From NCBI GenBank assembly GCA_041659805.1, contig JBAZXP010000001.1:320589-384588 (forward strand): a stretch of DNA of 64,000 bases. The letters run 5' to 3'. Made by a program: the position numbers and the translations under genes. The DNA is from Microgenomates group bacterium. Its GTDB lineage: Bacteria; Patescibacteriota; Microgenomatia; Daviesbacterales; UBA10151. Each line of letters starts with the position of its first letter. Position 1 is the stretch's first letter. This document shows, piece after piece, positions 1 through 64,000 of the stretch. The notes under the pieces are model-generated. The model had not been told where the DNA came from and did no database searches. It saw only the letters and a list, made by a program, of their open reading frames with translations.

Positions 1-189
1 GGAAATGCCAGGGTTGTGGTAGCTTTAGTGCCTTTGGCAGAAATGGGTGGTTATGCAACAGCTATTCGATCAATGTCACAAGGAAGAGCCACATATTACA
101 TGGAAGCTGATCATTATGAACCAGTGCCATCAAATGTCACTCAAAAAATCATAGCAGATTCAGGCTTCACAGGTAGAATCGAGCACTAG
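1..189 (+). CDS. fusA: Elongation factor G, C-terminal end (partial, 5' truncated by window edge)
   Basis: Frame 1 translates to ...[53 protein letters not shown], the typical EF-G C-terminus. It lies directly upstream of tuf, in the conserved str-operon order. Confidence 0.85.
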
Positions 190-280
190 AAAATAAACTA
201 TTGCTTTTTTTTTGCATGTTTGGTAAACTATTCTCTACCAGCTGGAAGAAAGCTGGCTTTTTAAAGGATAAAACAAAAAA

Positions 281-1465
281 ATGGCAGACGCAAAAAAATT
301 TGATAGATCTAAACCACACGTTAACATTGGTACAATGGGCCACGTTGACCATGGAAAAACAACCTTAACTGCAGCTATTACAAAAGTACTCGCTTCCAAA
401 GGTTTAGCAGAAGCACGTTCAATTGATCAAATTGATGCAGCCCCAGAAGAAAAAGCCCGCGGTATTACAATTAACATTTCGCATCAGGAATATGAAACAG
501 AAAAAAGACATTATGCTCATATCGACATGCCAGGTCATGCTGATTACATCAAAAACATGATCACCGGTGCTGCTCAAACAGACGGTGCGATCTTAGTTGT
601 TTCTGCTCCAGATGGTCCAATGCCACAAACCAGAGAACACATTTTACTTGCAAAACAAGTTGGTGTTCCGGCAATTGTTGTTTACATGAATAAAACTGAT
701 CAGGTTTCTGATCCAGAACTTCTTGATTTGGTTGAAGAAGAAATCAGAGACCTTCTTAAGAAATATGAATATGATCCACAATCTCCAATCATCCGAGGCA
801 GTGCTAAAAAAGCTCTCGAGGGGGACGCAGAAGCTATAAAATCAATTGAAGCCTTGATGGATGCAGTAGATGAATGGATTCCAACTCCAGTAAGAGATGC
901 AGACAAACCATTCTTAATGGCTGTTGAAGACGTTTTCTCTATTAAAGGTAGAGGAACAGTTGTTACAGGAAGAATTGAAAGAGGAAAGATTAAAGTTAAT
1001 GAAGAAATTGAAATTGTCGGAATCAGACCAACAAAGAAAAGTGTTGTTACCGGTATTGAAATGTTTCATAAATTACTTGATGAAGGTCAGGCAGGAGACA
1101 ATGCAGGTATTTTACTTAGAGGAATTGAAAAAGATGATGTTGAACGCGGACAAGTTTTAGCTAAAACAGGTTCAATTACACCTCACTCTGAATTTGAAGC
1201 TGAAATTTACGTTCTTTCAAAAGAAGAAGGTGGAAGACACACACCATTTTTCAAAGGATACAGACCACAATTTTATGTCAGAACAACTGATGTGACTGGA
1301 GAAGTTATTTTACCAGAAGGTGTTGAAATGGTTATGCCAGGAGATACAACTAAAATTACAGCTAAACTTATTACACCTGTTGCTATGGAAGAAGGACTTC
1401 GATTTGCTATCCGCGAAGGTGGTAAAACAGTCGGAGCCGGAGCTATTACCAAGATAATTAAATAA
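281..1465 (+). CDS. tuf: Elongation factor Tu
   Basis: 394 aa with [18 protein letters not shown] and NKTD GTPase motifs; full-length EF-Tu. Confidence 0.97.
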
Positions 1466-1492
1466 TAATTATCTAATAATAGATAAGATAAA

Positions 1493-1520
1493 GAGGGCGA
1501 AAAGCCCTTTTTTGTTTTTT
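1493..1520 (+). terminator. Rho-independent terminator after tuf (GGGCGAAAAGCCC stem then T-run)
   Basis: GC stem-loop gggcgaaaagccc followed by ttttttgtttttt, 28 nt after the tuf stop. Confidence 0.5.
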
Positions 1521-1569
1521 AAGCACAATTTGTGTTAAAATACTAATTGCACTTTGATAGGAAAAAATT

Positions 1570-1878
1570 ATGGCTAAAGGACGTATAAGAGTCAAATTAA
1601 AAAGTTATGATCATCGGGTACTCGATTCAACAGTCGAGCAACTTTTGGATACTGCTTTGCGAACTGGTGCCAAAATTGTCGGTCCTATCCCACTTCCTAC
1701 TAAAACTACCAGATTTACGATGCCACGTTCTCCTTTTACAGATAAAGACTCTCAGGAAGCTTTTGAAATTAAAATTCACAAAAGATTAGTTGAAATTGTA
1801 GAGCCAACAGATAAAACTATCGATAGCTTAATGCATCTTGAATTACCTGCAGGCGTGGACATTGAAGTGAAGATGTAA
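1570..1878 (+). CDS. rpsJ: 30S ribosomal protein S10
   Basis: 102 aa, MAKGRIRVKLKSYDHRVLD... is the typical uS10 sequence. An upstream TAAAAT-like -10 sits near position 1540. Confidence 0.95.
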   Translation: MAKGRIRVKLKSYDHRVLDSTVEQLLDTALRTGAKIVGPIPLPTKTTRFTMPRSPFTDKDSQEAFEIKIHKRLVEIVEPTDKTIDSLMHLELPAGVDIEVKM

Positions 1879-1948
1879 TCTACTTTGATGAAGGAAATTC
1901 CTCAACCTTCTTATGCAAGTCTTAAGATTTTATAGGTTGTTTTTCCTC

Positions 1949-1978
1949 TTGCTTTTTGAGGCTGGTTCGTGCTAAAAT
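1949..1978 (+). promoter_or_regulatory. Sigma70-like promoter inside the rpsJ-rplC spacer (TTGCTT-N18-TAAAAT)
   Basis: ttgctt at 1949-1954 and taaaat at 1973-1978; read by eye only. Confidence 0.3.
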
Positions 1979-2062
1979 TAACAGACAACAAAATATATTT
2001 TCAGTAGATCGCGCGTCGAGTTTTAAAAGATACGGCGATTTCAAAAGAAAGCGAGATACTGA

Positions 2063-2101
2063 GTGAGAAGCCTAAGAGCAGTCGAAGGCCTCACTTTTTT
2101 T
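2063..2101 (+). promoter_or_regulatory. Attenuator or terminator-like hairpin 17 nt upstream of the rplC start codon
   Basis: GUGAGAAGCC...GGCCUCAC stem with a 14-nt loop, followed by a U7 tract at 2095-2101. There is no room for a promoter between it and rplC. Confidence 0.4.
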
Positions 2102-2117
2102 GTGTTTAAATGAAAAT

Positions 2118-2900
2118 ATGATTAATACATTATTTGGCATTAAGAAAAATATGACATCCAGTTATGATGCCCGTGGCAGACGCACGGGAGTTACTGTTTT
2201 GGAAATTCAACCCAACATTGTGACACAAGTCAAATCAGTTAGTGGTAAAGATGGTTACAACGCTGTGCAACTTGGCATTGGTTCCAAAAAATCTACAAAA
2301 AAACCTCAAATTGGTCATGCTAAAGCAGCTGGGGTTGACCAAAAAATCAGATGGTTTAGGGAAGTTAAAGAAAAAATTGATATCGAACCAGGAACCTTAA
2401 TTGAACTTGGAAAAATTTTTGCCAAAGGGGATGCAGTTAAGATAACAGGAATTTCCAAAGGAAAAGGTTTTCAGGGTGGTGTCAGACGTCATGGTTTCCA
2501 CGGAGGACCAAAAACTCACGGTCAATCAGACAGACACCGCGCTCCGGGTTCAATTGGATCAGGTACAACCCCAGGACGTGTTTTAAAAGGTAAAAAAATG
2601 GCAGGTCATATGGGAAACGAAACTTCAACAGTCAGTAATTTGGAAGTAATTGAAGTTAAAAAAGCAGAAAATTTATTGATTGTTAAAGGTGCAGTTCCTG
2701 GATATGTGGGTGGTTTAGTCCAAATTACTAAAACAGGCCATATTAAAGGTTATACACCACCTCCTGAAGAAAAACCTGAAGAGGAAGAAGAATCAGAAGA
2801 CCAGAAGACCGGAGAATCAGCTGAATCAGTAACAGAAAATGTAGAGACACCAGTAGAAAGTGTTGAAGTAGAGACGGAAAAAGGAGAAGAAAATGCCTAA
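2118..2900 (+). CDS. rplC: 50S ribosomal protein L3 with an acidic C-terminal tail of about 50 aa
   Basis: MINTLFGIKKNMTSSYDARGRRTGVTVLEIQP... is uL3. The start was moved to the ATG at 2118, in frame with the track ORF. The C-terminus PPPEEKPEEEEESEDQKTGESAESVTENVETPVESVEVETEKGEENA is not typical of L3. Confidence 0.93.
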   Translation: MINTLFGIKKNMTSSYDARGRRTGVTVLEIQPNIVTQVKSVSGKDGYNAVQLGIGSKKSTKKPQIGHAKAAGVDQKIRWFREVKEKIDIEPGTLIELGKIFAKGDAVKITGISKGKGFQGGVRRHGFHGGPKTHGQSDRHRAPGSIGSGTTPGRVLKGKKMAGHMGNETSTVSNLEVIEVKKAENLLIVKGAVPGYVGGLVQITKTGHIKGYTPPPEEKPEEEEESEDQKTGESAESVTENVETPVESVEVETEKGEENA

Positions 2901-3651
2901 AGTTGTTAAAGAAAAAAAGGTTGAAGTAAAAAAAGCAGCAGTGAAAAAAGAAGCAGCTCCAAAAGTAGCTGTCAAGAAAACAGCTCCGAAATCAGAGGCT
3001 GTTAATTTGAATGTTCCGATGCTTGGTCTTGACGGAGGCAAAGAAGGAACTCTTGTGCTTCCTGCAGGAATATTTGGTGCTGAGATTAATAAAAAATTAT
3101 TATCACAAGCTCTCCGAGTTTATCTTAATAATAATGCCGGCCATTATTCCAACACAAAAACCAGAGGTGAGGTTAAAGGTTCAACCAGAAAAGTAAGAAT
3201 GCAAAAAGGTACTGGAGGCGCAAGACATGGGGCAGTTAGAGCCCCTATTTTTGTCGGTGGAGGAATTGCGCTTGGTCCGAAATTCAGAAAAACAGAATTA
3301 GAATTACCTAAAAAAATGAGAAAAGCAGCTTTGGTTAGTGCTTTATCTGCCAAAGCCGCTGATGCCGAAATAATGGGAATTACCGGACTTGATAAATCAA
3401 CAGGAAAAACAAAAGAGATGGTGACATTTTTAGAAAAAGCAAATTTAAAAAATGTTTTGATAGTTATTTCCGAAAAGAATGAAAAGTTACAAAGAGCAGT
3501 TAAAAACTTAGAAAAAGTCAGCTCAACTCTTGCTTCTCAAGTTGATCTTTTAGAACTTACAAAATTCAAAAATATTATGTTTACAAAAGATGCAATTACG
3601 TCTTTGCAATCAAGAATCGAAAAGACACAGAAAGTAGGGGTAGCTAAATAA
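2893..3651 (+). CDS. rplD: 50S ribosomal protein L4 with a Lys/Ala-rich N-terminal extension
   Basis: Core ...KGTGGARHGAVRAPIFVGGGIALGPKFR... is uL4. The N-terminal 40 aa are KKxxVKK repeats. Confidence 0.93.
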   Translation: MPKVVKEKKVEVKKAAVKKEAAPKVAVKKTAPKSEAVNLNVPMLGLDGGKEGTLVLPAGIFGAEINKKLLSQALRVYLNNNAGHYSNTKTRGEVKGSTRKVRMQKGTGGARHGAVRAPIFVGGGIALGPKFRKTELELPKKMRKAALVSALSAKAADAEIMGITGLDKSTGKTKEMVTFLEKANLKNVLIVISEKNEKLQRAVKNLEKVSSTLASQVDLLELTKFKNIMFTKDAITSLQSRIEKTQKVGVAK

Positions 3652-4061
3652 TGAATATTATCAAAAGCCCGATTATTTCTGAAAAGTCATTAGGAGACGC
3701 AAAAGATGGTTTCTATACTTTTGTAGTTGAAAAATCTGCCAGAAAACAAGAAATTGCCAAAGCAATTGAAGAAAGATTTGATGTTAGTGTAATTGATATA
3801 AATACTTCAAATTACAAAGATGAAAAAAGACAACAAAGAAGAGTCAGATCAAGCTACACAGTAACTGGCTTCAAAAAAGCTGTTGTAAAACTAAAAAAAG
3901 GACAAAAGATTGGGTTATTTGAAGCAGAAACAGCAGAAGTTGAAACAGCGGGATCAATTGAAGGTGAGCCAGTTGTTAAAGAGAAAAAAAGCATGCTTAA
4001 AGGAACAAAAGTAAAAATTGAAAAAATGGAAGATAAGAAAAAGAAAGAAGGTAAGGATTAA
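3651..4061 (+). CDS. rplW: 50S ribosomal protein L23 with a C-terminal charged extension
   Basis: 136 aa versus about 95 typical; the position between rplD and rplB and the N-terminal region fit uL23. Confidence 0.88.
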
Positions 4062-4882
4062 TGGCACTGATTAAATATAAAGAAAAAACAAAAACCAGAA
4101 GGTTTGCGTCCAAAATGGAAAAACCTAAGAAAAATAAAAATGCTATCAAAAGCTTATTATCCATTTTGCAAAAACACTCTGGTCGATCAAAAGGCACTGT
4201 CACTGTCCGTCATCAGGGTGGAAGACATAAAAGATATTACCGTGAGATTGATTTTAAAAGAAATAAATTTGGTGTAGAAGGAACAGTTTCCGCAATCGAA
4301 TATGACCCAAATAGAAACGTTGATATAGCTTTGATCAAATATTCAGATGGGGAGTATCGTTATATTTTAGGATTAAAAGGATTAAAGGTTGGAGATAAAA
4401 TTGAGTCAAATGAAAAGGTAGAAGTAAAATTAGGAAATGCTATGAAACTAAAAAATATTCCAGTAGGAACTCAGATCCATAATGTTGAACTGACACCAGG
4501 CAAAGGTGGACAATTAGGTCGTTCTGCAGGGACGTCCTTAACCTTGCAAGCAAAGCAAGCTCCTTACGCACACTTGAAACTTCCTTCAGGAGAGATTAGA
4601 ATGGTTTCCCTGGAAAGTTTAGCAACTGTTGGTGTTTTAGGTAATGAGGAATATAAAAATATGGAACTTGGTAAAGCCGGTCGCAAAAGACATATGGGTA
4701 TTAGACCAACTGTTAGAGGAACGGCCCAAGACCCAGGCTCACATCCACATGGTGGAGGAGAAGGTAGATCTGGTATAGGACGTAAGAAACCAATGACTGT
4801 ATACGGACGTCCTGCTGTTGGTAAAACAAGAAATAAAAAGAAACTTTCAGGTAAAATGATTATAAAGAGGAGAAAAAAATAA
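4061..4882 (+). CDS. rplB: 50S ribosomal protein L2
   Basis: 273 aa; ...[19 protein letters not shown]...HPHGGGEGR... are uL2 motifs. Confidence 0.97.
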
Positions 4883-5167
4883 ATGTCTAGATCATTAAAA
4901 AAAGGACCATACATTGATAAAAAATTGCTTGAAAAAATAATGAAGCAAAAAGACGGTGGGAAAAAAGACCCAATAAAAACCTGGGCTAGGGCATCTCAAA
5001 TTTCACCAGATTTTGTTGGGCATACTTTTTTGGTTCATAATGGTAAAAACTTTATTTCAGTTTTTATCTCTGAATCAATGGTTGGTCATAGACTTGGAGA
5101 ATTTTCTCCTACTAGAACTTTTAGATCACATGGTAAAAAGACAGAAAAATCAGCAGCTAAGACCTAA
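4883..5167 (+). CDS. rpsS: 30S ribosomal protein S19
   Basis: 94 aa, [19 protein letters not shown]...HNGK... Confidence 0.95.
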
Positions 5168-5178
5168 TAAATAAAAAT

Positions 5179-5565
5179 ATGGAAATAACATCAATACAAA
5201 AAAATATTCATAATTCACCTCGTAAAATAAGGTTAGTGGTAGATATGATCAGAAATATGAAACCAGCTACTGCTGTGACTCAGTTGCAATTTACTAATAA
5301 AGCTGCAGCCTTGCCCGTTGCAAAAGCTATCAAAACAGTTTTGGGAAATGCTAAAGAACAAAAATTAGATGTTAATGAAATGATCTTTAAAACAATTGAA
5401 GTTAATGAAGGTTTTAAAATGAAAAGATTCAGAGCTGGAACAAAAGGTAGATCAAAACCTTATGTAAAAAGAACCAGCCAATTAAAGATTGTTTTAACAA
5501 ACGAAGTAAAAGAAGTAAAACCGGTCGCAAAAAAAGAAGGAGATAAAGCTAAAAAAGCTGAATAA
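5179..5565 (+). CDS. rplV: 50S ribosomal protein L22
   Basis: 128 aa; ...SPRKIRLVVDMIRN... and its operon position. Confidence 0.92.
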   Translation: MEITSIQKNIHNSPRKIRLVVDMIRNMKPATAVTQLQFTNKAAALPVAKAIKTVLGNAKEQKLDVNEMIFKTIEVNEGFKMKRFRAGTKGRSKPYVKRTSQLKIVLTNEVKEVKPVAKKEGDKAKKAE

Positions 5566-5567
5566 CT

Positions 5568-6212
5568 ATGGGAAGAAAGATTAATCCAATCAGTTTTAGA
5601 ATGGGTGGAACAACAACTTGGCAATCAAGATGGTTTGCCATGGATAAAAAATACAGACAGTATGTCTTAACTGATATTAAGATAAGAGATATTTTGATGA
5701 AAAAACTTAGACCTGCTGGAATTGTAAAAGTGGAAATTGAAAGAGCAAGCAATAAATTAAAAGCAATTATTTTTGTGGCCCGACCCGGTGTTTTGATCGG
5801 ACGTGGTGGGCAGGGATTAACTGATTTGAAAAAATTCTTAATGAAAGAACTTGCTATTAAAGATGAAAATGCTTTGGAAATAACTCCGATGGATGTCCGT
5901 GCTCCTGATTTGTCTGCATATTTAGTTGCTCTCAATGCGTCAGAACAATTGGCCAAGAGATTACCGGCTCAAAGAATTATGAATCAAACAGTTGATCGAT
6001 GTATGAGAGCAGGGGCTAAAGGAGTCAGGATTGTATTATCAGGTCGTATCGGTGGAGCAGAAATTGCCAGACGTGAATGGAAAGCACTAGGCACAATGCC
6101 GCTTCATACCTTAAGACAAGATATTGATTATGCATCAGTTCCTGCTTTAACAAAATCAGGTTATGTCGGAGTTAAAGTTTGGATTAATCGTGGAGAGGCG
6201 GAGATCAAATAA
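5568..6212 (+). CDS. rpsC: 30S ribosomal protein S3
   Basis: 214 aa; MGRKINPISFRMGGTTTWQSRWFA plus a KH domain. Confidence 0.95.
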   Translation: MGRKINPISFRMGGTTTWQSRWFAMDKKYRQYVLTDIKIRDILMKKLRPAGIVKVEIERASNKLKAIIFVARPGVLIGRGGQGLTDLKKFLMKELAIKDENALEITPMDVRAPDLSAYLVALNASEQLAKRLPAQRIMNQTVDRCMRAGAKGVRIVLSGRIGGAEIARREWKALGTMPLHTLRQDIDYASVPALTKSGYVGVKVWINRGEAEIK

Positions 6213-6626
6213 ATGGCATTATTAGTTCCAAAAAGAGTTAAACATAGAAAAACCTTCCGCGGTAAAAGAGGAGGGGTAGCCCTTCGTGGAAATGAATTAA
6301 ATTTTGGAACATATGGATTGAAAGTGGTTGACCGTGGTTGGATTACATCAAGGCAAATTGAGGCTGCCAGACGTGCTGTGACCCATTTTACAGCCCGTGG
6401 AGGAAGATTATGGATCAGGATCTTTCCTGATAAACCGGTGACTAAACATCCAGCTGAGGCTAGAATGGGATCAGGTAAAGGAGATGTTATCGGTTATGTA
6501 GCAGTTGTTCGACCAGGTAATATCATTTTTGAGATAGGTGCGGTATCATTTGCAACTGCACAGGAAGCTTTAAGACTGGCAGCTCATAAACTGCCGTTGA
6601 AAACTAAATTTGTGATAAAGGAATAA
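6213..6626 (+). CDS. rplP: 50S ribosomal protein L16
   Basis: 137 aa; [21 protein letters not shown]... Confidence 0.95.
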
Positions 6627-6631
6627 TATAT

Positions 6632-6886
6632 ATGAAAAAAAACGATTTTAATGAAATTAAAAAAATGGATACAAAAAGTTTAGCTGAGAAAGCTTTAAAA
6701 ATTAAGGAAGAAATTAAGGGTTTAGTAATCGATAAAAATATGAATAAAATGACAAATTTAAAAACAATTAAATTTAAAAGAAATGAGTTAGCTAAAACTT
6801 TAACAGTATTGCAGCAAAAACAATTATTGGAAAAATTAGAGAAGATAAATATATCAGTTAAAGAGGAGGAAAAAGCAAATGCCTAA
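6632..6886 (+). CDS. rpmC: 50S ribosomal protein L29
   Basis: 84 aa coiled-coil protein, ...KSLAEKALKIKEEIKGL..., in the canonical position. Confidence 0.85.
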   Translation: MKKNDFNEIKKMDTKSLAEKALKIKEEIKGLVIDKNMNKMTNLKTIKFKRNELAKTLTVLQQKQLLEKLEKINISVKEEEKANA

Positions 6887-7337
6887 AAAAGTGAAAAAAG
6901 AAGAAATGAAAACAGAAGAAAAAGAAACTATGAAAAAACATCAACAAGTTTTTAGAGGTAGAGTAGTTTCTGCAAAAACCAAACAGACTGCAACTGTTTT
7001 ACTTGAGAGTAGAAAAACACATCCTTTATACAAAAAATCTTATGCACAAAGCAAAAAGTTCTTAGTTCATGATGAATTGGGTGTTAAGGCCGGAGATATT
7101 GTAGAAATAGTTAAATGTCGACCAATTTCAAAGAACAAACATTTTACAATATTAAAGGTTGTGGGTCGTGATATTGAGGCAATTGTGACAGAAAAAATTA
7201 ACGAGGATGTCAAAAAAGCTATTGAGGAAGTTATACCAGAAAAATCAGAGGATCAGAATATCGGCGAATCAGCAGAGCAAAAAACTAGTGTGCCGACTAG
7301 CCGAAAAACTGACAAACCGAAAAAGGAGACTAAATAA
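6879..7337 (+). CDS. rpsQ: 30S ribosomal protein S17 with N- and C-terminal extensions
   Basis: Core ...[29 protein letters not shown]...[17 protein letters not shown] is uS17. At 152 aa it is longer than the usual ~85 aa. Confidence 0.9.
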
Positions 7338-7705
7338 TGTTACAGCACAGATCAACAGTTAAAGTAGCAGATAATAGCGGAGCTAAAATGCTGATGGTTA
7401 TTCAACCATTGGGTGGATCAGGCAAAAGAAAAGTTGCTTTGGGAGAATTATTTGTTGGTGTAGTTAAAGGAGCAACTCCTAACGGACAGGTTAAAGATCA
7501 TGAGATTGTCAGAGCAGTTGTTGTTAGGACTAAAAAAGAGAGAAGAAGAGATGACGGTTCTTACATTAAATTTGATGAAAATGCAGTGGTGATAATTGAT
7601 AAAGACGGAAATTTACGTGCCACACGTGTGTTTGGTCCGATTGCCAGAGAAGTTAGGGATAAGGGATTTACTAAAATTGCGTCGCTTGCACCGGAGGTAT
7701 GGTAA
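7337..7705 (+). CDS. rplN: 50S ribosomal protein L14
   Basis: 122 aa; [17 protein letters not shown]... Confidence 0.97.
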
Positions 7706-8032
7706 ATGAAAATACAAACAGGAGATAACGTAAAAATATTATTAGGAAAAGATCGGGGAAAAATCGGAAAGGTTTTGCGTGTCTGGACTAAAGAAGACAA
7801 AGTTTTGGTTGAAGGAATAAATATGTATAAAAGACATGTTAAAAAAACAGCACAACATGAAGGAGGAATTTTAGATATTCCGAAACAAATAAATATTAGT
7901 AATGTTGCGCTTGTCTGTCCGGAATGTAAAAAACCAAGCAGAATCGGTGTGATTTTCGAAGGGGAAGTAAAGTCAAGAATTTGTAAAAAATGTAAAGAAA
8001 AAATAACAATTAAAAAGGAGAAGAGCAGATGA
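7706..8032 (+). CDS. rplX: 50S ribosomal protein L24, C-terminal Cys4 (CPEC...CKKC) variant
   Basis: 108 aa with a KOW motif, GDNVKILLGKDRGKIGKV. The C-terminal CPECKKPSRIG....RICKKCKE sits where L24 usually has DPKTGK...AKKSGE. Confidence 0.9.
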   Translation: MKIQTGDNVKILLGKDRGKIGKVLRVWTKEDKVLVEGINMYKRHVKKTAQHEGGILDIPKQINISNVALVCPECKKPSRIGVIFEGEVKSRICKKCKEKITIKKEKSR

Positions 8033-8586
8033 GCAGATTAAAGGATAAATATCTAAAAGAAGTGTTGCCGAAATTAAAAGAAGAATACGGAATTAAAAAT
8101 CATATGGCTGTTCCTAAATTGCAAAAAATTGTGATTAATGTCGGCATGGGAGACGCTAAAGACAATAAAGAAATCGCTCAAAAAGTGGTTGAAAACCTGA
8201 CAGCTTTAGCAGGTCAAAAACCAGTAACTACTGTTGCTAAACAATCCATTGCTGGCTTTAAACTTGGAAAAGGCAATCCAATTGGAGCCATGACAACTTT
8301 AAGAGGTGAAAGAATGTACGATTTCCTGGATAAACTTATCAGTATTGTTTTGCCAAAGGTAAGAGATTTTAGAGGAATTTCAAACACCTCATTTGATTCA
8401 CGCGGAAATTACACTTTAGGATTACCTGAACAATCTATTTTTCCGGAGATAGCCTTTCAAAATGTAGCGTTAGGGAGTAAAATGAGAGGCTTGGAAATTT
8501 CTATAGTAGGTAACAGCAAAAGTTTAGAACAAGGAAAAAAGTTATTAGAACTTTTAGGAATGCCTTTTAAAAAGGAGAGTAAGTAA
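8029..8586 (+). CDS. rplE: 50S ribosomal protein L5
   Basis: 185 aa; ...NHMAVPKLQKIVINVGMG... is uL5. Confidence 0.95.
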   Translation: MSRLKDKYLKEVLPKLKEEYGIKNHMAVPKLQKIVINVGMGDAKDNKEIAQKVVENLTALAGQKPVTTVAKQSIAGFKLGKGNPIGAMTTLRGERMYDFLDKLISIVLPKVRDFRGISNTSFDSRGNYTLGLPEQSIFPEIAFQNVALGSKMRGLEISIVGNSKSLEQGKKLLELLGMPFKKESK

Positions 8587-8589
8587 TAT

Positions 8590-8769
8590 ATGGCAAAAAC
8601 CAGTAATGTTGTTAAAGCAAAAGAAAAGTATCCTGTTAGGTATCATTCAAGATGCCAAAGATGCGGAAGATCAAGATTTGTCTACCGAAAATTCGGTTTG
8701 TGTAGGCTTTGTTTTAGGGAACTTGCTAATTTAGGACAATTGCCGGGAGTAAAGAAATCGAGTTGGTAA
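8590..8769 (+). CDS. rpsN: 30S ribosomal protein S14, type Z (zinc-binding)
   Basis: 59-aa ORF below the track cutoff: [59 protein letters not shown] with CxxC...CxxC. Confidence 0.9.
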
Positions 8770-8775
8770 AAATAT

Positions 8776-9150
8776 ATGGATAAAGTTGGAGATTTATTAA
8801 TTAGAATAAAAAATGGATACATGGCCCGTTTACACGAGGTGTCTGCACCATACTCAAAATTAAGTACAGCTATTTGTAAACTCTTAAAAGAGGAAGGTTT
8901 TATTGAAGATTTTAAAGCAGGCGATCGAGATATTGTTATTAACTTAAAATATATGGACAGAAAACCTGTTTTGACAAACGTTAAAAGAATTTCCAAGCCC
9001 GGTAAAAGAGTTTATAAAGGCAGCAAACTAATCCCGAGAGTTTATAACGGATACGGATTTGCAATTATTTCAACACCAAAAGGTATCTTATCTGATAAAC
9101 AGGCACGAAAGGAGGGCGTAGGCGGAGAAATCATGGCCTACGTTTGGTAA
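8776..9150 (+). CDS. rpsH: 30S ribosomal protein S8
   Basis: 124 aa; ...ISTPKGILSDKQARKEGVGGEIMAYVW is the uS8 C-terminus. Confidence 0.95.
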   Translation: MDKVGDLLIRIKNGYMARLHEVSAPYSKLSTAICKLLKEEGFIEDFKAGDRDIVINLKYMDRKPVLTNVKRISKPGKRVYKGSKLIPRVYNGYGFAIISTPKGILSDKQARKEGVGGEIMAYVW

Positions 9151-9152
9151 AT

Positions 9153-9710
9153 ATGTCCCGAATAGGTGATGCACCAATAACCATACCAAGTGGCGTAAAT
9201 ATAGAAATTACACCTTCAAGGGTAACTGTCACCGGTCCTTTAGGTGAACTTAACATGGAATATTTGCCAAAAGTAAAAGTTGAAGTGGTAGATAATCAGG
9301 TTATTGTTAAAAGAAAACATGAAGATAAATTCTCAAAATCTTTACATGGTCTGACCAGATCATTAATTAACAATATGATTATTGGGGTCGAAAAAGGTTG
9401 GGAGAAAAAATTAGAATTAGTTGGTGTCGGATATAAAGCAGCTGCAGTGGGTGAAAAACTTAGTCTTGCTGTTGGATATTCTCACCCGGTTGAAATTGCT
9501 ATGCCGGAAGGAATTAAGTTTGCTGTTACTGATAATACAAAAATAACAATTTCTGGAATCGATAAAATAAAAGTCGGACAAATTGCCGCTAAAATCAGAG
9601 ACGTCAGACCACCTGAACCTTACAAAGGAAAAGGAATTAGATATACCGGAGAATACATCAGAAGAAAAGCAGGAAAAGCAGGAAAGGTTGGAGCAGGAGC
9701 TGCTAAATAA
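9153..9710 (+). CDS. rplF: 50S ribosomal protein L6
   Basis: [15 protein letters not shown]... is uL6; the start was set to the ATG at 9153 within the track ORF. Confidence 0.93.
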
Positions 9711-9714
9711 TCTT

Positions 9715-10047
9715 ATGAATAATAGACAAAGAAGACATTATAAAATAAGAAAACACGTGATCGGTACAGCTGAAGTCCCAAGATTGAGTGTATTCCGTTC
9801 TAACTCTCATATTTATGCTCAGGTTATTGATGATAGTTTAGGTAAAACTTTAGCATTTGAGTCTGATATCAAATCTGATGCAAAAACCAAAAAAGAAGAC
9901 AGAGCATTTGAAGTCGGTAAAAAATTAGCTGAGAAAGCTGCCAAAAAAGGAATTAAGAAAGTTGTTTTTGATCGCGGTGGATTTTTGTATCACGGAAGAA
10001 TTGCCAAAGTTGCTGATGGGGCAAGAGAAGGAGGACTGCAATTCTAA
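9715..10047 (+). CDS. rplR: 50S ribosomal protein L18
   Basis: [40 protein letters not shown]... is uL18. The track ORF start at 9583 overlaps rplF, so the ATG at 9715 was chosen. Confidence 0.9.
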
Positions 10048-10574
10048 TGAATCCTGAATATCAACAATCCGAATATCTAGAAAAAGTTGTTCAAGTTAAC
10101 AGAGTTTCTAAAAAAACTAAAGGTGGAGATAAAAGATCTTTATCAGTTATTGTAGTGGTAGGGGATCGAAACGGGCAGGTCGGAGTCGGTCTTGGAAAAG
10201 CAGCTGATGTGCAATCAGCAGTTAAAAAAGCAACTTCATATGCTAAAAAACATTTGATCACTGTTCCTATGGTTGATAACAGAACTATCCCTCATGAAAT
10301 TAATATTAAACTTGGTGCAGCTAGAGTTATGTTAAAACCGGCCAAAGCTGGAACAGGTATTATTGCCGGTGGAGCAGTCAGGGTTGTTGTTGAAGCATGT
10401 GGTATTTCAGATATTGTTTCAAAAATATTAGGAACTAAAAATCAGGCATCAAATGTGTATGCAACTTTGGAAGCACTTTCCAGATTACATGCAGTAAGGG
10501 AAAAACAAGTTAAAGAGAAAAAAGAAACAACAGAAAAAGAAGTAAAAGAAGAAAAAGGAAAAGATAAACAATGA
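10047..10574 (+). CDS. rpsE: 30S ribosomal protein S5 with a Lys/Glu-rich C-terminal tail
   Basis: 175 aa; ...VVVGDRNGQVGVGLGKA... is uS5. Confidence 0.95.
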   Translation: MNPEYQQSEYLEKVVQVNRVSKKTKGGDKRSLSVIVVVGDRNGQVGVGLGKAADVQSAVKKATSYAKKHLITVPMVDNRTIPHEINIKLGAARVMLKPAKAGTGIIAGGAVRVVVEACGISDIVSKILGTKNQASNVYATLEALSRLHAVREKQVKEKKETTEKEVKEEKGKDKQ

Positions 10575-11011
10575 AATTAGATAATTTATTAAAAGTAAAT
10601 GCCAGAAGCGCCAAAATCATCGGACGGGGAATCGGTTCCGGTAAAGGAAAACAATCAGGTAGGGGAACCAAAGGACAAAAAGCTAGGGGTAAGATTCCTG
10701 TAGGATTTATCGGCGGAACGCTTCCTTTATATAAAAAATTGCCTTATAACAGAGGTCAGAGAAACATGAAATCCAGATCAAATGCTTTGGCTGTTCCTTT
10801 GGCAAAATTGTCTGTTTTCAAAAATGGTGCAGATGTTGATATGCAAAGCTTAATTGATAATAGAATTGTAAGTGCAGTCGACGCTAAAAAGCGCGGAGTT
10901 AAAATAGTGGGCTTAGGAGCAGTTCCTGAAAAATTAATAATTAAATTACCTATCAGCGAAGGCGCTGGTAAGATAATAGAGGCTGCCGGTGGAAAGGTGG
11001 TCCGTGGATAA
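10571..11011 (+). CDS. rplO: 50S ribosomal protein L15, directly overlapping rpsE with no rpmD (L30) between them
   Basis: 146 aa; ...[23 protein letters not shown]... is uL15. A 4-nt ATGA overlap with rpsE leaves no room for L30. Confidence 0.93.
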
Positions 11012-12290
11012 TATCCTGGCCCCAATAATTAATTCTTTCAAAATTGCCGAATTACGACGTAAGATACTTATTACCACAGCAATAATAATTATCTATAGGA
11101 TTGCGTCCCATATTCCTATTAGTGGTGTTAATTTACAAGCTTTACAGTCCCTTTTTAATAGTAATCAAATGCTAGGCCTTTTGGATATTTTTTCCGGAGG
11201 CGCTTTAGTAAATTTTTCTTTGCTTTCATTGGGCTTAAATCCTTATATTAATGCCTCAATTATTATCCAGCTTTTGACAATGGTTGTTCCTTCGCTTGAG
11301 GCGTTATCTAAAGAAGGGGAATACGGAAGACAAAAGATCAATCTTTATACACGTTATATAACTGTTCCTTTGGCGCTTGTTCAGGCAATCGGTATGTTTA
11401 CGTTACTCAAAAATCAGGGAATAATTTCTGATGCGACACCTCTTTCGATGTTGGCAATTATTATTACCATGTCAGCAGGAACGATTTTAGCGATGTGGTT
11501 AGGGGAACTCATTACTGAATATGGTATTGGCAACGGAATTTCTTTATTAATTTTCGTTGGAATCGTATCTCGTGCCCCGATTGCTTTTTTCCAAACAATA
11601 TCTGTTGTTGATCAACAGCAGATATTAAATTTGCTCACTTTTGGTGCATTAGCATTAGCCGTAACTGCCGGTATCGTATTTATTAATGAGGGGCGAAGAC
11701 AAATTATGATTCAATATGCCAGACGACATGTTGGCAATAGAGAGGTTGGTGGATCATTTACCTATTTACCATTACGGGTGAATCAGGCAGGGGTGATCCC
11801 AATAATCTTTGCGGTGTCATTGGTACTTGTTCCAAGCTTCGGCGGACAATATTTATCTCAGGCAAATAATCCAAGTTTACAAAATATCGGTAGGTGGTTG
11901 GCTATTAATTTCAATGCACAATCAGTTACTTATAATTTAACTTATTTTTTGCTTGTGTTAGGTTTTACTTATTTTTATACAGCAGTTATTTTTAATCCCG
12001 TTAAAATTGCCGATGATATAAAAAAATCCGGTGCTTTTATTGCTGGTATCAGACCGGGAATCGCAACAGCTGCTTATTTAAATTATATTTTGGTTAGAAT
12101 TACTTTGGCAGGAGCCATATTTTTGGGTGCTGTTGCTATTTTGCCTTCCTTGGTTTCGCAAGTAACCGGAGTACAAACTTTAGCGGTTGGCGGAACGGGA
12201 ATTTTGATTGTGGTGTCAGTAGTGCTTGATACTGCCAAACAATTTGAAAGTAAATTAGTTGAAAGAAATTATCAAGGATTTTTAAAATAA
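10989..12290 (+). CDS. secY: Preprotein translocase subunit SecY
   Basis: 433 aa, polytopic; ...[30 protein letters not shown]... The start is uncertain, either GTG 10989 or GTG 11004. Confidence 0.92.
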
Positions 12291-12292
12291 TT

Positions 12293-12841
12293 ATGGAAAA
12301 TAAGCACAAAAAAATAATGTTGGTTGGTCCACAGGGTAGTGGCAAAACAACTCAAGCCAAAATTTTGGCTGAAAAATTAAGGTTTAGATATTTAGGAACA
12401 GGAGAAATGCTTAGGGAGATTGCCGGAAAGGGCGGACCGGAAGCTGAAAAATTAAACGAAATATTCGCCACAGGGAAATTACTTGATGATGAGACGATCT
12501 GTGAACTTACCCAAAAAACACTAAGTCAACCGGAATATGAAAATGGATTTATTGTTGACGGATATCCCCGAACAGTTGCTCAAAAAAATATTTATGATCC
12601 TGATTTTGACATTATCCTTTATATTAAAGTATCAGATGAGGTAGCAATCAAAAGATTAACTTCCAGAGGAAGATCTGATGATACTCCTGAGGTAATTGCA
12701 AAAAGGCTTGAACTTTATCACCATGAAACTGGGCCGCTTTTGGATATTTTTTTGAATGAAGGAAAACTTTGGGTGGTTGATGGTGAGCAACAAGTGGAAG
12801 ATGTAACAAGACAAATTTTTAAACGCTTGGATATAAATTAA
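12293..12841 (+). CDS. adk: Adenylate kinase, short form without a Cys4 lid
   Basis: 182 aa; GPQGSGKTTQAKILAEK P-loop and ...GYPRTVAQ... Confidence 0.9.
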   Translation: MENKHKKIMLVGPQGSGKTTQAKILAEKLRFRYLGTGEMLREIAGKGGPEAEKLNEIFATGKLLDDETICELTQKTLSQPEYENGFIVDGYPRTVAQKNIYDPDFDIILYIKVSDEVAIKRLTSRGRSDDTPEVIAKRLELYHHETGPLLDIFLNEGKLWVVDGEQQVEDVTRQIFKRLDIN

Positions 12842-12843
12842 AT

Positions 12844-13629
12844 ATGGGAAAAAGCAACCAGTCGCCGAAAGAAACAGTTGCAATTAGGTCTCAAGAAGAT
12901 ATTCCTTTTTTGAAAGCCAGCGGGAAAATTACTGCGTTAGCTCTAAAGAAAACAATTGAATCAGCAAAGATCGGAATGAGCTTAATTGAGCTTGATAAAA
13001 TTGCAGAAGAAGAAATAATAAGACTGGGTGGTACATCATCATTCAAAACTGTTCCCGGGTATTTATGGACTTGTTGTCTGACTATTAATGATGAGGTCGT
13101 CCATGGAATTCCAAGAGATATTAAATTAAATGATGGGGATGTATTAAATATTGATTTAGGTGCTTTATATAAAGGCTGGCATACAGATGCAGCCTGGACA
13201 ATTATTGTAGGAAACGGTACACCGGGTAAAAAAAGATTTTTGGCGGTGGGGGAGGAAACTTTATGGAAAGCAATTGCTGCGGCTGTCGACGGAAATCAAA
13301 TTGGTGATATTTCTTCAGCAATTCAACAGGGAGTTGAAAGGGCAGGGTATAGCGTTGTTAAAAGCTTATCAGGGCATGGTGTTGGCAGAAAGCCTCATGA
13401 AGATCCTATTATTCCAGGATACGGAAGACAAAAAACAGGCGTATTTTTAAAATCAGGTATGAGTTTGGCTATAGAAGTGATCTATACAGAAGGCAAGGGA
13501 GATATTTATCAGAAGGAAGATAAGTGGACTTTAGCTTCAGTTGACCGCTCAATTGGAGGTCTTTTTGAGATGAGTATTATAGTAACAAAGGGTAATGCGG
13601 AGGTATTAACTGATTGGAGGAAGGTATAG
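12844..13629 (+). CDS. map: Methionine aminopeptidase type I
   Basis: 261 aa; ...VVHGIPRD...DLGALYKGWHTD...SGHGVGR... Confidence 0.92.
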   Translation: MGKSNQSPKETVAIRSQEDIPFLKASGKITALALKKTIESAKIGMSLIELDKIAEEEIIRLGGTSSFKTVPGYLWTCCLTINDEVVHGIPRDIKLNDGDVLNIDLGALYKGWHTDAAWTIIVGNGTPGKKRFLAVGEETLWKAIAAAVDGNQIGDISSAIQQGVERAGYSVVKSLSGHGVGRKPHEDPIIPGYGRQKTGVFLKSGMSLAIEVIYTEGKGDIYQKEDKWTLASVDRSIGGLFEMSIIVTKGNAEVLTDWRKV

Positions 13630-13677
13630 ACCTCTAGTCTTGTAATTTGAGGCTATTTTTGTTAAAATATTAAATCG

Positions 13678-13920
13678 ATGGATCAAGAGACGATTGAGGT
13701 TGAAGGGAAGATAACAGAGGTTCTGCCTAATACCTTGTTTAGGGTGGAGATTGATCGAGCGCCTGATTTGCCGGAGTTGGTGGGTAGAGTAATCTTAGCC
13801 CATATTTCAGGTAAAATGAGGTTGCATTATATAAAGCTTTTGACAGGTGATCGGGTGAGAATGGAAATGAGTCCGAAATATGACCTGACAAAGGCCAGAA
13901 TAACATTTAGATTGAAGTAA
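13678..13920 (+). CDS. infA: Translation initiation factor IF-1
   Basis: 80 aa; ...[16 protein letters not shown]...[22 protein letters not shown]... Confidence 0.95.
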
Positions 13921-13926
13921 ATATAT

Positions 13927-14043
13927 ATGAAAGTACAAGCAAGTATAAAAAAAAGATGTAAATTTTGTGAGACCGTTAAACGCGAAGGTGTTTTGTTCGT
14001 GATTTGTTCACGTGACCCAAGACACAAGCAACGTCAAGGATAA
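13927..14043 (+). CDS. rpmJ: 50S ribosomal protein L36, zinc-ribbon form
   Basis: 38-aa ORF below the track cutoff: [38 protein letters not shown]. Confidence 0.9.
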
Positions 14044-14045
14044 AT

Positions 14046-14420
14046 ATGAGAATAGCCGGAGTAAATTTACCTGATAATAAAAGATTAGATATTGGACTGA
14101 CTTACCTTTATGGTATTGGTAGATCTAATGTTTTGATAGTTTTAAAAGAAACAGGGATAGATGCAGCAAAAAGAATTAAAGATCTGACTGAAGAAGAAGT
14201 TGGAAAATTACAGAAAGCTTTGGACAAGATAAAAATTGAGGGAGACTTAAGACAGGAAGAAAACCAAAATATAAAAAGATTGGAAGATATTGGAGCATAC
14301 AGAGGGTTAAGACATAGAAAAGGTTTGCCGGCCAGAGGACAAAGAACTAGATCTAACGCCAGAACCAAAAGAGGAAAAAGAAAGACGGTAGGTACACAAA
14401 AGAAAGAAGAAAAGAAATAA
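14046..14420 (+). CDS. rpsM: 30S ribosomal protein S13
   Basis: 124 aa; MRIAGVNLPDNKRLDIGLTYLYGIG... Confidence 0.95.
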   Translation: MRIAGVNLPDNKRLDIGLTYLYGIGRSNVLIVLKETGIDAAKRIKDLTEEEVGKLQKALDKIKIEGDLRQEENQNIKRLEDIGAYRGLRHRKGLPARGQRTRSNARTKRGKRKTVGTQKKEEKK

Positions 14421-14828
14421 ATGGCTAAACAAGTTAAAAAAGCAACAAAACAAGTTAAAGCAAAAAAGACAGCAGTTAAAGAAGTAACAAATGGTCGTGT
14501 TTATGTAACAGCAACTTTTAATAATACCTTAGTTACTATAACTGATAGTAAAGGTGATACTATTGCCTGGAGTTCTGCTGGGGCATCTGGTTTTAAAGGA
14601 GCAAGAAAATCTACTCCATTTGCTGCAATTACTGCTGTTGAAAAAGTAGCAGCAAAAGCAAAATCCATGGGTATGACTTCGGCAGAGGTTTATATAAAAG
14701 GTCCCGGTTCAGGACGGGATGCTGCAATTAGAGCATTAAAATCTGCAGGATTAAATATCACCATGATTGCCGACGTTACACCTGTTCCGCATAATGGAAC
14801 TAGGGCAAAGAAAAAGAGGAGAGTATAA
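14421..14828 (+). CDS. rpsK: 30S ribosomal protein S11
   Basis: 135 aa; ...[30 protein letters not shown]... Confidence 0.95.
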
Positions 14829-14831
14829 AAA

Positions 14832-15434
14832 ATGGCTAGATATACAGGACCAAAAAGAAGATTAAGTAGACGTGAAGGTGTAGCTCTTTTTACAAAAGAT
14901 GCTGCGTTTATCGAAAGAAAAGGAATTGTCATTCCGGGATTTCATGGAACCAGACGTGCTCGCAAACAATCAGAATATGGGATCCAGCTTAGAGAAAAAC
15001 AAAAAGCAAAAAGAATGTATGGCCTTCTGGAAAAACAATTTGCTAATTACTTTACCAAGGCCAGCAAATCCAAAGGAAACACAGGAGAAAAATTACTATC
15101 TTTACTTGAAACAAGATTGGATAATGTCGCATACCGCCTAGGATTTTCTCCGTCACGGGCTGGAGCCAGACAAACAGTTTCGCATGGACATATCCTTGTA
15201 GATAACAAAAAAGTGAACATTCCGTCATTTCAAGTGAAACCCGGATCAACTGTTGCTATTTTGGGCAAAATGTCGGATAATACTCAAGTTCGTAAGAGTT
15301 TATCAAGCGATCAGACCTTGCCGGAGTGGCTAGAAAGAAAAGCTACAGTAGGCAAGGTTTTACGATTGCCTAAACGGGATGAGATGGAACAGGGGATAAA
15401 CGAACAACTAATTGTTGAGTATTATAGTAGATAA
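14832..15434 (+). CDS. rpsD: 30S ribosomal protein S4
   Basis: 200 aa; MARYTGPKRRLSRREGV... and an S4 domain. Confidence 0.95.
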   Translation: MARYTGPKRRLSRREGVALFTKDAAFIERKGIVIPGFHGTRRARKQSEYGIQLREKQKAKRMYGLLEKQFANYFTKASKSKGNTGEKLLSLLETRLDNVAYRLGFSPSRAGARQTVSHGHILVDNKKVNIPSFQVKPGSTVAILGKMSDNTQVRKSLSSDQTLPEWLERKATVGKVLRLPKRDEMEQGINEQLIVEYYSR

Positions 15435-15444
15435 TAAAAATAAT

Positions 15445-16356
15445 ATGTTAAATTTTAAAATTAAAACAATTGAAGAAAATAAAACAAACGGCATCTTTGA
15501 GATGGAACCATTAGAACGTGGTTTTGGTCATACTGTTGCTAACTGTTTAAGAAGAGTTCTTTTGACAGCATTACCAGGCGGAGCTATTTCAACCGTTAAG
15601 ATTGATGGAGTATCCCATCAATTTTCTACAGTCACTGGTGTTTCAGAAGATGTTATTCAAATTATTTTAAATTTAAAACAAGTGAGAATTAAAATTTTCT
15701 CAGACACTCCTATTAAACTTTCCTTAAAAGCTACGGGCAAAAAAGAAGTCACAGCAAAAGATATTGAAGTATTAGGCGGAGGAGAAATCGTAAATCCGGA
15801 TCAGCACATCGCTTCTTTGACTACACCTTCAGCTAAATTAAACATTGAAATGGTTGCTGAAAAAGGTGTTGGATATATCGGCGCAGATGAAAAGAAAACA
15901 CAGGAAATTGGTGTTATGCCAATTGATTCAATCTTTACGCCTGTTCTTTCAGTTACCTATAAAGTTGAACCAACCAGGGTTGGAAGAAGTTCAAACTATG
16001 ATAAGCTAATTTTAGACATTAAAACCGATGGAACAATTGCTCCGCTTGAGGCATTAAATCAATCAGCTGCAGTACTTAGTGCTTACTTCAAGCAAATCTA
16101 TGAACCTACTTTTGAAGGTGAAGAGATCACAGCAGAACCAACAGTTTCTGAAGATGCTTTAAAAATGAGTGTGGAAGAATTAGATTTACCGGTTAGAATT
16201 ACCAACGCTTTGAAAGCTGTTGAAATAAATACAGTCGGAGAATTAATTACAACTCCAAGAGCAACTCTTTTGAAAGCTAAAAATTTGGGAGTTCAGTCTT
16301 TAACGTTAATCTCTGAAAAGTTAACAGAAAGGGGTTTAACCTTAAGTGAGGCATAA
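15445..16356 (+). CDS. rpoA: DNA-directed RNA polymerase alpha subunit, short form
   Basis: MLNFKIKTIEENKTNGIFEMEPLERGFGHTVANCLRRVLL...; the start was set to the ATG at 15445, in frame with the track ORF. Confidence 0.93.
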   Translation: MLNFKIKTIEENKTNGIFEMEPLERGFGHTVANCLRRVLLTALPGGAISTVKIDGVSHQFSTVTGVSEDVIQIILNLKQVRIKIFSDTPIKLSLKATGKKEVTAKDIEVLGGGEIVNPDQHIASLTTPSAKLNIEMVAEKGVGYIGADEKKTQEIGVMPIDSIFTPVLSVTYKVEPTRVGRSSNYDKLILDIKTDGTIAPLEALNQSAAVLSAYFKQIYEPTFEGEEITAEPTVSEDALKMSVEELDLPVRITNALKAVEINTVGELITTPRATLLKAKNLGVQSLTLISEKLTERGLTLSEA

Positions 16357-16858
16357 TGTTTATGGTAAACACCTTGGGAGAAATAAAAATCAACGCACAG
16401 CTCTTTTTAGAGGACTAATCCGCGCACTCGTTTTGGAAGGCTCAATCGTTACCACAGAAGCAAAAACTAAAGCAATTAAAGGTTTGGTTGATAAATTATT
16501 TGCAAAAGCTAAAAAAGGTGATACTGCTTCTCAGAATGTGATTGTTAGAACGGTTCCTCAAAAAGAAGTTGTTAAAAGAATGCTGGAACTTTCAAAACTT
16601 ATGAAAAACAGAAATTCAGGTTTTACCCAAACAGTAAGACTTGGTACAAGGGCTGGTGATGGAGCAATGATGATGAAGATGAGCATTATTTCAGATAAAT
16701 CAGAAGATAAGCAGAGCTTGCGATCAGACGATCTTCAGAAAATCAGTGGGTCAGAAAAAGAGGAACTAGAATCAAAAGAAGAAAAGAAAGTAGAGAAGTT
16801 AGAGAAAAAAGAAAAAGAAGCAAAAACTAAAATAACAAAGAAAGTGAGCAAAAAATAA
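16346..16858 (+). CDS. rplQ: 50S ribosomal protein L17 with a Lys/Glu-rich C-terminal extension
   Basis: 170 aa; the N-terminal ~115 aa are bL17 (MRHNVYGKHLGRNKNQRTALFRGL...). Confidence 0.92.
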   Translation: MRHNVYGKHLGRNKNQRTALFRGLIRALVLEGSIVTTEAKTKAIKGLVDKLFAKAKKGDTASQNVIVRTVPQKEVVKRMLELSKLMKNRNSGFTQTVRLGTRAGDGAMMMKMSIISDKSEDKQSLRSDDLQKISGSEKEELESKEEKKVEKLEKKEKEAKTKITKKVSKK

Positions 16859-16889
16859 GCAAAGCTTGAATTTTGCTTAACAAAATATA

Positions 16890-17330
16890 ATGTCAACAAA
16901 CGCATTAAAAAAATCAGAAATAAAAAGAGAATGGCATTTAATTGATGCTAAAGGAAAAATCTTGGGAAGGTTATCTACAGAGATAGCTACAATTTTAATG
17001 GGAAAAAATAAACCAAATTTTGTTTCTTATTTAGATAACGGTGATTATGTAGTTGTTATAAACGCAAAACAAGTTAAAGTAACAGGAGCTAAAGAAACAC
17101 AAAAAGTTTATACCAGACACTCAGGTTATCCTGGGGGTTTAAGACAAGAGACACTCGCCAAATTACGTGAGAGAAAACCGGAAGAGATAATCAGACATGC
17201 AGTTAAAGGAATGATTCCTAAAACAAAGTTAGGTGCAGACATGATTGCAAAATTACATGTGTATGCAAGCACTACTCATCCATATGAAAAGAATTTTTCA
17301 AATGAAAAGGAGATAGAAAATGCCAGCTAA
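16890..17330 (+). CDS. rplM: 50S ribosomal protein L13
   Basis: 146 aa; ...KREWHLIDAKGKILGRLSTEIATILMGKNKP... Confidence 0.93.
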   Translation: MSTNALKKSEIKREWHLIDAKGKILGRLSTEIATILMGKNKPNFVSYLDNGDYVVVINAKQVKVTGAKETQKVYTRHSGYPGGLRQETLAKLRERKPEEIIRHAVKGMIPKTKLGADMIAKLHVYASTTHPYEKNFSNEKEIENAS

Positions 17331-17721
17331 AGTAGTACCGGTTCAGACAACAGGCAGAAGAAGAGAAGCTGTTGCCAGAGTTAGGGTGATGGAAGGAAAT
17401 AGTCAAATTATAGTTAACGGTAAACCAATCAATGAAAGATTTGGTGGAGTTATTATGCAAAGAACGTATCAAAAACCATTTGAAGTCACTAAAACAATTG
17501 GTAAATATACAGCAACTTGTAAAGTAGTCGGTGGGGGACAGATGGGACAACTGGACGCTATAGTTCATGGAATTGCCAGGTCGCTCGCTAAAATTTCACC
17601 TGAATTTAAGGATTTGGTCAAAGACGCAGGTTTACTCACAAGAGATCCCAGAGCTAGGGAAAGACGCAAAATTGGTTTAGCTCATGGTGCTAGAGCCAAG
17701 AAACAATCCCCAAAGAGATAA
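17320..17721 (+). CDS. rpsI: 30S ribosomal protein S9
   Basis: 133 aa; the ...DPRARERRKIGLAHGARAKKQSPKR C-terminus is uS9. Confidence 0.95.
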   Translation: MPAKVVPVQTTGRRREAVARVRVMEGNSQIIVNGKPINERFGGVIMQRTYQKPFEVTKTIGKYTATCKVVGGGQMGQLDAIVHGIARSLAKISPEFKDLVKDAGLLTRDPRARERRKIGLAHGARAKKQSPKR

Positions 17722-17934
17722 GGTTTCTCCAAAGCAATCAAGTAAAGTAATAAGCAGGGTGATGCAAGTGGAAACCATTGCGATATTTATTAGTCCCATT
17801 AAGGATAATGGAATTACAATTCCTGTTTCAGAAATAACTCCAATTAATTGTTTTCTGAAAAAAAACATATATATAACAACCAGTAAAGAAATGGTAATTT
17901 CAGCTATATATAATATTGAAAGTGTTGTAAGCAT
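17677..17934 (-). CDS. Small hydrophobic protein (hypothetical)
   Basis: 85 aa with two or three predicted TM segments. It follows the upstream gene's TAA stop in the same frame (TAAATG) and overlaps the convergent rpsI 3' end by 45 nt. Its start may be internal. Confidence 0.3.
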   Translation of the reverse strand: MLTTLSILYIAEITISLLVVIYMFFFRKQLIGVISETGIVIPLSLMGLINIAMVSTCITLLITLLDCFGETLSLWGLFLGSSTMS

Positions 17935-18579
17935 TTAAATAATTCTATTCATCCCTTTTAATTCTTCTCTATACAGTAAATCCATGGGATTGAATTTATC
18001 TTTATACCAAGATTGCTCAATATTTATTTGTCCTTTATTAAGGTTATTACCGGTGAGTTCATGACATAGTAAATGTCCAACTTTTCGATAATTTTTTACA
18101 TTTTTTAATTCAAATTCCTGTGAATGAGTGGGTCGATCAAATGTGATTAGAACGTTACCTATTCCTAAAAGATCATATAACATACCATTTGTTTGCATAT
18201 CCACTTCTGTAACTCTTACTTGTTCTAGCAAAACCTCGTTCATGATACAGGAAGTGAAGGGTGAAAAAGCAATTTCCAGAATTTTTTTATTAGTAATGAT
18301 ATAGGAATGAAAATACCAATCTGTTAAAGTTCTGGTTAAAAGAATAATTCCAATATTTAAAGATAACATTACTGATGTAAAAAGTAATAAGATAGAACCT
18401 AGAAAATAATATATTATTACAGATCCGGAGAGAAAAAAAAATATTAGTAAAAAAATTAACAAAAGGGTAGTGAAGGTGGTAATAAAATGCTTTCTTACAA
18501 CAACAATTACTTTTTCATTCGGATACTGTAAGAAAGCATTACAACTATGTTCTGTAATAGCTTCCGTCTCGTAATCCAT
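17935..18579 (-). CDS. Membrane protein with two N-terminal TM helices and a bacterial PH (YdbS/YdbT-like) domain
   Basis: 214 aa with hydrophobic N-terminal segments and a C-terminal ~120 aa region resembling bPH_2. Family recalled by eye. Confidence 0.45.
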   Translation of the reverse strand: MDYETEAITEHSCNAFLQYPNEKVIVVVRKHFITTFTTLLLIFLLIFFFLSGSVIIYYFLGSILLLFTSVMLSLNIGIILLTRTLTDWYFHSYIITNKKILEIAFSPFTSCIMNEVLLEQVRVTEVDMQTNGMLYDLLGIGNVLITFDRPTHSQEFELKNVKNYRKVGHLLCHELTGNNLNKGQINIEQSWYKDKFNPMDLLYREELKGMNRII

Positions 18580-18727
18580 ATAGTCCAGTCGGACCTACTT
18601 TACAGCCTGATTTTACCAAAAGGTTTTTAAATTACAAGATATCAAAATTTCTATAAGATACATTTAGGCATAAATCTAATAGATACTTTGTAGTTAAGAT
18701 GTTAAAGATTAGTACGGGTTTAGAAAA

Positions 18728-20278
18728 TTAACTGACATAAGAAACGTCAATATCGTCTCCGTCAAAAACATACTCTACTTTTCTATCTTTGAATGTTGTT
18801 TGTAGATGAACAGGTCTACCCCAAAGCCGGAAGATGTGGGGTAATGTTTTTTTAATATAATCAGAATCCAGTTCTCTGCCTTCATAAAGATGTGAGATAT
18901 GTAACTCATGTTTACCGTAATATTCACAATCTGTTACCTCAAGATAAGGATACCCGGAATTATTCTGTGATTGGACTAAGACTTCTCTGATAATTTTCCA
19001 ATCCTTTTCTTTAACAACATATCTAATTTCTCCCTCAATTTCTTCTCTTTCATAAATATATGTGGCAGTCCTGTCACAGGCAATTTTGTCAAAATGGTTT
19101 CTTAAAAATCCTTGATCATCTTCTGTCTTCATAATACTCCTGATTTTTTTCCTACCAGGGCTATCTTCAATTGGACCATTATATTCAGGATAAATAGGTA
19201 GTCTTTCACTCTCTAGCCATCTTTTTTCTTCGTCTTCAATCTTTCCGTTATAGTAATCTTCTAAATAATCAAATATTGTCATCCCAACATAGTAAGGATT
19301 AATGTGTTTTGGATTTGGGTGCACTACTCCGGCATGAAGCGTCCACCATCCTTCCTGTTCGGCAGGTGAGATATGACCTCTTCTTCCCATCTCTCTCATA
19401 ATTCTTTTATGCCAAAAAGTAGCCCAGCCTTCGTTCATTATTTTCGTTCTCATTTGCGGACGGAAATAAATTGATTCAGAACGGACGATATCTAAAACGT
19501 CTTTTTGCCAGTCTTTTATAACGGGAGAATATTCACGGATGATATGAAGTAAATCCCTGTCAGGATGATAAGGGATAGTAATATTATCAGGTATTATTAA
19601 TTTTTCCTGAGTCTGTCCTATGTTGAATACATCATCATATTCTGTTTTGGGTTTTTCAGCCTTTCTTCTTTTTTCTTTGTCTTCTTCTCTCCATGCAGTA
19701 ATTTGCCTATCTTTCGGTAGACGGTAAAAATTTTTTTCGTCCGGATCAATGTGCTCTTCAATAGTCAGACATGAATCCAAATATCTTTCAACTTCGTTTT
19801 CACCAACTTCTAAACCATACCCTCTAATTCTTTCCGCACTTAAGGCAGCTGTTTGGGGCATATCTTTAGGCGTTGGTTTAAATACGTTGCTGTTGGTAAA
19901 AAAATCTACATGAGCTAAGACGTGAGCAAGAACCATTTTATTAGCAGCCGAATCATTATTATCTAATAAGTATCCTTGGGCGGGATTTGAGTTAATAACA
20001 ACCTCATAAATTTTAGAAAGTCCATGGTCGTACATGGTCTTCATTTGACGGTAGGCTCTGCCGTATGACCAGTGTGAAAAACGGACAGGTAAACCGTATG
20101 AGCCGATTTCGTATATTTTATGAGCGGGAACTAATTCAAAATGAGTGGGGCAAGGCTCTAGTCCAAATTCCTTGCTGATTTCCCAAATATGACCCAATGA
20201 TTGTTCTAAATCATCAACTTGATTTCCTTTACCTCCTGAATTAAAAAATTGATCAAATTCGTTGGCCATATTATGCAA
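18728..20278 (-). CDS. SpoVR/YcgB family protein
   Basis: 516 aa; ...HFELVPAHKIYEIGSYGLPVRFSHWSYGRAYRQMKTMYDHGLSKIYEVVINSNP...MVLAHVLAHVDFF... is typical of SpoVR. It is third in the prkA-yhbH-spoVR order. Confidence 0.85.
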   Translation of the reverse strand: MHNMANEFDQFFNSGGKGNQVDDLEQSLGHIWEISKEFGLEPCPTHFELVPAHKIYEIGSYGLPVRFSHWSYGRAYRQMKTMYDHGLSKIYEVVINSNPAQGYLLDNNDSAANKMVLAHVLAHVDFFTNSNVFKPTPKDMPQTAALSAERIRGYGLEVGENEVERYLDSCLTIEEHIDPDEKNFYRLPKDRQITAWREEDKEKRRKAEKPKTEYDDVFNIGQTQEKLIIPDNITIPYHPDRDLLHIIREYSPVIKDWQKDVLDIVRSESIYFRPQMRTKIMNEGWATFWHKRIMREMGRRGHISPAEQEGWWTLHAGVVHPNPKHINPYYVGMTIFDYLEDYYNGKIEDEEKRWLESERLPIYPEYNGPIEDSPGRKKIRSIMKTEDDQGFLRNHFDKIACDRTATYIYEREEIEGEIRYVVKEKDWKIIREVLVQSQNNSGYPYLEVTDCEYYGKHELHISHLYEGRELDSDYIKKTLPHIFRLWGRPVHLQTTFKDRKVEYVFDGDDIDVSYVS

Positions 20279-21422
20279 CTAAGGTTTTTGTGGGGTCAAA
20301 AACAGCCTGAAGATTAGGCCAAACATCTTCGCGTCTGCTAATAGTCCCTGCATAAAATCTTGGGTTTGAAATAGATCGTCGGTATTCACCGATTAGTCCG
20401 CCGGAAGTGTCATATCCTACCTGAATATAAGTGTACAAATTCACAGGAATTTTTAACATTTCTTGTACTGCTTTAGTTGATGCAGAAGTGTCAGAATCAC
20501 CCCAGTTATCACCATCTGAAAAATGCATAGGGTAAATATTGTATGAATCAACGGGGTAACGTTTTTTAATAATATCCAGTGCTGCAATATTAGCAGAAGA
20601 ACATTTAGTTCCGCCCCCGGCGCCCCTTTTGAAGAATTTTTCTTCATCTACTTCATAAGCCTCAGTATCATGAGCAAGAAAAACTATATCAACTTTTGGG
20701 TATTTAGTTCTTAAAAATTTCACAGCCCACCAACAAAAAGCCCGACTGGCATAAATTTCAAAGTCTCCCATTGATCCGGAAATATCCCTCATTGGGATAA
20801 TAACTGCCTTTGCCTGTTCTCTTTGCTTTTCCTGATATGTTCTAACACGGAAATCTTCCGGAATAATGTCTCCAATTTCTGCTTTGCCGCTTTCTGTCGC
20901 GTTTCTTGTGATATTTGCGTAAACTGTTCTTTGTAAATCTAAATTACTCGGTGTTTTTCTTTTTGCGACAGTATCAAAGGTTGGTTTTTCAGAGATTACA
21001 TCTTGATCCTTTTTGGGCAAGAGATGGGGGAGTCCCAAATCTTTAAAAATCATTGCTTCCAGCTCTGCAATACTTATTTCAGTTTCATAATATTCCACAC
21101 CCGGTTGGTCTCCCGCGCCTTGTCCGGATTGTGATTCAGAATCAATAGTATCTCCCTCCTTTTCTCCTCCTTCTCCGTTTCCAACTCCGCCCTCGTCATT
21201 TTTATAAATAATCCGTGGAAGATTAAGGGCGCGCATTGGAATTTTAACTATTCTTTTGCTGGTTGGATCCGCGGTGATGATACTCCCGTCACTAACAATG
21301 CTATCTAAATTGCCTTGGATTGCTTCTTTGACCTTTTCGTCATGACGGGCAGCATCTCTTGACCCTTGTTGGTTTAGGGACCAATCATGTTTAGAAATAG
21401 ATACAATATCAAACTCATTCAT
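20271..21422 (-). CDS. YeaH/YhbH family protein (DUF444, vWA-like)
   Basis: 383 aa; a Gly/Glu-rich linker followed by a vWA-like core. It overlaps spoVR by 8 nt and sits between prkA and spoVR. Confidence 0.8.
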   Translation of the reverse strand: MNEFDIVSISKHDWSLNQQGSRDAARHDEKVKEAIQGNLDSIVSDGSIITADPTSKRIVKIPMRALNLPRIIYKNDEGGVGNGEGGEKEGDTIDSESQSGQGAGDQPGVEYYETEISIAELEAMIFKDLGLPHLLPKKDQDVISEKPTFDTVAKRKTPSNLDLQRTVYANITRNATESGKAEIGDIIPEDFRVRTYQEKQREQAKAVIIPMRDISGSMGDFEIYASRAFCWWAVKFLRTKYPKVDIVFLAHDTEAYEVDEEKFFKRGAGGGTKCSSANIAALDIIKKRYPVDSYNIYPMHFSDGDNWGDSDTSASTKAVQEMLKIPVNLYTYIQVGYDTSGGLIGEYRRSISNPRFYAGTISRREDVWPNLQAVFDPTKTLVA

Positions 21423-21445
21423 AATTAATATTACACGGTTGATTC

Positions 21446-23362
21446 TTACCTGTTAAGTAGAGTACCTACATATTTCAGTAGATCGTTTGCACAAGTGGCA
21501 CAGTATCCTTTTTCCATTAAAGTTGCAGCAACAGAATTAATTTTTGCCAGTTGTTCCGGATCAGGATTTCTTGTGTTAGTGGTAATTTTAATTACGTCTT
21601 TTAAATCAGCAAAAAGAGTTTTTTCGATTGCATCATTTAACCTGGTGTGTGATTTATAATCAAAACTTTTACCATCGGCTGATAAGTCACCCGCGGATCT
21701 TAAGATTTCATCTCTGAAAGCTTTTTTAGAACTCTCGTCAATTCCTATTTGAGTTTCAATCTTTCTCATTAGTTTTTCATCAGCTTGAACGTCATCTCCT
21801 GTTACCGGGTCTTTTAATTTTCTGCTGAAACTGTAAGCCCTGATATTATCTAAATAATTTTTGAATAAATTTTTAGCTGATTCTTCATATGAATAGACGA
21901 AAGCTCTTTGGACTTCAGTTTTCGCGGCTTCATCATAATCTTTTCTGGCTTCTGATACAAAAGAATGAAAAGCGTCTTTTTGTTCTTTTGTATATTCGCG
22001 AGTGTTGGTGTGCCAGGCCATTCCTTCGCGAAGAGCCCTTAAAACATTTGGAGGTGTTAGACACTCTGTGTCTTTTTTGATTATAGCCTGAGATAAACAG
22101 TCAATTACAAATCTGGGAGATACTCCTTCCATTCCTTCGTCCGGGCGTTTTTCCTGCAATTCTTTAATTTTTTCAGGTGTTAAATCCTCAACATATTCGC
22201 CGTTATATCCCCGGAGCTTACTCATTGCGCTAATTCCGTTTTCTTTAGCCAGTCTGCTTAAAACAGCAAAAGTTGCGGCGGTTTTTAAAGCTAATGGTGC
22301 CAGATGGACTTTTCCTTCACCTTGTCCGGCGGCGTCTGCAACTAATTTACTATAAATTTTTACTTCATCGGAAACTCTTAAGTTATAAGGAACCGGGATA
22401 ATAATAATCCTGTCTTGCATTGCTTCATTTTCTTTTTTCTTCATAAAGTTATCGTATTCAGTTTGGTTGGTATGAGCGACAATTACCAAATCAGCAGAGA
22501 TATCGGCAAAGCGGGGTGGTTTAATCACTCTGCTTTGGCTTAGATCTAAAGTTGCATAAAGAAATTGTGGTTCAATTTTTAGCATTTCGACAAATTCCAT
22601 AAGTCCCCGGTTGGCAATATTTAATTCCCCGTCAAAGCGGTAAGCCCTGGGGTCAGAGGATACTCCGTATTCTGAAAGTTTTGAGAAATCAACGCTTCCG
22701 ACAAGTTCAGTAATATCTTGTGACTTAGGATCAGAGGGTTTGAAATTTCCAATACCGACCCTTTCTGATTTTGAAAGTAAAACTCTGTGTACAATTTCAG
22801 CACTTCTCAAATCTGCAATATTTTTATTTTTATATTCATGTTTACATTGGGGACAAAGGTCTCCTTCAACTGTAATCCCATATTTTCCTAAAAATTGCTC
22901 ACGTAAAGTTTCAGGAATTAATTTTAAAGGATCCTCATGCATCGGACAATCTTTAATTCCATAAAGAGCTCCTTCAGGTGTCAGGCTATAGCTTTCCATG
23001 CCCGCTTTTAGAATCTCTACCAGGGATGTTTTTCCGCCTCCTGGAGGACCCATTAAAAGCAGGATCCTTCTTCCTATTTCCAAACCCTTAGCTCCGCCTT
23101 TCAAAACTTCCGTAAGTTGGTTAGTTGTTTTTTCAATTCCAAAAAGAGCGTGCTTCCCGCTGGTAAAAAATTCCGGTTGGGAAACAGTATCTAGAATATA
23201 TTGAAATGAGTTTCTTGCTAAACGTGGATTTTCTGTTATTTTATTAAAGTACTCACCGAGAGTCATTGTCTCGCTAGCCAATTTCGCCCTCTCGCTTGAG
23301 TAAGTTGCGAGTTCTCCAAACAAATCATTAGTACCTTCGTGTCTTCGGTCTATGTCTGTCAT
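21446..23362 (-). CDS. prkA: PrkA/YeaG family serine protein kinase (AAA+ N-domain)
   Basis: 638 aa; LLLMGPPGGGKTSLVEILK Walker A; overall PrkA architecture. Confidence 0.88.
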   Translation of the reverse strand: MTDIDRRHEGTNDLFGELATYSSERAKLASETMTLGEYFNKITENPRLARNSFQYILDTVSQPEFFTSGKHALFGIEKTTNQLTEVLKGGAKGLEIGRRILLLMGPPGGGKTSLVEILKAGMESYSLTPEGALYGIKDCPMHEDPLKLIPETLREQFLGKYGITVEGDLCPQCKHEYKNKNIADLRSAEIVHRVLLSKSERVGIGNFKPSDPKSQDITELVGSVDFSKLSEYGVSSDPRAYRFDGELNIANRGLMEFVEMLKIEPQFLYATLDLSQSRVIKPPRFADISADLVIVAHTNQTEYDNFMKKKENEAMQDRIIIIPVPYNLRVSDEVKIYSKLVADAAGQGEGKVHLAPLALKTAATFAVLSRLAKENGISAMSKLRGYNGEYVEDLTPEKIKELQEKRPDEGMEGVSPRFVIDCLSQAIIKKDTECLTPPNVLRALREGMAWHTNTREYTKEQKDAFHSFVSEARKDYDEAAKTEVQRAFVYSYEESAKNLFKNYLDNIRAYSFSRKLKDPVTGDDVQADEKLMRKIETQIGIDESSKKAFRDEILRSAGDLSADGKSFDYKSHTRLNDAIEKTLFADLKDVIKITTNTRNPDPEQLAKINSVAATLMEKGYCATCANDLLKYVGTLLNR

Positions 23363-23456
23363 AATTTTGATTTACAAAAGGCAGAATCAAAAGTTAAGAA
23401 TAAGGTAATCTACACCCAGAAACAGTCTTTGTCAATAGATCATCTAAAATTACCCT

Positions 23457-23485
23457 TTGACATTTTATTACAAAAAATCTAATAT
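23457..23485 (+). promoter_or_regulatory. Sigma70-like promoter for metK (TTGACA-N17-TAATAT)
   Basis: ttgaca at 23457-23462, a 17-nt spacer, taatat at 23480-23485. It lies directly upstream of the riboswitch. Confidence 0.45.
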
Positions 23486-23492
23486 CATTATA

Positions 23493-23612
23493 GACTTGAT
23501 TAAATATCAAGAGAGATGGGTAGAGCTCTGGCTCGATGATCCATCCAGCAACCCCTCCACCAAAGGTGGATAAAGGTGCTAAGTCCAGCTCCTGAGTGAA
23601 ATCGAAGGAGAA
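23493..23612 (+). ncRNA. SAM-I (S-box) riboswitch in the metK 5' leader
   Basis: AUCAAGAGAG junction, GAUGG/CCAUC P2, GCAACC, UCCACC-AAA-GGUGGA P3, GGUGCUAAGUCCAGC, CUCCU/AGGAG P4. The 3' strand of P4/P1 contains the metK Shine-Dalgarno sequence AAGGAG. Confidence 0.6.
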
Positions 23613-23625
23613 AGATAAGGTAAAT

Positions 23626-24678
23626 ATGTTTTACAACACAAAAATTTATACAGTAGAAAGCGTAACCTCAGGACACCCGGATAAAATATGTGATGCTATA
23701 TCTGACGCAATTTTAGATGAATGTTTAAAACAAGATCCAACTTCCCGTGTTGCTGTCGAAAGTTTTGGAGGACATGGAGTTTTAATTGTTGGTGGGGAAG
23801 TCACAACAAAAGCAAAAGTTGATTACGAAAAAATTGCTGCCAAAGTTTATAAGGAAATAGGGCACTCAAATAAATTAAAAATAATTACCAATGTAGTCAC
23901 CCAATCACCTGATATAGCCCAAGGGGTTAATACCGGTGGGGCAGGGGATCAAGGTATTATGTATGGATACGCGACTACAGAAACAGATGAGTACTTACCA
24001 AAAGGAATTGTTTTAGTTCATAAATTAGTAAAGGGACTGGAAGATTTAAGAAAGAGTAAAAAAATTTCCTGGCTTAAGCCGGACGGAAAAGCGCAAGTTA
24101 CATTACAAAATGGCAAAGTCAGATCAGTTTTAGTTTCTACACAACATGATAAAAAAGTTTCATCTGAAGAAATTAGAGAAACATTAATTAAAAAATTAAT
24201 TAAACCTGTTATAGGGGATTTAACTGGGGTTGAAGTGTTGGTAAATCCCACAGGGAACTTTGTCTTAGGTGGGTTTGAGGCTGATACAGGGCTCACAGGA
24301 CGGAAATTAATGGTAGATACATATGGTGGTTTAATTCCTCATGGAGGAGGTTGCTTTTCGGGAAAAGATCCGACAAAAGTGGACAGGTCTGCAGCCTACA
24401 TGTGCAGATTTGTTGCCAAAAATATTGTTGCCAATAAACTTGCTAAGGAATGCTTGGTATCTGTGGCTTACGCCATAGGCCGCGCCGAACCATTAATGGT
24501 AGAAGTTATTGATGAAAAAGGAAGAAATATTACCAAACTTATAAAAGGAAAATTTGATTTCCGTCCCCTGGTTATTATAGAAAGACTGGATCTTCAAAAA
24601 CCAATTTACAGCCAAACTTCTTCCTACGGACATTTCGGAAAACCCAATCTCCCTTGGGAACAAATAATTAAATTTTAG
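23626..24678 (+). CDS. metK: S-adenosylmethionine synthetase (compact, about 350 aa)
   Basis: GHPDKICD, GGAGDQGIMYGYA and DTYGG...HGGGCFSGKDPTKVDRSAAY motifs. The start was moved to the ATG at 23626, downstream of the SD in the riboswitch. Confidence 0.92.
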   Translation: MFYNTKIYTVESVTSGHPDKICDAISDAILDECLKQDPTSRVAVESFGGHGVLIVGGEVTTKAKVDYEKIAAKVYKEIGHSNKLKIITNVVTQSPDIAQGVNTGGAGDQGIMYGYATTETDEYLPKGIVLVHKLVKGLEDLRKSKKISWLKPDGKAQVTLQNGKVRSVLVSTQHDKKVSSEEIRETLIKKLIKPVIGDLTGVEVLVNPTGNFVLGGFEADTGLTGRKLMVDTYGGLIPHGGGCFSGKDPTKVDRSAAYMCRFVAKNIVANKLAKECLVSVAYAIGRAEPLMVEVIDEKGRNITKLIKGKFDFRPLVIIERLDLQKPIYSQTSSYGHFGKPNLPWEQIIKF

Positions 24679-24733
24679 TTAAAACTATAATTTAAACGAA
24701 AATTCTTTACGGGAGATAAGTGCAGTGTACTAT

Positions 24734-25939
24734 TTAATCGATTCTTGCCAATCTGATGCATTCTGTTAATTTGATCATCTTACATTTCTGTTCTGTAAAA
24801 TTTTTTCTGACGCCCTGGTAGCCTTGTAGTGCTATCTTTTTTGCAATTTTGGGGTGATCGATTAAGTACGTAATTTTTTCAGATAGCTCTTGTGGCTTAC
24901 CCGAAGTATAAAGAAAACCGTTTTGACCGTTTTTAATTTGCTCTATAATACCACCGCTTTTAGTACCAATGACGACTCTTTTTAAGAGCATACTCTCAAC
25001 GACAGTTCTACCGAAAGCCTCGTTTTTTGAACAAACTAAGGTGGCATTGGATTTTTTTATCAGAGAATAAGGATTATCTGTAAAATCTAAAATTGTAACC
25101 TTATCTTGGAGGTTATTGTTTTTGATAAAATTTTCTATTTTTTTCAAATAATTATTATTTATTGCCGGTCCGACTATACTTAAATGCACAGAGTTGTTAT
25201 CTATATATTTTAAAGCTTTTACTGCTTCAAGCTGTCCTTTGTTGGGTAAAATTGATCCAACGATAATTAATTTATATACTGAAGAATTTATTGCTACTTT
25301 TTTAGAAATTGTTTTACGATCAAGTGTAATATAGTTATAGAACAAAGATACTTTTGATTGAGGAATTATTTTACAAATTTCTTTTTGGACTGCTTTGGAA
25401 TTTACAAAAACAGCGGCTGAAAGATCATCGATTATTTTTAAAGTTTGTTTGAATCCCAGATCACATTTTAGAGAATGAGGTTTATTTGTAAACTCCCTAA
25501 TCGACCAGATATGTGGCTTTCCTGTTAGTTTGGCAGCGAGCGCACCCCAGGGAATAACTATTGTATTGGTATATACAATATCAGGATTAAACTTATTTAT
25601 TTGATTAGCTATTTCTATTACAGCTTGATTATTTGCTGCTGATACATGAGGCTGGATCTTGATTGGATTTTTTGGATCATGAGCCCACCATTCATAAGGA
25701 ATGAGAGTATATTTAACTCCTATTTGAGTCAATTTATTTTCTAAAAGTCCTTGGTGAGGAAGCACTACTTGGCAGATAACACCCCTCTTTTTAAGATTTG
25801 AAATTAAGTTTAAAAGTGACTTTTCAGCTCCTGCTAAATTAGCAGTGTGACTGATAAAAAGCACTTTAAAGGGGTCCTTTTTTGGGTTGATTGATAGGAA
25901 AGAAAATGCTTTGTTTGGGATGAAATTTAATAATTCCAT
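24734..25939 (-). CDS. Glycosyltransferase family 4 (GT-B, group 1)
   Basis: 401 aa; C-terminal ...VCSKNEAFGRTVVESMLLKRVVIGTKSGGIIEQI... is an EX7E-like GT1 motif. Confidence 0.8.
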   Translation of the reverse strand: MELLNFIPNKAFSFLSINPKKDPFKVLFISHTANLAGAEKSLLNLISNLKKRGVICQVVLPHQGLLENKLTQIGVKYTLIPYEWWAHDPKNPIKIQPHVSAANNQAVIEIANQINKFNPDIVYTNTIVIPWGALAAKLTGKPHIWSIREFTNKPHSLKCDLGFKQTLKIIDDLSAAVFVNSKAVQKEICKIIPQSKVSLFYNYITLDRKTISKKVAINSSVYKLIIVGSILPNKGQLEAVKALKYIDNNSVHLSIVGPAINNNYLKKIENFIKNNNLQDKVTILDFTDNPYSLIKKSNATLVCSKNEAFGRTVVESMLLKRVVIGTKSGGIIEQIKNGQNGFLYTSGKPQELSEKITYLIDHPKIAKKIALQGYQGVRKNFTEQKCKMIKLTECIRLARID

Positions 25940-26001
25940 GCCTATATTATAGGCTATTTGGATACAATAGTCAAACTATAGGACTATTAAAATTTACTAA
26001 T

Positions 26002-28680
26002 TTAGAGGTCTAAATATTGGGAAATTGATTGTTTATATTCTGCTTGGAAAGCTTTATCCACTTTCTCTACTGGATTAGATCCCAGAAATTTTAATAATTC
26101 ATCTAATTTTTCTTGACGCTGTGTTTTATCAGAAATTTCTTTTAACACGACGATATCTTTCTCAATTTGAAAATATTTAAGCTTTATATCCAATGGTAGT
26201 TGCCAAAACAATAAGAACCCCCGTTCTGGAAAATCGATGCCGATTATTTTATAACAGGTTTTCATAAATGATTTTTCTAAATTTGAACGGATAGTTTCGG
26301 TTTGTTCCTTAACTTTTTGTACGTCTGATATTGCAAAAGGTTCTGATCCAATTTCATAATACATTTTTATTTTTGGTTCTGTGCCACTTGGTCTGACAGT
26401 AACTTTCATAGAGATTGTACCGGCAACTGGTTTGAAATTAAATTCCAAAATATTTTTGGAAATCATGTCTGTATCTGACAAGATAGGTAATCTTTTTTGA
26501 TAATCTTCAACATTTGAAACTTCAAATTCTCCAAAATTTTGAGGAGGATTATTTCTGAGTGAATCTTGCATTTGGTCTATTTTTGCTTTTCCTTCTGCTC
26601 CAGGAAGTCTAACTTCTGTTAAGTAATTTCTAAAGTATCCATATTTGGAATAAACATCATATAAATAATCAACCAAAGTTTTACCCTGTGGTTTTAATTC
26701 TGCTGCTAGTTCTGATAACCAAATAGCTGCAGTAGCTGCATCTTTATCTCTGGCATAGTTGCCTGCATTGTATCCATGGCTTTCTTCGCATCCAAAAATA
26801 AAGTAATCCATTTTTCCAGCACTTTCCAATTTATTCATTTCATGTGCTACATATTTATAGCCCACTAACAAATCACCTATCAGAGTCACATTATTTTTCT
26901 TGGAAATTTCAGAAATTAAATTTGTAGTGACCAAAGTTTTTATGGCAATTCCTTTTCCGTTAAGTTCTGCTGCACGTTTACTAATTGAATACTCTGCCAA
27001 AATTGCAGCAATTTCATTACCATTCAAAAACAACCACTCTCCGTCGTGCAAAACCATGATGCCGATCCGATCTGCATCAGGGTCGCTGTTTAATAAAATA
27101 TCTGCGCCGATTTCTTTAGCGAATTTTAAAGGAGTATCAAATGACTGTTCAACTTCCGGATTAGGAATGTTAAAAGTTATGTTTTCAAATTTTCCACTGG
27201 GGGAACTGGTTTTTTCATCAATTGCGACCTTAAAACCTAAATATTCAAGTACTTTTACAACTGATGTTGAACCACAACCATGCAGTGGGGTGTAAGCAAT
27301 TTTTATATTGCGTTTATCAGACAGTGAAACGCTTGCAGCTGCTTTAATATATTCCTGATCAACATCTTCACCAAGGGTTACAATTAATCCTTTGTCCTCT
27401 GCTTCTTGAAAATTCATCCCTTTAATTTCACCAACATTTTCAGTAACCTCTTTTACCAGTTCTTCATCATCAGGTGGAATAAGTTGGCCTCCATATTCAT
27501 CATAAATCTTCTTACCATTATGATCTGGTGGGTTGTGTGAAGCAGAGAACATATCACCACCAATGGCTTTTTTATAACGGATCGCAAAAGAAAGTTCCGG
27601 TGTTGTTCTAATACCATTAAAAAAATAGATTTTAATATCATTGGCAGCATAAACCTCTGCAGCAGCTTTTGCCAAGTCTTTAGAAGTTAAGTTTTTGACA
27701 GGGTTAGGTAGATTATCATCAAAATATTGATTGCTAAAAAACTGACGGATATCATAAGCCAGTACTATACCTCTATCTTTTGTGTCAGTGGGATGTTTTT
27801 TTAATAGGTACTGGGAGTGGCCTTGGGCTGATGATTTAATTGTCCAGGGGTTTATCCTGTTTGGTCCAATACCAACTTCACCTCTTCTGCCTCCAGTTCC
27901 AAAAGGAATAACCTGATAAAAAGAATCAAGTAAATAATCCCAGTATTTATTTTTAATCAAATGTTCAATTTGAGGAACATATTCTTTAAATTGAGGATCT
28001 GATAACCAGCTTTCTAAAGACTTAAGGGCTTGAGTTTGAAAAGTATCGCTGACTCCTAAAGTTTTAAATCCAATCTTTGCTTCTTCGAGTAAATTATTGT
28101 CTGTCATATTAAGCAGTTCTGTTATTTTATCATATTTTCCCTGGCGGAGAATTTCTATACCCTGCTCCCCTATTTTAATTAAAGTTGAAGGGTTTGATTC
28201 TAATGTACCTTTATCTTCATAAAAATCAACACTATCACCAAAATATTCTTTTGCTTCAGAAATTGTTTTAGCATAGGGAAATCCTTCTAAATTAGCACTG
28301 GGAGCAATTAGGGGCCCTGTTTCTTTTAATAAATTTAGTAGTTCATTATCATTTGGTATTCTGAAAGCCAGGGTATTGGTGCCTCTGTGAAGGTAGGCAA
28401 AATCATTAGATGAGACAGGTAAGACCACGCTAACCGGATTGGGCCAAATTGTTGCAAGATAGTTCATGGCTATTTGGTTCACAGTTACATCAAAGAGTTT
28501 TAAGTCATCAATGCTAGATATTAGAATAATAAATGGTTTTTCAGGGGCTCTTTTTCGTAACAAATAGACCTTTTCTACAGCCTCTTTATTTAAAGCCTGG
28601 GCAACAATTCCATACTGAGTATCAGTTGGAATTACAGCAATACCTCCTGATTTTAAAATTTGAATTATTTGAGTATCCAT
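26002..28680 (-). CDS. Fusion protein: N-terminal YrdC/TsaC (L-threonylcarbamoyladenylate synthase) domain, then alpha-D-phosphohexomutase (PGM/PMM), then a ~120-aa C-terminal tail
   Basis: N-terminus: PTDTQYG, RKRAPEKPFI, WPNPVSVVLP, PSANLEGFP, NPSTLIKI (YrdC). Middle: SASHNP, DPDADR, CEESHG, RPSGTEP (four-domain phosphohexomutase). Start set to Met27 (ATG at 28680) to avoid a divergent overlap with ppsA. Confidence 0.8.
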   Translation of the reverse strand: MDTQIIQILKSGGIAVIPTDTQYGIVAQALNKEAVEKVYLLRKRAPEKPFIILISSIDDLKLFDVTVNQIAMNYLATIWPNPVSVVLPVSSNDFAYLHRGTNTLAFRIPNDNELLNLLKETGPLIAPSANLEGFPYAKTISEAKEYFGDSVDFYEDKGTLESNPSTLIKIGEQGIEILRQGKYDKITELLNMTDNNLLEEAKIGFKTLGVSDTFQTQALKSLESWLSDPQFKEYVPQIEHLIKNKYWDYLLDSFYQVIPFGTGGRRGEVGIGPNRINPWTIKSSAQGHSQYLLKKHPTDTKDRGIVLAYDIRQFFSNQYFDDNLPNPVKNLTSKDLAKAAAEVYAANDIKIYFFNGIRTTPELSFAIRYKKAIGGDMFSASHNPPDHNGKKIYDEYGGQLIPPDDEELVKEVTENVGEIKGMNFQEAEDKGLIVTLGEDVDQEYIKAAASVSLSDKRNIKIAYTPLHGCGSTSVVKVLEYLGFKVAIDEKTSSPSGKFENITFNIPNPEVEQSFDTPLKFAKEIGADILLNSDPDADRIGIMVLHDGEWLFLNGNEIAAILAEYSISKRAAELNGKGIAIKTLVTTNLISEISKKNNVTLIGDLLVGYKYVAHEMNKLESAGKMDYFIFGCEESHGYNAGNYARDKDAATAAIWLSELAAELKPQGKTLVDYLYDVYSKYGYFRNYLTEVRLPGAEGKAKIDQMQDSLRNNPPQNFGEFEVSNVEDYQKRLPILSDTDMISKNILEFNFKPVAGTISMKVTVRPSGTEPKIKMYYEIGSEPFAISDVQKVKEQTETIRSNLEKSFMKTCYKIIGIDFPERGFLLFWQLPLDIKLKYFQIEKDIVVLKEISDKTQRQEKLDELLKFLGSNPVEKVDKAFQAEYKQSISQYLDL

Positions 28681-28734
28681 AACAGCCTTTATTATACCTT
28701 GATTTTTAAGTCTTCTAAATGAGACAATAAATTT

Positions 28735-31137
28735 ATGCAGCCTGCCTCTGAAGATCAAAAGAAGTTTATAGTTCCCTTAGAAAAAGTTGGTATTGAAGAT
28801 GTTCCAGAAGTAGGTGGTAAAAATGCCTCACTTGGTGAAATGATTCAATATTTGGTGCCTAAAGGGGTAAATGTTCCTGGAGGTTATGTGGTAACAGCTA
28901 CTGCTTACCGCTATTTTCTGGAATCTACTCCATTAAAAGAATTTATCAAAAAAACCCTGGATGGATTAAATACTCACAATATGGAAGAGTTGTCCAGAAA
29001 GGCAAAACAGGTAAGAGATGCAATTGTAACCACCGCGTTCCCCAAGGATTTAGAAGAGGAGATAGAACGTGCTCATCGTGAGATAGAAAAAAGATATGGT
29101 AGAGGTGCTGATTTTGCAGTCAGATCATCTGCCACAGCAGAGGATTTACCAGATGCTTCTTTTGCCGGAGAGCATGAAACATATCTTAATATCAGAGGTG
29201 TTTCTGAAATAGTCAAAGCTGTTAAACGTTCTATGGCGTCTCTTTTTACAGCCAGAGCAATTTCTTACAGAGTTGATAAAAAATTTGATCATTTTTCAAT
29301 TGCGTTATCTGTTGGTGTGCAAAGAATGGTTAGATCAGATCTTGGTTGTTCTGGTGTAATGTTTTCACTAGATACGGAATCAGGTTTTCCGGATGTGGTT
29401 ATTATTGATGGATCATGGGGACTTGGGGAGATGATTGTTCAAGGAGAGGTTACCCCAGATGAGTTTTTGGTTTACAAGCCGAGTTTAGGGAAAGATGGTT
29501 TTACTCCTATTATAGAAAAAAAGTATGGAGTTAAAAATCAAAAAATGATTTATTCAGACACCAGTCCAACAAAAATAGTTTCAACATCGGAAAAAGAAAG
29601 AGCAATTTTTGTTTTGTCTGACGCGGAAATTATTAAATTAGCTGAGTGGGGTGTGGAGGTGGAAAAACATTATTCCAAAAAACATGGCAAATGGACTCCA
29701 ATGGATATGGAATGGGCAAAAGACGGTAAAACTAATGAGTTATTTATGATTCAGGCCAGGCCAGAAACGATTCATGCCACGCGTGATTTTACTAAAGTAA
29801 AAGAATATATAAGGGAAGAAGAAGGAGTTGAAATTGTTAAAGGTGCTTCAGTTGGTGGAAAAATTGCTACAGGCAAGGCTAGGGTAATTTTAAATCCGGC
29901 TGATATTAATAAATTTAAAGAAGGTGAGGTTTTGGTAACAGTCATGACAGATCCAGACTGGGAACCAATCATGAAAATCGCTGCAGGAATTGTAACAGAT
30001 AAAGGTGGAAGAACTTCTCATGCAGCAATTGTTTCCCGAGAACTTGGTATTCCTTGTATTGTAGGTTCTCTTGAGGCAACAGAAAAAATAAAAACAGGGG
30101 ATGAGATAACAGTTGATACATCTGGCTCAGACGGAATTGTTTTTGAAGGTGTTTTGAAATTTAGAGTGGTGGAACATGATACAAAAACTTTACCAAAAAC
30201 AAAAACCCATATCATGATGAATATTGCTACCCCTGATACAGCATTTGAAAAATCATTTTTACCAAATGACGGTGTGGGGCTTGCTCGTGAAGAATTTATT
30301 ATTGCCTCAATTGGAATTCACCCTAACGCATTACTTGATTACCAAAAACTAACACCAAATTTAAAGCGAAAAATTGATGAAAAAACATTTGGTTATCCTG
30401 ACAAGGTTAAATTTTATGTAGATAATTTGGCTTATGGAATTGCAAAAATTGCAGCGGCCTTTAATCCCAAACCAGTGATTGTCCGTTTTTCAGATTTTAA
30501 AACGAATGAATATGGAACTTTACTTGGTGGTGAAGATTATGAACCAAAAGAAGAAAATCCTATGATTGGCTGGCGTGGTGCTTCTCGTTATTATCATCCT
30601 GAATTTACCAAGGCTTTTGAGTTGGAAGTTATTGCCATGAAAAAGGTTCGAGAAGAAATGGGACTAAAAAATGTCATGGCAATGATTCCGTTTTGCAGAA
30701 CAGTTGAAGAAGGAAAAAAAGTTGTTGATTTGATAGAAAAATATGGATTGAAACAATCTGCTGACTTTAAAATTTATGTAATGTGTGAGATTCCAGCAAA
30801 TGTTATCTTAGCTGAGGAATTTTTGGAAGTGTTTGATGGGATGTCAATTGGGTCAAATGATTTGACTCAACTTACTTTGGGTATAGATAGAGACGGGAAT
30901 GAAATGATTAAATCAATTAGTAATGAAAAAGATGAGGCAGTCAAAAAACTTATCAGTGAGGTTATAAAGAAATGTAAAGCCAAAAATAAATATATCGGTA
31001 TTTGCGGACAAGCACCAAGCGATTATCCTGATTTTGCTCAATTTCTAGTTAAAGAGGGGATTGAGAGCATGTCCTTAAATCCTGATTCAGTCATAAATAC
31101 TATTGTCAAAATCCACGAACAGGAAAATAAGAATTAA
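28735..31137 (+). CDS. ppsA: Phosphoenolpyruvate synthase (pyruvate, water dikinase)
   Basis: 800 aa; GGRTSHAAIVSRELGIPCIVG phospho-His motif; the N-terminal ATP-grasp and C-terminal PEP-utilising domains have PpsA length. Confidence 0.88.
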   Translation: MQPASEDQKKFIVPLEKVGIEDVPEVGGKNASLGEMIQYLVPKGVNVPGGYVVTATAYRYFLESTPLKEFIKKTLDGLNTHNMEELSRKAKQVRDAIVTTAFPKDLEEEIERAHREIEKRYGRGADFAVRSSATAEDLPDASFAGEHETYLNIRGVSEIVKAVKRSMASLFTARAISYRVDKKFDHFSIALSVGVQRMVRSDLGCSGVMFSLDTESGFPDVVIIDGSWGLGEMIVQGEVTPDEFLVYKPSLGKDGFTPIIEKKYGVKNQKMIYSDTSPTKIVSTSEKERAIFVLSDAEIIKLAEWGVEVEKHYSKKHGKWTPMDMEWAKDGKTNELFMIQARPETIHATRDFTKVKEYIREEEGVEIVKGASVGGKIATGKARVILNPADINKFKEGEVLVTVMTDPDWEPIMKIAAGIVTDKGGRTSHAAIVSRELGIPCIVGSLEATEKIKTGDEITVDTSGSDGIVFEGVLKFRVVEHDTKTLPKTKTHIMMNIATPDTAFEKSFLPNDGVGLAREEFIIASIGIHPNALLDYQKLTPNLKRKIDEKTFGYPDKVKFYVDNLAYGIAKIAAAFNPKPVIVRFSDFKTNEYGTLLGGEDYEPKEENPMIGWRGASRYYHPEFTKAFELEVIAMKKVREEMGLKNVMAMIPFCRTVEEGKKVVDLIEKYGLKQSADFKIYVMCEIPANVILAEEFLEVFDGMSIGSNDLTQLTLGIDRDGNEMIKSISNEKDEAVKKLISEVIKKCKAKNKYIGICGQAPSDYPDFAQFLVKEGIESMSLNPDSVINTIVKIHEQENKN

Positions 31138-31172
31138 TAATTCAAAATTTATAATGTATAATTCAAACTGAC

Positions 31173-32363
31173 ATGCGGGTTGATGACGTCTCTTTAAAAA
31201 TAATTCCTGATTCCCGGGGTAAAGATACCTTAGAAGCAACTTTAAAATCCGGAGATATTTCCGTTTCTTCCTCAGTACCATCAGGTAAAAGTACTGGTAT
31301 AAATGAAGTTTTTGTTTTAGATCCTGATACGGCACTTTTAAAATTCGAGGATGATTTAAAAGAAGGTATTTTACTTCACGACTTTGAATCACTTGAACAA
31401 TTTGATAATTATTTAATCAACTGTGATAGCACAGATAATAAAAAAGATTTAGGTGGAAATATGATGTTGGCTTTAAGTATTGGTTTTACAAAATTACTAG
31501 CAAAATCACAGAATAAGGAAATCTATCAGCTAATTGCTGAAATTGGTAATAATAAAATAGAAAAATTACCGCTATGTTTTTTTAATGTAATAAATGGGGG
31601 ATTACATGCTAAAGATTCTTTGCCTTTTCAGGAATATATGTTTGTCCCTCAAAATGTTTTACCTTCTGAAAATTTAAACTCTGTAATGTTACTTTTAAAA
31701 GTTTTGGGAGATACTATTCAAAAAAAATATGAACATTTGAGAATGGGGGATGAGGGAGGATATGAGGTACCAGAGAAAGATCCTGAAATTGGATTAAAGA
31801 TTCTGACTGAAGCAATAAAAGAAAGCAATCAGGAAAAAAGCAAGATAAGCTTGGACGTTGCTGCTTCATCATTTTTTAAAGATGGATTATATTTAGTTGG
31901 AGACAATGTGCAAACTAAAGACCAGCTATTAGATCTTTATCAAATACTAAATACAAAATACCAAATACTATCTATAGAAGATCCATTTGATGAAAAAGAT
32001 GAAGATGGGTTTCAAAAAATAGTAGAAAAAATAGGTAATCAGGTTTGGATTGTGGGTGATGATTTAACTACTACTAATACTGAACGCATTAAAATAATGG
32101 AAGATAAAAAAGCCTGTAATGCTGTCATCATAAAACCAAATCAAATTGGAACTGTGAGCGAGGCTTTGGAAGCTGTAAGACTTGCACAGACGTTTGGTTG
32201 GAAAGTGATTGTGTCACACCGATCAGGTGAAACAATGGATACATTTATTGCAGATTTAGCAGTGGGAGTTGGAGCAGATGGGTTAAAATCAGGATGCCCA
32301 TTACAAAAAGAACGTTTGGTTAAATATCAGAGATTAATTGAAATAGAAAAACAATTGGCTTAA
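31173..32363 (+). CDS. eno: Enolase (compact, divergent N-terminus)
   Basis: QEYMFVP, SIEDPFDEKDEDGF, VGDDLTTTN, IKPNQIGTVSE and SHRSGETMDTFIADLAV motifs all present; 396 aa. Confidence 0.88.
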   Translation: MRVDDVSLKIIPDSRGKDTLEATLKSGDISVSSSVPSGKSTGINEVFVLDPDTALLKFEDDLKEGILLHDFESLEQFDNYLINCDSTDNKKDLGGNMMLALSIGFTKLLAKSQNKEIYQLIAEIGNNKIEKLPLCFFNVINGGLHAKDSLPFQEYMFVPQNVLPSENLNSVMLLLKVLGDTIQKKYEHLRMGDEGGYEVPEKDPEIGLKILTEAIKESNQEKSKISLDVAASSFFKDGLYLVGDNVQTKDQLLDLYQILNTKYQILSIEDPFDEKDEDGFQKIVEKIGNQVWIVGDDLTTTNTERIKIMEDKKACNAVIIKPNQIGTVSEALEAVRLAQTFGWKVIVSHRSGETMDTFIADLAVGVGADGLKSGCPLQKERLVKYQRLIEIEKQLA

Positions 32364-33163
32364 GAAAGAAGCACTCCGCCGTCAACCACAATTTGAGAAC
32401 CTGTCATATAAGATGACATATCAGAGGCGAGAAAGAGGGTAACTTTTCCGATATCATCTGGTTCTCCCATTTTATGCATCGGGATTTTTGCCATAAAGGC
32501 TTCAATCATTTTTGCTGGATCAACGCTCGGATCTTTCGGTGCGCCAGACTGCAGTTTTGTGACACCAGGTGTGGCAATTCCTCCAGGAGCTATCGCATTA
32601 ACCCAAATTTTATGTTGTGATAATTCCAAAGCAGAGTTTTTGGTAAAACCCCAAAGCCCATGTTTGGAAGCGTCATATGCAGCCAGCCCCACCATGGAAG
32701 GATGAAGGGCGTCAATTGAAGTAATATTAATAATTTTTCCGCCATTTCCTTGTTTGATCATCTGCTCTGAGGAGTATTTTGTAGTTAAAAAAACTCCCTT
32801 GAGATTAACTGATATAATTTTTTCAAACTGTTCAGAGGTCATAGATGAAACAGGGGCATTGGGATAAATGCCTGCATTATTAACTAAAATATCAATCGAT
32901 CCAAAATCAGAAACAGTTTGAGTAATTAAACTTTTAACATTTTCCTCATCTGAAACATCGGTTTTAAATGCTTTTACTTTATATCCTTTGGCTGTTAAAT
33001 CAGCAACAGCTTTATTTGAATCTTCTTCTGATAAATCTGCAATCATAACATTTGCTCCTGCTTCAGCTAACCTCGCTGTAATTCCTAAACCAATACCCAT
33101 AGCTCCACCAGTAACAATAGCTGTTTTTCCTGTTAAATCTAATAATTTATCAACTGTTAACAT
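32360..33163 (-). CDS. SDR-family NAD(P)-dependent oxidoreductase
   Basis: 267 aa; TAIVTGGAMGIGLGIT Rossmann motif and a YxxxK (YDASKHG) catalytic motif. Confidence 0.85.
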   Translation of the reverse strand: MLTVDKLLDLTGKTAIVTGGAMGIGLGITARLAEAGANVMIADLSEEDSNKAVADLTAKGYKVKAFKTDVSDEENVKSLITQTVSDFGSIDILVNNAGIYPNAPVSSMTSEQFEKIISVNLKGVFLTTKYSSEQMIKQGNGGKIINITSIDALHPSMVGLAAYDASKHGLWGFTKNSALELSQHKIWVNAIAPGGIATPGVTKLQSGAPKDPSVDPAKMIEAFMAKIPMHKMGEPDDIGKVTLFLASDMSSYMTGSQIVVDGGVLLS

Positions 33164-33167
33164 AAAT

Positions 33168-33470
33168 TTATATTGGCCAGACTTGTTTGCCTGTTTCTAT
33201 ATCTATTACAATTATAGCTTGAGTTGGACAGGCTTGTGCAGCTAGTAAAATATTCTCTGGGGAATCAGTGTTTCCTTCTGTGATCACAGCTTTTTTCTCA
33301 TCATCCAGGGTAAAAGTAGCAGGTGCAACTCCAATACAAGCAGCAGCTCCAATACAAAGAGAACGGATTACCTTAACTTTATATTTTCCAAGAATAACTT
33401 CTTTATCTGCTACCTGATTTGTTTGATCATCCATCACTATTACATTAATTGTTTTAATAACTATTTTCAA
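33168..33470 (-). CDS. Small ferredoxin-like protein with three Cys
   Basis: 100 aa; CIGAAACIGVAP...AAQACP resembles a single-cluster Fer4 domain with one Cys position replaced. It lies 5 nt upstream of the SDR gene. Confidence 0.45.
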   Translation of the reverse strand: MKIVIKTINVIVMDDQTNQVADKEVILGKYKVKVIRSLCIGAAACIGVAPATFTLDDEKKAVITEGNTDSPENILLAAQACPTQAIIVIDIETGKQVWPI

Positions 33471-33497
33471 GTCAGCATATTGGTATAATATTTAAAC

Positions 33498-34364
33498 ATG
33501 CTTGAAAAAATTTCTTCTTTTATCTTGGTGCTAATTGCAGGTATTTTGGTAAATTTGCCGATTGATTTTAATAAATATGATCTGCCACCAACCTTAAGTT
33601 ATTATATTCGTACCATTGCTCCTTGTGCGCATCCAATTTATTATAAAATCGGTACAATCGATTCAATGTTTAATATTTCAACGGAAGAGGTGATAAAAGA
33701 TGCAGAGTTAGGTGCAGCTTTATGGAGTGGGGCAGCAGGTAAACAACTTTTTGTTTATGATCCAAAAGGATCTTTAACTATTAATTTGGTTTATGATGAA
33801 AGACAATCAATAAGTTCACAAATAAGTGTTAAAGAAACGCAACTTCAACAGGCAAAATCACAACTTACTCCAAACGAAGAAAAATATAATAGCTTAGTAG
33901 CTGATTTTAAAACCCGCGTTGCAGCACTTAATACCAATATTGATTATTGGAATAGTCGTGGTGGAGCCCCCCCAGATGAATATGCAAAACTAATTACAGA
34001 ACAAAATAGTTTAAAACAAAAATCTGAGGAAATAAATTCTTTGGTTACCAAATTAAATATTTCTGCCAAAGAATATAACACAATTGTTTCACAATTAAAT
34101 CAATCAGCTGAAAATTTTAATGAGGTAATTCAGGATAAGCCAGAAGAGGGATTGTATTCTCCTGCAAAAAATGAAATAGAAATATATTTAATAGTTAATC
34201 ATGATGAATTGGTTCATACTTTATCGCATGAGTTAGGACACGCTCTGGGTTTACCGCATACATTAGATAGAAACTCAATTATGAATGCTTCAACCAGTAA
34301 AACAACAACTCTTACAAAAGAAGACTTAACAGTCCTCAACAATCTTTGCTATCCTATGAAATAA
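33498..34364 (+). CDS. Membrane-anchored or secreted metzincin (matrixin-like) zinc metalloprotease with a central coiled-coil
   Basis: N-terminal hydrophobic segment; HELGHALGLPH (HExxHxxGxxH) followed by a Met-turn (SIM). Confidence 0.6.
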   Translation: MLEKISSFILVLIAGILVNLPIDFNKYDLPPTLSYYIRTIAPCAHPIYYKIGTIDSMFNISTEEVIKDAELGAALWSGAAGKQLFVYDPKGSLTINLVYDERQSISSQISVKETQLQQAKSQLTPNEEKYNSLVADFKTRVAALNTNIDYWNSRGGAPPDEYAKLITEQNSLKQKSEEINSLVTKLNISAKEYNTIVSQLNQSAENFNEVIQDKPEEGLYSPAKNEIEIYLIVNHDELVHTLSHELGHALGLPHTLDRNSIMNASTSKTTTLTKEDLTVLNNLCYPMK

Positions 34365-34378
34365 CTGAGGCTAATTTT

Positions 34379-35275
34379 TTATAATAATCCGCCTTTAAGA
34401 ATTCTAAATTTTTTATTTGTTTCCCAAACTTTTTCCAATTTGTCAAAATTATCATCTGGATTTTGCATTAATTGAGCGAGATTATCTATTTCTTCTAATT
34501 CTTCTTCAGTTAACTTATTCATTCTGTTCCAGCCATATGATGGTCCTTGTAGGTAGATAACTTCATTATTCATCAAACAATGAAAATCATGAAATAGCTC
34601 CCAACCAATAGTTACCAAACCTTGAAAACCTGATGCATCTTCAAAATGATTGCCTGCGACTTTTCCTTTTCGGACATCAATCCATGCATCTGCTGAAAAA
34701 TCAAAAGTTTTCTCAGGGATATCATAGGGATCAAATTTAAGATAATCCTCTAAACTTCCATCAATATCAACTGTGATCCATCGGGATTTTTCTTTATCCC
34801 AATATTGGTTAACCCAATGATCGTCACTTTTACCTTTCGGTAACCCTTCTACCAGAAAGTATGGAGCAAAACCAGACCTCACGCGAGCAGGAATTCCTTT
34901 AGATTTTAAAATTGATGCCATTAAAATAGCAGTAAATCTACAAGTAAGGACTAGCTTATTTTCTGTCGCCCTAGCTAATATAAAACCTCTTGGATCTCTT
35001 CTGAAAAGTTCTGTAATCATAGCTGAAACTGTTGGAAAAATATCATCCTCAGCTTGTCGATACCAAGGCACTTTAGTCATATCGCCATATCGGAGATCCT
35101 TATTTGATCCTGTATTTCCATTTTTTAAAGTAGCCCGATGAATAAGTTGTTTTCTAACTAATAATCCAATTTCCTTAATATTATCTGGCAGATTTTTTAG
35201 TAAGAGTTCTTGATATAATCCTGGATTCGTATATTCGCTAAATTGGAGATAAAAATCTAAGATTTTTTTATCCAT
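34379..35275 (-). CDS. Transglutaminase-like cysteine peptidase superfamily protein
   Basis: 298 aa; Cys (LTCRFTAIL) ... His (DHWVNQYWD) ... Asp spacing typical of the transglutaminase core. It is the last gene of the acd-korAB operon. Confidence 0.45.
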   Translation of the reverse strand: MDKKILDFYLQFSEYTNPGLYQELLLKNLPDNIKEIGLLVRKQLIHRATLKNGNTGSNKDLRYGDMTKVPWYRQAEDDIFPTVSAMITELFRRDPRGFILARATENKLVLTCRFTAILMASILKSKGIPARVRSGFAPYFLVEGLPKGKSDDHWVNQYWDKEKSRWITVDIDGSLEDYLKFDPYDIPEKTFDFSADAWIDVRKGKVAGNHFEDASGFQGLVTIGWELFHDFHCLMNNEVIYLQGPSYGWNRMNKLTEEELEEIDNLAQLMQNPDDNFDKLEKVWETNKKFRILKGGLL

Positions 35276-35283
35276 TTAATTTT

Positions 35284-36138
35284 TTAAGTATATTTTTTGA
35301 AGAGGTCGGAGAGATCTCTGACAGCGGATTGTTCTATTAAAGGCTTATCTTTTATTTGTGGAATTTGGGATTCATAAGAAGGTTTCTTTTCTTCATATAA
35401 AATACCAAGGGCTATTTTTTTAGGGCCCCATTCTAAAGATTTATTTATTGCTTCTGCTTTATTTGTAACATCATGGCTTTCATCTAATTTATAGGTATTT
35501 GCCTGATAAAATTGATGTGTGTATTCTTTATTAAAAGTCACACATGGTTGCAAGATATCAACCAAACTCAGACCATCATGATTATTGGCTTTAATAATAA
35601 GTTCTGTGAGTCCTGGAATATCACCAGCATATCCGCGGGCAACAAAGGTGGCACCACTGGCAATTGCTAAAGTCATAGGGGAGATGGGGTAATCAGGGTT
35701 TCCGTCTGGTGTAGATTTTGTGACAAAGCCATGGGGAGAAGTAGGGGAAGTTTGCCCGACAGTTAATCCATAAATTCCATTATCATGCAAAATAATAGTT
35801 AAATTATGATTTCTTCTGCAACTATGGACAAAGTGATTTCCGCCTTCTGCCATTGAATCTCCGTCTCCGGTAAAGACAAAAACATTAAGTTTATGATTGG
35901 CAGATTTAATGCCGGTGGCAACTGGTAACGGGCGTCCATGCAATCCTTCAACTGCAGTTATTTTTGTAAAATTGCAGATATGTCCGTGACACCCAATTCC
36001 GGCAACCATCACTGAGTTGGTATTATCCCAGCCTTCCTTGACTGCAGCATTTTTAAATGCGCCCCAAATTGCAAAATCTCCACAACCAGGACACCAATTT
36101 GGTTGACATGGTGTAATTAAATCATTTAAGTTTGTCAT
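35284..36138 (-). CDS. korB: 2-oxoacid:ferredoxin oxidoreductase beta subunit (TPP-binding)
   Basis: 284 aa; CPGCGDF...GIGCHG...FTGDGD are KorB/PorB TPP motifs. Confidence 0.88.
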   Translation of the reverse strand: MTNLNDLITPCQPNWCPGCGDFAIWGAFKNAAVKEGWDNTNSVMVAGIGCHGHICNFTKITAVEGLHGRPLPVATGIKSANHKLNVFVFTGDGDSMAEGGNHFVHSCRRNHNLTIILHDNGIYGLTVGQTSPTSPHGFVTKSTPDGNPDYPISPMTLAIASGATFVARGYAGDIPGLTELIIKANNHDGLSLVDILQPCVTFNKEYTHQFYQANTYKLDESHDVTNKAEAINKSLEWGPKKIALGILYEEKKPSYESQIPQIKDKPLIEQSAVRDLSDLFKKYT

Positions 36139-37850
36139 TTTAATAATTCCTTTATTTTTTCAATTACTTCTTCCGGGTAAATTGGGCGCCCATCATATTT
36201 TAATAATTTATTAGATATTTCTATACCGGTTTTTTCTCTGATAACCTCAGCTAATTGTCCGCTGAAATTACATTCAATATCAAGAAGGATTTTTGCGTTA
36301 TCCAAAATTTCTTTAGCGTCAAGTGGAAAAGGACTCATGTGGGTAATGTGTAAAAAATTAACATTTTCAAAACTTTTAATTGCTTGTAAAATAGCTCCTT
36401 TATTTGATCCCCACGAAATGATTGTTAAGTCTGCTTCTTTGGGACCAAACATTTGTTGTTTTGGCATTTCCTTCAAAAATGAATCATTTTTGCTCATTCT
36501 TTTTTGCATAGAAGCGATTCTTGCATCACTACTTTCGGTTGAATATCCATACTCATCATGTTCATCAGAATTACCAATAAAGAAATTACCAGATCCTGGA
36601 ATTGATCTAAGTGAAACACCGTCAGGGGAGTCAGCAAATCTTTTATAATCATTAATTTTCTCAGTTGAAAATTTTCCCCTGTTAACCTCTTCTTTATTTT
36701 GTGCAAAGATGGGGTAACTTTGGTCTCCCTCACAAATATTTTTATCAACAATTAAAATCACTGGTGTTTGAAATTTATCTGCTATATCAAAAGCCTGTCT
36801 TGTTAAATTAAAGGCTTCCTCTGAGTCGCCTGCCGCAAGTACAATTCTGGGAAAATCTCCTTGATGGGCATGTAACATCATTTTTAAATCTCCTTGATCG
36901 CTCCAGGTAGGCAGGCCGGTGGCAGGCCCTGGTCTCATGCCTTCAATAATAACTAAAGGAGTTTCAATATTAGCAGCCAGCCCATATCCTTCCGCCATTA
37001 AACAAAATCCACCTCCAGAAGTTGCAACCATAGACCTACAACCAGCAAACGATGCACCAATTGCCATATTAATGGCAGCAATTTCATCTTCTGGTTGTTT
37101 ATAAATAAACCTGTATTTTTGTTGGTTTTCTGCTAACACTGTTAAAATATTGGAAGTTGGAGTCATGGGATAAATGGCAGCATATTGTAAACCGGAAGCG
37201 ATGGCGCTTAAGGCAATTGCTTCATTTCCGTTAACAATCATTTTTGCAGTGATATTTTCTAAGGGATTTAATGTAGATAAGATTTTTTCTTTGAAAGTTT
37301 GTTGGACAAAATCAAAACCCGCTTTGGCTGCTTTGATATTTTGTTCTGCAATCTCTCCAGTGAATGACTCATTGATTAAATTATTTAAAATTTCTAAATC
37401 ACCACCCAATAGAGCAATAGCAGAACCAAGAGCTACAGTATTCAACATAATCTTGCTTCCATCTGCTTTGATTGCGAGTTCTGATAGGGGAACCGGTAAA
37501 AGGTTAACTTCTTTTGATATTTTTGAAGTATCAAGTCCATCAGAACCGTCAAATAAAACAAATGAGTTAGGAATTAATTCCTCAAGATGTTTATCAATAG
37601 TTTCTTGGTTTAGGGCAATTAAAAAATTAGTGTGTTTTTGGGGAGCAGTAACTGGATCTTTATCAATGCATATTTGCATGATGTTGTGACCGCCACGAAT
37701 GAGTGATGGATATTCAGTATAGGTATAAATATTGTAACCTGAGCGAGTGGCAACTTTTGCGAGCATTAAACCTGCTGATTTTATTCCCTGTCCTGCTTGT
37801 CCGCCTATTTTAAGACTGAATATTTGCATTTGTGAATCTAAATTTACCAT
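36135..37850 (-). CDS. korA: 2-oxoacid:ferredoxin oxidoreductase alpha subunit with a fused N-terminal gamma domain
   Basis: 571 aa; the N-terminal IGGQAGQGIKSAGLMLA is a PorG-like domain and the remainder is the alpha (pyruvate-flavodoxin oxidoreductase domain I/II) region. Confidence 0.88.
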   Translation of the reverse strand: MVNLDSQMQIFSLKIGGQAGQGIKSAGLMLAKVATRSGYNIYTYTEYPSLIRGGHNIMQICIDKDPVTAPQKHTNFLIALNQETIDKHLEELIPNSFVLFDGSDGLDTSKISKEVNLLPVPLSELAIKADGSKIMLNTVALGSAIALLGGDLEILNNLINESFTGEIAEQNIKAAKAGFDFVQQTFKEKILSTLNPLENITAKMIVNGNEAIALSAIASGLQYAAIYPMTPTSNILTVLAENQQKYRFIYKQPEDEIAAINMAIGASFAGCRSMVATSGGGFCLMAEGYGLAANIETPLVIIEGMRPGPATGLPTWSDQGDLKMMLHAHQGDFPRIVLAAGDSEEAFNLTRQAFDIADKFQTPVILIVDKNICEGDQSYPIFAQNKEEVNRGKFSTEKINDYKRFADSPDGVSLRSIPGSGNFFIGNSDEHDEYGYSTESSDARIASMQKRMSKNDSFLKEMPKQQMFGPKEADLTIISWGSNKGAILQAIKSFENVNFLHITHMSPFPLDAKEILDNAKILLDIECNFSGQLAEVIREKTGIEISNKLLKYDGRPIYPEEVIEKIKELLK

Positions 37851-37851
37851 A

Positions 37852-40716
37852 TTATATTTTTTCTGTATAGATACGTTCTTTTTTAATATTACGCGATAAC
37901 AAAATTTTGCTGGCGTCTTGAATCATTTGTATATTTCCGCAAAGATAAGCTGCACATTCACTGGCATCTGTAATGTTTTGATCTACCAGTTGAGTAATAA
38001 ATCCTGCTGGTCCATGCCATGAATTATCCGGTTTCCAAACGGCGATCTTAAATTTAAAGTTGGGATAATCTAAAGAAATCTTTTGAAAATAATCATTCCA
38101 GAATAAATCGTAAGGATAACTTAAACCAAAATACAGTGTCATTGGCATTTTACTTCCATGTTCTTTTAAGGCGGATTCAATCTGATATCTTAAGGGGGCA
38201 ACACCAGAGCCAGTTCCCAAAAAGAGAAGGCGTTTGGCTCCGTCATCCATATTAAGTACAAAATTACCAAATGGTCCAAGATAGGTAATTTCATCGCCCA
38301 CTTTTATTTTTTCAAAATATTGGGAACCGAGTCCTCCCGGTTTTATATCCACGAGCAAGTTAAATCGGTTTGGTTTTGGGTGAGAGACAATAGAATAAGC
38401 GTTTATTTTTGTAGGGTTTATTTTAACACTGATATATTGACCCGGCTTAGAGAGTAATGGTTTTTCTGTTTCAAATTCCAGAAAATGATAAGTACTGGCA
38501 AGTACATCGTGTGATAAAACTTTGGCTGTTTGAAATTGAATTTTGGAAGGAGTTTTTAATGTTTGCTGAGTATTTTTTAGCAAAACTTTGGTGTCAACTG
38601 CCCATGTTCCTTCATGGGTGACAATCAGCGGATTAATTTCCATTTCAGAAATATCAGATACGCTTTCTACTAATCTGCAGAGTTGTACGATGATTTCGAA
38701 AAGCTTATCTAAATTGTACGGATCTTCTCCTCGATAACCTTTAAGGATTACGGATATTTTAGAACCCTCCACAATTTGTTTTGCCTTTTTCAGGTCAATT
38801 GGAAGTAGGGATAGATTATGATCTGCAATTAATTCCGCATAAGTCCCTCCTGAACCGAAAAGTAAAATCGGTCCAAAGGTGGGATCATGTTTTATTCCGA
38901 CAATGACTTCAATACCGTTATTAATTTGTTTTTGAATTTGAATTTGGGTTGTATTTTGAATATTTTCATCCAACTTTAAAATATTTCGTTTCAGATTTTC
39001 CATTGCTATGCTTACTTCTTCTTTATTTTGAATATTGGTAATTACTCCTTGAATATCTTTTTTATGTAATAAATTAGGTGAAGAAACTTTTAATACAACA
39101 GGATATCCATTTTGGGTTGCAAAAGAGGCTGTGTCTTCTGGTGTGGATACGATTTGAGAAGGCGGAGTAGGGATGTTACTTAATACTGAAATTTGATTAG
39201 CTTTATCATTAGATAAAGCAGGTAGATTTTCGGCAACGCCTTTTTGAATAATTTCTTTTATTTGGGATAGATTTATTTGAGGCTCAGTTTGATTTATTGA
39301 TACCACTTCTTGTTCAGACTGCCATTTTTTAAAACGCCACATATCTCCGACAACGGCAACAGCTCTCTCCGGATACCTGAAAGAAGGAACCAGATATTCA
39401 TTCAGAACCCGTTTACCTTCTGTTAACATACCTCCTCCGATAAAAGAACAAAAAATCGGTTTTTGATATTTTTTAGATAAATTTCCGATAGCTTCAGCGG
39501 TTTCTTTCGGTTGGGTCATTATTTGAGGGGTCAAAATGACTATTAAAACATCCGCATTACTGGTTTGCAGGACAATCTCTATTGCATTTGAGAATCTATC
39601 TGATAAAGCGTCGCCGAGAACATCTATGGGATTGTGGATGTTTGATGATTTTGGCAATACTCCGGCTAATTTTTCTTTAGTTTCATCACTAAACTCGACC
39701 AGTTCCAGACCGGCTTCGCTGATTGTGTCTGTTGCCAATACTCCGGGTCCTCCGGCATTGGTAATTATGGCTACCTTCGGTCCTAATGGAAGATTTTCAA
39801 ATGAAAAAGCCCGGGAAAGATCAAAAAAGTCTTCTAAAGTATCGGCGCGTATTATATGTGCTTCTTTTAAAACTTCTTCTAAAACATTATCAGCCCCAGC
39901 AATAGCTCCTGTATGTGACTGCATGGCAGAGGCTGCTGCTTCTGTTTTACCGGGTTTTAAAATATAAATTGGGTTTGTTTTTGAAATTTTTTTTGTAATT
40001 TCTAAAAATTTTGGTCCATCAGAAATTGATTCCAAATACATTCCGATAGGATGGTTGCTTGAAAGCCCTTCTATCTTTTTGCTTTGTTCTGGGGAGGTTT
40101 CAAGAGTTTCGAAATATTCTAAAATATCATTTTCACTCAGATCTGCTTTATTTCCTAAAGTAATAAATTCGCTAAATCCGATTCCTGTTGTTTTAAACCA
40201 ATCAAATAAAGATGCAGCAATTGCACCTGATTGTGAAATAAAGCGAGAATTTCCAGTTGTATTAACTAATTCTCCAAAGGTTGCATTAATCGGGCAGAAA
40301 TTATTTATAAATCCTAAACAATTTGGTCCTAATAAATTAATTCTGTATTTTTTGGCAATACCTATCAGGTCGTTTTCCAGTTTTAAACCCTCATGGCCTT
40401 CTTCCCTGAATCCGGCAGCAATAGTCAGAACATTTTTAATTCCTTTTTCTCCTATTTCAGTTAAAACCTCTAGGTTTTTTGCTGCAGGGATTGCAATGAT
40501 TGCTAAATCCGGAACTTCCGGGATGTCCGTTACATTCTTATAACACTTAAGTCCTTGAATCATTTCAGAACTTGGATTAATGGGATAAATTTGTCCGGTA
40601 AATTTAGAACCTATGATATTTTGAAGGAGAATAGCGCCTATTTTTTTAAGGTCATCTGATGCGCCGATAACGCATATAGATTTAGGAGAAAAAAGAGCTG
40701 ACAGATTTCTGGGCAT
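37852..40716 (-). CDS. ADP-forming acyl-CoA synthetase (alpha+beta, NDP-forming) fused to a C-terminal FNR-like FAD/NAD(P)-binding oxidoreductase domain
   Basis: aa 1-~715: CoA-binding VIGAS...GPNCLGFIN, SQSGAIA, SHTGAIAG phospho-His loop, ATP-grasp. aa ~720-954: NAYSIVS (RxYS-like), GGLGSQYF, LLFLGTGSGVAPLRY, YLCGNIQM, which are ferredoxin-NADP reductase family motifs. Confidence 0.8.
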   Translation of the reverse strand: MPRNLSALFSPKSICVIGASDDLKKIGAILLQNIIGSKFTGQIYPINPSSEMIQGLKCYKNVTDIPEVPDLAIIAIPAAKNLEVLTEIGEKGIKNVLTIAAGFREEGHEGLKLENDLIGIAKKYRINLLGPNCLGFINNFCPINATFGELVNTTGNSRFISQSGAIAASLFDWFKTTGIGFSEFITLGNKADLSENDILEYFETLETSPEQSKKIEGLSSNHPIGMYLESISDGPKFLEITKKISKTNPIYILKPGKTEAAASAMQSHTGAIAGADNVLEEVLKEAHIIRADTLEDFFDLSRAFSFENLPLGPKVAIITNAGGPGVLATDTISEAGLELVEFSDETKEKLAGVLPKSSNIHNPIDVLGDALSDRFSNAIEIVLQTSNADVLIVILTPQIMTQPKETAEAIGNLSKKYQKPIFCSFIGGGMLTEGKRVLNEYLVPSFRYPERAVAVVGDMWRFKKWQSEQEVVSINQTEPQINLSQIKEIIQKGVAENLPALSNDKANQISVLSNIPTPPSQIVSTPEDTASFATQNGYPVVLKVSSPNLLHKKDIQGVITNIQNKEEVSIAMENLKRNILKLDENIQNTTQIQIQKQINNGIEVIVGIKHDPTFGPILLFGSGGTYAELIADHNLSLLPIDLKKAKQIVEGSKISVILKGYRGEDPYNLDKLFEIIVQLCRLVESVSDISEMEINPLIVTHEGTWAVDTKVLLKNTQQTLKTPSKIQFQTAKVLSHDVLASTYHFLEFETEKPLLSKPGQYISVKINPTKINAYSIVSHPKPNRFNLLVDIKPGGLGSQYFEKIKVGDEITYLGPFGNFVLNMDDGAKRLLFLGTGSGVAPLRYQIESALKEHGSKMPMTLYFGLSYPYDLFWNDYFQKISLDYPNFKFKIAVWKPDNSWHGPAGFITQLVDQNITDASECAAYLCGNIQMIQDASKILLSRNIKKERIYTEKI

Positions 40717-40798
40717 TAATCTAGTTTAATTGATTAAAGCGTTCTTTATCAAGCATGTACAAAGATTTTATGATTTAATAATAGGGGAGGTGAATAAT

Positions 40799-41059
40799 AT
40801 GAAGTTAGATAAAAATAAAACAGCATTGAGTGTGGGTGTATTTATGGGAGTAATGCATATAGGATGGTCGACTTTGGTTGCCCTAGGGTTAGCTCAAACA
40901 CTGATGGATAAAATATATGGGCTACATTTCCTAAACAATCCATTTAATGTAATGAGTTTTGACTTAACAACTGCAGCAATATTAGTGGTTGTTACATTTG
41001 TTGTAGGGTTGGTTATGGGTTGGCTTTTTGCCTATATCTGGAATCAGTTAGTAAAGTAA
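40799..41059 (+). CDS. Small two-TM membrane protein (hypothetical)
   Basis: 86 aa from the ATG at 40799, which has a GGGGAGG RBS 8 nt upstream. The track ORF start at 40730 is a TTG inside the intergenic region. Confidence 0.4.
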   Translation: MKLDKNKTALSVGVFMGVMHIGWSTLVALGLAQTLMDKIYGLHFLNNPFNVMSFDLTTAAILVVVTFVVGLVMGWLFAYIWNQLVK

Positions 41060-41114
41060 AAAAATAAGTATTTTTTTGAAAAAGTGTGCGTAAAAGAGTA
41101 TAATTACTCTTAAG

Positions 41115-41639
41115 ATGGAGAACTCTCGAAATAATAGTAATTTAACTTTGGTAGATGACACTCTTCCTGCTGTAACTTCTGACTCTGAAGAATATGATGT
41201 TGATATTTGGTGGGTAAAAGATGTCAAACCTGGGGATGCCAAGCAGGCAGAGAAGACAATGAGGGCTTTGTTAAACGCAGGACTCAAACCCAGACTTGTA
41301 GCTCATGCTTTAGAAAAAGGACATGGATATGAAATAGAAAGTCTAATTACCCGTCAAAAATTTATTAATTTAGATGGAAAGATGGGGGAATTGGCAGCAA
41401 CAGATCAAGTAGTTGGGGCTTATGAAGTTGTGGAAAAGTTAACATTGGGAATGGGTGAGCAAACTGTAGAAGAAATGGTTCAAGAAGAAGGATTAATAAG
41501 AGCTAAAGTGGTAACTAATATTGAACAAATCAGAGATCAAAGCCAAGAGCAGATACAAAAAATTGAAATGACAGTAGTAATTAAACAAGAACCTCCTAAA
41601 CAAATTATAGATAGTTTGGAAGATAAAATAGCAGCTTAG
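41115..41639 (+). CDS. Hypothetical acidic protein
   Basis: 174-aa ORF with no motifs I recognise; it abuts the tRNA-Pro 3' end. Confidence 0.35.
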   Translation: MENSRNNSNLTLVDDTLPAVTSDSEEYDVDIWWVKDVKPGDAKQAEKTMRALLNAGLKPRLVAHALEKGHGYEIESLITRQKFINLDGKMGELAATDQVVGAYEVVEKLTLGMGEQTVEEMVQEEGLIRAKVVTNIEQIRDQSQEQIQKIEMTVVIKQEPPKQIIDSLEDKIAA

Positions 41640-41711
41640 TCGGGGTGACAGGAATTGAACCTGCTACATCTGGACCCCCAGCCCAGCGTTCTGCCGATGA
41701 ACTACACCCCG
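41640..41711 (-). tRNA. tRNA-Pro (anticodon GGG)
   Basis: Minus-strand cloverleaf read by hand. Acceptor CGGGGUG/CACCCCG, D-arm GUUC/GAAC, anticodon stem CUGGG/UCCAG with loop CUGGGGG (U33, GGG, G37), a 5-nt variable loop, T-arm GCAGG-UUCAAUU-CCUGU, discriminator A, no encoded CCA. Confidence 0.8.
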
Positions 41712-41759
41712 AAACCTTTGTATTTTAGCATTTTCCCTACTCTTTTCGTATAGATTCTT

Positions 41760-41773
41760 ATGTATCCATACAT
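41760..41773. repeat. Perfect 14-bp palindrome ATGTATCCATACAT between tRNA-Pro and recA (copy 1 of 3)
   Basis: Self-complementary 7-2-7. It is flanked by ctt...caaaaca, which it shares with the copy at 46875. Confidence 0.7.
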
Positions 41774-41798
41774 CAAAACATGATATGAAAATGATATC

Positions 41799-41826
41799 TT
41801 GACAGGGTTTCGGGTTTTGTTAATAT
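41799..41826 (+). promoter_or_regulatory. recA promoter (TTGACA-N16-TAATAT), predicted to give a leaderless or near-leaderless recA mRNA
   Basis: ttgaca at 41799-41804, taatat at 41821-41826, recA ATG at 41834. Confidence 0.4.
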
Positions 41827-41833
41827 AAGTATT

Positions 41834-42901
41834 ATGTCAGATAACGGGGAAGCCAAAAAATCAGCCATTTTAACCGCTATGGCGCAAATTCAAAAGTCCT
41901 ACGGAAGTGGGTCTATTATGCGGCTTGGTGAACGGGCTGAAAAAATGACTGCTGAAGTCATTTCCACTGGTTCTATTGCACTTGATTTAGCTCTCGGTAT
42001 TGGAGGATTACCAAAAGGCAGAATTATTGAAATTTATGGTCCAGAAGCATCCGGAAAAACAACCATTTGTTTGCATGTTATTGCAGAAGCCCAGAAAAAA
42101 GGTGGCACAGCAGCTTTTATTGATGCAGAACACGCCCTTGATCCACAAAGAGCCCAAAGAGTAGGAGTTAACCTGGATGATTTACTTATTTCCCAACCAG
42201 ATACTGGTGAACAAGCTTTGGAAATTGCAGAAACTTTAATTAGATCTGGTGGGATTGATGTAATTGTTATTGATTCTGTAGCAGCCTTAGTACCTAAAGC
42301 AGAAATAGAAGGTGAAATGGGTGATTCAGTTATGGGTATGCAAGCCCGCCTTATGTCGCAAGCTTTGCGCAAATTAACTGGTGCAATTTCCAACACTAAC
42401 ACTATTTGTATTTTTACTAATCAACTAAGACAAAAAATTGGTGTGATGTTTGGTAATCCTGAAACAACCACCGGTGGTTTGGCTTTGAAGTTTTACTCCT
42501 CTATTAGGCTTGATATCAGAAAAATAGAAAATATTAAACAAGGAGATGTGGTAGTTGGATCAAGGCATAGGGTTAAAGTTGTAAAAAATAAAATGGCTCC
42601 CCCATTCCGGATTGCTGAATTTGATATGGATCAAAATGGTATTTCTCATGAAGGAGAAATTTTGGATGTTGGTATTGAGTTGGGGATTTTAAGTAAAGCA
42701 GGTGCTTTTATAAAACAAGGAGATCAACTTTTAGGTCAAGGCAGACAGGCAGCTATTACCACTTTAAAGGAAGACAAAAAAATGGCAGAAAAATTGGATA
42801 AAGAAATTCGGGAAGCTTGGTTAAAACAATCAACTGGTAAAGATTTAGTGGTAGGAAAAGAAGAAGCTGAAGATGATGCTGAAACCCCAGCAACAGTTTA
42901 A
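41834..42901 (+). CDS. recA: Recombinase RecA
   Basis: 355 aa; GPEASGKTT Walker A and the ...[36 protein letters not shown]... core. Confidence 0.97.
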
Positions 42902-43408
42902 TTATTTATAATAACCACGGATTTTATAAAGAATATAAAGGGAAGCAATTGTTATTAATGTATAAATATTTACCCATCCATTATAACTTGGATTGAAAGA
43001 ACCCTCCCATACTATTAATCCCCACGGATCTGTTAGGCCATAATTTTTCAACAAACCAAGAATCATTGTAAAAACCAAGATAGCCCAGGAAAAACGCCAT
43101 CTTTTGAATAAGCCAACAATAAAAATAATTTCAATGGTAATCGCTGTTAAACCTGTGGTATTACTAACAATATTCGGCGACACCTCTTTTATTATAAAAA
43201 CAAAAACAGGATAAATAAGAATAACTACAACATTAGTTATGACTGAGAAGGGACTGATGATTAGTCCTGCCATAAGAAATTCATAAATCGACAAGGGAAT
43301 CAACGTTAGTGTGTGACTTAGAATGAAATAAACTAAATAGAAAATACCTAAAGCTTTTATTGTAAGTATTTTCCAATCTTGGGTTTGGGTTTTAACTTTT
43401 TTGGGCAT
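42902..43408 (-). CDS. Polytopic membrane protein (hypothetical)
   Basis: Four or five TM helices. Start set to the internal Met (MPKKVKTQTQDW...) so that it does not overlap recX. Confidence 0.4.
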   Translation of the reverse strand: MPKKVKTQTQDWKILTIKALGIFYLVYFILSHTLTLIPLSIYEFLMAGLIISPFSVITNVVVILIYPVFVFIIKEVSPNIVSNTTGLTAITIEIIFIVGLFKRWRFSWAILVFTMILGLLKNYGLTDPWGLIVWEGSFNPSYNGWVNIYTLITIASLYILYKIRGYYK

Positions 43409-43457
43409 TAAATAAATTATAAGTAAATTTTGTTTCTTTACAAGTAAGCTGGTAGAA

Positions 43458-44123
43458 TTGACCTGCATGTTAACCATAACCTCGGTAGAACCACAAAAGA
43501 AAAATCTCAAACGTTTTAATATCTTTTTGGATGGGAAATTTGCCTTTGGGGCAGATGAAGATTTAATTGTTGATCACAGACTGGTGGTAGGAAAAATAAT
43601 TCAAACAGAAGATTTAGAAAAACTCTTATTTGAAGCAGAGGTTGGAAAATTAATGGAGAAAATGTATAACTGGTTTAGCTTCAGACAACATTCTGAAAAA
43701 GAAACCAGGGATTACTTAAAAAACCTTTCTTTTAAAAGAAAAATTAAGGATCAGGATGAAATTTCAGAGGTTGTTACTTCCCTACTGATAGAAAGATTAA
43801 AGAAAAAAGGTTTAATTAATGATCTAGAATTTGCTAAAGCTTGGGTGGATGCCAGACGAAGGAGCAAACAAAAAGGTGTTAATGCTTTAAAATCAGAGCT
43901 ATATCAAAAAGGAATAGACAGAGAAATTATTGATGAATTGTTAGAAAGTGATGATGAGTCTGAAGAAAAACTGGCGGAAATTGCCTTAGAGAAAAAAATA
44001 AATTCATGGAAAAACTTGGAACCCAAAAAGCAAAAACAAAAAGCCTTGGAATTTCTGATGAGAAAAGGGTTTGAGTATGACATAGCAAAAGAAGTAATTG
44101 AAAAAATGATGAAAATGAGTTAA
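43458..44123 (+). CDS. recX: Regulatory protein RecX
   Basis: 221 aa; helical repeats ...RDYLKNLSFKRKI...LERLKKKGLINDLEFAKAWVDARRRSKQKGVNALKSELYQKGIDREII... typical of RecX. Confidence 0.75.
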   Translation: MTCMLTITSVEPQKKNLKRFNIFLDGKFAFGADEDLIVDHRLVVGKIIQTEDLEKLLFEAEVGKLMEKMYNWFSFRQHSEKETRDYLKNLSFKRKIKDQDEISEVVTSLLIERLKKKGLINDLEFAKAWVDARRRSKQKGVNALKSELYQKGIDREIIDELLESDDESEEKLAEIALEKKINSWKNLEPKKQKQKALEFLMRKGFEYDIAKEVIEKMMKMS

Positions 44124-44259
44124 TATTACCTATAGTTTGTAAGAAACTTTAAAACTTAAGGATAGATTGATGAAACAAATCAAACTAACGGTTTTTAAAT
44201 AACTTCCTGGTCTCCCCTATTTTTAGGGTAAGTTTTATTTCTCTTACAACATAAAAAAT

Positions 44260-45558
44260 ATGCAAAAAACATTTGGTTCAATCAATACTCAGGATGAGAC
44301 TGCTCTTGCTAAACGCGAGGGAATTTTAGAAGAGCGCGAAAGAGTTTTGGCAGAAAAATTAAAAGCTGTTGATGAAAAACTCGAAGTTTTAGAAAAAACC
44401 CGCAAGGATTTAATTTTAAAAATTGAAAAATCTTCCGGAATGTCAGAGGAACAAGCTCAGAAAATCTTGCTGGAAAATGTTGAAAAAGATTTGGCCTCAG
44501 AAATTTCCAAAAAAGTAAAAGAAGCTGAAGAAGAAATTAAACTTCAAGCTGATGAAAAATCAAAAGAGATTTTAGCAGAAGCAATGTTATCAGGGGCTAC
44601 AGACTATGTTTCAGAATTTACAACTTCTCAGGTTAATTTACCTGATGATGAAATGAAGGGGAGAATTATTGGAAAAGAAGGAAGAAATGTCAGAACTTTT
44701 GAGCAAGTTACAGGAGTTGATGTTTTGATGGATGATACCCCAGGTATGTTAATTGTTTCTTCGTTTGATCCAGTGAGGCGTGAAATTGCCAGAGTATCTT
44801 TGGAAAGATTAATCAAAGACGGTAGAATCCAACCACAAAGAATCGAAGAAATAGTTGCAGAAACAAAAGAAGATATAGAAAAAATAATGTTTCAGGCAGG
44901 TGAGCAATTAGCTCATGAAGTTGGTGTTTATAATTTACAAAGAGAATTAGTTGAATATTTAGGCAGATTTAAATACAGATATTCTTATGGTCAAAATATG
45001 CTTCAACACACTTTGGAAGAAACCAGAATTGGTATTGCTTTAGCAAAAGAATTAGGAGCTAACGCTAATGTAGTCAGACTTGGTTGTTTACTTCATGATA
45101 TCGGAAAAGTTGTTTCTGAAGATGAAGGGACACATGTTGAAAAAGGTGTGCAACTAGCTAAAAAGTTTGGTATGCCACCAGAAGTTGTTGCTTGTATTGC
45201 CCAGCACCATGAAGATGAGCCTTTTTCTTCCACAGAATCTATTGTTTGTTATATTGCAGATGCAATTTCCGGTGCCAGACCAGGAGCCAGACGTGAAGAT
45301 GTTGAAGGTTATATTAATAGAATCTCAGATATAGAAAAAATTGCTATGTCTTATGAAGGAGTAGAAAAAGCTTTTGCTGTTGCAGCAGGACGAGAGGTTA
45401 GAATTATTGTGTATCCTGAAAAAATCTCTGATGATGAATTACCAAAACTAACACATGATATTGCAACTCAAATCGCTAAAGAAGTTATGGTGCCTGGACA
45501 GGTTAAAGTTACAGCTATCAGAGAAGTCAGAGCTGTTGATTATTCCATCTCTTCATAA
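44260..45558 (+). CDS. rny: Ribonuclease Y (KH + HD), lacking the usual N-terminal TM helix
   Basis: 432 aa; KH motif GRIIGKEGRNVRTFEQVTGVDV, HD motif LLHDIGK, coiled-coil N-terminus. Confidence 0.85.
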   Translation: MQKTFGSINTQDETALAKREGILEERERVLAEKLKAVDEKLEVLEKTRKDLILKIEKSSGMSEEQAQKILLENVEKDLASEISKKVKEAEEEIKLQADEKSKEILAEAMLSGATDYVSEFTTSQVNLPDDEMKGRIIGKEGRNVRTFEQVTGVDVLMDDTPGMLIVSSFDPVRREIARVSLERLIKDGRIQPQRIEEIVAETKEDIEKIMFQAGEQLAHEVGVYNLQRELVEYLGRFKYRYSYGQNMLQHTLEETRIGIALAKELGANANVVRLGCLLHDIGKVVSEDEGTHVEKGVQLAKKFGMPPEVVACIAQHHEDEPFSSTESIVCYIADAISGARPGARREDVEGYINRISDIEKIAMSYEGVEKAFAVAAGREVRIIVYPEKISDDELPKLTHDIATQIAKEVMVPGQVKVTAIREVRAVDYSISS

Positions 45559-45692
45559 ACCAATTTAACTCGAATTTGCAACTCTCGTTAAATGGTTTGA
45601 ACTCAAAAATTTTGATTAGAAGTTGTAAATTGGAATATTTTGAGTATAAAGGTATTTACATCTCTATCCCTTTCTGTTAAATTCAAGGGGAT

Positions 45693-45965
45693 ATGACAAA
45701 GAACGAGTTGATAGAGAAAGTTGCCAAAAAATCTCATTTAACCAAGAGGGCTGCAGCTGATGCAGTTAATTCTACCTTTGGGTTGATTAAAGACTCTTTA
45801 GTCAGAGGTGAAAAAGTAATTATTACTGGTTTTGGGACATTTTTAATAAGAAGTAGGGCTGCGAGACGTGGAAGAAATCCACAAACAGGTGGTGTAATTC
45901 AAATTCCTCAGAAAAAAACTCCAGGTTTTACAGCTGGTAAAACCATAAAGCGTTTAATTAAGTAA
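45693..45965 (+). CDS. hup: HU family DNA-binding protein
   Basis: 90 aa; ...GFGTFLIRSRAARRGRNPQTGGVIQIPQKKTPGFTAGKTIK... Confidence 0.9.
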   Translation: MTKNELIEKVAKKSHLTKRAAADAVNSTFGLIKDSLVRGEKVIITGFGTFLIRSRAARRGRNPQTGGVIQIPQKKTPGFTAGKTIKRLIK

Positions 45966-45985
45966 AACTTTTCAGTTTATATTTG

Positions 45986-46014
45986 TTGACTTCCCTGTTA
46001 TTTTGTAATAATAT
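45986..46014 (+). promoter_or_regulatory. Promoter of the TrpR/YerC-like gene (TTGACT-N17-TAATAT); its -10 overlaps palindrome copy 2
   Basis: ttgact at 45986-45991, taatat at 46009-46014. The ATG at 46025 is only ~11 nt downstream, so the mRNA is leaderless or has a very short leader. Confidence 0.4.
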
Positions 46015-46026
46015 GTATCCATACAT
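46013..46026. repeat. Perfect 14-bp palindrome ATGTATCCATACAT (copy 2 of 3), overlapping the -10/+1 of the TrpR/YerC-like gene
   Basis: Identical to the copy at 41760-41773. Confidence 0.7.
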
Positions 46027-46318
46027 GAGCAAACCGTCTGATGCTAAAGATATAAATATTCCAGATCACATTTTAAGGCAGCTGTTAACCCCTTCAGAGT
46101 TGAGAATGTTAAAAAACCGTTGGCATATTGTTAACCGTTTAGAAGAAGGATTACCGGTCAGAAAAATTGCGGAAGACGTAAAAGTGGGAACAGACACAGT
46201 TGTTCGCGTTTCTAAGATGATGCAATCAGGAGAGCTTCAAAAAACGCTTGATAAAGAAAAAAGAGGACTAAAAAAGATTAAGACTTCTACTCCCTGGATT
46301 TTCGGTAAAACAGAATAA
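46025..46318 (+). CDS. TrpR-like YerC/YecD family DNA-binding protein
   Basis: 97 aa from the ATG at 46025; ...LTPSELRMLKNRWHIVNRLEEGLPVRKIAEDVKVGTDTVVRVSK... resembles the Trp-repressor-like YerC family HTH. Family recalled by eye. Confidence 0.55.
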   Translation: MSKPSDAKDINIPDHILRQLLTPSELRMLKNRWHIVNRLEEGLPVRKIAEDVKVGTDTVVRVSKMMQSGELQKTLDKEKRGLKKIKTSTPWIFGKTE

Positions 46319-46337
46319 TAAATTCCTCAATAAAAAA

Positions 46338-47285
46338 ATGAAAAAAGTTTTAGTAATCTTAGGTCCAACTGCTACCGGAAAAACTGATTTGGCATTGGAT
46401 TTGGCCAAAAAATTAAACGGAGAATTAGTTTCCTGTGATTCTAGACAAGTTTATAAGGGATTGGATATTGGAACGGGAAAAATGCCGGGAAAAGATTTAG
46501 GATTTAAGAAATATGATTTAAGATGGGAAATCGATGGCACAGATGTTTGGATGTACGATGTGGCTGATTTTAAGACACAATATACAGTTAAGGATTACGT
46601 TAATCAGGCAGAAAAAGTAATTGAAGATATTATTAATAGAAACAAATTACCGATTATTGTCGGAGGAACAGGATTATATCTAAAGGCGCTTTTGGAAGGC
46701 TTACCGAATTTGCAGATTCCTGTTGATGAAAAATTAAGAATGGAATTAGAGAAACTTCCATTAAATGAGTTACAGGAAAAATTGCAATCACTCTCCCCTG
46801 TCATTTGGAAAAAACTAAATGAATCTGATCAAAAAAATCCGCGCCGTCTTCTCCGCTCTATCGAGCTTATACTTATGAATCCATACATCAAAACAACTCA
46901 AAAGAAAGTGGGAATAAAAGCTAAATATGAGATATTAAAAATAGGATTGACTGCCCCACGGGAAATTTTAAAAAAACGGATTTTTGACCGTTTGTTATCC
47001 AGATTTAAAAATGGGCTAGTGAAAGAATCGATAACTTTAAATAAAAAAGGGTTAACATTTAAGAGGATGAAAAGCTTAGGTTTAGAATACGGGATGTTGG
47101 CAGAACTTTTACAGAAAAAAATAAGCGAAGAACAATTTTTACAAATTCTTAATACCAAAATTTATCAATATTCCAAACGTCAGCTGACATGGTTTAAAAC
47201 TGATAAGAATATTCTATGGTTTGATATAACAGGGAAAAATTCGCGCCAAGAGCTGGAAAAACAGATTCAAAAATGGTATTATTGA
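46338..47285 (+). CDS. miaA: tRNA dimethylallyltransferase
   Basis: 315 aa; ILGPTATGKT P-loop, ...SCDSRQVYKGLDIGTGK... Confidence 0.9.
   Translation: MKKVLVILGPTATGKTDLALDLAKKLNGELVSCDSRQVYKGLDIGTGKMPGKDLGFKKYDLRWEIDGTDVWMYDVADFKTQYTVKDYVNQAEKVIEDIINRNKLPIIVGGTGLYLKALLEGLPNLQIPVDEKLRMELEKLPLNELQEKLQSLSPVIWKKLNESDQKNPRRLLRSIELILMNPYIKTTQKKVGIKAKYEILKIGLTAPREILKKRIFDRLLSRFKNGLVKESITLNKKGLTFKRMKSLGLEYGMLAELLQKKISEEQFLQILNTKIYQYSKRQLTWFKTDKNILWFDITGKNSRQELEKQIQKWYY
46875..46888. repeat. Near-palindrome ATGAATCCATACAT inside miaA (copy 3 of 3, one mismatch)
   Basis: 24 of 25 nt are identical to the recA-upstream copy including flanks (cttATG[A/T]ATCCATACATcaaaaca). It encodes MNPYIKT within MiaA. 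Confidence 0.5.
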
Positions 47286-47289
47286 GCCC

Positions 47290-48258
47290 ATGACCAGACG
47301 TATTGACATCTCTTACCGGACGATTATTTTTATCGCTATTTTTTTGTGTTTTCTCTGGATTCTTTTTAAGATTGTTGACATAATTTTGTTGTTCTTTGTG
47401 GCTTTTATTTTTATGTCGGCCCTTTCTCCTCTGGTTGATAGATTAACCAGGTTTAAAATCCCCCGTGTAATTGCAGTATTGCTCGTATTTTTGTTAGTTA
47501 TAAGCGCAATAATCGGCCTGTTTACCATAGGTCTGACACCACTTATCACACAAACCAGTAATTTAACACAAAAATTAATCGATGTAACGGATACTCTTTT
47601 GAAGGCACATATTATTGATCAATCGGTTATCAAACAGGAGTTAACCGGTTTTTCAGGACAACTTGTTAATGTGACAGTAGATATTTTTAAAAATTTCATT
47701 GCACTGGTTAGTACCATGGTTATTACTATATATATGATGCTGGACCGGAAAAAGATCGAAGATTACGGAACTTCCTTTTTTGGCAACAGACAAGATCAAG
47801 CACAGGTGCTGCTTCGAAGGATAGAAGATAAGCTGGGTGCCTGGCTTCGTGGACAGGTCGTATTGTCTTTTGTTATCGGCATCAGTGTTTATTTTGGATT
47901 AACTATTTTAGGAATTGAATATGCTTTGCCTTTAGCCATAATTGCAGGACTCTTAGAAGTGGTACCTGTTATTGGTCCGATTGTTTCTGCTATTCCGGCA
48001 GTGCTTATTGCTCTAACAGTCTCCCCTATTTTTGCAGGAGTAATTGCGGGATTTTATTTGGTGATACAACAACTTGAAGGTCATTTTATTGTGCCTCAGG
48101 TGATGAAAAGAGCTGTCGGATTAAATCCGCTACTCGTAATTTTGGCTATTTCAGTAGGGGGTAGGTTACTTGGCATAGGCGGGGCACTTTTAGCAGTACC
48201 TATTGCAGTGGTTATTCAGTTGATTATTCAGGAAGGCCTTAGGGCATCTGACAGCTAA
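47290..48258 (+). CDS. AI-2E family transporter (PerM/YhhT, UPF0118)
   Basis: 322 aa with eight TM helices; C-terminal ...LEGHFIVPQVMKRAVGLNPLLVILAI...GALLAVPIA... signature. Confidence 0.85.
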   Translation: MTRRIDISYRTIIFIAIFLCFLWILFKIVDIILLFFVAFIFMSALSPLVDRLTRFKIPRVIAVLLVFLLVISAIIGLFTIGLTPLITQTSNLTQKLIDVTDTLLKAHIIDQSVIKQELTGFSGQLVNVTVDIFKNFIALVSTMVITIYMMLDRKKIEDYGTSFFGNRQDQAQVLLRRIEDKLGAWLRGQVVLSFVIGISVYFGLTILGIEYALPLAIIAGLLEVVPVIGPIVSAIPAVLIALTVSPIFAGVIAGFYLVIQQLEGHFIVPQVMKRAVGLNPLLVILAISVGGRLLGIGGALLAVPIAVVIQLIIQEGLRASDS

Positions 48259-48297
48259 GTTTTTTTGATTTCAGCCTCAAATTGCAGTATAATACAC

Positions 48298-48584
48298 ATG
48301 CCTAGGAAGTTGGATGATACTACGTTCAGTTACATGAACGCAGAGGAAAGTCCAGACAGCATAGAGCAGGGTGGACGGTGTAAGCCGTCAGTCGTAAGAC
48401 CTAGTTAGAGCAACAGTGACGAACCGAGGTCAAGCTCGGGTGAAACGGGCAATCCTCCCCGCTGCAATCCTAGAATGACTGAGCTGCTCGCTCTTTAGTC
48501 TAAATCAGGAGCGTTAGATAGATTTCATCACTTTTTACGCAAGTGAAAAGCACAGAATCTGGCTTATAGGCTTCCTAGGCACAA
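48298..48584 (+). ncRNA. rnpB: RNase P RNA (bacterial type, reduced to about 285 nt)
   Basis: P1 GCCUAGGAAG...CUUCCUAGGC, P4 5' strand GAGGAAAGUCCAGAC, AUAGAGCAGGGUG, GGUGUAAGCC, GCAACAGUGACGAACC, GGGUGAAACGGGC, and P4 3' strand CACAGAAUCUGGCUUAUAGGC. A TATAAT box at 48286-48291 lies just upstream. Confidence 0.7.
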
Positions 48585-48638
48585 AAAAAATTCTTCCTTC
48601 CCTTTTTTTACTAATTGTCATTATAATAAGAGAAATAT

Positions 48639-49070
48639 ATGGAAAATATGGCAATCGAGACAGTGGAAAATTTGAAAACAAAATTTGCTCCCGCTAAAAA
48701 TGCATATCAGCTTCATAAAAATACCCTTTCACCTTTAGATAAATTTGCCATGTTTATCACTAATATTGTGGGAACAATGGGATTTTTTCTAATTTGTTGT
48801 ATGTTGGTACTTATTCCACTATTTGTAACGTCGACTTTACCCGTTATTCAATATGTTTCTTCAGGGATTTTGCAATTAATTTTTTTGCCCCTTATTATGG
48901 TTGGTCAAAATCTGCAGGGTAGGTATGCAGAAATCAGGGCTCAACATGATTTTGATACAAATGTAAAAGCTGAAAAAGAAATAGAAACAATTCTTTTGCA
49001 TTTAGAAAAACAAGATCAAATTATGATGGATATTCTTCATAAAATAGAGAAACTGGAAACAAAGAAGTAG
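48639..49070 (+). CDS. DUF1003-like two-TM membrane protein
   Basis: 143 aa; two TM helices then ...QNLQGRYAEIRAQHDFDTNVKAEKEIE..., which resembles the DUF1003 signature. Family recalled by eye. Confidence 0.45.
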   Translation: MENMAIETVENLKTKFAPAKNAYQLHKNTLSPLDKFAMFITNIVGTMGFFLICCMLVLIPLFVTSTLPVIQYVSSGILQLIFLPLIMVGQNLQGRYAEIRAQHDFDTNVKAEKEIETILLHLEKQDQIMMDILHKIEKLETKK

Positions 49071-49111
49071 CACTCTTTACTTATTTAACTCAAATAGTTT
49101 AAGCTAGGATT

Positions 49112-50461
49112 GTGAGTAACATAGCACAAATTTTTGAAAAAAAATCACTGGTTGTAGTTTTTGCTTATATGTCCGCCGGTTTAGGTCACCTTCGAATCAC
49201 AGATGCATTATTTCATGGGTTGCCTGATGAAGTTGATCCTTTGCTCTTTGCCCCTGAAGATCCATTGACGTCCTTTTTTCATAGGATGACTTCCGTAAAT
49301 GCTCTTGCTAAAAGAATCTTAGAATGGTCACAAAATGGTACACCTGAAGATATTTACACTAAATTTTTCCGTTGGTTTTTACGGTCTAATACAGAAAAAA
49401 TTTATAATGATCTCTCTTTAGTTTATGCTCAAAGAACGAGTTTGCCAAAAACTGTTTTAATTGTTTGCACACATTTTGGTATGGCGTTACAGTTTGTGGC
49501 AATTAAGAAAAAATTTGAACAAGAAAAACACGTTAAGATAATTATTGTGATGCAGGTTACTGATGATTCACCTCAGCATCTTTGGTATGTGCCGGGAGTT
49601 GATATGACTTTTGTGCCAAGTGAAAAAACAAAACAAGAGCTGTTAGCCTATGGTAGAAAGCATAAACTTGGAGAGGTTCCGATGGAGGTTTTTCCTTATC
49701 CGGTTGATCCAATCATGGAAGTAAATTTAAACGATGATGAGTATCTGGAGAGGTTAAATCAACTTGATTCGAAGTCAAAAGCTTCAATTCATTTAGCAAT
49801 TCCGGTTTCAGGAGCAGCAGTGGGGATGACGTTTTTGACCCATATGATAGACACTCTTTATGATAAGTCAGAGAGATTTGTTTTTCATATTATTTCCAAA
49901 TCCACACCTTTTACACAAGATTTCTTAAAAGATATGGTAAATAGACCTTTTGTTAAGTTTGAAGTTTCTTTTTCATCACGGGAGATAATTGATAAGTACG
50001 CAGATCTTTATAAAAGACATGTAATTTCAATGGAAATTACAAAGCCATCTGAACAAGCGTTTAAAGCGCTGTTTTGTCCTAGGCAAAAAGGAGGAACAAT
50101 ACTTTTATTTTCTGAACCAGTTGGAAGACAAGAGTTTGATAATCTGAATTTTTTAAGAAGGCATCATTTGATTCCATTAAAAAGTGAAATGGATAAATTA
50201 TGGTATGAAGCAGAAAAGGGACTGATTATTGATGGGGGAGGGAAATGGATTATAGAAAATGCTAAACATTGGCGTGGTTTGGTTTTACCTCAAGGATCTC
50301 AGGCAGCAGCTGCTTTTATTTGGTGGTGTTTACAACAAGGAGTATTTAAAGAAATGGTTAAGAATTTTTATTGTCCTAAAGAGGATACAGAAGAACTCGG
50401 TTCTGATGGTGTCAGAAAATTTTGGGAAAAAGTAGGGGAGATTGTTGAGGAAAAAGCTTAG
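49112..50461 (+). CDS. Hypothetical protein, possibly a GT-B fold glycosyltransferase
   Basis: 449 aa, GTG start; the N-terminal ...VVVFAYMSAGLGHLRITDAL... is a G-x-G-H motif like GT28/MGDG-synthase N-domains. Weak. Confidence 0.3.
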   Translation: MSNIAQIFEKKSLVVVFAYMSAGLGHLRITDALFHGLPDEVDPLLFAPEDPLTSFFHRMTSVNALAKRILEWSQNGTPEDIYTKFFRWFLRSNTEKIYNDLSLVYAQRTSLPKTVLIVCTHFGMALQFVAIKKKFEQEKHVKIIIVMQVTDDSPQHLWYVPGVDMTFVPSEKTKQELLAYGRKHKLGEVPMEVFPYPVDPIMEVNLNDDEYLERLNQLDSKSKASIHLAIPVSGAAVGMTFLTHMIDTLYDKSERFVFHIISKSTPFTQDFLKDMVNRPFVKFEVSFSSREIIDKYADLYKRHVISMEITKPSEQAFKALFCPRQKGGTILLFSEPVGRQEFDNLNFLRRHHLIPLKSEMDKLWYEAEKGLIIDGGGKWIIENAKHWRGLVLPQGSQAAAAFIWWCLQQGVFKEMVKNFYCPKEDTEELGSDGVRKFWEKVGEIVEEKA

Positions 50462-51621
50462 GTTATAGCTGCGCTTGTTGGAAGAAAAATACTGACTGTT
50501 GTGCCCTTTCCTTCTAAGCTATTTATATTAATATTGCCCTTATGAGCATCAATAATGGATTTACTGATAAAAAGTCCCAAACCCAGTCCGCTTGATAGTT
50601 CAGTTAAAGATTTTGTTGCTCCGTAGAATTTTTGAAACAGACGCGGAATCATATCCGGTGCGATGCCTTTGCCCTTGTCTGATACATGAATCGAAATTCC
50701 TTCCGGTTGCTTTTCCAGCTCGATTGTAACTTGCCCACCCGGATCACTATATTTAATACCATTGCCTATGATATTTGAAAATGCCTCTACGAGTAAGCTG
50801 GTATCTCCTAAAATAACAGGATATGGTTTTTGAGATTCTCCCACTGTTATTTTCATATTTTTTTCTCGGGCATTCGGGAGAAGACCTTCAATCGTTTGTT
50901 GGATAATATTTTCTATATCAATAGGTTTCAGATTTACTTTCAGCTCGCCTTTTTCAACCTTAGAAAGATTTAATAAATTCTCAATTAAAAATCCCATTCT
51001 ATCTGCTCCGATAATGGTTGAATCCAAAAACTCTTTTTCTTCGGAATTTAATTTCGGTGTAATTGAACTCTTTAAAATAAAAAGGTATCCTTTGATTGCA
51101 GTAAGTGGCGTTCTTAATTGATGGGCTGCAATTGCCACGAAGTTTAGTTTCATTTCCTCAAGCGCTATTTGTTTTGTAATGTCTTCTATGACATAGATAT
51201 TTCCTATTCCCAGATTTGATAGAGGATATGTTTTGACATTCACATCTAATTCTTCCTGGTCAATGGTTGTAAGTTCAACTTGAAAATTACGTTGGTCAGT
51301 GCTTTCAGATTTCGGTAAAACTTGGTCAATCGGTTTGCTTTGAGTTGCAGCCCAGGAAATTTTTAATATTTCCAAAGCCTTTCTGTTAACCCAAATAATA
51401 AGACCCAGATTATCTGTAACAATAACCCCGTCTTTAATTACTTGAGTAATTTCTTCAAAAATTTCTTTTTGTTTTTTTGCCTTTTGAAAATCAGGGCTTA
51501 TCAATATCTTTTCTGTAATTTTTTCTTTAACAGTATTTGAAACGAAGAGTCTTCCGATAAAAAAACCTATTGCTAAAAAAACCAAACTGATAATTACAGT
51601 CAGGGGCAGAACTAACTCCAT
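50458..51621 (-). CDS. Sensor histidine kinase (TM, PAS, HisKA, HATPase_c) with no adjacent response regulator
   Basis: 387 aa; H-box AAHQLRTPLTAIKGY; GxGxG ATP lid (GLGLGL). Confidence 0.85.
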   Translation of the reverse strand: MELVLPLTVIISLVFLAIGFFIGRLFVSNTVKEKITEKILISPDFQKAKKQKEIFEEITQVIKDGVIVTDNLGLIIWVNRKALEILKISWAATQSKPIDQVLPKSESTDQRNFQVELTTIDQEELDVNVKTYPLSNLGIGNIYVIEDITKQIALEEMKLNFVAIAAHQLRTPLTAIKGYLFILKSSITPKLNSEEKEFLDSTIIGADRMGFLIENLLNLSKVEKGELKVNLKPIDIENIIQQTIEGLLPNAREKNMKITVGESQKPYPVILGDTSLLVEAFSNIIGNGIKYSDPGGQVTIELEKQPEGISIHVSDKGKGIAPDMIPRLFQKFYGATKSLTELSSGLGLGLFISKSIIDAHKGNININSLEGKGTTVSIFLPTSAAIT

Positions 51622-51656
51622 ATATCAATCCTAGCACATTTGTTATACTGATTTTA

Positions 51657-53177
51657 ATGTTAGCTAAGGTAATATCCGGAGCCAATATTGGGATAGAATC
51701 CGTTCCTGTAACTGTTGAAATTGATATCGCTTCTCAAGGTTTACCCAGTTTCACTTTAGTAGGACTGGCTGATAGGGCTGTGGAAGAATCGCGTGAGAGG
51801 GTCAGGTCTGCCCTAAAAAATACCGGTGCAGATTTTCCTGCTAAAAGAATTACAGTGAACCTTGCTCCTGCTGATTTGCCTAAAGTAGGACCTGCTTTTG
51901 ATTTACCAATTGCTTTAGGATTGTTAGTTGCTTCAGGTCAGGTGGTTGCTGATTTATCAGACGCAATGTTAGTGGGAGAATTATCACTTGATGGAAGCTT
52001 GAGGTCTACTAATGGTGTTTTGGCTTTTACAATTTTGGCTAAAAGTTTAGGATTAAAGAGAATTTTTGTGCCAATTGATAATGCTAAAGAAGCAGCAGTT
52101 GTAGATGGAATTGAGGTTTATGGATTTGAAAATTTGCTGGAAGTATTTAACTTTTTAACAGGATCTTTAGAAAAATCTCCTGAGCCTTTATCAGATTTAG
52201 ACTTAGCCAGTGAATTACTTTATGAATATGATTTTAGAGAAATTAAAGGACAAAATCAGGCCAAAAGAGCAATGGAAATTGCAGCTGCTGGGGGACATAA
52301 CGTAATTTTAAAAGGACCACCAGGAGCTGGAAAAACATTACTAGCCCGGGCCTTTCCTTCTATTTTGCCAAAATTAACAAAAGATGAGGCTTTGGAAATT
52401 ACAAAGATATATTCTGTAACAGGAAATTTATCCAAAGGTTCATCACTTATTACCACCCGTCCATTCCGTTCTCCCCATCACACTGCGTCGTATGTTGGGA
52501 TTATCGGTGGAGGAAATAATATAAAACCTGGTGAGGTATCGCTTGCTCACCGGGGCGTATTATTTTTGGATGAATTACCAGAATTTCCCAGACAAGTGTT
52601 GGAGGCATTGCGACAACCGATAGAAGACAGAAAGGTTTCTATATCCCGCGCTAACGGAACTTTAACTTTTCCTTGTCAGTTTATACTACTGGCTGCCCAT
52701 AACCCGTGTCCTTGTGGATTTTTGGGTAGTTTAAAAAAGAATTGTTCTTGTTTGCCTGGACAAATTGCCAGATATAAAAAGAAAATCTCAGGGCCACTTT
52801 TAGATAGAATAGATATTCATTTAGATATACCTGCAGTAGAAGTTGAAAAATTAACAGGTGAAGAGGTGCCGGAAGATTCTAAAACAATAAGAGAAAGGGT
52901 AGAAGGCGCCCGAAAAATACAACAAAAAAGATTTAAAGGAAGCAGCACAATAACAAATTCTGAAATGAATAATATTCAAATAAAACAATATTGCGAGATT
53001 TCAAGAGATGCTTTAGAGCTTTTAAAGATGGCTATTTCCCAAATGAATTTATCTGCCAGAAGTTATTATAGAGTTTTAAAACTTTCCAGAACAATTGCAG
53101 ATCTTTCGAATTCTGAAGGAATTTTACCAGAACACATTGCAGAAGCTTTAACCTATAGATATAGGGAAGAAAATTGA
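51657..53177 (+). CDS. comM: YifB/ComM family Mg-chelatase-like AAA+ ATPase
   Basis: 506 aa; N-terminal Lon-like ChlI domain, GPPGAGKT Walker A, ...LDELPEF... Walker B. Confidence 0.88.
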   Translation: MLAKVISGANIGIESVPVTVEIDIASQGLPSFTLVGLADRAVEESRERVRSALKNTGADFPAKRITVNLAPADLPKVGPAFDLPIALGLLVASGQVVADLSDAMLVGELSLDGSLRSTNGVLAFTILAKSLGLKRIFVPIDNAKEAAVVDGIEVYGFENLLEVFNFLTGSLEKSPEPLSDLDLASELLYEYDFREIKGQNQAKRAMEIAAAGGHNVILKGPPGAGKTLLARAFPSILPKLTKDEALEITKIYSVTGNLSKGSSLITTRPFRSPHHTASYVGIIGGGNNIKPGEVSLAHRGVLFLDELPEFPRQVLEALRQPIEDRKVSISRANGTLTFPCQFILLAAHNPCPCGFLGSLKKNCSCLPGQIARYKKKISGPLLDRIDIHLDIPAVEVEKLTGEEVPEDSKTIRERVEGARKIQQKRFKGSSTITNSEMNNIQIKQYCEISRDALELLKMAISQMNLSARSYYRVLKLSRTIADLSNSEGILPEHIAEALTYRYREEN

Positions 53178-53219
53178 GATAAGTATATTGTTTTTGTATA
53201 TCAAATTTGATATAATCCT

Positions 53220-53576
53220 ATGGAATTCAAGATAATTTTTTATAAGGATAAATTAGGAAATAATCTTATTGAAAAGTTTCTTCTTGAGTTAGAGAAAAGT
53301 AATAAGGTTCTGGTATCTCAAGTTCGAAAAGGAATTGAGAAACTAAGATATAGAGCTTATCATAAAGAACCTTTATCGAAATATTTGGAATTAAATTTGT
53401 GGGAACTCAGAGTCAAATCAGGATCAGATATTTTAAGGATTATATTTACTTTTAATAAGGGACAGATAGTAATCTTATTACATATATTTATTAAAAAACA
53501 GCAGAAAACTCCAGTAAATGAGTTGGAAATAGCTAGAAAAAGATTAAGAGAATTAAATAACAAAGGAGAAAAATAA
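53220..53576 (+). CDS. Type II toxin, RelE/ParE superfamily (HigB/Gp49-like)
   Basis: 118 aa; ...LWELRVKSGSDILRIIFTFNKGQIVILLHIFIKKQQKTP..., followed 1 nt later by an XRE HTH gene in the toxin-first HigBA layout. Confidence 0.6.
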   Translation: MEFKIIFYKDKLGNNLIEKFLLELEKSNKVLVSQVRKGIEKLRYRAYHKEPLSKYLELNLWELRVKSGSDILRIIFTFNKGQIVILLHIFIKKQQKTPVNELEIARKRLRELNNKGEK

Positions 53577-53577
53577 A

Positions 53578-53901
53578 ATGAAAAGAATAAAAGATGATCT
53601 GGATAGATTAACAGAAAAACTTTTAAAACAGGACCCTTCTTTTAAAGAGGAAATGGATAAGGCTGATCAAGCTTGGGATATTGCCTTGCAACTTTTTGAT
53701 TTAAGAAAAAAAATGGGGTTAACTCAAACGGAACTGGCAAAATTAGTCGGTACAAAACAATCTAATATTGCCAGGATTGAGTCTGCCGATTATACGGGCT
53801 ATACTTTCAAAACCTTAGAAAAAGTAACTAAAGCATTAAAAGCAAAATTAGAGATTAAAATCATTCCTCAAAATCAGTACAAACTGCTTAATCGTTTATA
53901 A
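53578..53901 (+). CDS. XRE-family HTH antitoxin (HigA-like)
   Basis: 107 aa; MGLTQTELAKLVGTKQSNIARIE is a helix-turn-helix. Confidence 0.65.
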   Translation: MKRIKDDLDRLTEKLLKQDPSFKEEMDKADQAWDIALQLFDLRKKMGLTQTELAKLVGTKQSNIARIESADYTGYTFKTLEKVTKALKAKLEIKIIPQNQYKLLNRL

Positions 53902-53940
53902 TTTTATGGATATTGAGAAGAGAATTGATATAATCACTTT

Positions 53941-54402
53941 ATGAAAAGAGGAGTTGGTTATATTGGTGTTGGTGTGGGGGCAGCAATCTTTAATGATGAA
54001 GGGCAATTATTTATTACTCTTCGCGGAAAAGACGCTAAAAATGAACGGGGAAAATGGGAAATTCCTGGTGGAAGTGTGGAATATGGAGAAACTTTTGAAG
54101 AGGCCATAAAACGTGAAATAAAAGAAGAGCATGGAATAGAGATTAAAATTCTTGAATTGCTTGGAATATGTGATCATATAATTCCTGATGAACATCAACA
54201 TTGGGTTTCTCCCACCTATATTTGTAAAATTATAAAAGGAAAACCAAAAATTTTAGAGCCTAATAAATGTGAGCAATTTGGGTGGTTCTCAATTAAAGAA
54301 GCTGAAAAACTTCCATTATCAATAGTAACAAAATATGATATTCTTTTGCTAAAAAAGAAATACCCTAATGGTTTTAAAGTTGTAAAGAGACCTACAAGTT
54401 AA
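53941..54402 (+). CDS. NUDIX hydrolase
   Basis: 153 aa; Nudix box GGSVEYGETFEEAIKREIKEEHGIE. Confidence 0.85.
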   Translation: MKRGVGYIGVGVGAAIFNDEGQLFITLRGKDAKNERGKWEIPGGSVEYGETFEEAIKREIKEEHGIEIKILELLGICDHIIPDEHQHWVSPTYICKIIKGKPKILEPNKCEQFGWFSIKEAEKLPLSIVTKYDILLLKKKYPNGFKVVKRPTS

Positions 54403-55184
54403 GAATCTTTTTTTAAGGCTAAAGCTTTCTCGCGTCTTTTCATAAATCTATTGAATTTTCTACTTGGTTCAATAACCATACTAGCAAATGATTGTTGAGC
54501 TAAAGTAAAGATAGTAAGGGATTCTTTTTCATCGCGATAAAATACGCTGGTTCTTTTTTCTTCAATATCCTGACGTAAATTGCGTTCATATCCGGTAACA
54601 ACTCTACCAACCGTTGTGTAATGTGAATCTGTTCCTCCAATAGCTGCACCAAGTTGATTTTGGTAATCTAAATAAAGATCTCTGGCGTTGTGATTTGCAT
54701 TACTGCGACGAATATCAAATACTCCACCATTAAATATTTCAAAACCATCGAAATAAATTCCGCTATCTTGATTGTTAATAATGGACAGTACCTTATTTTT
54801 CATTAAGGAACGGGTGAAAGCATATAACGGGTGGGGAGCTATTACTAAACCATTTTGTTTATGAATTTGCTCAATTGTCCATTCTACAGACTCACCACTG
54901 TGAATTTCTTCCTGTAAATATAATCCAATCAGATGTCCATTTTTAGTACTTATTTCACTTCCTATAATAACTTCCAAAGGAATATTATGTTTTAAACAAT
55001 AGTCTTTAGCTTGTAGGGCACCATGTATTACTTCATGATCTGTGATGGCAATTGCAGATAAGCCAATCGTATGTGCTAAATCCACCATGTATTCTGGAGG
55101 CGCTAATCCATCTGAACTGGTGGTATGAATATGGAGATCTGCCAAGGATAAATTTTCTGAATACCTTCCCCAGAATTCATTCAT
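54399..55184 (-). CDS. PHP-domain (polymerase/histidinol phosphatase-like) metal-dependent phosphoesterase
   Basis: 261 aa; LADLHIHTTSSDG...AITDHE... His-rich PHP motifs. Confidence 0.8.
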   Translation of the reverse strand: MNEFWGRYSENLSLADLHIHTTSSDGLAPPEYMVDLAHTIGLSAIAITDHEVIHGALQAKDYCLKHNIPLEVIIGSEISTKNGHLIGLYLQEEIHSGESVEWTIEQIHKQNGLVIAPHPLYAFTRSLMKNKVLSIINNQDSGIYFDGFEIFNGGVFDIRRSNANHNARDLYLDYQNQLGAAIGGTDSHYTTVGRVVTGYERNLRQDIEEKRTSVFYRDEKESLTIFTLAQQSFASMVIEPSRKFNRFMKRREKALALKKDS

Positions 55185-55465
55185 AAAGAAGTGGTGATTT
55201 TTTTGAGATTATCAAAATCAGAATTTAAAACTTCAGGGTTAATTGTTTCTAGTTCAGTTTTTAAATTAGTTGATTTATCAAAGTTATATATAATTTCTGT
55301 CGGAGTTGGGATAAGGGTGGGCTTTGAATTTTGATTGTTTGGTAAGGCTGTCATAGGTTCAGTTTTTACCTGTGCTTTTGTTCTATTGAAAACTAAATTT
55401 CCTAAAAATATTAATATTGAAATAAGTATTAAACTTAAAAAAAATGTAACTAATCTATTTTTCAT
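55181..55465 (-). CDS. Small secreted or membrane-anchored protein (hypothetical)
   Basis: 94 aa with an N-terminal TM or signal segment; overlaps the PHP gene start by 4 nt. Confidence 0.35.
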   Translation of the reverse strand: MKNRLVTFFLSLILISILIFLGNLVFNRTKAQVKTEPMTALPNNQNSKPTLIPTPTEIIYNFDKSTNLKTELETINPEVLNSDFDNLKKITTSL

Positions 55466-55498
55466 AATTTTTTCTTAAAAATTTCAAACTTGTTTATA

Positions 55499-56011
55499 TT
55501 AATTTATTGCCTTTTTCACTTCTGACTTAGCTCTTAAGATTTTATTTTGTAAACTTACTAAATTACTTTTTAAATTTGCAGCACTGTTATTTATTGCCCC
55601 TGCATAATTTCCACTACCAATTTGAGGTGTATAATCCTGAATCCTTTGATAGGCCAAAGCTTCTGCAGCATAGTTTAAATAATAAGCAGCAGTATCTAGT
55701 TTTGTATTTCCTTGTCCGTAAGCAACCACAGTTTTAGTAACATTTTGTCTGGATTTTTCTTCTTCCAAAATTGCAGATAATTTATCGATATCCAGCTGAA
55801 ATCTGTTACAAACTAATTGATTGATATTTTTTAACTCATTATCAGCTGTGATAATGGATTGTTTCTTTTGAGTATCCTGAATTTTGGATAAATTATTTTC
55901 GAAATTAGCCCTAGTTTGCTGGTAGATATCTTCTGGTGTAATTCTGGCAAAAGTAGGGGAGGCAAAAAAAAGATTTATAAAGATGACTAAAAATAATATC
56001 AGGCCTGCCAT
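55499..56011 (-). CDS. Secreted protein (hypothetical)
   Basis: 170 aa; signal-peptide-like N-terminus ending ...SPTFA-RITP. Confidence 0.4.
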   Translation of the reverse strand: MAGLILFLVIFINLFFASPTFARITPEDIYQQTRANFENNLSKIQDTQKKQSIITADNELKNINQLVCNRFQLDIDKLSAILEEEKSRQNVTKTVVAYGQGNTKLDTAAYYLNYAAEALAYQRIQDYTPQIGSGNYAGAINNSAANLKSNLVSLQNKILRAKSEVKKAIN

Positions 56012-56074
56012 AGAACTTATTATATATAAGCATTATATATAAACATAGCTTGAAATTTTTAGGAAAAAATTATG

Positions 56075-56108
56075 AAAAACCCCACAGCTTTCACTGTAGG
56101 GGGTTTTC
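56075..56108 (-). terminator. Intrinsic terminator after the zinc-ribbon gene (A-run / hairpin / T-run, potentially bidirectional)
   Basis: aaaaaCCCCACAGctttcaCTGTAGGGGgtttt. Confidence 0.4.
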
Positions 56109-56140
56109 ATAAATGGTGAATTCACCAATTGGTTTTTAAG

Positions 56141-56284
56141 TTAGACTTGAGAACCAATTTTGTACATTCCTGTACCACAAACTGAACAGACACCTTTAAC
56201 TGCTGGTTTACCGTTTTTCATTGTTACGTTTTGAGCATCGTTGGCATCTCTTTTTTGGCGACATTTTACGCAATACATTTGCAT
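56141..56284 (-). CDS. Small zinc-ribbon protein (CxxC...CxxC)
   Basis: 47-aa ORF below the track cutoff: MQMYCVKCRQKRDANDAQNVTMKNGKPAVKGVCSVCGTGMYKIGSQV. Confidence 0.45.
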   Translation of the reverse strand: MQMYCVKCRQKRDANDAQNVTMKNGKPAVKGVCSVCGTGMYKIGSQV

Positions 56285-56302
56285 GTTGATATTCACCTCC
56301 TT

Positions 56303-56563
56303 TCAGATTTTGACTACAAACTTAAGCATTAACTGAACAAAAAGGGCAATTATAGCCAGAGTAGCTATTTTTAATAAATCTTTTCTAAGATAAGCCAAGT
56401 CTTGATGTTGATGGTGATCTAGCGTGAGCGTTGCAGATTGATTGGTAGCTGTCATCTTATTGTTTTGAACTTTGATATTTTTCTCTTTTCCGAAGAGTTG
56501 GATTTTTAAGGCCTGCAATCTTTTTTCTGTATCAGTCAATTCTTTTGCTTGAGAATAAGCCAT
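56303..56563 (-). CDS. Small protein with a C-terminal TM helix (hypothetical)
   Basis: 86 aa; AGGAGGT RBS 6 nt upstream. Confidence 0.4.
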   Translation of the reverse strand: MAYSQAKELTDTEKRLQALKIQLFGKEKNIKVQNNKMTATNQSATLTLDHHQHQDLAYLRKDLLKIATLAIIALFVQLMLKFVVKI

Positions 56564-56666
56564 TGTTTGTTAGTTTACCTCCAAAAGTGATTAGCCTTGG
56601 ACCATTTGAGCCTAACAGACTTTTTTGTGCCTGTCAAGCGTGAGATAAAAAATAGAGTATTCTCCG

Positions 56667-56696
56667 TTGACAAGGATCTTCTTTTTTAGGTAATAT
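56667..56696 (+). promoter_or_regulatory. Promoter (TTGACA-N18-TAATAT) for the DUF4446 to secF gene string
   Basis: ttgaca at 56667-56672, taatat at 56691-56696. The -35 lies within an imperfect inverted repeat CCTGTCAA...TTGACAAGG. Confidence 0.35.
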
Positions 56697-56710
56697 TAAA
56701 AGAGTAATTT

Positions 56711-57154
56711 ATGTATTCAGGAGAGGGCAGTATGTTTTTGATTCTTGGTGCTGCCGGACTCGTCTGGATGTTTGTTCTGAGCGTGATTGTTTGGAAAAAC
56801 ACTGTTTTTCTAAAAAAACTGTTTCCTGATAAGACAGGTGATTTTAAAGAAAAACTGGAAGAGTCATTGAGGGCAGTGGAAAGGGTTGAGAGCTTTCGGA
56901 AGAAAAACTTAGAGAATGTCCAGAAGGTATATTTGAAAAGGTATAATCCTTATCATGATACCGGAGGAGATCAAAGTTTTTCTGTCAGTTTACTGGATGG
57001 ACATGGTAACGGTTTAGTAATAACCAGTCTACATTCCAGATCCGGTACCAGAGTTTTTGCAAAACCGGTAAAGGGCGGCAAAGAGGGTGGGTTTGAATTT
57101 TCAGAAGAGGAAAAAGCAGTAGTAGAGAAAGCAATTTTAGGTAAAAATAATTAA
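56711..57154 (+). CDS. DUF4446-like membrane-anchored protein
   Basis: 147 aa; ...KRYNPYHDTGGDQSFSVSLLDGHGNGLVITSLHSRSGTRVFAKPV... resembles DUF4446. Family recalled by eye. Confidence 0.45.
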   Translation: MYSGEGSMFLILGAAGLVWMFVLSVIVWKNTVFLKKLFPDKTGDFKEKLEESLRAVERVESFRKKNLENVQKVYLKRYNPYHDTGGDQSFSVSLLDGHGNGLVITSLHSRSGTRVFAKPVKGGKEGGFEFSEEEKAVVEKAILGKNN

Positions 57155-57155
57155 C

Positions 57156-58340
57156 ATGATGTCTTTTTTTAATAATTTAACAACAATTCAAAAAAGTTTA
57201 GTTGTCTCTATCGCATCTATTGTTTTATTTGTTGCTTCTGCAGGCTTGTCTTATTCTATTTTTTCCAAGCTATCCATCGGAGGAGGTGGAACGCAACAAT
57301 TAGCAACTGCTTTACCTTCTCCCGGGGCAGCATTTGAAGAAGACCCCAACGAACCAAAAACAGAAGTTTGTCCCTTAAACGGTGCAATGAAAACTAAAAG
57401 ATCAAAAGATAATTGGGTTACCAGATATCCTTTAGCGGTGATGATTGAAAATCACACCGAAGCGCGTCCTCAATCGGGTTTGTCTTATGCAGACGTAGTA
57501 TATGAAGCAGTCGCAGAAGGAGGGATCACACGGTTTATGGCTATATACCTATGTAATTTATCAGATGTGCAAGTTGGACCGGTCAGATCTGCCAGAACTT
57601 ATTATCTTGATTGGTTGTCAGAATATGATGCGTTGTATGCTCATGTAGGGGGAGCTAATACTCCGGGACCTGCTGATGCTTTAGGTCAGATTATTAAATA
57701 TAACATCAAGGATATGAATCAATTCAGTATTGGATTCCCGACTTTTTGGAGAGACTACCAAAGACTTGGACGTACTGTTGCCACAGAACACACAATGTAT
57801 TCCACAACCCAAAAACTCTGGGAAGTAGCTTCAAAAAGAGGATGGGTGAATAATGATTCTGTAAGGAAGTGGGAAGATGGATTTATTCAATGGAAATTTA
57901 AAGATGATCAAAAAAATGTTAACGCTGCATTGCCCACTGCCACAAATATTAATGTTGAGTTTTGGCAATCTTACGGAGATTTTAATGTAAATTGGAATTT
58001 TGATACAGCCTGTAATTGTTATAAGAGAAACAATGGCGGCTCGTCTCATCAGGACTTGGATAATAATCAGCAATTATCAGCCAAAAATGTAGTTGTTCAG
58101 TTTGAGAAAGAATCGAATGCAAATGACGGTTACGAAAATAACGCTCATTTGCTCTATAAAACAATTGGTGAAGGCAGGGCTTTAATTTTCCAGGATGGCA
58201 AAGTAATTGACGGAAAATGGAGTAAAGCTAACCGTTTGGCAAGAAGTAAGTATACTGATTCTAAAGGAAATGAAATAAGCTTTAACCGGGGTGTGATTTG
58301 GATCCAAACTGTTCGCGAGGGGTCTAAGACGAGTTATTAG
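57156..58340 (+). CDS. DUF3048 domain protein (YerB-like secreted or lipoprotein)
   Basis: 394 aa; ...PLAVMIENHTEARPQSGLSYADVVYEAVAEGGITRFMAIY... is typical of DUF3048. Confidence 0.55.
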   Translation: MMSFFNNLTTIQKSLVVSIASIVLFVASAGLSYSIFSKLSIGGGGTQQLATALPSPGAAFEEDPNEPKTEVCPLNGAMKTKRSKDNWVTRYPLAVMIENHTEARPQSGLSYADVVYEAVAEGGITRFMAIYLCNLSDVQVGPVRSARTYYLDWLSEYDALYAHVGGANTPGPADALGQIIKYNIKDMNQFSIGFPTFWRDYQRLGRTVATEHTMYSTTQKLWEVASKRGWVNNDSVRKWEDGFIQWKFKDDQKNVNAALPTATNINVEFWQSYGDFNVNWNFDTACNCYKRNNGGSSHQDLDNNQQLSAKNVVVQFEKESNANDGYENNAHLLYKTIGEGRALIFQDGKVIDGKWSKANRLARSKYTDSKGNEISFNRGVIWIQTVREGSKTSY

Positions 58341-58387
58341 GATCTAATAAGTCCTCCTGCCCAACAAAGAAAGGAGGTAATAAATAC

Positions 58388-58972
58388 ATGGAAGATCTAT
58401 TTGTATCGCGTGTTCGGGTAAAACTCCTAACATTATTCTTAACTACCCAGGAAGATTTACTACATGTTAGGGAAATTGTGCGCCGTGTTGGCGAAGAAAT
58501 AAATGCTGTCAGACGCGAATTACAACGGATGGAAAAATTCGGTATGGTGGCTTCAGAATGGAGAGCAAACAGAAGATTATACCGTTTTCGAAAAGACTAT
58601 GTGTTTTATAGAGAACTCTTGGGTTTTGTCGCAAAGGATAGTGGTTTGGGAGGAGTAATCGTAAAAAACAAGAGTAAAATTGGCCGGATTAAATATACAA
58701 TGATGGCACTCCGATTTGTAAATAATAAACCTTCAAGTGCAGAAGATGTGGATTTGCTCGTTGTAGGGCAGATTGTTTTACCGGAATTGCAGGCGATTGT
58801 TGCTGATGAACAAGCGAAAAGAGAAGCAGAAATAAACTATTCCTTTATGGATGAAGCTGAATTTAATTTTCGTGTGAAGCGCCGTGACCCGTTTATTTTA
58901 AGAGTTATCACTCAACCTAAAGTAATGGTATTAGGGGATGAAGAAGAAATGCTATCCGGAATGAGATTTTAA
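58388..58972 (+). CDS. Hypothetical protein with an N-terminal winged-helix-like region
   Basis: 194 aa; weak HTH-like N-terminus. Confidence 0.3.
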   Translation: MEDLFVSRVRVKLLTLFLTTQEDLLHVREIVRRVGEEINAVRRELQRMEKFGMVASEWRANRRLYRFRKDYVFYRELLGFVAKDSGLGGVIVKNKSKIGRIKYTMMALRFVNNKPSSAEDVDLLVVGQIVLPELQAIVADEQAKREAEINYSFMDEAEFNFRVKRRDPFILRVITQPKVMVLGDEEEMLSGMRF

Positions 58973-60360
58973 TGAAGAAGCCCCGCATCGCTTTGTGGTC
59001 AATAATAATTTTTACTTTGCTGGCTATTTTAGTTAATCTTCCTTCAGCCAAAAATTTACCCAATAAATATGGGGGATTAAATTTAGGTTTTCTCAAAAAT
59101 GATAAAATTACGCTTAATTTATTTGGTAAAAAATTAGATTTAAGCTTTCTTGCTCCGGCTTCTATAACAGGCAGATTTCCAATTAAGTTGGGTTTAGATC
59201 TTCAGGGAGGTACAGAATTAATCCTGCAAACTGACATGTCAAAGATTGCTGCCTCTGATCGTGACAATGCATTGGAATCTGCACGTCAGATTATTGAAAG
59301 AAGGGTAAATCTGTACGGTGTTTCTGAAAGTGTGGTGCAATCTTCTAAATTAGGAGATCAACGAAGAATTTTAGTTGAACTACCGGGCGTTAAAGATTCT
59401 TCATCGGCTGCAAATTTAGTCGGGAAAACAGCTCTTTTGGAATTTAGGGAAATTCCTGCAACTGCTGCTGCTGAAGCAAGTAAATCAGGTATTCCGATTT
59501 TGGCATTTGCAGAGCCAACAGGACTTACAGGTGCGGATTTAAAAAAGTCGACAGTTACTTTTGGTTCCGGAGGAACAAAGGCTGGTCCGCAAGTCTCGAT
59601 CGAATTTACAAATATCGGAGCACAAAAATTTGGTGAAATTACTAAAAGAAATGTGGGGAAGCCTTTGGCGATATTTTTGGATGGATCACCGGTGAGCGCG
59701 CCTATTGTTGAACAGGAGATTTTGGGTGGAAGTGCAGTGATCTCAGGAAATTTTACTTCAACCGAGGCAAAGAATTTAAGTATTCAATTAAATGCAGGCG
59801 CATTACCTGTACCGATTGAGATTATTAAGCAACATTCAATTGGTGCGTCGTTAGGCAATGAGTCAGTTCAAAGAAGTTTAATGGCAGGATTTATAGGGAT
59901 TACCACAGTTATTATTTTTATGATTGCTTACTATGGAATTTATGGGATATTGGCTGATGTTGCCTTGATAATCTATACGCTTTTAGTTTTAGCTATTTTT
60001 AGAACTGGTTTATTTTTGATTCCTCCTGTGACTTTAACTTTAGCGGGTATTGCCGGATTCATATTATCAATCGGAATGGCAGTTGATGCCAATATTTTAA
60101 CATTCGAAAGGATGAAGGAAGAGTTAAGGTCAGGAAAAACCGGAAAACTGGCAATGGAGACAGGTTTTAATCGGGCTTGGACATCAATAAGAGATTCTAA
60201 TGTTTCATCGCTCATTACAGCTACTATTTTGTATGTATTCGGGACAAGTGTTGTGAAAGGTTTTGCTTTGACTTTGGCAATTGGTGTTTTAGTATCTATG
60301 TTTTCTGCTATTGTTGTAACAAGAACAATTTTAAGAATGTTACCAAGATTTAAAAAATGA
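58972..60360 (+). CDS. secD: Protein translocase subunit SecD
   Basis: 462 aa; LGLDLQGGTELILQ periplasmic motif and six C-terminal TM helices. Confidence 0.9.
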   Translation: MKKPRIALWSIIIFTLLAILVNLPSAKNLPNKYGGLNLGFLKNDKITLNLFGKKLDLSFLAPASITGRFPIKLGLDLQGGTELILQTDMSKIAASDRDNALESARQIIERRVNLYGVSESVVQSSKLGDQRRILVELPGVKDSSSAANLVGKTALLEFREIPATAAAEASKSGIPILAFAEPTGLTGADLKKSTVTFGSGGTKAGPQVSIEFTNIGAQKFGEITKRNVGKPLAIFLDGSPVSAPIVEQEILGGSAVISGNFTSTEAKNLSIQLNAGALPVPIEIIKQHSIGASLGNESVQRSLMAGFIGITTVIIFMIAYYGIYGILADVALIIYTLLVLAIFRTGLFLIPPVTLTLAGIAGFILSIGMAVDANILTFERMKEELRSGKTGKLAMETGFNRAWTSIRDSNVSSLITATILYVFGTSVVKGFALTLAIGVLVSMFSAIVVTRTILRMLPRFKK

Positions 60361-61232
60361 AATTTAAAGCAGCTAAACCACATTATGAATATTTAAGGAA
60401 AAAATGGATTGCGAAACAGAAATCTTCCTCGGAAAAATTCTTAACGACTCATTCTGATTCTTTGCGTAAGATGGCTGTCGGAGGATTGGGGGGATTGCTG
60501 CTTTTGACTACACCTGGGATGGCTTCAGGGGTGCCTTTAGCAACCCAGTCACATCAGACAGGAATTGGGAGTACTGAAGATAAAAATGCATTACTGGCAA
60601 AAGATTTGCAAAGTGAAGTTCCAACTGACACCAGCAACCTAACTGCAGATCAGGAAGCAAAAGTTCAGAGTACTTTATCAAATTATCTGGGGGTGAACGC
60701 TAAAGCAGAACTTGAAGGAATTAGATTAAATAGGACATATGGTGTAATTGGAGGTGAGCAACATTTATACCGTTATCCTGGTGACAATTTATATAAACAT
60801 GCAGAAAACGCGGCTGATTCAGCAATGTATATTCCTTCCGGTATTGCACCTGGTTTAGGAGCCTGGGGATATTGGGCACCATCAGAGACAGCTTTTACCC
60901 CAGAAATGAAAGAACAGGAGCGGTATTACTTGGCAGTACAGACTTTTTTAGTGCCGGGTTATGCTGAAAATGTCAAAAAATATTCAAACTTTTTTAAACA
61001 TCGTAAAATGGTAGTGGTTAATCCAAAAACAGGTCAGGCAGTTGTTGCTGTAATAGGAGACGCTGGTCCAGCAGAGTGGACAGGAAAACACTTAGGTGGT
61101 TCGCCTGAAGTGATGGAAGGTGTCGGTTTAGCAGGAGGACCAAGAAAAGGACCAGTACTTTACTTTTTTCTGGATGACCCGCAAAATAAAGTACCACTTG
61201 GTCCGCTTAAAGTATCAGGAGGAGGAAACTAA
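60357..61232 (+). CDS. Secreted protein inserted between secD and secF (possibly RlpA-like DPBB domain)
   Basis: 291 aa; signal/TM GGLGGLLLLTTPGMASG; ...AVVAVIGDAGPAEWTGKHLGG... loosely resembles an RlpA-like fold. Weak. Confidence 0.35.
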   Translation: MKFKAAKPHYEYLRKKWIAKQKSSSEKFLTTHSDSLRKMAVGGLGGLLLLTTPGMASGVPLATQSHQTGIGSTEDKNALLAKDLQSEVPTDTSNLTADQEAKVQSTLSNYLGVNAKAELEGIRLNRTYGVIGGEQHLYRYPGDNLYKHAENAADSAMYIPSGIAPGLGAWGYWAPSETAFTPEMKEQERYYLAVQTFLVPGYAENVKKYSNFFKHRKMVVVNPKTGQAVVAVIGDAGPAEWTGKHLGGSPEVMEGVGLAGGPRKGPVLYFFLDDPQNKVPLGPLKVSGGGN

Positions 61233-61564
61233 TGGGATATTTCTATTCAAACTTAGTTGCTATAGAAACTTTAACAGAAAAACTTGATGAGATGGATATG
61301 ACAGAGTCTCAAAGAAAGCATTTGGCTGAGCTAATTGATTCAACCATTCATCAGGAAGTTTTGAATATTATCTTTGCCAGATTGACTGACACGGATAAAC
61401 TATTATTTATTGAAGAACTTAAAAAAGACCCCTCTAATCCTGAAATTCTTAAGTTATTGAATGATAAGGCAGGAGATATCGAAGATGAAATAAAAAAAGC
61501 AATTACAAAAATTAAAAAGGAATTACATGAGGATGTGGAAACTGCTAAAAGGGGAGGGGAATAA
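61232..61564 (+). CDS. Hypothetical helical protein
   Basis: 110 aa; ATGA overlap with the upstream gene. Confidence 0.3.
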   Translation: MGYFYSNLVAIETLTEKLDEMDMTESQRKHLAELIDSTIHQEVLNIIFARLTDTDKLLFIEELKKDPSNPEILKLLNDKAGDIEDEIKKAITKIKKELHEDVETAKRGGE

Positions 61565-61565
61565 A

Positions 61566-62453
61566 ATGATTAATTTGATGGGGAAAAAATGGTGGTTTTT
61601 TATACTTTCTACGATCATGATTATCCCGGGTGTTATTTCGCTTTTCCTTTACGGATTAAAACTGGGAATAGATTTTTCTGGAGGAGCCCTTTTAGAATAT
61701 CGTTTTGAAAAAAATATTGATAAAGAAATTCTAAAACAAAATGTGAGCTTGGCAAAAGTAGAAGTGTCTTCTGTTACAGATTCGGGCTCTAATACTTATA
61801 TTATAAAAACTAAACCAATTAGTCAGGATGCCATTAATAATATCAGAGAGATATTAAATCAAAAATATGAAAAAGTTACAGAAGAAAGAGTCGAAAATAT
61901 CGGTCCCTCAATAGGCGCAGAGACAACCAAAAATGCCTTTATTGCTGTAATCGTTGCTTCAATCATGATTATTTTATATCTTGCGATTTCTTTTAGGAAA
62001 GTTCCGAAACCAGCTTCTTCCTGGAGATTTGGGGTTACAGCGGTAATAGCTCTTTTGCACGATGTTTTGCTTTTGCTAGGAGTTTTTTCTTTGTTGGGAC
62101 ATTTTTGGGGTGTTGAAATTGACACACTTTTTGTAACAGCTGTTTTAACTGTGATTGGATTTTCTGTTCATGATACGATCGTTGTTTTTGATAGAATCAG
62201 AGAAAATTTGCCCAAAAATTTATCCAAAAACTTTACAGAAGTTGCTAATATTTCTATCACTCAAACACTAGCTAGATCTTTAAATACTTCCCTAACAGTA
62301 GTCTTAGTACTTTTAGCAATGTTGCTTTTTGGTGGAGAATCAATTAGATGGTTTATCGTAGCGCTTCTTGTAGGAATAATTTCAGGAACATATTCTTCTA
62401 TTTTTAATGCCACAGCCCTTTTGGATGTTTGGGAAGAAAAACTCGGCCACTGA
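61566..62453 (+). CDS. secF: Protein translocase subunit SecF
   Basis: MINLMGKKWWFFILSTIMIIPGV...LGIDFSGG... is SecF; the start was set to the ATG at 61566, after the upstream stop. Confidence 0.9.
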   Translation: MINLMGKKWWFFILSTIMIIPGVISLFLYGLKLGIDFSGGALLEYRFEKNIDKEILKQNVSLAKVEVSSVTDSGSNTYIIKTKPISQDAINNIREILNQKYEKVTEERVENIGPSIGAETTKNAFIAVIVASIMIILYLAISFRKVPKPASSWRFGVTAVIALLHDVLLLLGVFSLLGHFWGVEIDTLFVTAVLTVIGFSVHDTIVVFDRIRENLPKNLSKNFTEVANISITQTLARSLNTSLTVVLVLLAMLLFGGESIRWFIVALLVGIISGTYSSIFNATALLDVWEEKLGH

Positions 62454-62454
62454 C

Positions 62455-63087
62455 ATGAAGATAGTTTATCGGGGTGGGTATAATAAGCATTCAGAAGAAA
62501 GTACTAAAAATTCACTTATCTTTGAATATGCAGATATTGTCAAGGAATTATTAAGTAAGGGTAAGAAAGTAGTGTATGTTACATTGGCAAAGCCAGATGG
62601 TTTTTATGATGAATATTTCTATCCACTTTTGCCCAAAACTATTCAGGTAGTAGATTCTAAAAATTTAGATAATGTTAATTGGTCAGATTTTGATGTAATT
62701 TTTTTGCTTGGTGGATTAACTATACAATTAGATGAATGTTTAAGAAGAAGTAAATTTTCTCTGGAATCTTTAAAAGAAGATGTCGTTTTGGTAGGAGATA
62801 GCGCGGGTGCTTATGTTTTATCCAAATATTATTTTGAAGATCACGACGATGTTAATGTGATTTTAGAATTTCGCAAAGGATTCTGTCCTCAGTCTAGAGT
62901 TATTACTGTAGCCCATGTTAATAATCCGCATTATGTAACACCTAAAATTTTGGAAGAGGTGCATGTATTTGCCAAAGAAAAAGGTATCAGGGTTTTGGAG
63001 CTGATTGAAAATGAATCAAAGCTGCTAGATTCAGAAGGTAATTTTGTTGATTTTGATATAAATCAATTGTTTGAAAAAATTATTTAA
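62455..63087 (+). CDS. Peptidase S51 (dipeptidase E / class I glutamine amidotransferase-like) family protein
   Basis: About 210 aa; LLGGL...VLVGDSAGAY is a Ser nucleophile elbow. Confidence 0.5.
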   Translation: MKIVYRGGYNKHSEESTKNSLIFEYADIVKELLSKGKKVVYVTLAKPDGFYDEYFYPLLPKTIQVVDSKNLDNVNWSDFDVIFLLGGLTIQLDECLRRSKFSLESLKEDVVLVGDSAGAYVLSKYYFEDHDDVNVILEFRKGFCPQSRVITVAHVNNPHYVTPKILEEVHVFAKEKGIRVLELIENESKLLDSEGNFVDFDINQLFEKII

Positions 63088-64000
63088 TTTCTTTAATTCT
63101 ATTTAATAAATATTCCTTATTATTTTTATTTGAGTCTTCTAAAACCTCTTCAAAAAGTTTTTGTAGAATTTCTCCAACTTTTTTACCAGGCTGAATATTT
63201 AAAGCTTCCATTACATCTTGTCCATTAATTTTTAAATCAGATATAGAAAAAGGTTTAGTTAAGACTTGTTTAATTCTGTCTTGGAATGCTTCCATTCTCC
63301 AGGAAACTGCTCTTTCAGTGCCTCCGCCTAATCTGTCTCCTATTCTTAGAGCGATTGCGTCATCTACGTTTTCCAGTTCTACATTATTAATGAATCTTCT
63401 GATTGCAGAATCTGTTTGATTTTCATCAACACTGAATTGATGCCAGCGGACAAGGCGGAATAATTTATCTGTTTGTTTTTTACTCATATTAAACCGTTTT
63501 GCAATTTGCAAGACTAGTCGGGAACCCACAACTTCATGGTTGTGAAAACTTACATTGCCTGTTGTGTCTGTTTTTGCGGTTGAAGGTTTGCCGATATCAT
63601 GAAGAAGTGCTGCGAATCTAACTAAAGGATCTTCGGAAGGCACCGTTTTAAGGGCAAGTAGGGAGTGCTCACCTATATCATAAACTCTTGCATGCTTTGG
63701 ACCTTCTTGTGCAACTCCGAAACAACTTTCTACTTCGGGTAAAATAATTTGCAGAATCCCCGCTTCTCTCAGTTTTAATATACCTATGTATGGATTCGTA
63801 GATGCAAGGATAGCAAAAAGTTCATCTCTCACTCTCTCTTGTGCAATTTCCTTAATTAATGAAGCATCGTCACGGATTGATTTAAAAGTATTTTTTTCTA
63901 TATCAAATTCTAATTGGGTGGCGATTCGGATTGCCCGCATCATTCGGAGCGCATCTTCTTTAAAGCGGTTATTCGGGTCACCCACAGCCTTGATCAGATG
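63080..64000 (-). CDS. cca: CCA-adding enzyme / poly(A) polymerase family protein with HD domain (partial; N-terminal head domain lies beyond the window)
   Basis: ...RFKEDALRMMRAIRIATQLEFDI..., the neck, and the HD motif LLHDIGKP. The ORF stays open at the window edge. Confidence 0.7.
   Translation of the reverse strand, partial: HLIKAVGDPNNRFKEDALRMMRAIRIATQLEFDIEKNTFKSIRDDASLIKEIAQERVRDELFAILASTNPYIGILKLREAGILQIILPEVESCFGVAQEGPKHARVYDIGEHSLLALKTVPSEDPLVRFAALLHDIGKPSTAKTDTTGNVSFHNHEVVGSRLVLQIAKRFNMSKKQTDKLFRLVRWHQFSVDENQTDSAIRRFINNVELENVDDAIALRIGDRLGGGTERAVSWRMEAFQDRIKQVLTKPFSISDLKINGQDVMEALNIQPGKKVGEILQKLFEEVLEDSNKNNKEYLLNRIKEIK

Follow-up and report, generated by a model that had tools for sequence, protein, structure and literature searches.

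The genes yeaG, yeaH and ycgB of E. coli, known in Bacillus as prkA, yhbH and spoVR, are among the most widely conserved bacterial gene sets that lack a mechanism. The three are functionally linked, with cofitness of r>0.7 in six bacteria (bioRxiv 10.1101/072470), and YeaG is required to survive sustained nitrogen starvation (PMC4664914). In E. coli they form two transcription units under the control of NtrC/sigma-54 and RpoS. What PrkA does is disputed even in model organisms, where reports variously assert or deny that it acts as a kinase, a protease or a scaffold; the B. anthracis protein is an AAA+ protein needed for spore quality and osmotic tolerance, and neither kinase nor protease activity was detectable in vitro (PMC13001217). 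The pairing of an AAA+ ATPase gene with a neighboring gene for a vWA/MIDAS protein recurs in NorQ-NorD, CbbQ-CbbO, RavA-ViaA and ChlI-ChlD, with the difference that the AAA+ domain of PrkA appears nearer to the Lon/HCLR than to the MoxR type, is joined to a unique C-terminal domain and has SpoVR as a third, obligatory partner. NorQ-NorD is also found among the weak structural matches of our PrkA model (rank 44), and we offer the resemblance as an analogy only, claiming no membership. In the literature searched, the full triad or its clade in the Patescibacteria (CPR) is described nowhere, the sole trace being a spoVR gene noted in passing for one Patescibacteria MAG (PMC11484240).

We analyzed a 64-kb stretch of DNA (hereafter the window, whose numbering is used throughout) in which the three genes follow one another on the minus strand (Table 1). 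A first-pass annotation had placed them at 18728-23362, with products of 638, 383 and 516 aa, an exact match to the ORF list. Its assignment of the products to the PrkA, DUF444 and SpoVR families is borne out by profile searches (Pfam and NCBIfam), with Pfam scores far over the thresholds. All NCBIfam matches fall under their equivalog cut-offs, and we therefore regard the three proteins as divergent members of their families. The packing is operon-like, as had been proposed, and is tight under either possible start of spoVR: 23 nt lie between prkA and yhbH, and the step from yhbH to spoVR is +1 nt with the ATG or -8 nt with the TTG. The 8-nt overlap described in the first-pass annotation thus holds if TTG 20278 is chosen and disappears with ATG 20269, which lies 1 nt past the TAA stop of the DUF444 gene; the ATG is the public gene call and agrees with the N-termini of homologues in the alignment. 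The same adjacent, co-oriented order prkA-yhbH-spoVR is present in all eight complete CPR-context loci and in 14 of the non-CPR loci. A 214-aa membrane protein encoded downstream (17935-18579) was considered as a further part of the module and rejected, as it has its own promoter-like site and, over the stretches fetched, no homologue at any of the remaining complete triad loci of CPR context (L044-L048); profile searches of Pfam and NCBIfam assign it to no family.

Table 1. Features of the prkA-yhbH-spoVR locus and of its metK side (window coordinates).
Feature	Position	Strand	Length	Basis and remarks
prkA/yeaG	21446..23362	(-)	638 aa	ORF list; Pfam PF08298 + PF06798
yhbH/yeaH (DUF444, vWA domain)	20271..21422	(-)	383 aa	ORF list; Pfam PF04285
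spoVR/ycgB	18728..20269	(-)	513 aa from ATG 20269	516 aa if TTG 20278; PF04293 + PF24755
Candidate sigma-70-type promoter of operon, TTGACA-17-TAGATT	23407..23435	(-)		45 nt upstream of prkA ATG
Candidate metK promoter, TTGACA-17-TAATAT	23457..23485	(+)		Back-to-back with prkA promoter; neighbor, outside triad
SAM-I riboswitch aptamer (RF00162)	23501..23621	(+)		Precedes metK; neighbor, outside triad
metK	23626-24678			Downstream of SAM-I riboswitch; divergent from triad

The host had been guessed to be a member of the CPR, and the guess proved sound. At NCBI, a MAG protein of 'Microgenomates group bacterium' matches the window's PrkA at 100% identity, contigs under that name reach 1.13 Mb, and the uL30 gene is absent from the ribosomal cluster of the window, where L15 (10571-11011) follows directly on the S5 gene (10047-10574) and L30 is missing from between the two. 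Loss of uL30 is reportedly a CPR hallmark. The host genome is accordingly taken to be that of a Microgenomates bacterium (Patescibacteria/CPR) of probably about 1.1 Mb. MAG-derived sequence can in general be chimeric, and the triad might then be of non-CPR origin and have been fused to a CPR contig during assembly or binning, but we give this practically no credence: within the 64-kb window the three genes have the ribosomal cluster on one side and metK on the other, and composition is uniform; the junction with metK is the same in a diverged relative (L043); and independent assemblies from ENA (an 837-kb contig), Logan (an 11.6-kb contig), JGI and NCBI, where records reach 1.13 Mb, all show the identical arrangement.

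PrkA consists of an N-terminal AAA_PrkA domain (PF08298; 6e-93, 312 bits) and a C-terminal PrkA domain (PrkA_C, PF06798; 7e-80, 269 bits), both over the Pfam gathering score (cut-off 25). Against NCBIfam NF011999 (enterobacterial YeaG) it reaches 297 bits for a cut-off of 576; it is a family member yet not an equivalog of enterobacterial YeaG. The Walker A motif is intact (GPPGGGKT, residues 105-112, from G105 to K111-T), and an alignment of 33 clade members has 130 invariant columns, with C139, C170, C173, C434, C621 and C624 as invariant cysteines. A solved homologue, PDB 9xip ('Serine protein kinase'), matches over residues 65-636 at E 1e-134, with the Walker A and invariant-residue motifs also aligning; we found no literature citing this entry. 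The AF2 model of PrkA (pLDDT 76) matched PDB structures only weakly, with Lon-type AAA+ proteins ranking first, and none at E<=0.001 in a Foldseek copy of the PDB without 9xip; the weak matches to Lon, FtsH and Clp folds would place PrkA as an AAA+ protein only in general terms.

The YhbH protein matches DUF444 (PF04285) at 2.8e-78 and 264 bits (cut-off 27). Its best NCBIfam model is TIGR02877 spore_yhbH, at 380 bits, and because this is under the equivalog threshold of 468 the name 'sporulation protein' should not be transferred to it. A direct match to VWA_CoxE is weak (E 0.0015); the MIDAS motif (DxSxS...T...D) is intact, and its residues D213-x-S215-x-S217, T272 and D303 do not vary among 36 homologues. 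SpoVR matches PF04293 at 3.9e-108 and 362 bits (cut-off 27) and SpoVR_C (PF24755) at 2e-11 and 44 bits (cut-off 27.6), and contains the conserved motifs NEGWA(T/S)FWH and AHVLxHxDFF. It also carries three insertions that are common only to the window and the CPR-context homologues L044-L048. Neither the DUF444 protein nor SpoVR matched a PDB sequence, and the single-sequence structure model of SpoVR (pLDDT 33) was too low in confidence for use.

When the locus is compared with the described systems, each shares part of its organization. The E. coli module comprises the same three Pfam families, likewise in a non-sporulating organism, and a tie to starvation and stationary-phase adaptation is known there (PMC4664914). 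Identity to the E. coli proteins is nonetheless low (297 and 203 bits against enterobacterial NCBIfam equivalogs with cut-offs of 576 and 679), the window DUF444 protein is, unlike that of E. coli, of the short Bacillus-like YhbH type (383 aa), and in place of two transcription units there would be one, with a sigma-70-like candidate promoter. Bacillus has the same prkA-yhbH order, with spoVR nearby in some Bacillales; its PrkA is about 48-52% identical to that of the window, the B. anthracis protein has the same architecture of AAA+ plus C-terminal domain (PMC13001217), and spore_yhbH is the best model for the window DUF444 protein. The window proteins nevertheless lie outside the Bacillota/Chloroflexota clade, and the window SpoVR has the three extra insertions. 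Among the genes of the window we saw none for sporulation. To our knowledge, endospore formation is not known in the CPR. The prkA-DUF444-spoVR loci of Chloroflexota (L003, L005-L008, L016, L036) are identical to the window in three-gene order and tight spacing and provide the highest-scoring named homologues of its PrkA, whereas all three of their proteins fall in a separate clade, their SpoVR is without the insertions, and their GC is 49-57% compared with 36% here.

This separation holds for each protein: in neighbor-joining trees, in which the fast evolution of CPR could exaggerate the distance between clades, PrkA, YhbH and SpoVR each fall in a distinct clade apart from Bacillota/Chloroflexota with 200/200 bootstraps. 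YhbH is 53-56% identical to its CPR-context homologues and 40-44% to those of Chloroflexota, and for SpoVR the values are 51-55% and 37-41%. The clade comprises at least 33 PrkA clusters at 90% identity, of which three of 33 members bear a CPR label of their own, namely the window, L046 (Saccharibacteria, as the top matches of its BipA are named Saccharibacteria or Saccharimonadales) and L044 (a Patescibacteria-like contig, labeled via TsaD), the others being assigned from a small-genome-like gene context. A PrkA profile search of a 50%-identity representative library, which has no taxonomy attached, returned 841 clusters at E<=1e-30; among the 150 best, 11 were closer to the CPR clade, a rough guide to clade size only. 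So far, the version of the module found in the window appears only on CPR or CPR-like contigs.

The first-pass annotation had viewed the triad as an oddity, perhaps freshly acquired, and had suggested looking for a compositional shift. None is apparent: relative to the rest of the window, the triad has a GC z of +0.4 to +1.4, a GC3 z of about +1 and a synonymous-codon likelihood z of -0.7 to +0.3. It is true that the best named matches beyond close relatives are Chloroflexota, at 52-54% identity, and that the GTDB species representatives, when scanned, yielded loci of about 50% identity from Chloroflexota, Bacillales and the like and no others, as might follow from recent acquisition by a single Microgenomates genome from a Chloroflexota- or Bacillota-like donor. 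That scan, however, used exact 8-residue patterns from the window's PrkA alone; because such patterns miss diverged homologues, it is blind to those of the CPR and cannot speak to CPR distribution. The patchiness of the module in the CPR and the description of spoVR as 'newly acquired' in a Saccharimonadia MAG (PMC11484240) would also fit an import, but all three proteins are nearer to CPR-context homologues than to Chloroflexota, the fully bootstrapped split is backed by shared indels, and the metK-prkA arrangement is kept in L043, where PrkA has diverged to 80% identity and dS is saturated. A recent acquisition of this kind is therefore very unlikely, and we consider import of the triad from Chloroflexota or Bacillota to be already largely refuted.

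Within the CPR, the triad is not ubiquitous, a point in support of the first-pass reading. Two Saccharimonadales lineages (L046/L218) carry it after a conserved gene block, with PrkA diverged to 79%, and it is absent from the syntenic locus in four close Saccharimonadales relatives; the patchiness is thus documented in that order rather than in the window's own Microgenomates lineage. Local synteny is kept within sublineages (window/L043, L047/L048 and L046/L218), and neighborhoods differ by lineage, being metK/rpsI, RF1-L31/HisRS, a position after Band_7, and TsaD or TGT. These different chromosomal places, together with the variable Saccharimonadales spot, which holds different genes in each relative, could mean that the module spread by lateral transfer within the CPR on phages or mobile elements, such that the clade represents a shared gene pool. 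Phages are indeed known to carry PrkA homologues, Thermus phages and jumbo phages among them. However, 80 PrkA loci from IMG/VR include none that is nearer to the CPR clade than to PrkA from outside the CPR, on which ground the idea of a phage vector was rejected; GenBank phage copies are only 29-36% identical, and the flanks of the triad in the window hold neither an integrase gene nor any other gene of a mobile element. The occupation of the same locus in two Saccharimonadales lineages and the synteny kept between L047 and L048 favor descent plus loss, and we judge transfer within the CPR to be improbable. We are more open, though still doubtful, toward the idea that the module has a CPR lineage of its own that predates the Microgenomates/Saccharibacteria split, with many subsequent losses, and that it forms the core of a dormancy or host-free survival program in the ultra-small episymbionts that have kept it. 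If true, the tiny genomes of these organisms would make an unusually clean system for working out the role of the triad, because so little other regulation is present.

Purifying selection on the triad is strong (dN/dS about 0.06; range 0.06-0.07, close to the 0.05 of metK). Judged from sequence, the triad seems to be real and functional; it belongs to a known family and comes from an under-reported group of hosts, and the finding reveals no new kind of system and no new mechanism. We consider it likely that the locus is a functional prkA-yhbH-spoVR (YeaG/YeaH/YcgB) operon on a Microgenomates chromosome, a module of the CPR lineage that serves as a growth-arrest or starvation device. The module would be accessory in the CPR, inherited vertically within sublineages and repeatedly lost, with no fresh import from Chloroflexota or Bacillota. 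By analogy with the families involved, the three genes would be transcribed as a single unit from their own sigma-70-type promoter, and their products would act jointly in adaptation to growth arrest or starvation. PrkA may form a Lon-like AAA+ ATPase ring, with a 'kinase' domain of doubtful catalytic activity, that spends ATP on remodeling or sequestering target proteins; YhbH, through its vWA/MIDAS domain, could be the metal-dependent adaptor of PrkA, with SpoVR as the obligatory third partner. An episymbiont may gain from this by surviving nutrient-poor or host-free periods.

The persistence of a distinct, purifying-selected version of the triad in genomes of ~1 Mb, from which most biosynthesis and regulation are gone, argues that its benefit is self-contained and independent of a host; survival during growth arrest is the most likely form of that benefit. 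The persistence also suggests that the triad can do without the circuitry of RpoS, NtrC or sporulation sigma factors into which it is wired in the model organisms, and makes it a candidate marker of CPR lineages able to persist off host.

The promoter proposed upstream of prkA, TTGACA-N17-TAGATT, is indeed present (23435..23407), although promoter-like matches in this AT-rich region are no commoner than in shuffled sequence (16 found, 16.6 expected). Its only support is its position and its conservation in L043, the one available relative, in which the -35 box and a 'TAG..TACCTTA' block are kept, and it may be regarded as a candidate on these grounds. The sequence block of the candidate metK promoter is likewise kept in L043. 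The triad does diverge from a riboswitch-controlled metK, as had been noted, but the supposed shared control region resolves into two back-to-back sigma-70-like candidate promoters and offers no sign of co-regulation. The adjacency to a ribosomal supercluster is real in the window and is not kept outside a narrow lineage: a MetK scan of JGI metagenomes returned 80 loci with MetK 67-76% identical, and none of the 80, among which close relatives of the window organism were not sampled, has the triad or rpsI/rplM nearby, so the metK synteny is not conserved. A link between YeaG and methionine has been described in E. coli (bioRxiv 10.1101/254623); a functional link between prkA and metK was considered here and set aside, and since the adjacency is confined to the window lineage and L043 we treat it as coincidence. 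The RF00162 match preceding metK reaches 44.9 bits (gathering threshold 44.4), and the assignment is corroborated by the recurrence of the same riboswitch upstream of metK, both in L043 and at 11 of 19 other metK loci.

The coordinates that the first-pass annotation gave for the three triad genes were reproduced exactly by the ORF list, and its assignment of their products to the PrkA, DUF444, and SpoVR families was upheld by profile searches: matches to Pfam AAA_PrkA and PrkA_C, DUF444, and SpoVR and SpoVR_C lay far over threshold, and NCBIfam returned the same families, yet all of its equivalog models scored under their own cut-offs. The triad proteins are therefore divergent family members. 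Judged by the membership features that sequence can test, they are bona fide PrkA/YeaG, DUF444/YeaH-YhbH, and SpoVR/YcgB proteins but not equivalogs of the enterobacterial and Bacillus proteins, and a label like 'sporulation protein YhbH' is not to be carried over to them. A spacer of 23 nt separates prkA from the DUF444 gene. The 8-nt overlap described between the DUF444 and SpoVR genes holds if translation starts at TTG 20278, but not with ATG 20269, the start in the public gene call (513 aa), which agrees with the homologue alignment and lies 1 nt past the DUF444 stop. No terminator-like site was found after any of the three genes, and their packing is operon-like.

Coordinates of the triad and of other features in the window
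Feature	Position	Strand	Remarks
SpoVR gene	18728-20278	-	516 aa from TTG start
DUF444 gene (yhbH)	20271-21422	-	383 aa
prkA	21446-23362	-	638 aa
prkA-metK intergenic stretch	23363-23625
Candidate prkA promoter	23435..23407	-	TTGACA-17-TAGATT; 45 nt upstream of prkA ATG
Second sigma-70-like site	23457..23485	+	divergent from prkA site; followed by riboswitch, then metK
SAM-I riboswitch	23501-23621	+	44.9 bits (gathering score 44.4); precedes metK, ATG 23626
Predicted membrane protein	17935-18579	-	214 aa; just downstream of spoVR
Promoter-like site of membrane protein gene	18637..18610
S5 gene	10047-10574
L15 gene	10571-11011
Sua5/YrdC-phosphomutase fusion	26002-28758	-	single ORF, 892-918 aa
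954-aa ORF and oxidoreductase gene	36135-40716	-
Class A RNase P RNA (bacterial)	48302-48582	+	281 nt; 107.8 bits (gathering score 100)

The suspicion that the host belongs to the CPR proved right, given the NCBI name and taxon of the identical PrkA and the S5-L15 junction. The window PrkA is 100% identical to MFA5932792.1 and MFA6453260.1, 'MAG: protein prkA [Microgenomates group bacterium]', a taxon of the Patescibacteria group in NCBI taxonomy, on contigs of up to 1,130,263 bp. An 837-kb ENA contig and an 11.6-kb Logan contig are independent assemblies that show the same gene arrangement, and a chimeric triad locus is very unlikely. The S5 and L15 genes overlap by 4 nt and no gene for uL30 separates them, which fits the absence of this protein from CPR bacteria, reportedly one of their hallmarks.

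A shift in GC or codon usage had been put forward as a possible sign of horizontal acquisition; none was seen, and the triad is unremarkable among the window's 71 ORFs (GC z +0.4 to +1.4, GC3 z about +1, synonymous-codon log-likelihood z -0.7 to +0.3). When 5.8 billion protein clusters were searched, the nearest PrkA homologues were three metagenomic proteins at 80, 78, and 67% identity, with a plateau at 50-57% beneath them. In a neighbour-joining tree built from the best 120 matches and labelled references, this plateau falls into two parts, with the window PrkA in a long-branched clade of 33 clusters and Chloroflexota, Bacillota, Acidobacteriota, and Armatimonadota sequences in the other; the split has bootstrap support of 200/200 for PrkA and equally for YhbH and SpoVR from the corresponding loci. 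Window YhbH and SpoVR share 53-56% and 51-55% identity with L044/L045, triad loci of the window clade, vs 40-44% and 37-41% with Chloroflexota. Three SpoVR insertions are common to the window and clade loci L044-L048: 4 residues after 'IMREM', 14-15 residues reading 'WLExExLPIYPxYxGP', and 4-5 residues ahead of the C-terminal domain. They are absent in Chloroflexota, Bacillota, and Acidobacteriota sequences, and two are partly present in the single Armatimonadota SpoVR (L035). Normal composition, a separate clade, and shared insertions do not support an anomalous or freshly acquired island. A phage route is likewise not apparent from the sequences compared: 0/80 IMG/VR PrkA loci lay nearer the CPR clade, and GenBank phage copies are 29-36% identical.

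Gene order is identical in all clade loci read (L043-L048 and L218, the contigs of L043 and L218 ending within spoVR). L046, on a 951,863-bp contig, has a BipA that shares 89-98% identity with proteins bearing the name Candidatus Saccharibacteria or Saccharimonadales; the named best matches of the L044 TsaD begin 'Candidat...' and 'Patescib...', and other clade loci have a small-genome-like context of ribosomal proteins, tRNA synthetases, type IV pilins, and many orphan ORFs. With taxonomic labels on 3/33 members, the clade covers Microgenomates and Saccharibacteria as a minimum. In a 50%-identity library, where the PrkA family has 841 clusters at E<=1e-30, 11 of the best 150 representatives were nearer to the clade than to the others, which makes it a small though deep branch of the family. 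In the same library, seven homologues of 1000-1570 aa (P0384, P0385, P0391, P0394, P0430, P0435, and P0437) align with the PrkA profile over 2-3 distinct segments, so insertions several hundred residues long would interrupt or lengthen their core.

In the two Saccharimonadales loci, L046 and L218 (BipA 92%, PrkA 79% identical), the triad immediately follows a conserved block made up of BipA, trehalase, GDE, glycosyltransferase, MgsA, Ddl, and Band_7. Four related lineages retain the block with unrelated genes after Band_7 instead of the triad (BipA identity to L046: L216, 98%; L217, 95%; L053-L055, 94%; L050-L052, 92%). On this presence and absence at one locus the triad is accessory, kept syntenically by some lineages and lost or replaced in very close relatives. 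The first-pass annotation was thus borne out on a CPR host and a non-universal module, but not on an anomalous or recently acquired island. The post-Band_7 position (L046 14760-16438) is a variable spot, holding the triad and a two-component system in L046, the triad in L218, and OMP decarboxylase, alcohol dehydrogenase, HxlR/TfoX, or RibD_C/PadR in close relatives. Elsewhere in the clade, L047 and L048 share the synteny RF1-L31/triad/EamA-HisRS, and the window shares its divergent metK-prkA junction with its diverged relative L043 (MetK 91.5% identical). A MetK-seeded metagenome scan of 80 loci at 67-76% identity found neither the triad nor rpsI/rplM nearby, a result that speaks only for a lineage-specific gene neighbourhood in the window.

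Comparison of the window with L043 gives dN/dS of 0.058 for prkA, 0.072 for yhbH, and 0.046 for metK, values that are upper-range approximations because dS is saturated. PrkA retains an intact Walker A motif (GPPGGGKT) and 130 positions invariant across the clade, including two CxxC-type cysteine groups; the Walker A and cysteine motifs align with the solved homologue 9xip. The YhbH MIDAS is complete (D213xS215xS217, T272, D303) and invariant in 36 sequences. On CPR or CPR-like contigs the triad behaves as an accessory operon under purifying selection. What is new, modestly, is this behaviour and a distinct module lineage, found so far on such contigs; no description of it was found in the literature searched, where the nearest item is one sentence in which the spoVR of a Saccharimonadia MAG is called 'newly acquired' (PMC11484240).

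Survival of E. coli under sustained nitrogen starvation depends on YeaG (PMC4664914). In B. anthracis, the AAA+ protein PrkA is required for osmotic tolerance and spore quality; its kinase and protease activities were both undetectable in vitro, and a scaffold role was proposed (PMC13001217). The biochemistry of the PrkA-YhbH-SpoVR family is unsettled, and the window sequence adds no new mechanism. An AF2 prediction for the window PrkA (pLDDT 75.8) had no strong match in the PDB; at the head of the weak matches stood Lon-type and other HCLR/classic AAA+ unfoldases. One operon encoding three co-functioning proteins is supported. The reading we favour is a device that remodels or sequesters with the energy of ATP: PrkA would form the AAA+ ring, YhbH, a vWA/MIDAS protein, would serve as adaptor to it, and the third obligatory partner would be SpoVR; we infer these roles, and a switch-on in growth arrest. 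PDB entries 9xip/9xiq/9xir are of a PrkA homologue of 692 aa, named 'Serine protein kinase' (E 1e-134 against the window PrkA), with 30 chains in all, ten per entry on average, from which it may be a large oligomer; no papers citing them were found in the literature searched.

The TTGACA-N17-TAGATT motif reported ahead of prkA is present, with its -35 box and a 'TAG..TACCTTA' block kept in L043, the single diverged relative compared, but such motifs are no commoner in the region than in shuffled sequence (16 vs 16.6). Support for this candidate promoter is its intergenic position and conservation in L043. The SAM riboswitch-bearing metK divergent from prkA was confirmed, and the element is credible because it also precedes metK in L043 (749-856) and 11/19 other related loci (MetK 67-76% identical; 46-66 bits), among them L056, L060, L061, L075, L076, L083, L095, L100, L103, and L107. 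The window aptamer stops 5 nt short of the metK ATG, with AAGG within the 3' P1 strand, which suggests translational rather than terminator control. E. coli lacking YeaG derepresses methionine biosynthesis genes in nitrogen starvation (bioRxiv 10.1101/254623). The prkA-metK adjacency is probably coincidence, because among triad loci it is limited to the window lineage and L043. On the other side of the triad, the predicted membrane protein gene (very low GC, 28.5%, z -2.2) has its own promoter-like site; its product had no family match and no homologue in the fetched stretch of the complete CPR-context loci L044-L048.

Elsewhere in the window, the RNase P RNA aligns with all 367 positions of the Rfam model, from one end to the other, and appears strongly shortened. 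In the 954-aa ORF, the CoA-binding, ligase, and ATP-grasp domains of an ADP-forming acetyl-CoA synthetase are joined to oxidoreductase domains, FAD-binding and NAD-binding, at the C-terminus; the gene that follows directly downstream encodes a fused gamma/alpha subunit of pyruvate:ferredoxin oxidoreductase. In a further fusion, present likewise in the gene calls of L001 and L002, which were assembled independently, Sua5/YrdC (tRNA t6A synthesis) is joined to a complete phosphoglucomutase/phosphomannomutase (domains I-III).

Follow-up and report, generated by a model that had tools for sequence, protein, structure and literature searches.

We report a gene, located on the minus strand of a 64,000-nucleotide stretch of Microgenomates group DNA (here called the window), that encodes in a single open reading frame (ORF) an 892-aa protein composed of a type-1 TsaC/YrdC domain (residues 1 to 181), a 10-aa linker, and a 701-aa alpha-D-phosphohexomutase. 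This protein is most probably a bifunctional polypeptide in which two independently working enzymes were joined by the merger of neighboring genes, and it appears to have come about by accident within a restricted lineage rather than to mark a new functional link. It represents a new, previously undescribed domain architecture for the universal TsaC/Sua5 family. In line with the initial annotation, which knew of no such fusion, no account of it was found in the searchable literature, and searches for papers on gene fusions of CPR bacteria, on their phosphoglucomutases, and on leaderless translation among Patescibacteria gave no relevant results.

Results

The fusion ORF contains no internal stop and ends at 26004 to 26002. 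The ATG start at 28680 agrees with the gene call in the NCBI, JGI, ENA, and Logan records (P0001; L086, L087), an alternative upstream start being the TTG at 28758. The initial annotation was right in joining a TsaC domain to a complete phosphohexomutase in one ORF and in the extent of the gene, but the gene lies on the minus strand, and its junction falls at about 28108 to 28137, not at 28080 (Table 1). Database annotations of the protein cover one half each: NCBI names it TsaC and JGI phosphoglucomutase. At least four contigs of differing provenance (NCBI, ENA, and Logan assemblies) encode the identical protein. A second fused gene, L001, has 82% amino acid identity and retains the same unbroken frame and the same linker. 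Neither the missed stop nor the frameshift that the initial annotation had listed as something to check near the junction was thus found. Comparison of the window with L001, at a saturated dS of about 1.6 or more, gave dN/dS values of 0.12 for TsaC, 0.26 for the linker (computed over residues 182 to 202), 0.05 for the mutase core, and 0.06 for the tail, showing that both halves of the fusion are under purifying selection. Identical copies in independent assemblies, together with this purifying selection, indicate that the fusion is neither a sequencing error nor a pseudogene, and since it has been kept through saturated synonymous divergence, it is at least not deleterious.

Table 1. Coordinates of the fusion gene, its parts, and its neighborhood in the window
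Feature	Position	Strand	Basis or remark
Whole fusion ORF	28680..26002	-	Uninterrupted; 892 aa from ATG 28680
TsaC (type-1 YrdC/TsaC, threonylcarbamoyl-AMP synthase) domain, residues 1-181	28138..28680	-	Ends in conserved LRQG; Pfam, TIGR00057, PDB matches
Linker KYDKITELLN, residues 182-191	28108..28137	-	L001 identity, stand-alone TsaC tails
Met192, in-frame ATG at the start-codon position of stand-alone mutases	28105..28107	-	Alignment with P0003 and other ~700-aa mutases
Helical N-terminal extension, residues 193-256	27913..28104	-	Specific to ~700-aa Patescibacteria mutase family
Four-domain alpha-D-phosphohexomutase core, residues 257-783	26332..27912	-	Pfam, motifs, AF2, Foldseek
Helical C-terminal tail, residues 784-892	26005..26331	-	Conserved in ~700-aa mutase family
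TAA stop of fusion gene	26002..26004	-	
Promoter-like TTTAGA-17-TATAAT	28691..28719	-	-10 box ends 10 nt before ATG 28680
ppsA (28735-31137) and eno (31173-32363)	28735..32363	+	Divergent; Pfam/NCBIfam
GT4-family glycosyltransferase	24734..25939	-	62 bp downstream of fusion gene
Promoter-like TTGACT-17-TATAAT, strong	25974-25946	-	GT4 gene's own
metK	23596..24678	+	Convergent; TIGR01034, 436 bits

The N-terminal half matched PF01300 (Sua5_yciO_yrdC) at residues 7 to 181, over profile positions 1 to 178 of 178 (E value of 2.4e-42, 144.9 bits versus a cut-off of 25.1), and the equivalog model TIGR00057 (L-threonylcarbamoyladenylate synthase) with 141.5 bits, above the curated cut-off of 123.2. 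Its sequence matches in the PDB were MTH1692 (1jcu; 1e-21), Sua5 (9d3h, 6f87, and 2eqa), and E. coli TsaC (2mx1 and 1hru). The characteristic motifs were located at residues 18 to 24 (PTDTQYG), 41 to 49 (LRKRAPEKP), 79 to 82 (WPNP), 127 to 130 (PSAN), and 164 to 168 (PSTLI), and residues R44, K48, R107, S128, N130, S165, T166, and R179 were invariant in the 122 closest TsaC homologs, 120 of which are stand-alone proteins. In E. coli TsaC, the tetrad K-x-R...S-x-N (K50, R52, S139, and N141) is essential and serves in ATP binding (PMC6004061). R44, S128, and N130 are present here, while the lysine position is occupied by arginine (R42-K43-R44 versus K-x-R). Since 91 of the 122 closest TsaCs (about 75%) carry R at position 42 and the other 31 carry K, R-K-R is normal for the lineage and a conservative change, and we rejected it as a sign of a degenerate or repurposed domain, R being the majority residue in stand-alone relatives. 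A strict K-x-R filter would nevertheless reject the sequence. Of the catalytic Lys, Arg, and Ser residues whose loss the initial annotation had named as counterevidence, the arginine and the serine are in place, and the lysine position holds this lineage-typical arginine.

The fused domain was 72 to 76% identical to the stand-alone TsaCs encoded at the same locus, divergent from ppsA-eno, in L004, L005, L096, and L097, and no rate acceleration of the fused TsaC domains was seen in the TsaC-core tree. Judged by sequence, the fused domain is best regarded as the ortholog of the housekeeping tsaC product, encoded at the same locus as in its relatives. With such identity to ordinary TsaCs, unchanged signature residues, and no acceleration, the suggestion that the YrdC domain had been repurposed as a nucleotide-binding module was not supported. 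Pfam searches of the 892-aa protein detected neither a SUA5 domain, the residues past 181 being mutase, nor a Kae1/TsaD-family or carbamoyltransferase domain. Within the 64-kb window, tsaB, tsaD, and tsaE were not found, nor was a second YrdC-family gene, so the window holds no separate tsaC, as noted initially.

The C-terminal half matched PGM_PMM_I (E value of 7.5e-26), PGM_PMM_II (6e-16), and PGM_PMM_III (1.7e-15), the match to PGM_PMM_IV being weak (18.9 bits, under the cut-off of 23.1). Profile searches thus bore out the assignment of both halves, and the motifs initially quoted for each were all recovered where they had been placed. Those of the mutase are the phosphoserine loop SASHNP (residues 379 to 384, with S381), the metal loop DPDADR (533 to 538), the sugar loop CEESHG (631 to 636), and the phosphate loop RPSGTEP (763 to 769), which are invariant or nearly so across 87 family members. 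An AF2 model of the mutase alone reached a pLDDT of 91 and a pTM of 0.91, and in Foldseek it matched the PGM/PMM structures 9du5, 3olp, 1wqa, and 1tuo with target-normalized TM scores of 0.7 to 0.82. By its predicted structure, the protein has the four-domain phosphohexomutase (PHM) architecture, domain IV being under the Pfam cut-off notwithstanding. No NCBIfam specificity class among GlmM, PGM, PMM/PGM, and PgmG scored over its cut-off, the best being archaeal GlmM (TIGR03990; 111.8 bits versus 439) and the rest falling far short of theirs.

Helical segments flank the mutase core on both sides. The N-terminal extension (65 aa) is kept in all 86 stand-alone relatives and was not added by the fusion. 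In the AF2 model of the mutase alone, its helices (2 to 14, 21 to 36, 38 to 52, and 56 to 61 in mutase numbering) have pLDDT values of about 88 to 93, and Foldseek found no counterpart to it in solved PGM structures, the query-normalized TM score being only 0.5 to 0.59. The C-terminal tail carries the motifs FLLFWQLPL and FLGS.P in all stand-alone relatives and is modeled as helices with a pLDDT of >90. What had been described as a tail of about 120 aa of unknown function is therefore a conserved part of the stand-alone mutases of about 700 aa, not an addition of the fusion.

The junction between the two halves reads KYDKITELLNMTDNN. Stand-alone TsaCs end in variable tails of 4 to 16 aa past LRQG (for example VFQINDLLKTLPDVLE, followed by the stop), and the KYDKITELL stretch is identical in L001; on this comparison, the linker is probably a truncated native C-terminal tail of TsaC. 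Met192 is likewise kept in L001. By alignment, it corresponds to the ancestral start of the mutase, and it is a possible internal initiation site, with neither an SD-like motif nor a convincing promoter found upstream of it.

With its -10 box ending 10 nt short of the fusion gene's ATG (28680), the upstream promoter-like site implies that the transcript is leaderless or nearly so. In all clade members, tsaC is flanked on the left by the conserved ppsA-eno pair, with the same layout in L001, L004, L005, and L096, and metK is the conserved right flank, lying directly after the mutase gene in L001 and L097. The host is a tiny-genome, groundwater-type bacterium (Microgenomates/Daviesbacteria).

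Among the best 120 full-length matches to the fusion protein, PF01300 and PGM domains occurred together only in P0001 and P0002, the other 118 being stand-alone mutases of 660 to 723 aa. The best 120 matches of the TsaC domain in a word-index search were all 177 to 216 aa long, a range that leaves room for other fusions since P0001 and P0002 were not among the matches listed. Adjacency of tsaC to a mutase gene was seen at 1 of 80 tsaC loci of reference Patescibacteria, a scan that did not include the window's own genome. Eight metagenome mutase loci showed neither fusion (0/8) nor adjacency to tsaC (0/8), and L003 was likewise without adjacency.

Closer to the window, the locus takes several forms. 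In L002, a more distant relative, tsaC is followed by a 135-bp spacer and then by a 700-aa mutase gene (72% identical). In L004, L005, L096, L097, and L098, ppsA is divergent from tsaC, and a separate, non-orthologous short PMM gene lies 10 to 16 bp downstream. The order acyP-tsaC-PMM471-metK of L097 differs from acyP-tsaC::PGM700-metK of L001 solely in that slot, and in both loci the acylphosphatase gene overlaps the tsaC start. The slot after tsaC thus holds three phosphohexomutases that are not orthologous to one another, in genomes with 84 to 88% identity between their PpsA proteins, which could reflect selection for the pairing instead of chance. A search built to rank a natural TsaC-PMM471 fusion first found none.

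Discussion

We propose that the N-terminal domain serves as the usual type-1 TsaC of the organism, predicted to use threonine, bicarbonate, and ATP in making threonylcarbamoyl-AMP (TC-AMP) for t6A37, and that the TsaD, TsaB, and TsaE proteins for the t6A37 step are encoded outside the window. The C-terminal 701 residues would act as an ordinary PHM, moving phosphate between C1 and C6 (or C5) of a sugar phosphate by way of phospho-Ser381, Mg2+, and a bisphosphate intermediate, and would probably supply the making of nucleotide sugars for surface glycans; the next gene encodes a GT4 glycosyltransferase. The two activities are expected to proceed without substrate channeling. The fusion would have a single origin in a small Daviesbacteria-like clade, in which tsaC appears always to come first in a tight two-gene unit with a phosphohexomutase gene, and a deletion or replacement may have removed the last tsaC codons, the stop, and the spacer, giving an in-frame join to the mutase ATG (Met192). 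The two fused genes do not pair in the TsaC-core tree, so a single origin is not cleanly demonstrated. Spread of a mutase cassette by recombination, with a breakpoint inside tsaC, was unsupported, no segment-specific affinity between the window and L001 being seen. A 1-nt indel in a former ATGA stop/start overlap was no better than a simple deletion, as the other frames stop right after LRQG. A possible benefit of the merger would be that the second cistron is sure to be translated from a transcript that is leaderless and poor in SD motifs.

The fused domain resembles the type-1 TsaCs (E. coli YrdC/TsaC, 1HRU/2MX1; MTH1692, 1JCU) in its single YrdC fold of about 180 aa without SUA5 and shares with them the S-x-N motif, the tetrad arginine, and PTDT.YG; it differs by the 701-aa enzyme at its C terminus and by the arginine at the first tetrad position. 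TsaC is known to tolerate C-terminal additions, as in Sua5, HypF, and TsaN (PMC6004061, PMC9654439, PMC10484737). Type-2 Sua5 (P. abyssi, 6F87; S. tokodaii, 2EQA) likewise consists of a TsaC domain, a C-terminal linker, and an extra domain (PMC6004061), but there the added domain is the Rossmann-like SUA5, and activity requires the linker, which gates the active site, whereas in the present protein a complete, unrelated enzyme follows a 10-aa linker, and SUA5 was not detected. In HypF, TobZ/NodU, and TsaN (TsaD-TsaC-SUA5-TcdA), a YrdC-like domain is covalently joined to other catalytic domains (PMC9654439, PMC10321239, PMC10484737). The partner in HypF, TobZ/NodU, and TsaN is a Kae1/TsaD-like transferase that uses the adenylate made by the YrdC domain, and because the partner consumes this adenylate, those fusions are functional and ancient. 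The present fusion, in contrast, lacks a Kae1-like domain, has a partner of unrelated chemistry, and is confined to one shallow lineage.

Several other readings of the ORF were weighed against two independently working enzymes. The same sequence recurs in independent NCBI, ENA, and Logan assemblies, L001 combines 18% protein divergence with saturated dS and dN/dS values of 0.05 to 0.26 in every segment including the linker, and all catalytic motifs are intact with no internal stop. There is thus hardly any chance that the continuous frame stems from an assembly or sequencing error or from a recent disabling mutation on the way to a pseudogene, even though only two fused sequences are known and MAGs can contain indel errors. 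Both fused genes retain Met192 exactly where the ancestral start lay, and leaderless initiation seems frequent in the organism, which might suggest that the mutase is made mostly as a separate 701-aa product, either by translation starting at Met192 or through an internal promoter, in addition to some full-length fusion. A weak promoter-like sequence (TAGAAA-17-TATGAT, 28157-28129) does lie upstream of Met192, but it scores 9/12, such sites are not enriched (15 found versus 12.4 expected in shuffles), the distance from the end of its -10 box to the ATG is 21 nt against the 4 to 12 nt typical here, and an SD-like motif is missing. Retaining one codon at linker-level constraint is statistically not meaningful, and TsaC would still be produced only within the full-length fusion. 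Two products from the one ORF are therefore unlikely.

The fusion and the tsaC-mutase pairing might also reflect a real functional link, with TsaC as an ATP, threonine, or bicarbonate sensor of the mutase, with coordination between translation fidelity and envelope sugars, or with TobZ/HypF-like transfer of the adenylate to a sugar phosphate, forms that we consider very unlikely even when taken jointly. Such a link would fit the occupation of the slot after tsaC by three non-orthologous phosphohexomutases in close genomes, with L002 as a fourth pairing, as well as the maintenance of the fusion by purifying selection, the acylphosphatase-tsaC order of L001 and L097, which is that of HypF, and the cooperation of YrdC-like domains with their fused partners in HypF and TobZ (PMC9654439). 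Against this, adjacency is absent from 79 of the 80 reference Patescibacteria tsaC loci, from all eight metagenome mutase loci, and from L003, the TsaC domain is close to stand-alone TsaCs, above the equivalog cut-off and unchanged in residues and rate, a Kae1-like transferase domain is absent, and TsaC relatives are joined to many unrelated partners. We know of no chemistry that connects TC-AMP with sugar phosphates, which we also count against a link. Recurrence in independent lineages, the Rosetta-stone criterion, was not observed, one fusion lineage being known, with two fused sequences, one linker, and adjacency at 1/80 and 0/8 loci. The physical link of t6A synthesis to sugar-phosphate metabolism that the initial annotation envisaged was not supported, the architecture occurring in no more than two related sequences. 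That the repeated mutase slot and the stable fusion mark a new TsaC-mutase partnership, through allosteric control of envelope sugars or TobZ-like (threonyl)carbamoyl transfer to a sugar phosphate, is highly improbable; any such coupling, if true, would connect the metabolism of envelope sugars with a universal modification of tRNA.

Read as a merger of two independently working enzymes, the gene provides a clean natural example of the birth of a fusion in compact, SD-poor, possibly leaderless-translating genomes, since sister lineages show the same locus unfused, filled with a different gene, and fused. It also cautions that rare fusions are not proof of functional linkage.

The closest relatives of the mutase half are stand-alone "phospho-sugar mutases" of about 700 aa from Patescibacteria (P0003, P0012, and P0017 from Candidatus Daviesbacteria), which are 61 to 72% identical to residues 192 to 892 over their full length and have the same N-terminal extension, C-terminal tail, start methionine, and four catalytic loops; they differ in beginning at the Met equivalent to 192 and, for the most part, in not adjoining tsaC. 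Characterized PHMs (T. kodakarensis PGM/PMM, 9DU5; P. horikoshii, 1WQA; Salmonella PGM, 3OLP/2FUV; P. aeruginosa PMM/PGM, 1PCJ) have the four-domain fold and the four loops in common with the fused mutase but are only 16 to 21% identical to it, and the latter has about 170 extra helical residues at its two ends. The search of TsaC representatives did not return the fused protein, presumably clustered under a mutase representative, and so gives no count of TsaC-PGM700 fusions. Other candidate TsaC fusions from related small genomes (TsaC-TruB, TsaC-His_Phos_1, TsaC-AA_kinase, Wzy_C-TsaC, and ceramidase-TsaC), none with a phosphohexomutase partner, have TsaC domains 42 to 55% identical to the fused one; they are sporadic, with a complete, unrelated protein as the partner at either end. 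Among the 150 closest TsaC representatives, 10 are 343 to 767 aa long, their TsaC domain being joined to TruB, His_Phos_1, AA_kinase, Wzy_C, ceramidase, or a GyrB fragment.

A single reading frame encodes TsaC and a phosphohexomutase

One long open reading frame occupies the minus strand, and its ATG at 28680 gives exactly the 892-aa protein (P0001) called in the NCBI, JGI, ENA, and Logan records; it is entered as [quoted passage not shown] in NCBI and as "phosphoglucomutase" in JGI. Pfam detected a full-length Sua5_yciO_yrdC domain (residues 7 to 181; E 2.4e-42) and PGM_PMM domains I, II, and III, domain IV being subthreshold. The protein scored 141.5 bits against the TsaC equivalog TIGR00057 (cut-off, 123.2), and its mutase half reached the cut-off of no specificity class among the NCBIfam profiles. 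These matches confirm the single TsaC-phosphohexomutase ORF proposed in the initial annotation, whose quoted motifs were all located at the places it gave. The minus strand carries the gene, which was listed there in forward coordinates; the junction moves from about 28080 to the linker, and the "tail of unknown function" belongs to the mutase family.

Coordinates of the fusion gene, related loci, and other features
Feature	Sequence	Position	Remark
Fusion ORF	window (-)	28758/28680 to 26002	
TsaC core	P0001	residues 1-181	ends in conserved LRQG
Linker KYDKITELLN	P0001; window (-)	residues 182-191; 28108-28137	
Met192	P0001	residue 192	aligns exactly with start Met of stand-alone ~700-aa mutases
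Mutase	P0001; window	residues 192-892; 26005-28107	700-aa type
Mutase after tsaC	L004	6612-8027	471-aa type
Mutase after tsaC	L005	6581-7978	465-aa type
Mutase after tsaC	L096	4105-5520	471-aa type
Mutase after tsaC	L097	2447-3862	471-aa type
Mutase after tsaC	L098	1840-3255	471-aa type
Acylphosphatase gene	L001	1042-1311	89 aa
Acylphosphatase gene	L097	1569-1838	89 aa
Close -10 boxes (examples)	window	28691-28719 (-), 25946-25974 (-)	
Close -10 boxes (examples)	window	upstream of 31173, 33498, 41115, 51657, 53941	
prkA-DUF444-spoVR	window (-)	18728-23362	
prkA	window (-)	21446-23362	
DUF444/yeaH-like	window (-)	20271-21422	
spoVR	window (-)	18728-20278	
miaA	window (+)	46338-47285	IPP transferase, i6A37
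954-aa ORF	window (-)	37852-40716	
Pyruvate:ferredoxin oxidoreductase subunits	window	36135-37850, 35284-36138	

The identical protein was found on a 1.13-Mb NCBI contig, an 837-kb ENA contig (L086), and a 20-kb Logan contig (L087). A second fused protein, P0002 (locus L001, from another sequencing run), is 82% identical to it, with the reading frame and linker unchanged. Comparing the two fused genes by the Nei-Gojobori method, with synonymous sites diverged by about 1.6 or to saturation, we obtained dN/dS values of 0.12 for the TsaC domain, 0.26 for the linker, 0.05 for the mutase core, and 0.06 for the tail. A sequencing error, which the initial annotation had named as refuting its reading, is ruled out by the identical contigs and the 82%-identical ortholog. 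That an artefact or a decaying pseudogene accounts for the continuous frame is thus extremely improbable, being refuted both by the recurrence of the protein on separate contigs and by the dN/dS of the fused pair. The fusion is real and stably maintained.

Both halves are ordinary members of their families

The catalytic tetrad of TsaC, K-x-R...S-x-N, is essential for ATP binding (PMC6004061, PMC9654439). Among the 122 closest TsaCs, 120 of them stand-alone, R44, S128, and N130 of the fused domain were invariant, while the position of the tetrad lysine, arginine in the fused TsaC (R42-K43-R44), was occupied by arginine in 91 and by lysine in 31. R42 departs from a strict K-x-R pattern; since arginine is the majority state in the closest TsaCs, it is probably a normal, conservative lineage variant and not a defect. 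The fused domain is orthologous to the ordinary TsaCs encoded at the same locus, its signature residues are unchanged, and its relative rate was not accelerated (mean outgroup distance, 0.47 to 0.48 versus 0.44 to 0.52 for unfused orthologs). In the 892-aa protein Pfam detected no Kae1-like transferase domain of the kind that HypF and TobZ carry.

An AlphaFold model of the mutase alone (pLDDT 91, pTM 0.91) showed a four-domain core flanked by helical segments, an extension at the N terminus and a tail at the C terminus. By Foldseek it matched whole PGM/PMM structures (9DU5, 3OLP, 1WQA, 1TUO, and 5BMP) with TM scores of 0.7 to 0.82, normalised to the target, at an identity of only 16 to 21%; about 170 terminal residues had no counterpart in these structures. 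The phosphoserine (S381), metal, sugar, and phosphate loops were invariant or nearly so in 87 family members, and this half is a typical mutase of that family. The full-length structure model rests on a faulty alignment and gives no information on contacts between the TsaC and mutase domains.

The fusion is rare, and TsaC has other apparent partners

PF01300 and PGM domains occurred together only in P0001 and P0002 among the 120 best matches to the full-length query; the other 118 were stand-alone mutases (660 to 723 aa, 61 to 72% identical) whose matches began at query residue ~195. The 120 best matches to the TsaC domain, mostly from Candidatus Daviesbacteria, were stand-alone proteins of 177 to 216 aa, up to 76% identical, in a search whose matches omit P0001 and P0002 themselves and which therefore leaves room for other fusions. 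With a synthetic TsaC-PMM471 query, for which any natural fusion of this kind would rank first, only stand-alone 470- to 491-aa mutases were matched. Among 80 Patescibacteria reference loci found with the TsaC profile, a mutase lay directly downstream of tsaC in one (Daviesbacteria STC_54), a divergent short mutase lay upstream in one, and the 700-aa mutase was within 5 kb of tsaC in none; none of eight metagenome loci of the 700-aa mutase was fused or had tsaC within 4 kb.

Fused YrdC/TsaC architectures are known from Sua5, HypF, TobZ, and TsaN. The searched literature yielded no description of a YrdC/TsaC-phosphohexomutase fusion, in agreement with the initial annotation, so that, as far as we found, it is previously undescribed and gives the TsaC family a new, though rare, domain architecture. 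An exhaustive HMMER search returned 10 long forms (343 to 767 aa) among the 150 closest TsaC representatives. Apparent partners (P0268, P0269, P0276, P0299, P0306, P0316, P0373, and P0380) were TruB in both orders, the histidine-phosphatase superfamily (two cases), amino-acid kinase, Wzy_C, ceramidase, and a GyrB fragment; ~240 N-terminal residues of P0320 and P0382 had no Pfam match. Given these varied partners, TsaC appears from sequence to fuse readily with whatever adjoins it in such small genomes.

The mutase slot downstream of tsaC is variable

In the window, eno and ppsA are divergent from tsaC::mutase700 and a GT4 gene, followed by metK (opposite strand), prkA-DUF444-spoVR, and rpsI-rplM-rplQ. 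Five unfused relatives (TsaC 71 to 76%, PpsA 84 to 88% identical) share the ppsA-tsaC arrangement, with a separate short phosphomannomutase/phosphoglucomutase 10 to 16 bp downstream of tsaC. Four of these mutases are of a 471-aa type (84 to 93% identical among themselves) and one, in L005, is of a 465-aa type 37% identical to it; each type is only about 21 to 24% identical to the 700-aa mutase. The slot thus holds three non-orthologous phosphohexomutases across genomes with PpsA 84 to 88% identical, and the tsaC-to-rpsI segment is otherwise highly variable (GT4, APH, GrpB, lipase-like, prkA operon); the slot resembles a replaceable cassette bordering a variable island. Between L097 (acyP-tsaC-PMM471-metK) and the fused L001 (acyP-tsaC::mutase700-metK), the difference is confined to this slot. 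In the more distant L002, tsaC is followed by a 135-bp spacer, a 700-aa mutase, and pgi (mutase 72%, TsaC 48% identical to the window's).

Stand-alone TsaC tails after LRQG vary from 4 to 16 residues, and a long one (e.g., VFQINDLLKTLPDVLE*) resembles the fusion linker KYDKITELL. The simplest account, we infer, is that tsaC was the first of two closely spaced genes, the other encoding a phosphohexomutase, and that a deletion or cassette replacement removed the end of tsaC, its stop, and the spacer, which would have placed it in frame with the native ATG of the mutase. Because both fused genes carry the identical linker, a single event is favored. The two fused genes were not paired in a neighbor-joining tree of the TsaC core, in which comparison four TsaC lineages were roughly equidistant, and a search for a recombination breakpoint inside tsaC found no signal.

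Expression and function of the fused protein

An SD-like motif was present in only 15 of 50 window genes, and a near-consensus TATAAT box ended 4 to 12 nt before the ATG in 15 of 63 genes, an enrichment over the 5 and 3 counted at control positions. Such a close -10 box precedes both the fusion gene and the GT4 gene. These signals suggest that leaderless or near-leaderless mRNAs are widespread in this Microgenomates genome. Under such a regime, in-frame fusion might guarantee translation of the former second cistron, a possible selective or neutral rationale.

The ordinary halves, the lack of any sign of new chemistry, and the apparent readiness of TsaC to fuse lead us to predict that the protein is probably bifunctional, with two independent activities. 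That the mutase is made as a separate protein starting at Met192 is improbable, no convincing promoter or ribosome-binding site being found upstream of it. Genuine coupling of TsaC and mutase, the link between t6A and sugar-phosphate metabolism advanced in the initial annotation, would fit the persistence of the fusion and the repeated filling of the slot by non-orthologous mutases, but its narrow distribution and unchanged TsaC domain weaken the idea, and we consider it quite improbable. We know of no pathway common to TC-AMP and sugar phosphates. The account that best fits the fusion is that neighboring genes of an operon merged incidentally.

Other observations

The fused L086 and the unfused L096 (tsaC plus PMM471, TsaC 73 to 75% identical) co-occur in ENA sample ERZ27249449, which, with both genomes present together, suits a direct expression comparison. 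The acylphosphatase gene of L001 and L097, absent from the window, overlaps the tsaC start (TAATG), an order matching that of the acylphosphatase and YrdC domains in HypF. No tsaB, tsaD, or tsaE was seen among window ORFs of at least 150 aa; apart from miaA, 18 kb from the fusion gene, no further gene for modifying tRNA position 37 was seen there. The prkA-DUF444-spoVR triad lies in the variable metK-rpsI segment of this reduced genome and is absent from the matching segment of the relatives examined. The 954-aa ORF is another unusual fusion, joining CoA_binding, Succ_CoA_lig, and ATP-grasp_5 (ADP-forming acyl-CoA synthetase) to ferredoxin-reductase-like FAD_binding_6 and NAD_binding_1 domains, and adjoins the pyruvate:ferredoxin oxidoreductase subunits.

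Follow-up and report, generated by a model that had tools for sequence, protein, structure and literature searches.

Origin of the question

The locus considered here raises the question of why an ADP-forming acyl-CoA synthetase (ACD) should continue, in one and the same protein, into a domain resembling the ferredoxin-NADP reductase (FNR) family, and whether the additional domain serves the 2-oxoacid:ferredoxin oxidoreductase (OFOR) encoded immediately downstream. The locus lies in a stretch of 64,000 nucleotides (hereafter the window) from a Microgenomates group bacterium. An earlier note on this DNA took the fusion gene, korA, korB and a transglutaminase-like gene together as a self-contained module, and its reading of the domains of all four products is borne out by Pfam.

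Reality of the ACD-FNR fusion

The fusion gene (37852..40716, minus strand) is a single unbroken ORF of 954 aa with an ATG start and seven Pfam domains and, as had been claimed, no stop separates its two parts. The ACD core (residues 1-715; 38572..40716, minus strand) comprises CoA-binding (CoA_binding_2, residues 12-138), CoA-ligase (Succ_CoA_lig, 155-304), Ligase_CoA_2 (315-463) and ATP-grasp (ATP-grasp_5, 496-712, 8e-61) domains and is followed, after a linker (residues 718-725; 38542..38565, minus strand), by the FNR-like domain (residues ~730-954; 37855..38529, minus strand), which consists of a flavin-binding beta-barrel (FAD_binding_6, 730-819, 2.4e-10) and a NAD(P)-binding Rossmann half (NAD_binding_1, 832-936, 4.6e-15). 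The C-terminal region, on whose recognition by FNR-family models the earlier reading depended, scores above the gathering cut-offs of both models (41.1 bits against 21.1 and 56.6 against 22), and every ACD domain likewise exceeds its Pfam threshold, such that all five domains that the note had expected, namely CoA_binding_2, Succ_CoA_lig, ATP-grasp_5 and these two, are matched. Its four FNR motifs are likewise all located in the translation between residues 772 and 931 (NAYSIVS, 772-778; GGLGSQYF, 794-801; LLFLGTGSGVAPLRY, 830-844; YLCGNIQM, 924-931). In the AF2 model of the 954-aa monomer, with a pLDDT of 90, the linker is the sole segment with values below 50, and its columns are gapped and variable in the ACD-FNR family alignment.

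An identical protein (P0001, 100%) is present in a 1.13-Mb NCBI contig and in two independent SRA-run assemblies, and the fused architecture is common to all 120 of the top-ranking homologue clusters (51-100% identity, 922-990 aa in length), 118 of which carry both FNR Pfam domains and two NAD_binding_1 alone. The fused gene is also present at 57 related loci, and nearly all named carriers belong to Microgenomates and WWE3. Because the same protein recurs in independent assemblies and its architecture is common to the homologues, neither a frameshift, for which the earlier note had allowed, nor a misassembly accounts for the fusion; the notion that two distinct genes were merged through chimeric assembly, a frameshift or an overlooked stop, suggested by split genes in a few relatives (ACD of 707 aa and FNR of 230 aa at locus L068; a break within the ACD at L027), can practically be dismissed given the continuous frame, the identity across all three assemblies and the fused homologues and loci. 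The ACD-FNR fusion is genuine and widespread in Microgenomates and WWE3. The claim that it had not been described stands as far as the searchable literature goes, in which we found no paper on it; however, the fusion is common and publicly annotated under a generic ACD name ('acetate--CoA ligase family protein'), and both halves already bear names in one JGI record.

The two halves of the protein

The ACD core is matched by PDB 8wzu (4e-132 by sequence; Foldseek TMt 0.92) and shares with known ADP-forming acyl-CoA synthetases (Ca. Korarchaeum ACD1, 4xym; Nitrosopumilus 4-hydroxybutyryl-CoA synthetase, 8wzu) the five-subdomain alpha-beta core and both catalytic histidines, but differs from them in the additional C-terminal FNR-like flavoprotein domain of ~225 aa. 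In 120 homologues neither the phospho-His motif S267-H268-T269-G270 (SHTG) nor H551 varies; the score against TIGR02717 (480.6, cut-off 567), as against every other equivalog model, stays below the cut-off. The top full-length Foldseek match is PatZ (4.9e-88 by sequence); the PatZ/Pat protein acetyltransferases similarly join an ACD-type core of ~700 aa to a different catalytic C-terminal domain of ~200 aa, although there the appended domain is of the GNAT and not of the FNR-like type. Since both catalytic histidines are kept, the core probably works as a synthetase and not as a regulatory domain of the PatZ type. Its nearest characterised relatives among the ACDs are the Nitrosopumilus 4-hydroxybutyrate- and 3-hydroxypropionate-CoA ligases, which operate in the acid-activating direction.

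For the FNR part the nearest PDB entries are the FAD domain of NqrF (7qty, 4.8e-22), BenC (1krh) and MMOR (1tvc), and the Foldseek matches include NqrF, b5R and GcoB. With NqrF, BenC and MMOR as well as Fre and LuxG, which together provide the best sequence and structure matches of residues 730-954, it has in common the GxxS, GTGxxP and CGxxxM motifs and an E-K-F-type C-terminus, yet all scores against the corresponding models fall far below the equivalog cut-offs (in NCBIfam, PRK08051 73.7 bits against 230 and LuxG 53 bits against 340). NqrF, BenC and MMOR, in which electrons pass from NADH via FAD to Fe-S, carry a [2Fe-2S] domain in cis, whereas Pfam finds no Fe-S domain in residues ~730-954 and the partner would be a separate Fer4_13-type ferredoxin. 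Across 120 homologues ten residues of this part (Y774, S775, G797, S798, T835, G836, Y924, G927, M931 and E952) never vary, and 117 of the sequences retain C926; together with the invariant residues of the ACD part, this pattern points to purifying selection on both halves. By comparison with the NqrF and Fre classes the Arg of the RxYS motif has moved to position -4 in most ACD-FNR members, the basic residue occupying either -2 or, by way of compensation, -4 (R/K,N in 90 sequences; x,R in 26); the window's protein has Asn in place of the canonical Arg. At the C-terminus, the aromatic residue that in the FNR family usually stacks on the flavin is F or Y in 100 of 120 relatives and Ile here.

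The oxidoreductase and its carrier

The ATG of the OFOR large subunit (36135..37850, minus strand; 571 aa) follows the TAA stop of the fusion gene after a spacer of 1 nt, and the beta-subunit gene (35284..36138, minus strand; 284 aa) in turn overlaps it by 4 nt, in agreement with the earlier description of a gamma-alpha fused gene abutting the fusion and followed by the beta gene. The large subunit contains POR (19-180) and POR_N (216-446) domains by Pfam and exceeds the cut-off of TIGR03710 with 613 bits; the beta subunit contains TPP_enzyme_C and PFO_beta_C, exceeds that of TIGR02177 (306.5 against 261.9), and possesses a TPP site and, as ligands of one [4Fe-4S] cluster, four conserved Cys, its WCPGCG, GIGCHG and LQPC motifs being conserved in 57 orthologues. 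The name 'kor' is a label only, the models supporting a generic 2-oxoacid:acceptor oxidoreductase. Among PDB entries the large subunit matches StOFOR (5b46) and the Magnetococcus OGOR (MmOGOR, 6n2n), which have the same gamma-alpha large subunit and four-Cys single-cluster beta subunit, and no delta subunit. Neither Pfam nor the orthologue alignment reveals a delta or ferredoxin domain in the OFOR subunits here, and an external carrier is therefore needed.

A candidate is encoded nearby, by a gene (33168..33434, minus strand) for a small single-cluster ferredoxin of 88 aa (Fer4_13 and Fer4_15) with only three Cys in the consensus CxxAxxC...CP; on alignment with the T. maritima ferredoxin (1vjw) the second ligand Cys is replaced by Ala. 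A three-Cys pattern marks [3Fe-4S] ferredoxins, the potentials of which are nearer to that of NAD(P)H than to that of the pyruvate/acetyl-CoA couple, and in the cognate ferredoxin of Sulfolobus it is the [3Fe-4S] cluster that is reduced. The protein is the putative [3Fe-4S] carrier that would link the OFOR with the FNR domain. The present system differs from its Sulfolobus and Magnetococcus counterparts in its bacterial (CPR) setting, in the mono-cluster three-Cys ferredoxin and in the linkage of the genes to an FNR domain and an ACD.

Gene order among relatives and in the window

Of 55 foreign loci with sufficient flanking DNA, 53 have korA downstream of the FNR-bearing gene, 52 have korB there and 48 the small three-Cys ferredoxin, the last within a few kb and mostly directly after korB; the order FNR-korA-korB-Fd is retained in about 50 of the 55. 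The fourth member of the module is thus the ferredoxin, which had been left outside it, and not the transglutaminase-like gene. Five loci (L061, L063, L065, L069, L070) carry stand-alone FNR orthologues without an ACD directly 5' of korA-korB-Fd, and the fusion most likely arose from neighbouring genes; for remoter stand-alone relatives (P0133, P0129) a ferredoxin of the same Fer4_13 type is the sole partner. The synteny, the stand-alone FNR genes upstream of korAB-Fd and the FNR-Fd pairs all indicate that the conserved partners of the FNR are the OFOR and the ferredoxin, and to this extent comparative genomics backs the proposal that the FNR-like domain serves this system.

The transglutaminase-core-like gene (34379..35275, minus strand; 298 aa; a weak Transglut_core match of 27.2 bits against 23, and no match in NCBIfam) appears to be co-transcribed in this genome, but is found at none of the 55 foreign loci, its only homologue being in this genome's own contigs. 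Just 3' of it a consensus scan finds a suggestive terminator-like hairpin with a T-run (34320..34337, minus strand). In the window this gene and one for a matrixin/reprolysin-like Zn-metallopeptidase (33498..34364, plus strand; Pfam), a homologue of which adjoins the module at six loci (L005, L011, L013, L030, L050, L055), are inserted between korB and the ferredoxin gene. An SDR-family oxidoreductase gene (32360..33163, minus strand; 267 aa; adh_short_C2 4e-63, generic SDR matches in NCBIfam) lies 4 nt 3' of the ferredoxin gene; at 10 of the 55 loci it adjoins the module, at L074, L078 and L079 it stands beside FNR-less ACDs, and it thus constitutes a recurrent, non-core neighbour and a possible candidate for a NAD(P)H user. 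The PEP synthase (800 aa) and enolase (396 aa) genes (28735..32363, plus strand; Pfam), a lower-glycolysis context, complete the surroundings that the note had reported, all located within 28735-34364.

Direction of the pathway

We favour, with moderate confidence, a conserved CPR energy module of three catalytic parts and one carrier running in the oxidative direction. The Sulfolobus-type two-subunit OFOR would convert a 2-oxoacid, be it pyruvate or another, by oxidative decarboxylation into acyl-CoA and CO2 and pass the electrons to the three-Cys ferredoxin, from which the FNR-like domain, held on a flexible linker of ~10 residues at the C-terminus of the ACD, would take single electrons onto its flavin and hand them to NAD(P)+ as hydride. 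The ACD part would convert acyl-CoA, ADP and Pi to acid, ATP and CoA via the two conserved phospho-histidines, so that the net reaction would be 2-oxoacid + ADP + Pi + NAD(P)+ to acid + CO2 + ATP + NAD(P)H, with CoA and ferredoxin recycled within the module. A three-Cys, presumably [3Fe-4S], ferredoxin favours this direction, and the tight packing and the korA/korB/Fd synteny count for the module reading. In published CPR reconstructions (PMC3812714, PMC7143001) PFOR and ADP-forming acetyl-CoA synthetase likewise stand at the ATP-yielding end of fermentation. Against this reading count the Asn and Ile substitutions in the window's FNR part and the lack of an identified sink for the additional NAD(P)H within the window, as well as the nearest characterised relatives of both halves, which run the opposite way, and the AMP-forming ligase found 5' of a stand-alone FNR at three loci.

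On that alternative, which we regard as rather unlikely, the same parts would constitute an assimilatory 2-oxoacid synthase: the ACD or an AMP-forming ligase would activate an acid taken up from outside as its acyl-CoA, ferredoxin would be reduced by NAD(P)H via the FNR, and the OFOR would carboxylate acyl-CoA, for example yielding pyruvate from acetate, with the adjacent PEP synthase and enolase pulling the 2-oxoacid onward. The FNR relatives of the NqrF/BenC/MMOR class indeed run from NAD(P)H to Fe-S and, among characterised ACDs, the nearest activate acids; at three loci the stand-alone FNR is preceded by an AMP-forming acyl-CoA ligase, an enzyme type that as a rule serves activation (by Pfam at L061 and L065, and there immediately), the PPS-Eno-module order recurs at L012 and L049, and an EamA-type transporter, which could import acids, follows the ferredoxin in 33 of 55 loci. 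However, the couple of acetyl-CoA + CO2 with pyruvate (about -500 mV) is much more negative than NAD(P)H (-320 mV), the module contains no electron bifurcation or energy coupling, and a presumed [3Fe-4S] ferredoxin would be a poor low-potential donor. PEP synthase can also run glycolytically, as in Thermococcus. Moreover, CPR bacteria have been reconstructed as fermenters reliant on substrate-level phosphorylation (PMC3812714, PMC7143001).

A second possibility concerns the electron path. The FNR could dock on the OFOR beta subunit and draw electrons straight from its [4Fe-4S] cluster, forming a 2-oxoacid:NAD(P)+ oxidoreductase/ACD supercomplex in which the free ferredoxin would be only a side outlet or have some other task. 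There are known OFORs in which an attached flavoprotein reduces NAD(P)+ (the pyruvate:NADP oxidoreductase, PNO, of Euglena and Cryptosporidium; the 2-oxoglutarate:NADP+ and phenylglyoxylate:NAD+ oxidoreductases of Azoarcus), and in PNO and the Azoarcus enzymes, as in the scheme proposed here, electrons of a TPP/Fe-S oxidoreductase reach NAD(P)+ via a flavoprotein rather than a free low-potential ferredoxin. Direct docking would accord with the closely packed start and stop codons, with the slightly steadier neighbourhood of korA and korB than of the ferredoxin gene, and with the ACD fusion as a sensible scaffold. PNO itself bears a diflavin (FMN+FAD) P450-reductase-type module on a single-chain PFOR, whereas here a plain FNR is joined to the ACD and a separate two-subunit OFOR and a discrete ferredoxin are conserved in the cluster. 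However, remote stand-alone FNR relatives retain the ferredoxin and not the OFOR as neighbour, at L058 the ACD-FNR is followed by the ferredoxin with korAB not adjoining, and FNR-class domains usually accept electrons from a ferredoxin-like partner, all of which makes the direct complex improbable.

More doubtful still, and to our minds very unlikely, is a role of the FNR outside the OFOR path, either as a Fre-like protective flavin/quinone/O2 reductase or as a redox-sensing regulator of the ACD by analogy with PatZ, the scaffold of which tolerates a functionally distinct C-terminal domain. Its size and absent Fe-S domain resemble the Fre/LuxG flavin reductases, the two substitutions of the window's protein would fit, and nitroreductase-family genes are inserted within the module of some relatives, but the scores lie far below the Fre/LuxG cut-offs, all NAD(P)- and flavin-site motifs are strongly conserved, and the very strong FNR-korAB-Fd linkage, whether or not the FNR is fused to an ACD, would be left unexplained by a stand-alone detoxifying or ACD-regulatory function.

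For the oxidative module, the meaning of the fusion would lie in stoichiometry and place: by joining the two activities in one chain it would fix ACD and ferredoxin reoxidation at a ratio of 1:1, possibly in the vicinity of the OFOR.

Architecture of the fusion protein

Four tightly packed ORFs on the minus strand fill positions 34379-40716, and translation of the first (37852-40716) gives, in an unbroken frame, a protein of 954 aa, here termed ACD-FNR, which joins the core of an ADP-forming acyl-CoA synthetase (ACD; residues 1-715) to a tail resembling ferredoxin-NADP reductase (FNR; about 730-954). The sequence particulars of an earlier note on this DNA (ORFs, Pfam families and motifs) were all correct: the five families it had listed for a domain check, CoA_binding_2 (residues 12-138), Succ_CoA_lig (155-304), ATP-grasp_5 (496-712; 8e-61), FAD_binding_6 (730-819; 2.4e-10) and NAD_binding_1 (832-936; 4.6e-15), exceed their gathering scores, as does Ligase_CoA_2 (315-463), and the reductase motifs it had quoted lie at residues 772-778, 794-801, 830-844 and 924-931.

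With its subdomains in one alpha-beta unit, the ACD half is a predicted member of the NDP-forming acyl-CoA synthetase superfamily. Foldseek matched this core to the 4-hydroxybutyryl-CoA synthetase of Nitrosopumilus (8wzu, TMt 0.92) and to ACD1 (4xym, TMt 0.93), as well as to E. coli PatZ. The phospho-His motif S267-H268-T269-G270 (SHTG) of the swinging loop is unchanged in an alignment of 120 homologues, as is H551 of the ATP-grasp half, which from the HK(x)D motif and general knowledge we take to be His-beta. The protein stays below the equivalog for ADP-forming acetate--CoA ligase (TIGR02717, 480.6 bits against a cut-off of 567.15) as well as below NF045494 (436, cut-off 1200) and the 4-hydroxybutyrate model NF045493 (522, cut-off 1300), so that the acyl substrate is not fixed by these models. 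The layout parallels that of PatZ, in which an ACD-like core carries a C-terminal GNAT domain, whereas here the appendage is FNR-like and the core, judging from its conserved residues, is apparently active. Membership of the PatZ/Pat family was rejected, Pfam finding no GNAT/Acetyltransf domain and an FNR-like C-terminus; the name 'acetyltransferase' given in JGI records stems from the ACD-like core that both have in common.

The tail is predicted to adopt the two-domain fold of FNR-like proteins, a six-stranded flavin-binding barrel followed by a Rossmann-type NAD(P) domain. In an AF2 monomer model built on the 120-sequence alignment (pLDDT 90, pTM 0.71), the linker at residues 718-725 is the sole segment with pLDDT <50, and most of residues 730-950 reach about 90-97; barrel strands span 729-790, and in the half that follows beta and alpha elements alternate. 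For the tail, Foldseek picked out the FAD domain of NqrF, cytochrome b5 reductase and GcoB; by sequence NqrF, BenC and MMOR are nearest. These reductases, however, possess a cis [2Fe-2S] domain, whereas the 954 aa of ACD-FNR hold neither a Fer2 domain nor a Cys cluster, and with 79-109 bits against cut-offs of 295-500 in the models of this type, BenC/NqrF-type membership was likewise rejected.

The FNR motifs GxxS/T, GTGxxP (the NAD(P)H site) and CGxxxM are present, and Y774/S775, G797/S798, T835/G836, Y924, G927, M931 and E952 are unchanged in all 120 tails, with C926 kept in 117. At the Arg position of the RxYS motif (residues 770-775; window 38392-38409), Asn is found in the window protein and in 93 of the 120 relatives, a basic residue then standing at -4; since 90 sequences carry R/K,N and 26 carry x,R as the -4,-2 pair, one placement seems to substitute for the other, and the shift from -2 to -4 plausibly compensates by retaining the contact with the flavin phosphate. 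The window protein ends in EKI and lacks the stacking aromatic of FNRs, a position occupied by F/Y in 100 of the 120 relatives. K895 (82/120) aligns with the Asp of 'ALSD' in NADH-specific NqrF, a weak hint as to NAD versus NADP preference. As far as conserved residues can tell, both halves look functional.

Gene neighbourhood and unfused variants

One base separates the TAA stop of ACD-FNR from the ATG of korA (36135-37850; 571 aa, POR + POR_N), encoding the fused gamma and alpha subunits of a 2-oxoacid:ferredoxin oxidoreductase (OFOR), which overlaps by 4 nt the beta gene korB (35284-36138; 284 aa, TPP_enzyme_C + PFO_beta_C). Eight bases past korB begins a 298-aa transglutaminase-like ORF (34379-35275) with a weak Transglut_core match, followed by one terminator-like hairpin that is suggestive only; a promoter scan gave 35 sites against 37.3 expected by chance and was thus uninformative. 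The placement of PEP synthase, enolase, SDR and ferredoxin genes reported earlier agrees with Pfam, which finds them at 28735-34364 together with a Zn-metallopeptidase. Divergent from the ACD-FNR gene are two ORFs of 109 and 174 aa (40730-41639, plus strand) with no Pfam match, the latter preceded by the region's best promoter-like match (TTGAAA-17-TATAAT, 41076-41104).

For synteny, ORFs were called in all fetched loci and searched with the window proteins, and the denominator comprises the 55 loci outside the source genome in which 3.5 kb or more of sequence follows the FNR-bearing gene. In this downstream region korA occurs in 53 loci, korB in 52, a Fer4_13-type ferredoxin of 81-100 aa in 48, an EamA transporter in 33 and an SDR in 10. 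The transglutaminase-like gene, which the earlier note had read as the fourth member of a self-contained module, has a homologue in none of the 55 and was rejected as a member in favour of the ferredoxin; the remainder of that functional reading, the linkage of FNR, ferredoxin and OFOR, is largely borne out by gene context. The ferredoxin gene directly follows korB in most relatives, and in the window (33168-33434, minus strand) it is separated from korB by the transglutaminase-like and metallopeptidase genes, with ferredoxin and SDR just beyond.

Elsewhere the gap between korB and the ferredoxin gene holds an LD-carboxypeptidase, a bPH protein, a nitroreductase, a second FNR-like gene, or nothing. 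The nitroreductase-family genes (L008 11642-12199, L021 11690-12271, L007 12112-12678) and the divergent second FNR-like genes (L015 11639-12325, L023 11674-12381, L031 11316-11987) lie on the opposite strand, so that the locus collects NAD(P)H-flavoproteins in several relatives. After the ferredoxin there usually comes, in relatives, an EamA/DMT-family transporter (e.g. L006 12319-13239), of which no homologue was found in the window; export or import of acids in connection with the module is a possible role. The matrixin/reprolysin-like metallopeptidase (window 33498-34364, plus strand) also adjoins the module in L005, L011, L013, L030, L050 and L055, and may hint at 2-oxoacids derived from peptides or amino acids. 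In L003 (13852-16253; same genome as L036) the module is followed by HycI, the large and small NiFe-hydrogenase subunits and HypC, a possible outlet for reducing equivalents.

Unfused variants further define the partnership. A stand-alone FNR orthologue of 230-239 aa lies directly upstream of korA-korB in five loci (L061, L063, L065, L069, L070), with the ferredoxin gene following in four of the five genomes and no ACD found nearby in any. ACD and FNR are separate adjacent genes in L068, L079 has an ACD lacking FNR followed by korAB, and in L058 ACD-FNR is followed by the ferredoxin, korAB being missing; two stand-alone proteins of 38-42% identity (P0133, P0129) are encoded immediately upstream of the same ferredoxin type and next to no other module gene. 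Together, gene order and these variants indicate that the conserved partnership is that of FNR, ferredoxin and OFOR, the ACD being a frequent neighbour which became fused. In rough NJ trees FNR-less ACDs fall inside the clade of fused proteins and several stand-alone FNRs branch basally, a pattern that would fit fusion of neighbouring genes with occasional later fission or loss. Some Levybacteria-like genomes carry, directly ahead of the order stand-alone FNR-korA-korB-ferredoxin-SDR, an AMP-forming acyl-CoA ligase (AMP-binding + AMP-binding_C; L061 2471-4225, L065 6272-7979), which looks like a non-orthologous replacement of the ACD.

The oxidoreductase and its probable ferredoxin

The korA and korB products score above the cut-offs of TIGR03710 and TIGR02177, and are predicted to form a two-subunit 2-oxoacid:acceptor oxidoreductase with fused gamma-alpha and separate beta chains and no delta subunit; as to substrate class, the models suggest only this generic activity. 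The beta subunit keeps four Cys (WCPGCG, GIGCHG, LQPC) and Pfam finds no delta or ferredoxin domain in the enzyme, which together imply a single [4Fe-4S] cluster and the need for an external acceptor. The window ferredoxin has three Cys only, in a CxxAxxC...CP pattern, its CIGAAAC aligning with CIGCGVC of the [4Fe-4S] ferredoxin of T. maritima, such that Ala replaces the second ligand Cys. Ferredoxins of this pattern bind [3Fe-4S] clusters, usually less negative than those of 4Fe ferredoxins, and we infer a [3Fe-4S] cluster here.

A proposed route and its alternatives

The module probably runs oxidatively, from OFOR through ferredoxin and FNR to NAD(P)+, with ATP made by the ACD. The OFOR would oxidise a 2-oxoacid, most likely pyruvate given that the host is a TCA-less fermenter, to acyl-CoA while reducing ferredoxin; the FNR domain would re-oxidise the ferredoxin with reduction of NAD(P)+; and the ACD would turn the acyl-CoA into ATP, such that both CoA and ferredoxin would cycle inside the module. 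A bolder proposal, which we consider rather unlikely, is that ACD-FNR, the two-subunit OFOR and the three-Cys ferredoxin form one physical supercomplex and not just a co-expressed set, a ferredoxin-internal, CoA-recycling '2-oxoacid:NAD(P)+ oxidoreductase (ATP-forming)' with the ACD fusion as structural scaffold. If true, it would replace pyruvate dehydrogenase plus Pta-Ack in Microgenomates and WWE3, and would explain how hydrogenase-poor, respiration-less cells dispose of ferredoxin electrons.

The main rival to the oxidative route is the same machinery run in reverse, activating acids and carboxylating them reductively. This would agree with the physiological direction of NqrF/BenC-type reductases, with the acid-activating role of the nearest characterised ACDs (Nitrosopumilus) and with the position of the AMP-forming ligase in L061 and L065, where it immediately precedes the stand-alone FNR, but it is disfavoured both by thermodynamics and by the three-Cys ferredoxin, and we regard it as unlikely. 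A direct, ferredoxin-independent complex resembling pyruvate:NADP oxidoreductase (PNO) appears distinctly unlikely. The combination found here works alike in its proposed logic, and Azoarcus KGOR is a precedent for OFOR-linked NAD(P)+ reduction; PNO, however, is a PFOR fused to a diflavin module of the NADPH-P450-reductase type, whereas here a plain FNR is carried on an ACD and the two-subunit OFOR is separate. Membership of the PNO family was rejected on the ACD as fusion partner, the absence of a flavodoxin/FMN domain from ACD-FNR and a TIGR02176 score of 19 bits against 911. That the FNR acts apart from the OFOR, for example in Fre-like flavin reduction or in regulation, is very unlikely; its stand-alone forms lie next to korA-korB or the ferredoxin gene.

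Reality and extent of the fusion

That the protein is an artefact joining two genes is exceedingly improbable, a frameshift or assembly error being ruled out by the unbroken frame, the identical protein in three assemblies and the fused state of the top 120 clusters. A 100% identical public protein, 'acetate--CoA ligase family protein [Microgenomates group bacterium]', is encoded on a 1.13-Mb contig, and contigs from independent assemblies of two SRA runs contain the same protein. Among homologues, the 120 best clusters (922-990 aa; 51-100% identity) have the fused architecture in common; the records of 118 list both FNR Pfam domains and those of the other two NAD_binding_1 alone. The named records are Daviesbacteria, Roizmanbacteria, Woesebacteria and 'Patescibacteria group'.

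A scan of one genome per GTDB species with query residues 600-954 yielded 212 relatives; among the best 80 of these and the other fetched loci, the fused gene was found in 57 loci, which belong to Microgenomates classes and WWE3 and include the complete chromosome RAAC2_WWE3_1. When sequences were clustered at 50%, the FNR domain drew matches at E<=1e-30 from just 73 of 1.84 billion representatives, a handful of them being fusion proteins, so that the fused family forms a compact clade. Three short proteins 55-61% identical to the FNR domain (P0121, P0122, P0125) were rejected as stand-alone genes and are read as fragments, P0125 clustering with a 955-aa fused protein and the other two lying on contigs of <=1.7 kb. 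An apparently FNR-less ACD (L073) and stand-alone FNR (L066) from one MAG, bin-0046, are halves of a single fused gene broken at contig ends, a caution for counts of split forms. Several automated TPA MAG records with the Microgenomates/WWE3-type module (L006, L008, L013, L021, L059 and others) are titled 'uncultured Gammaproteobacteria', 'Candidatus Saccharibacteria' or 'Woesearchaeota archaeon', probably as placeholder or wrong taxonomic labels. The fusion is real, conserved and lineage-typical.

Other features of the window

A minus-strand cluster at 18728-23362 encodes PrkA (638 aa; AAA_PrkA + PrkA), DUF444/YeaH (383 aa) and SpoVR/YcgB (516 aa), a conserved trio linked to stress or starvation, found here in a reduced CPR genome. 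In an unusual fusion of 918 aa (26002-28758, minus strand), a Sua5/YciO/YrdC domain (33-207) is followed by phosphoglucomutase/phosphomannomutase domains I-III (357-706). Across 1-64000 the cumulative GC skew climbs almost monotonically, whatever the gene strand, recalling the strand asymmetry that has been reported over whole chromosomes in some Microgenomates (PMC7143001).

Significance

Each part of the module belongs to a known family: the ACD superfamily, FNR-like proteins, two-subunit OFORs and mono-cluster ferredoxins. The earlier note knew of no description of the fusion, and a full-text literature search likewise found none, an absence that is no proof; the fusion is nevertheless common and partly annotated, one JGI record being titled 'acyl-CoA synthetase (NDP forming)/NAD(P)H-flavin reductase'. 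Two CPR genome papers give PFOR, ACS and, in one of them, ferredoxin-NADP reductase as separate functions (PMC3812714, PMC7143001), with a fusion mentioned in neither. In reconstructions of CPR/Patescibacteria metabolism the ATP-yielding steps are chiefly PFOR and ADP-forming ACS, and the accounts are usually vague as to how ferredoxin is re-oxidised. In two large CPR lineages, the ACD polypeptide contains a putative ferredoxin:NAD(P)+ reductase, which is firmly linked by gene order to an OFOR and a dedicated three-Cys ferredoxin; annotation pipelines hide it under the title 'acetate--CoA ligase family protein'. Should the proposed function be confirmed, these unculturable bacteria would possess a minimal cofactor-recycling route from 2-oxoacid to ATP and NAD(P)H, a clear candidate for heterologous reconstitution, and the FNR-like tail would be a third kind of C-terminal state on the ACD scaffold, after none and GNAT.
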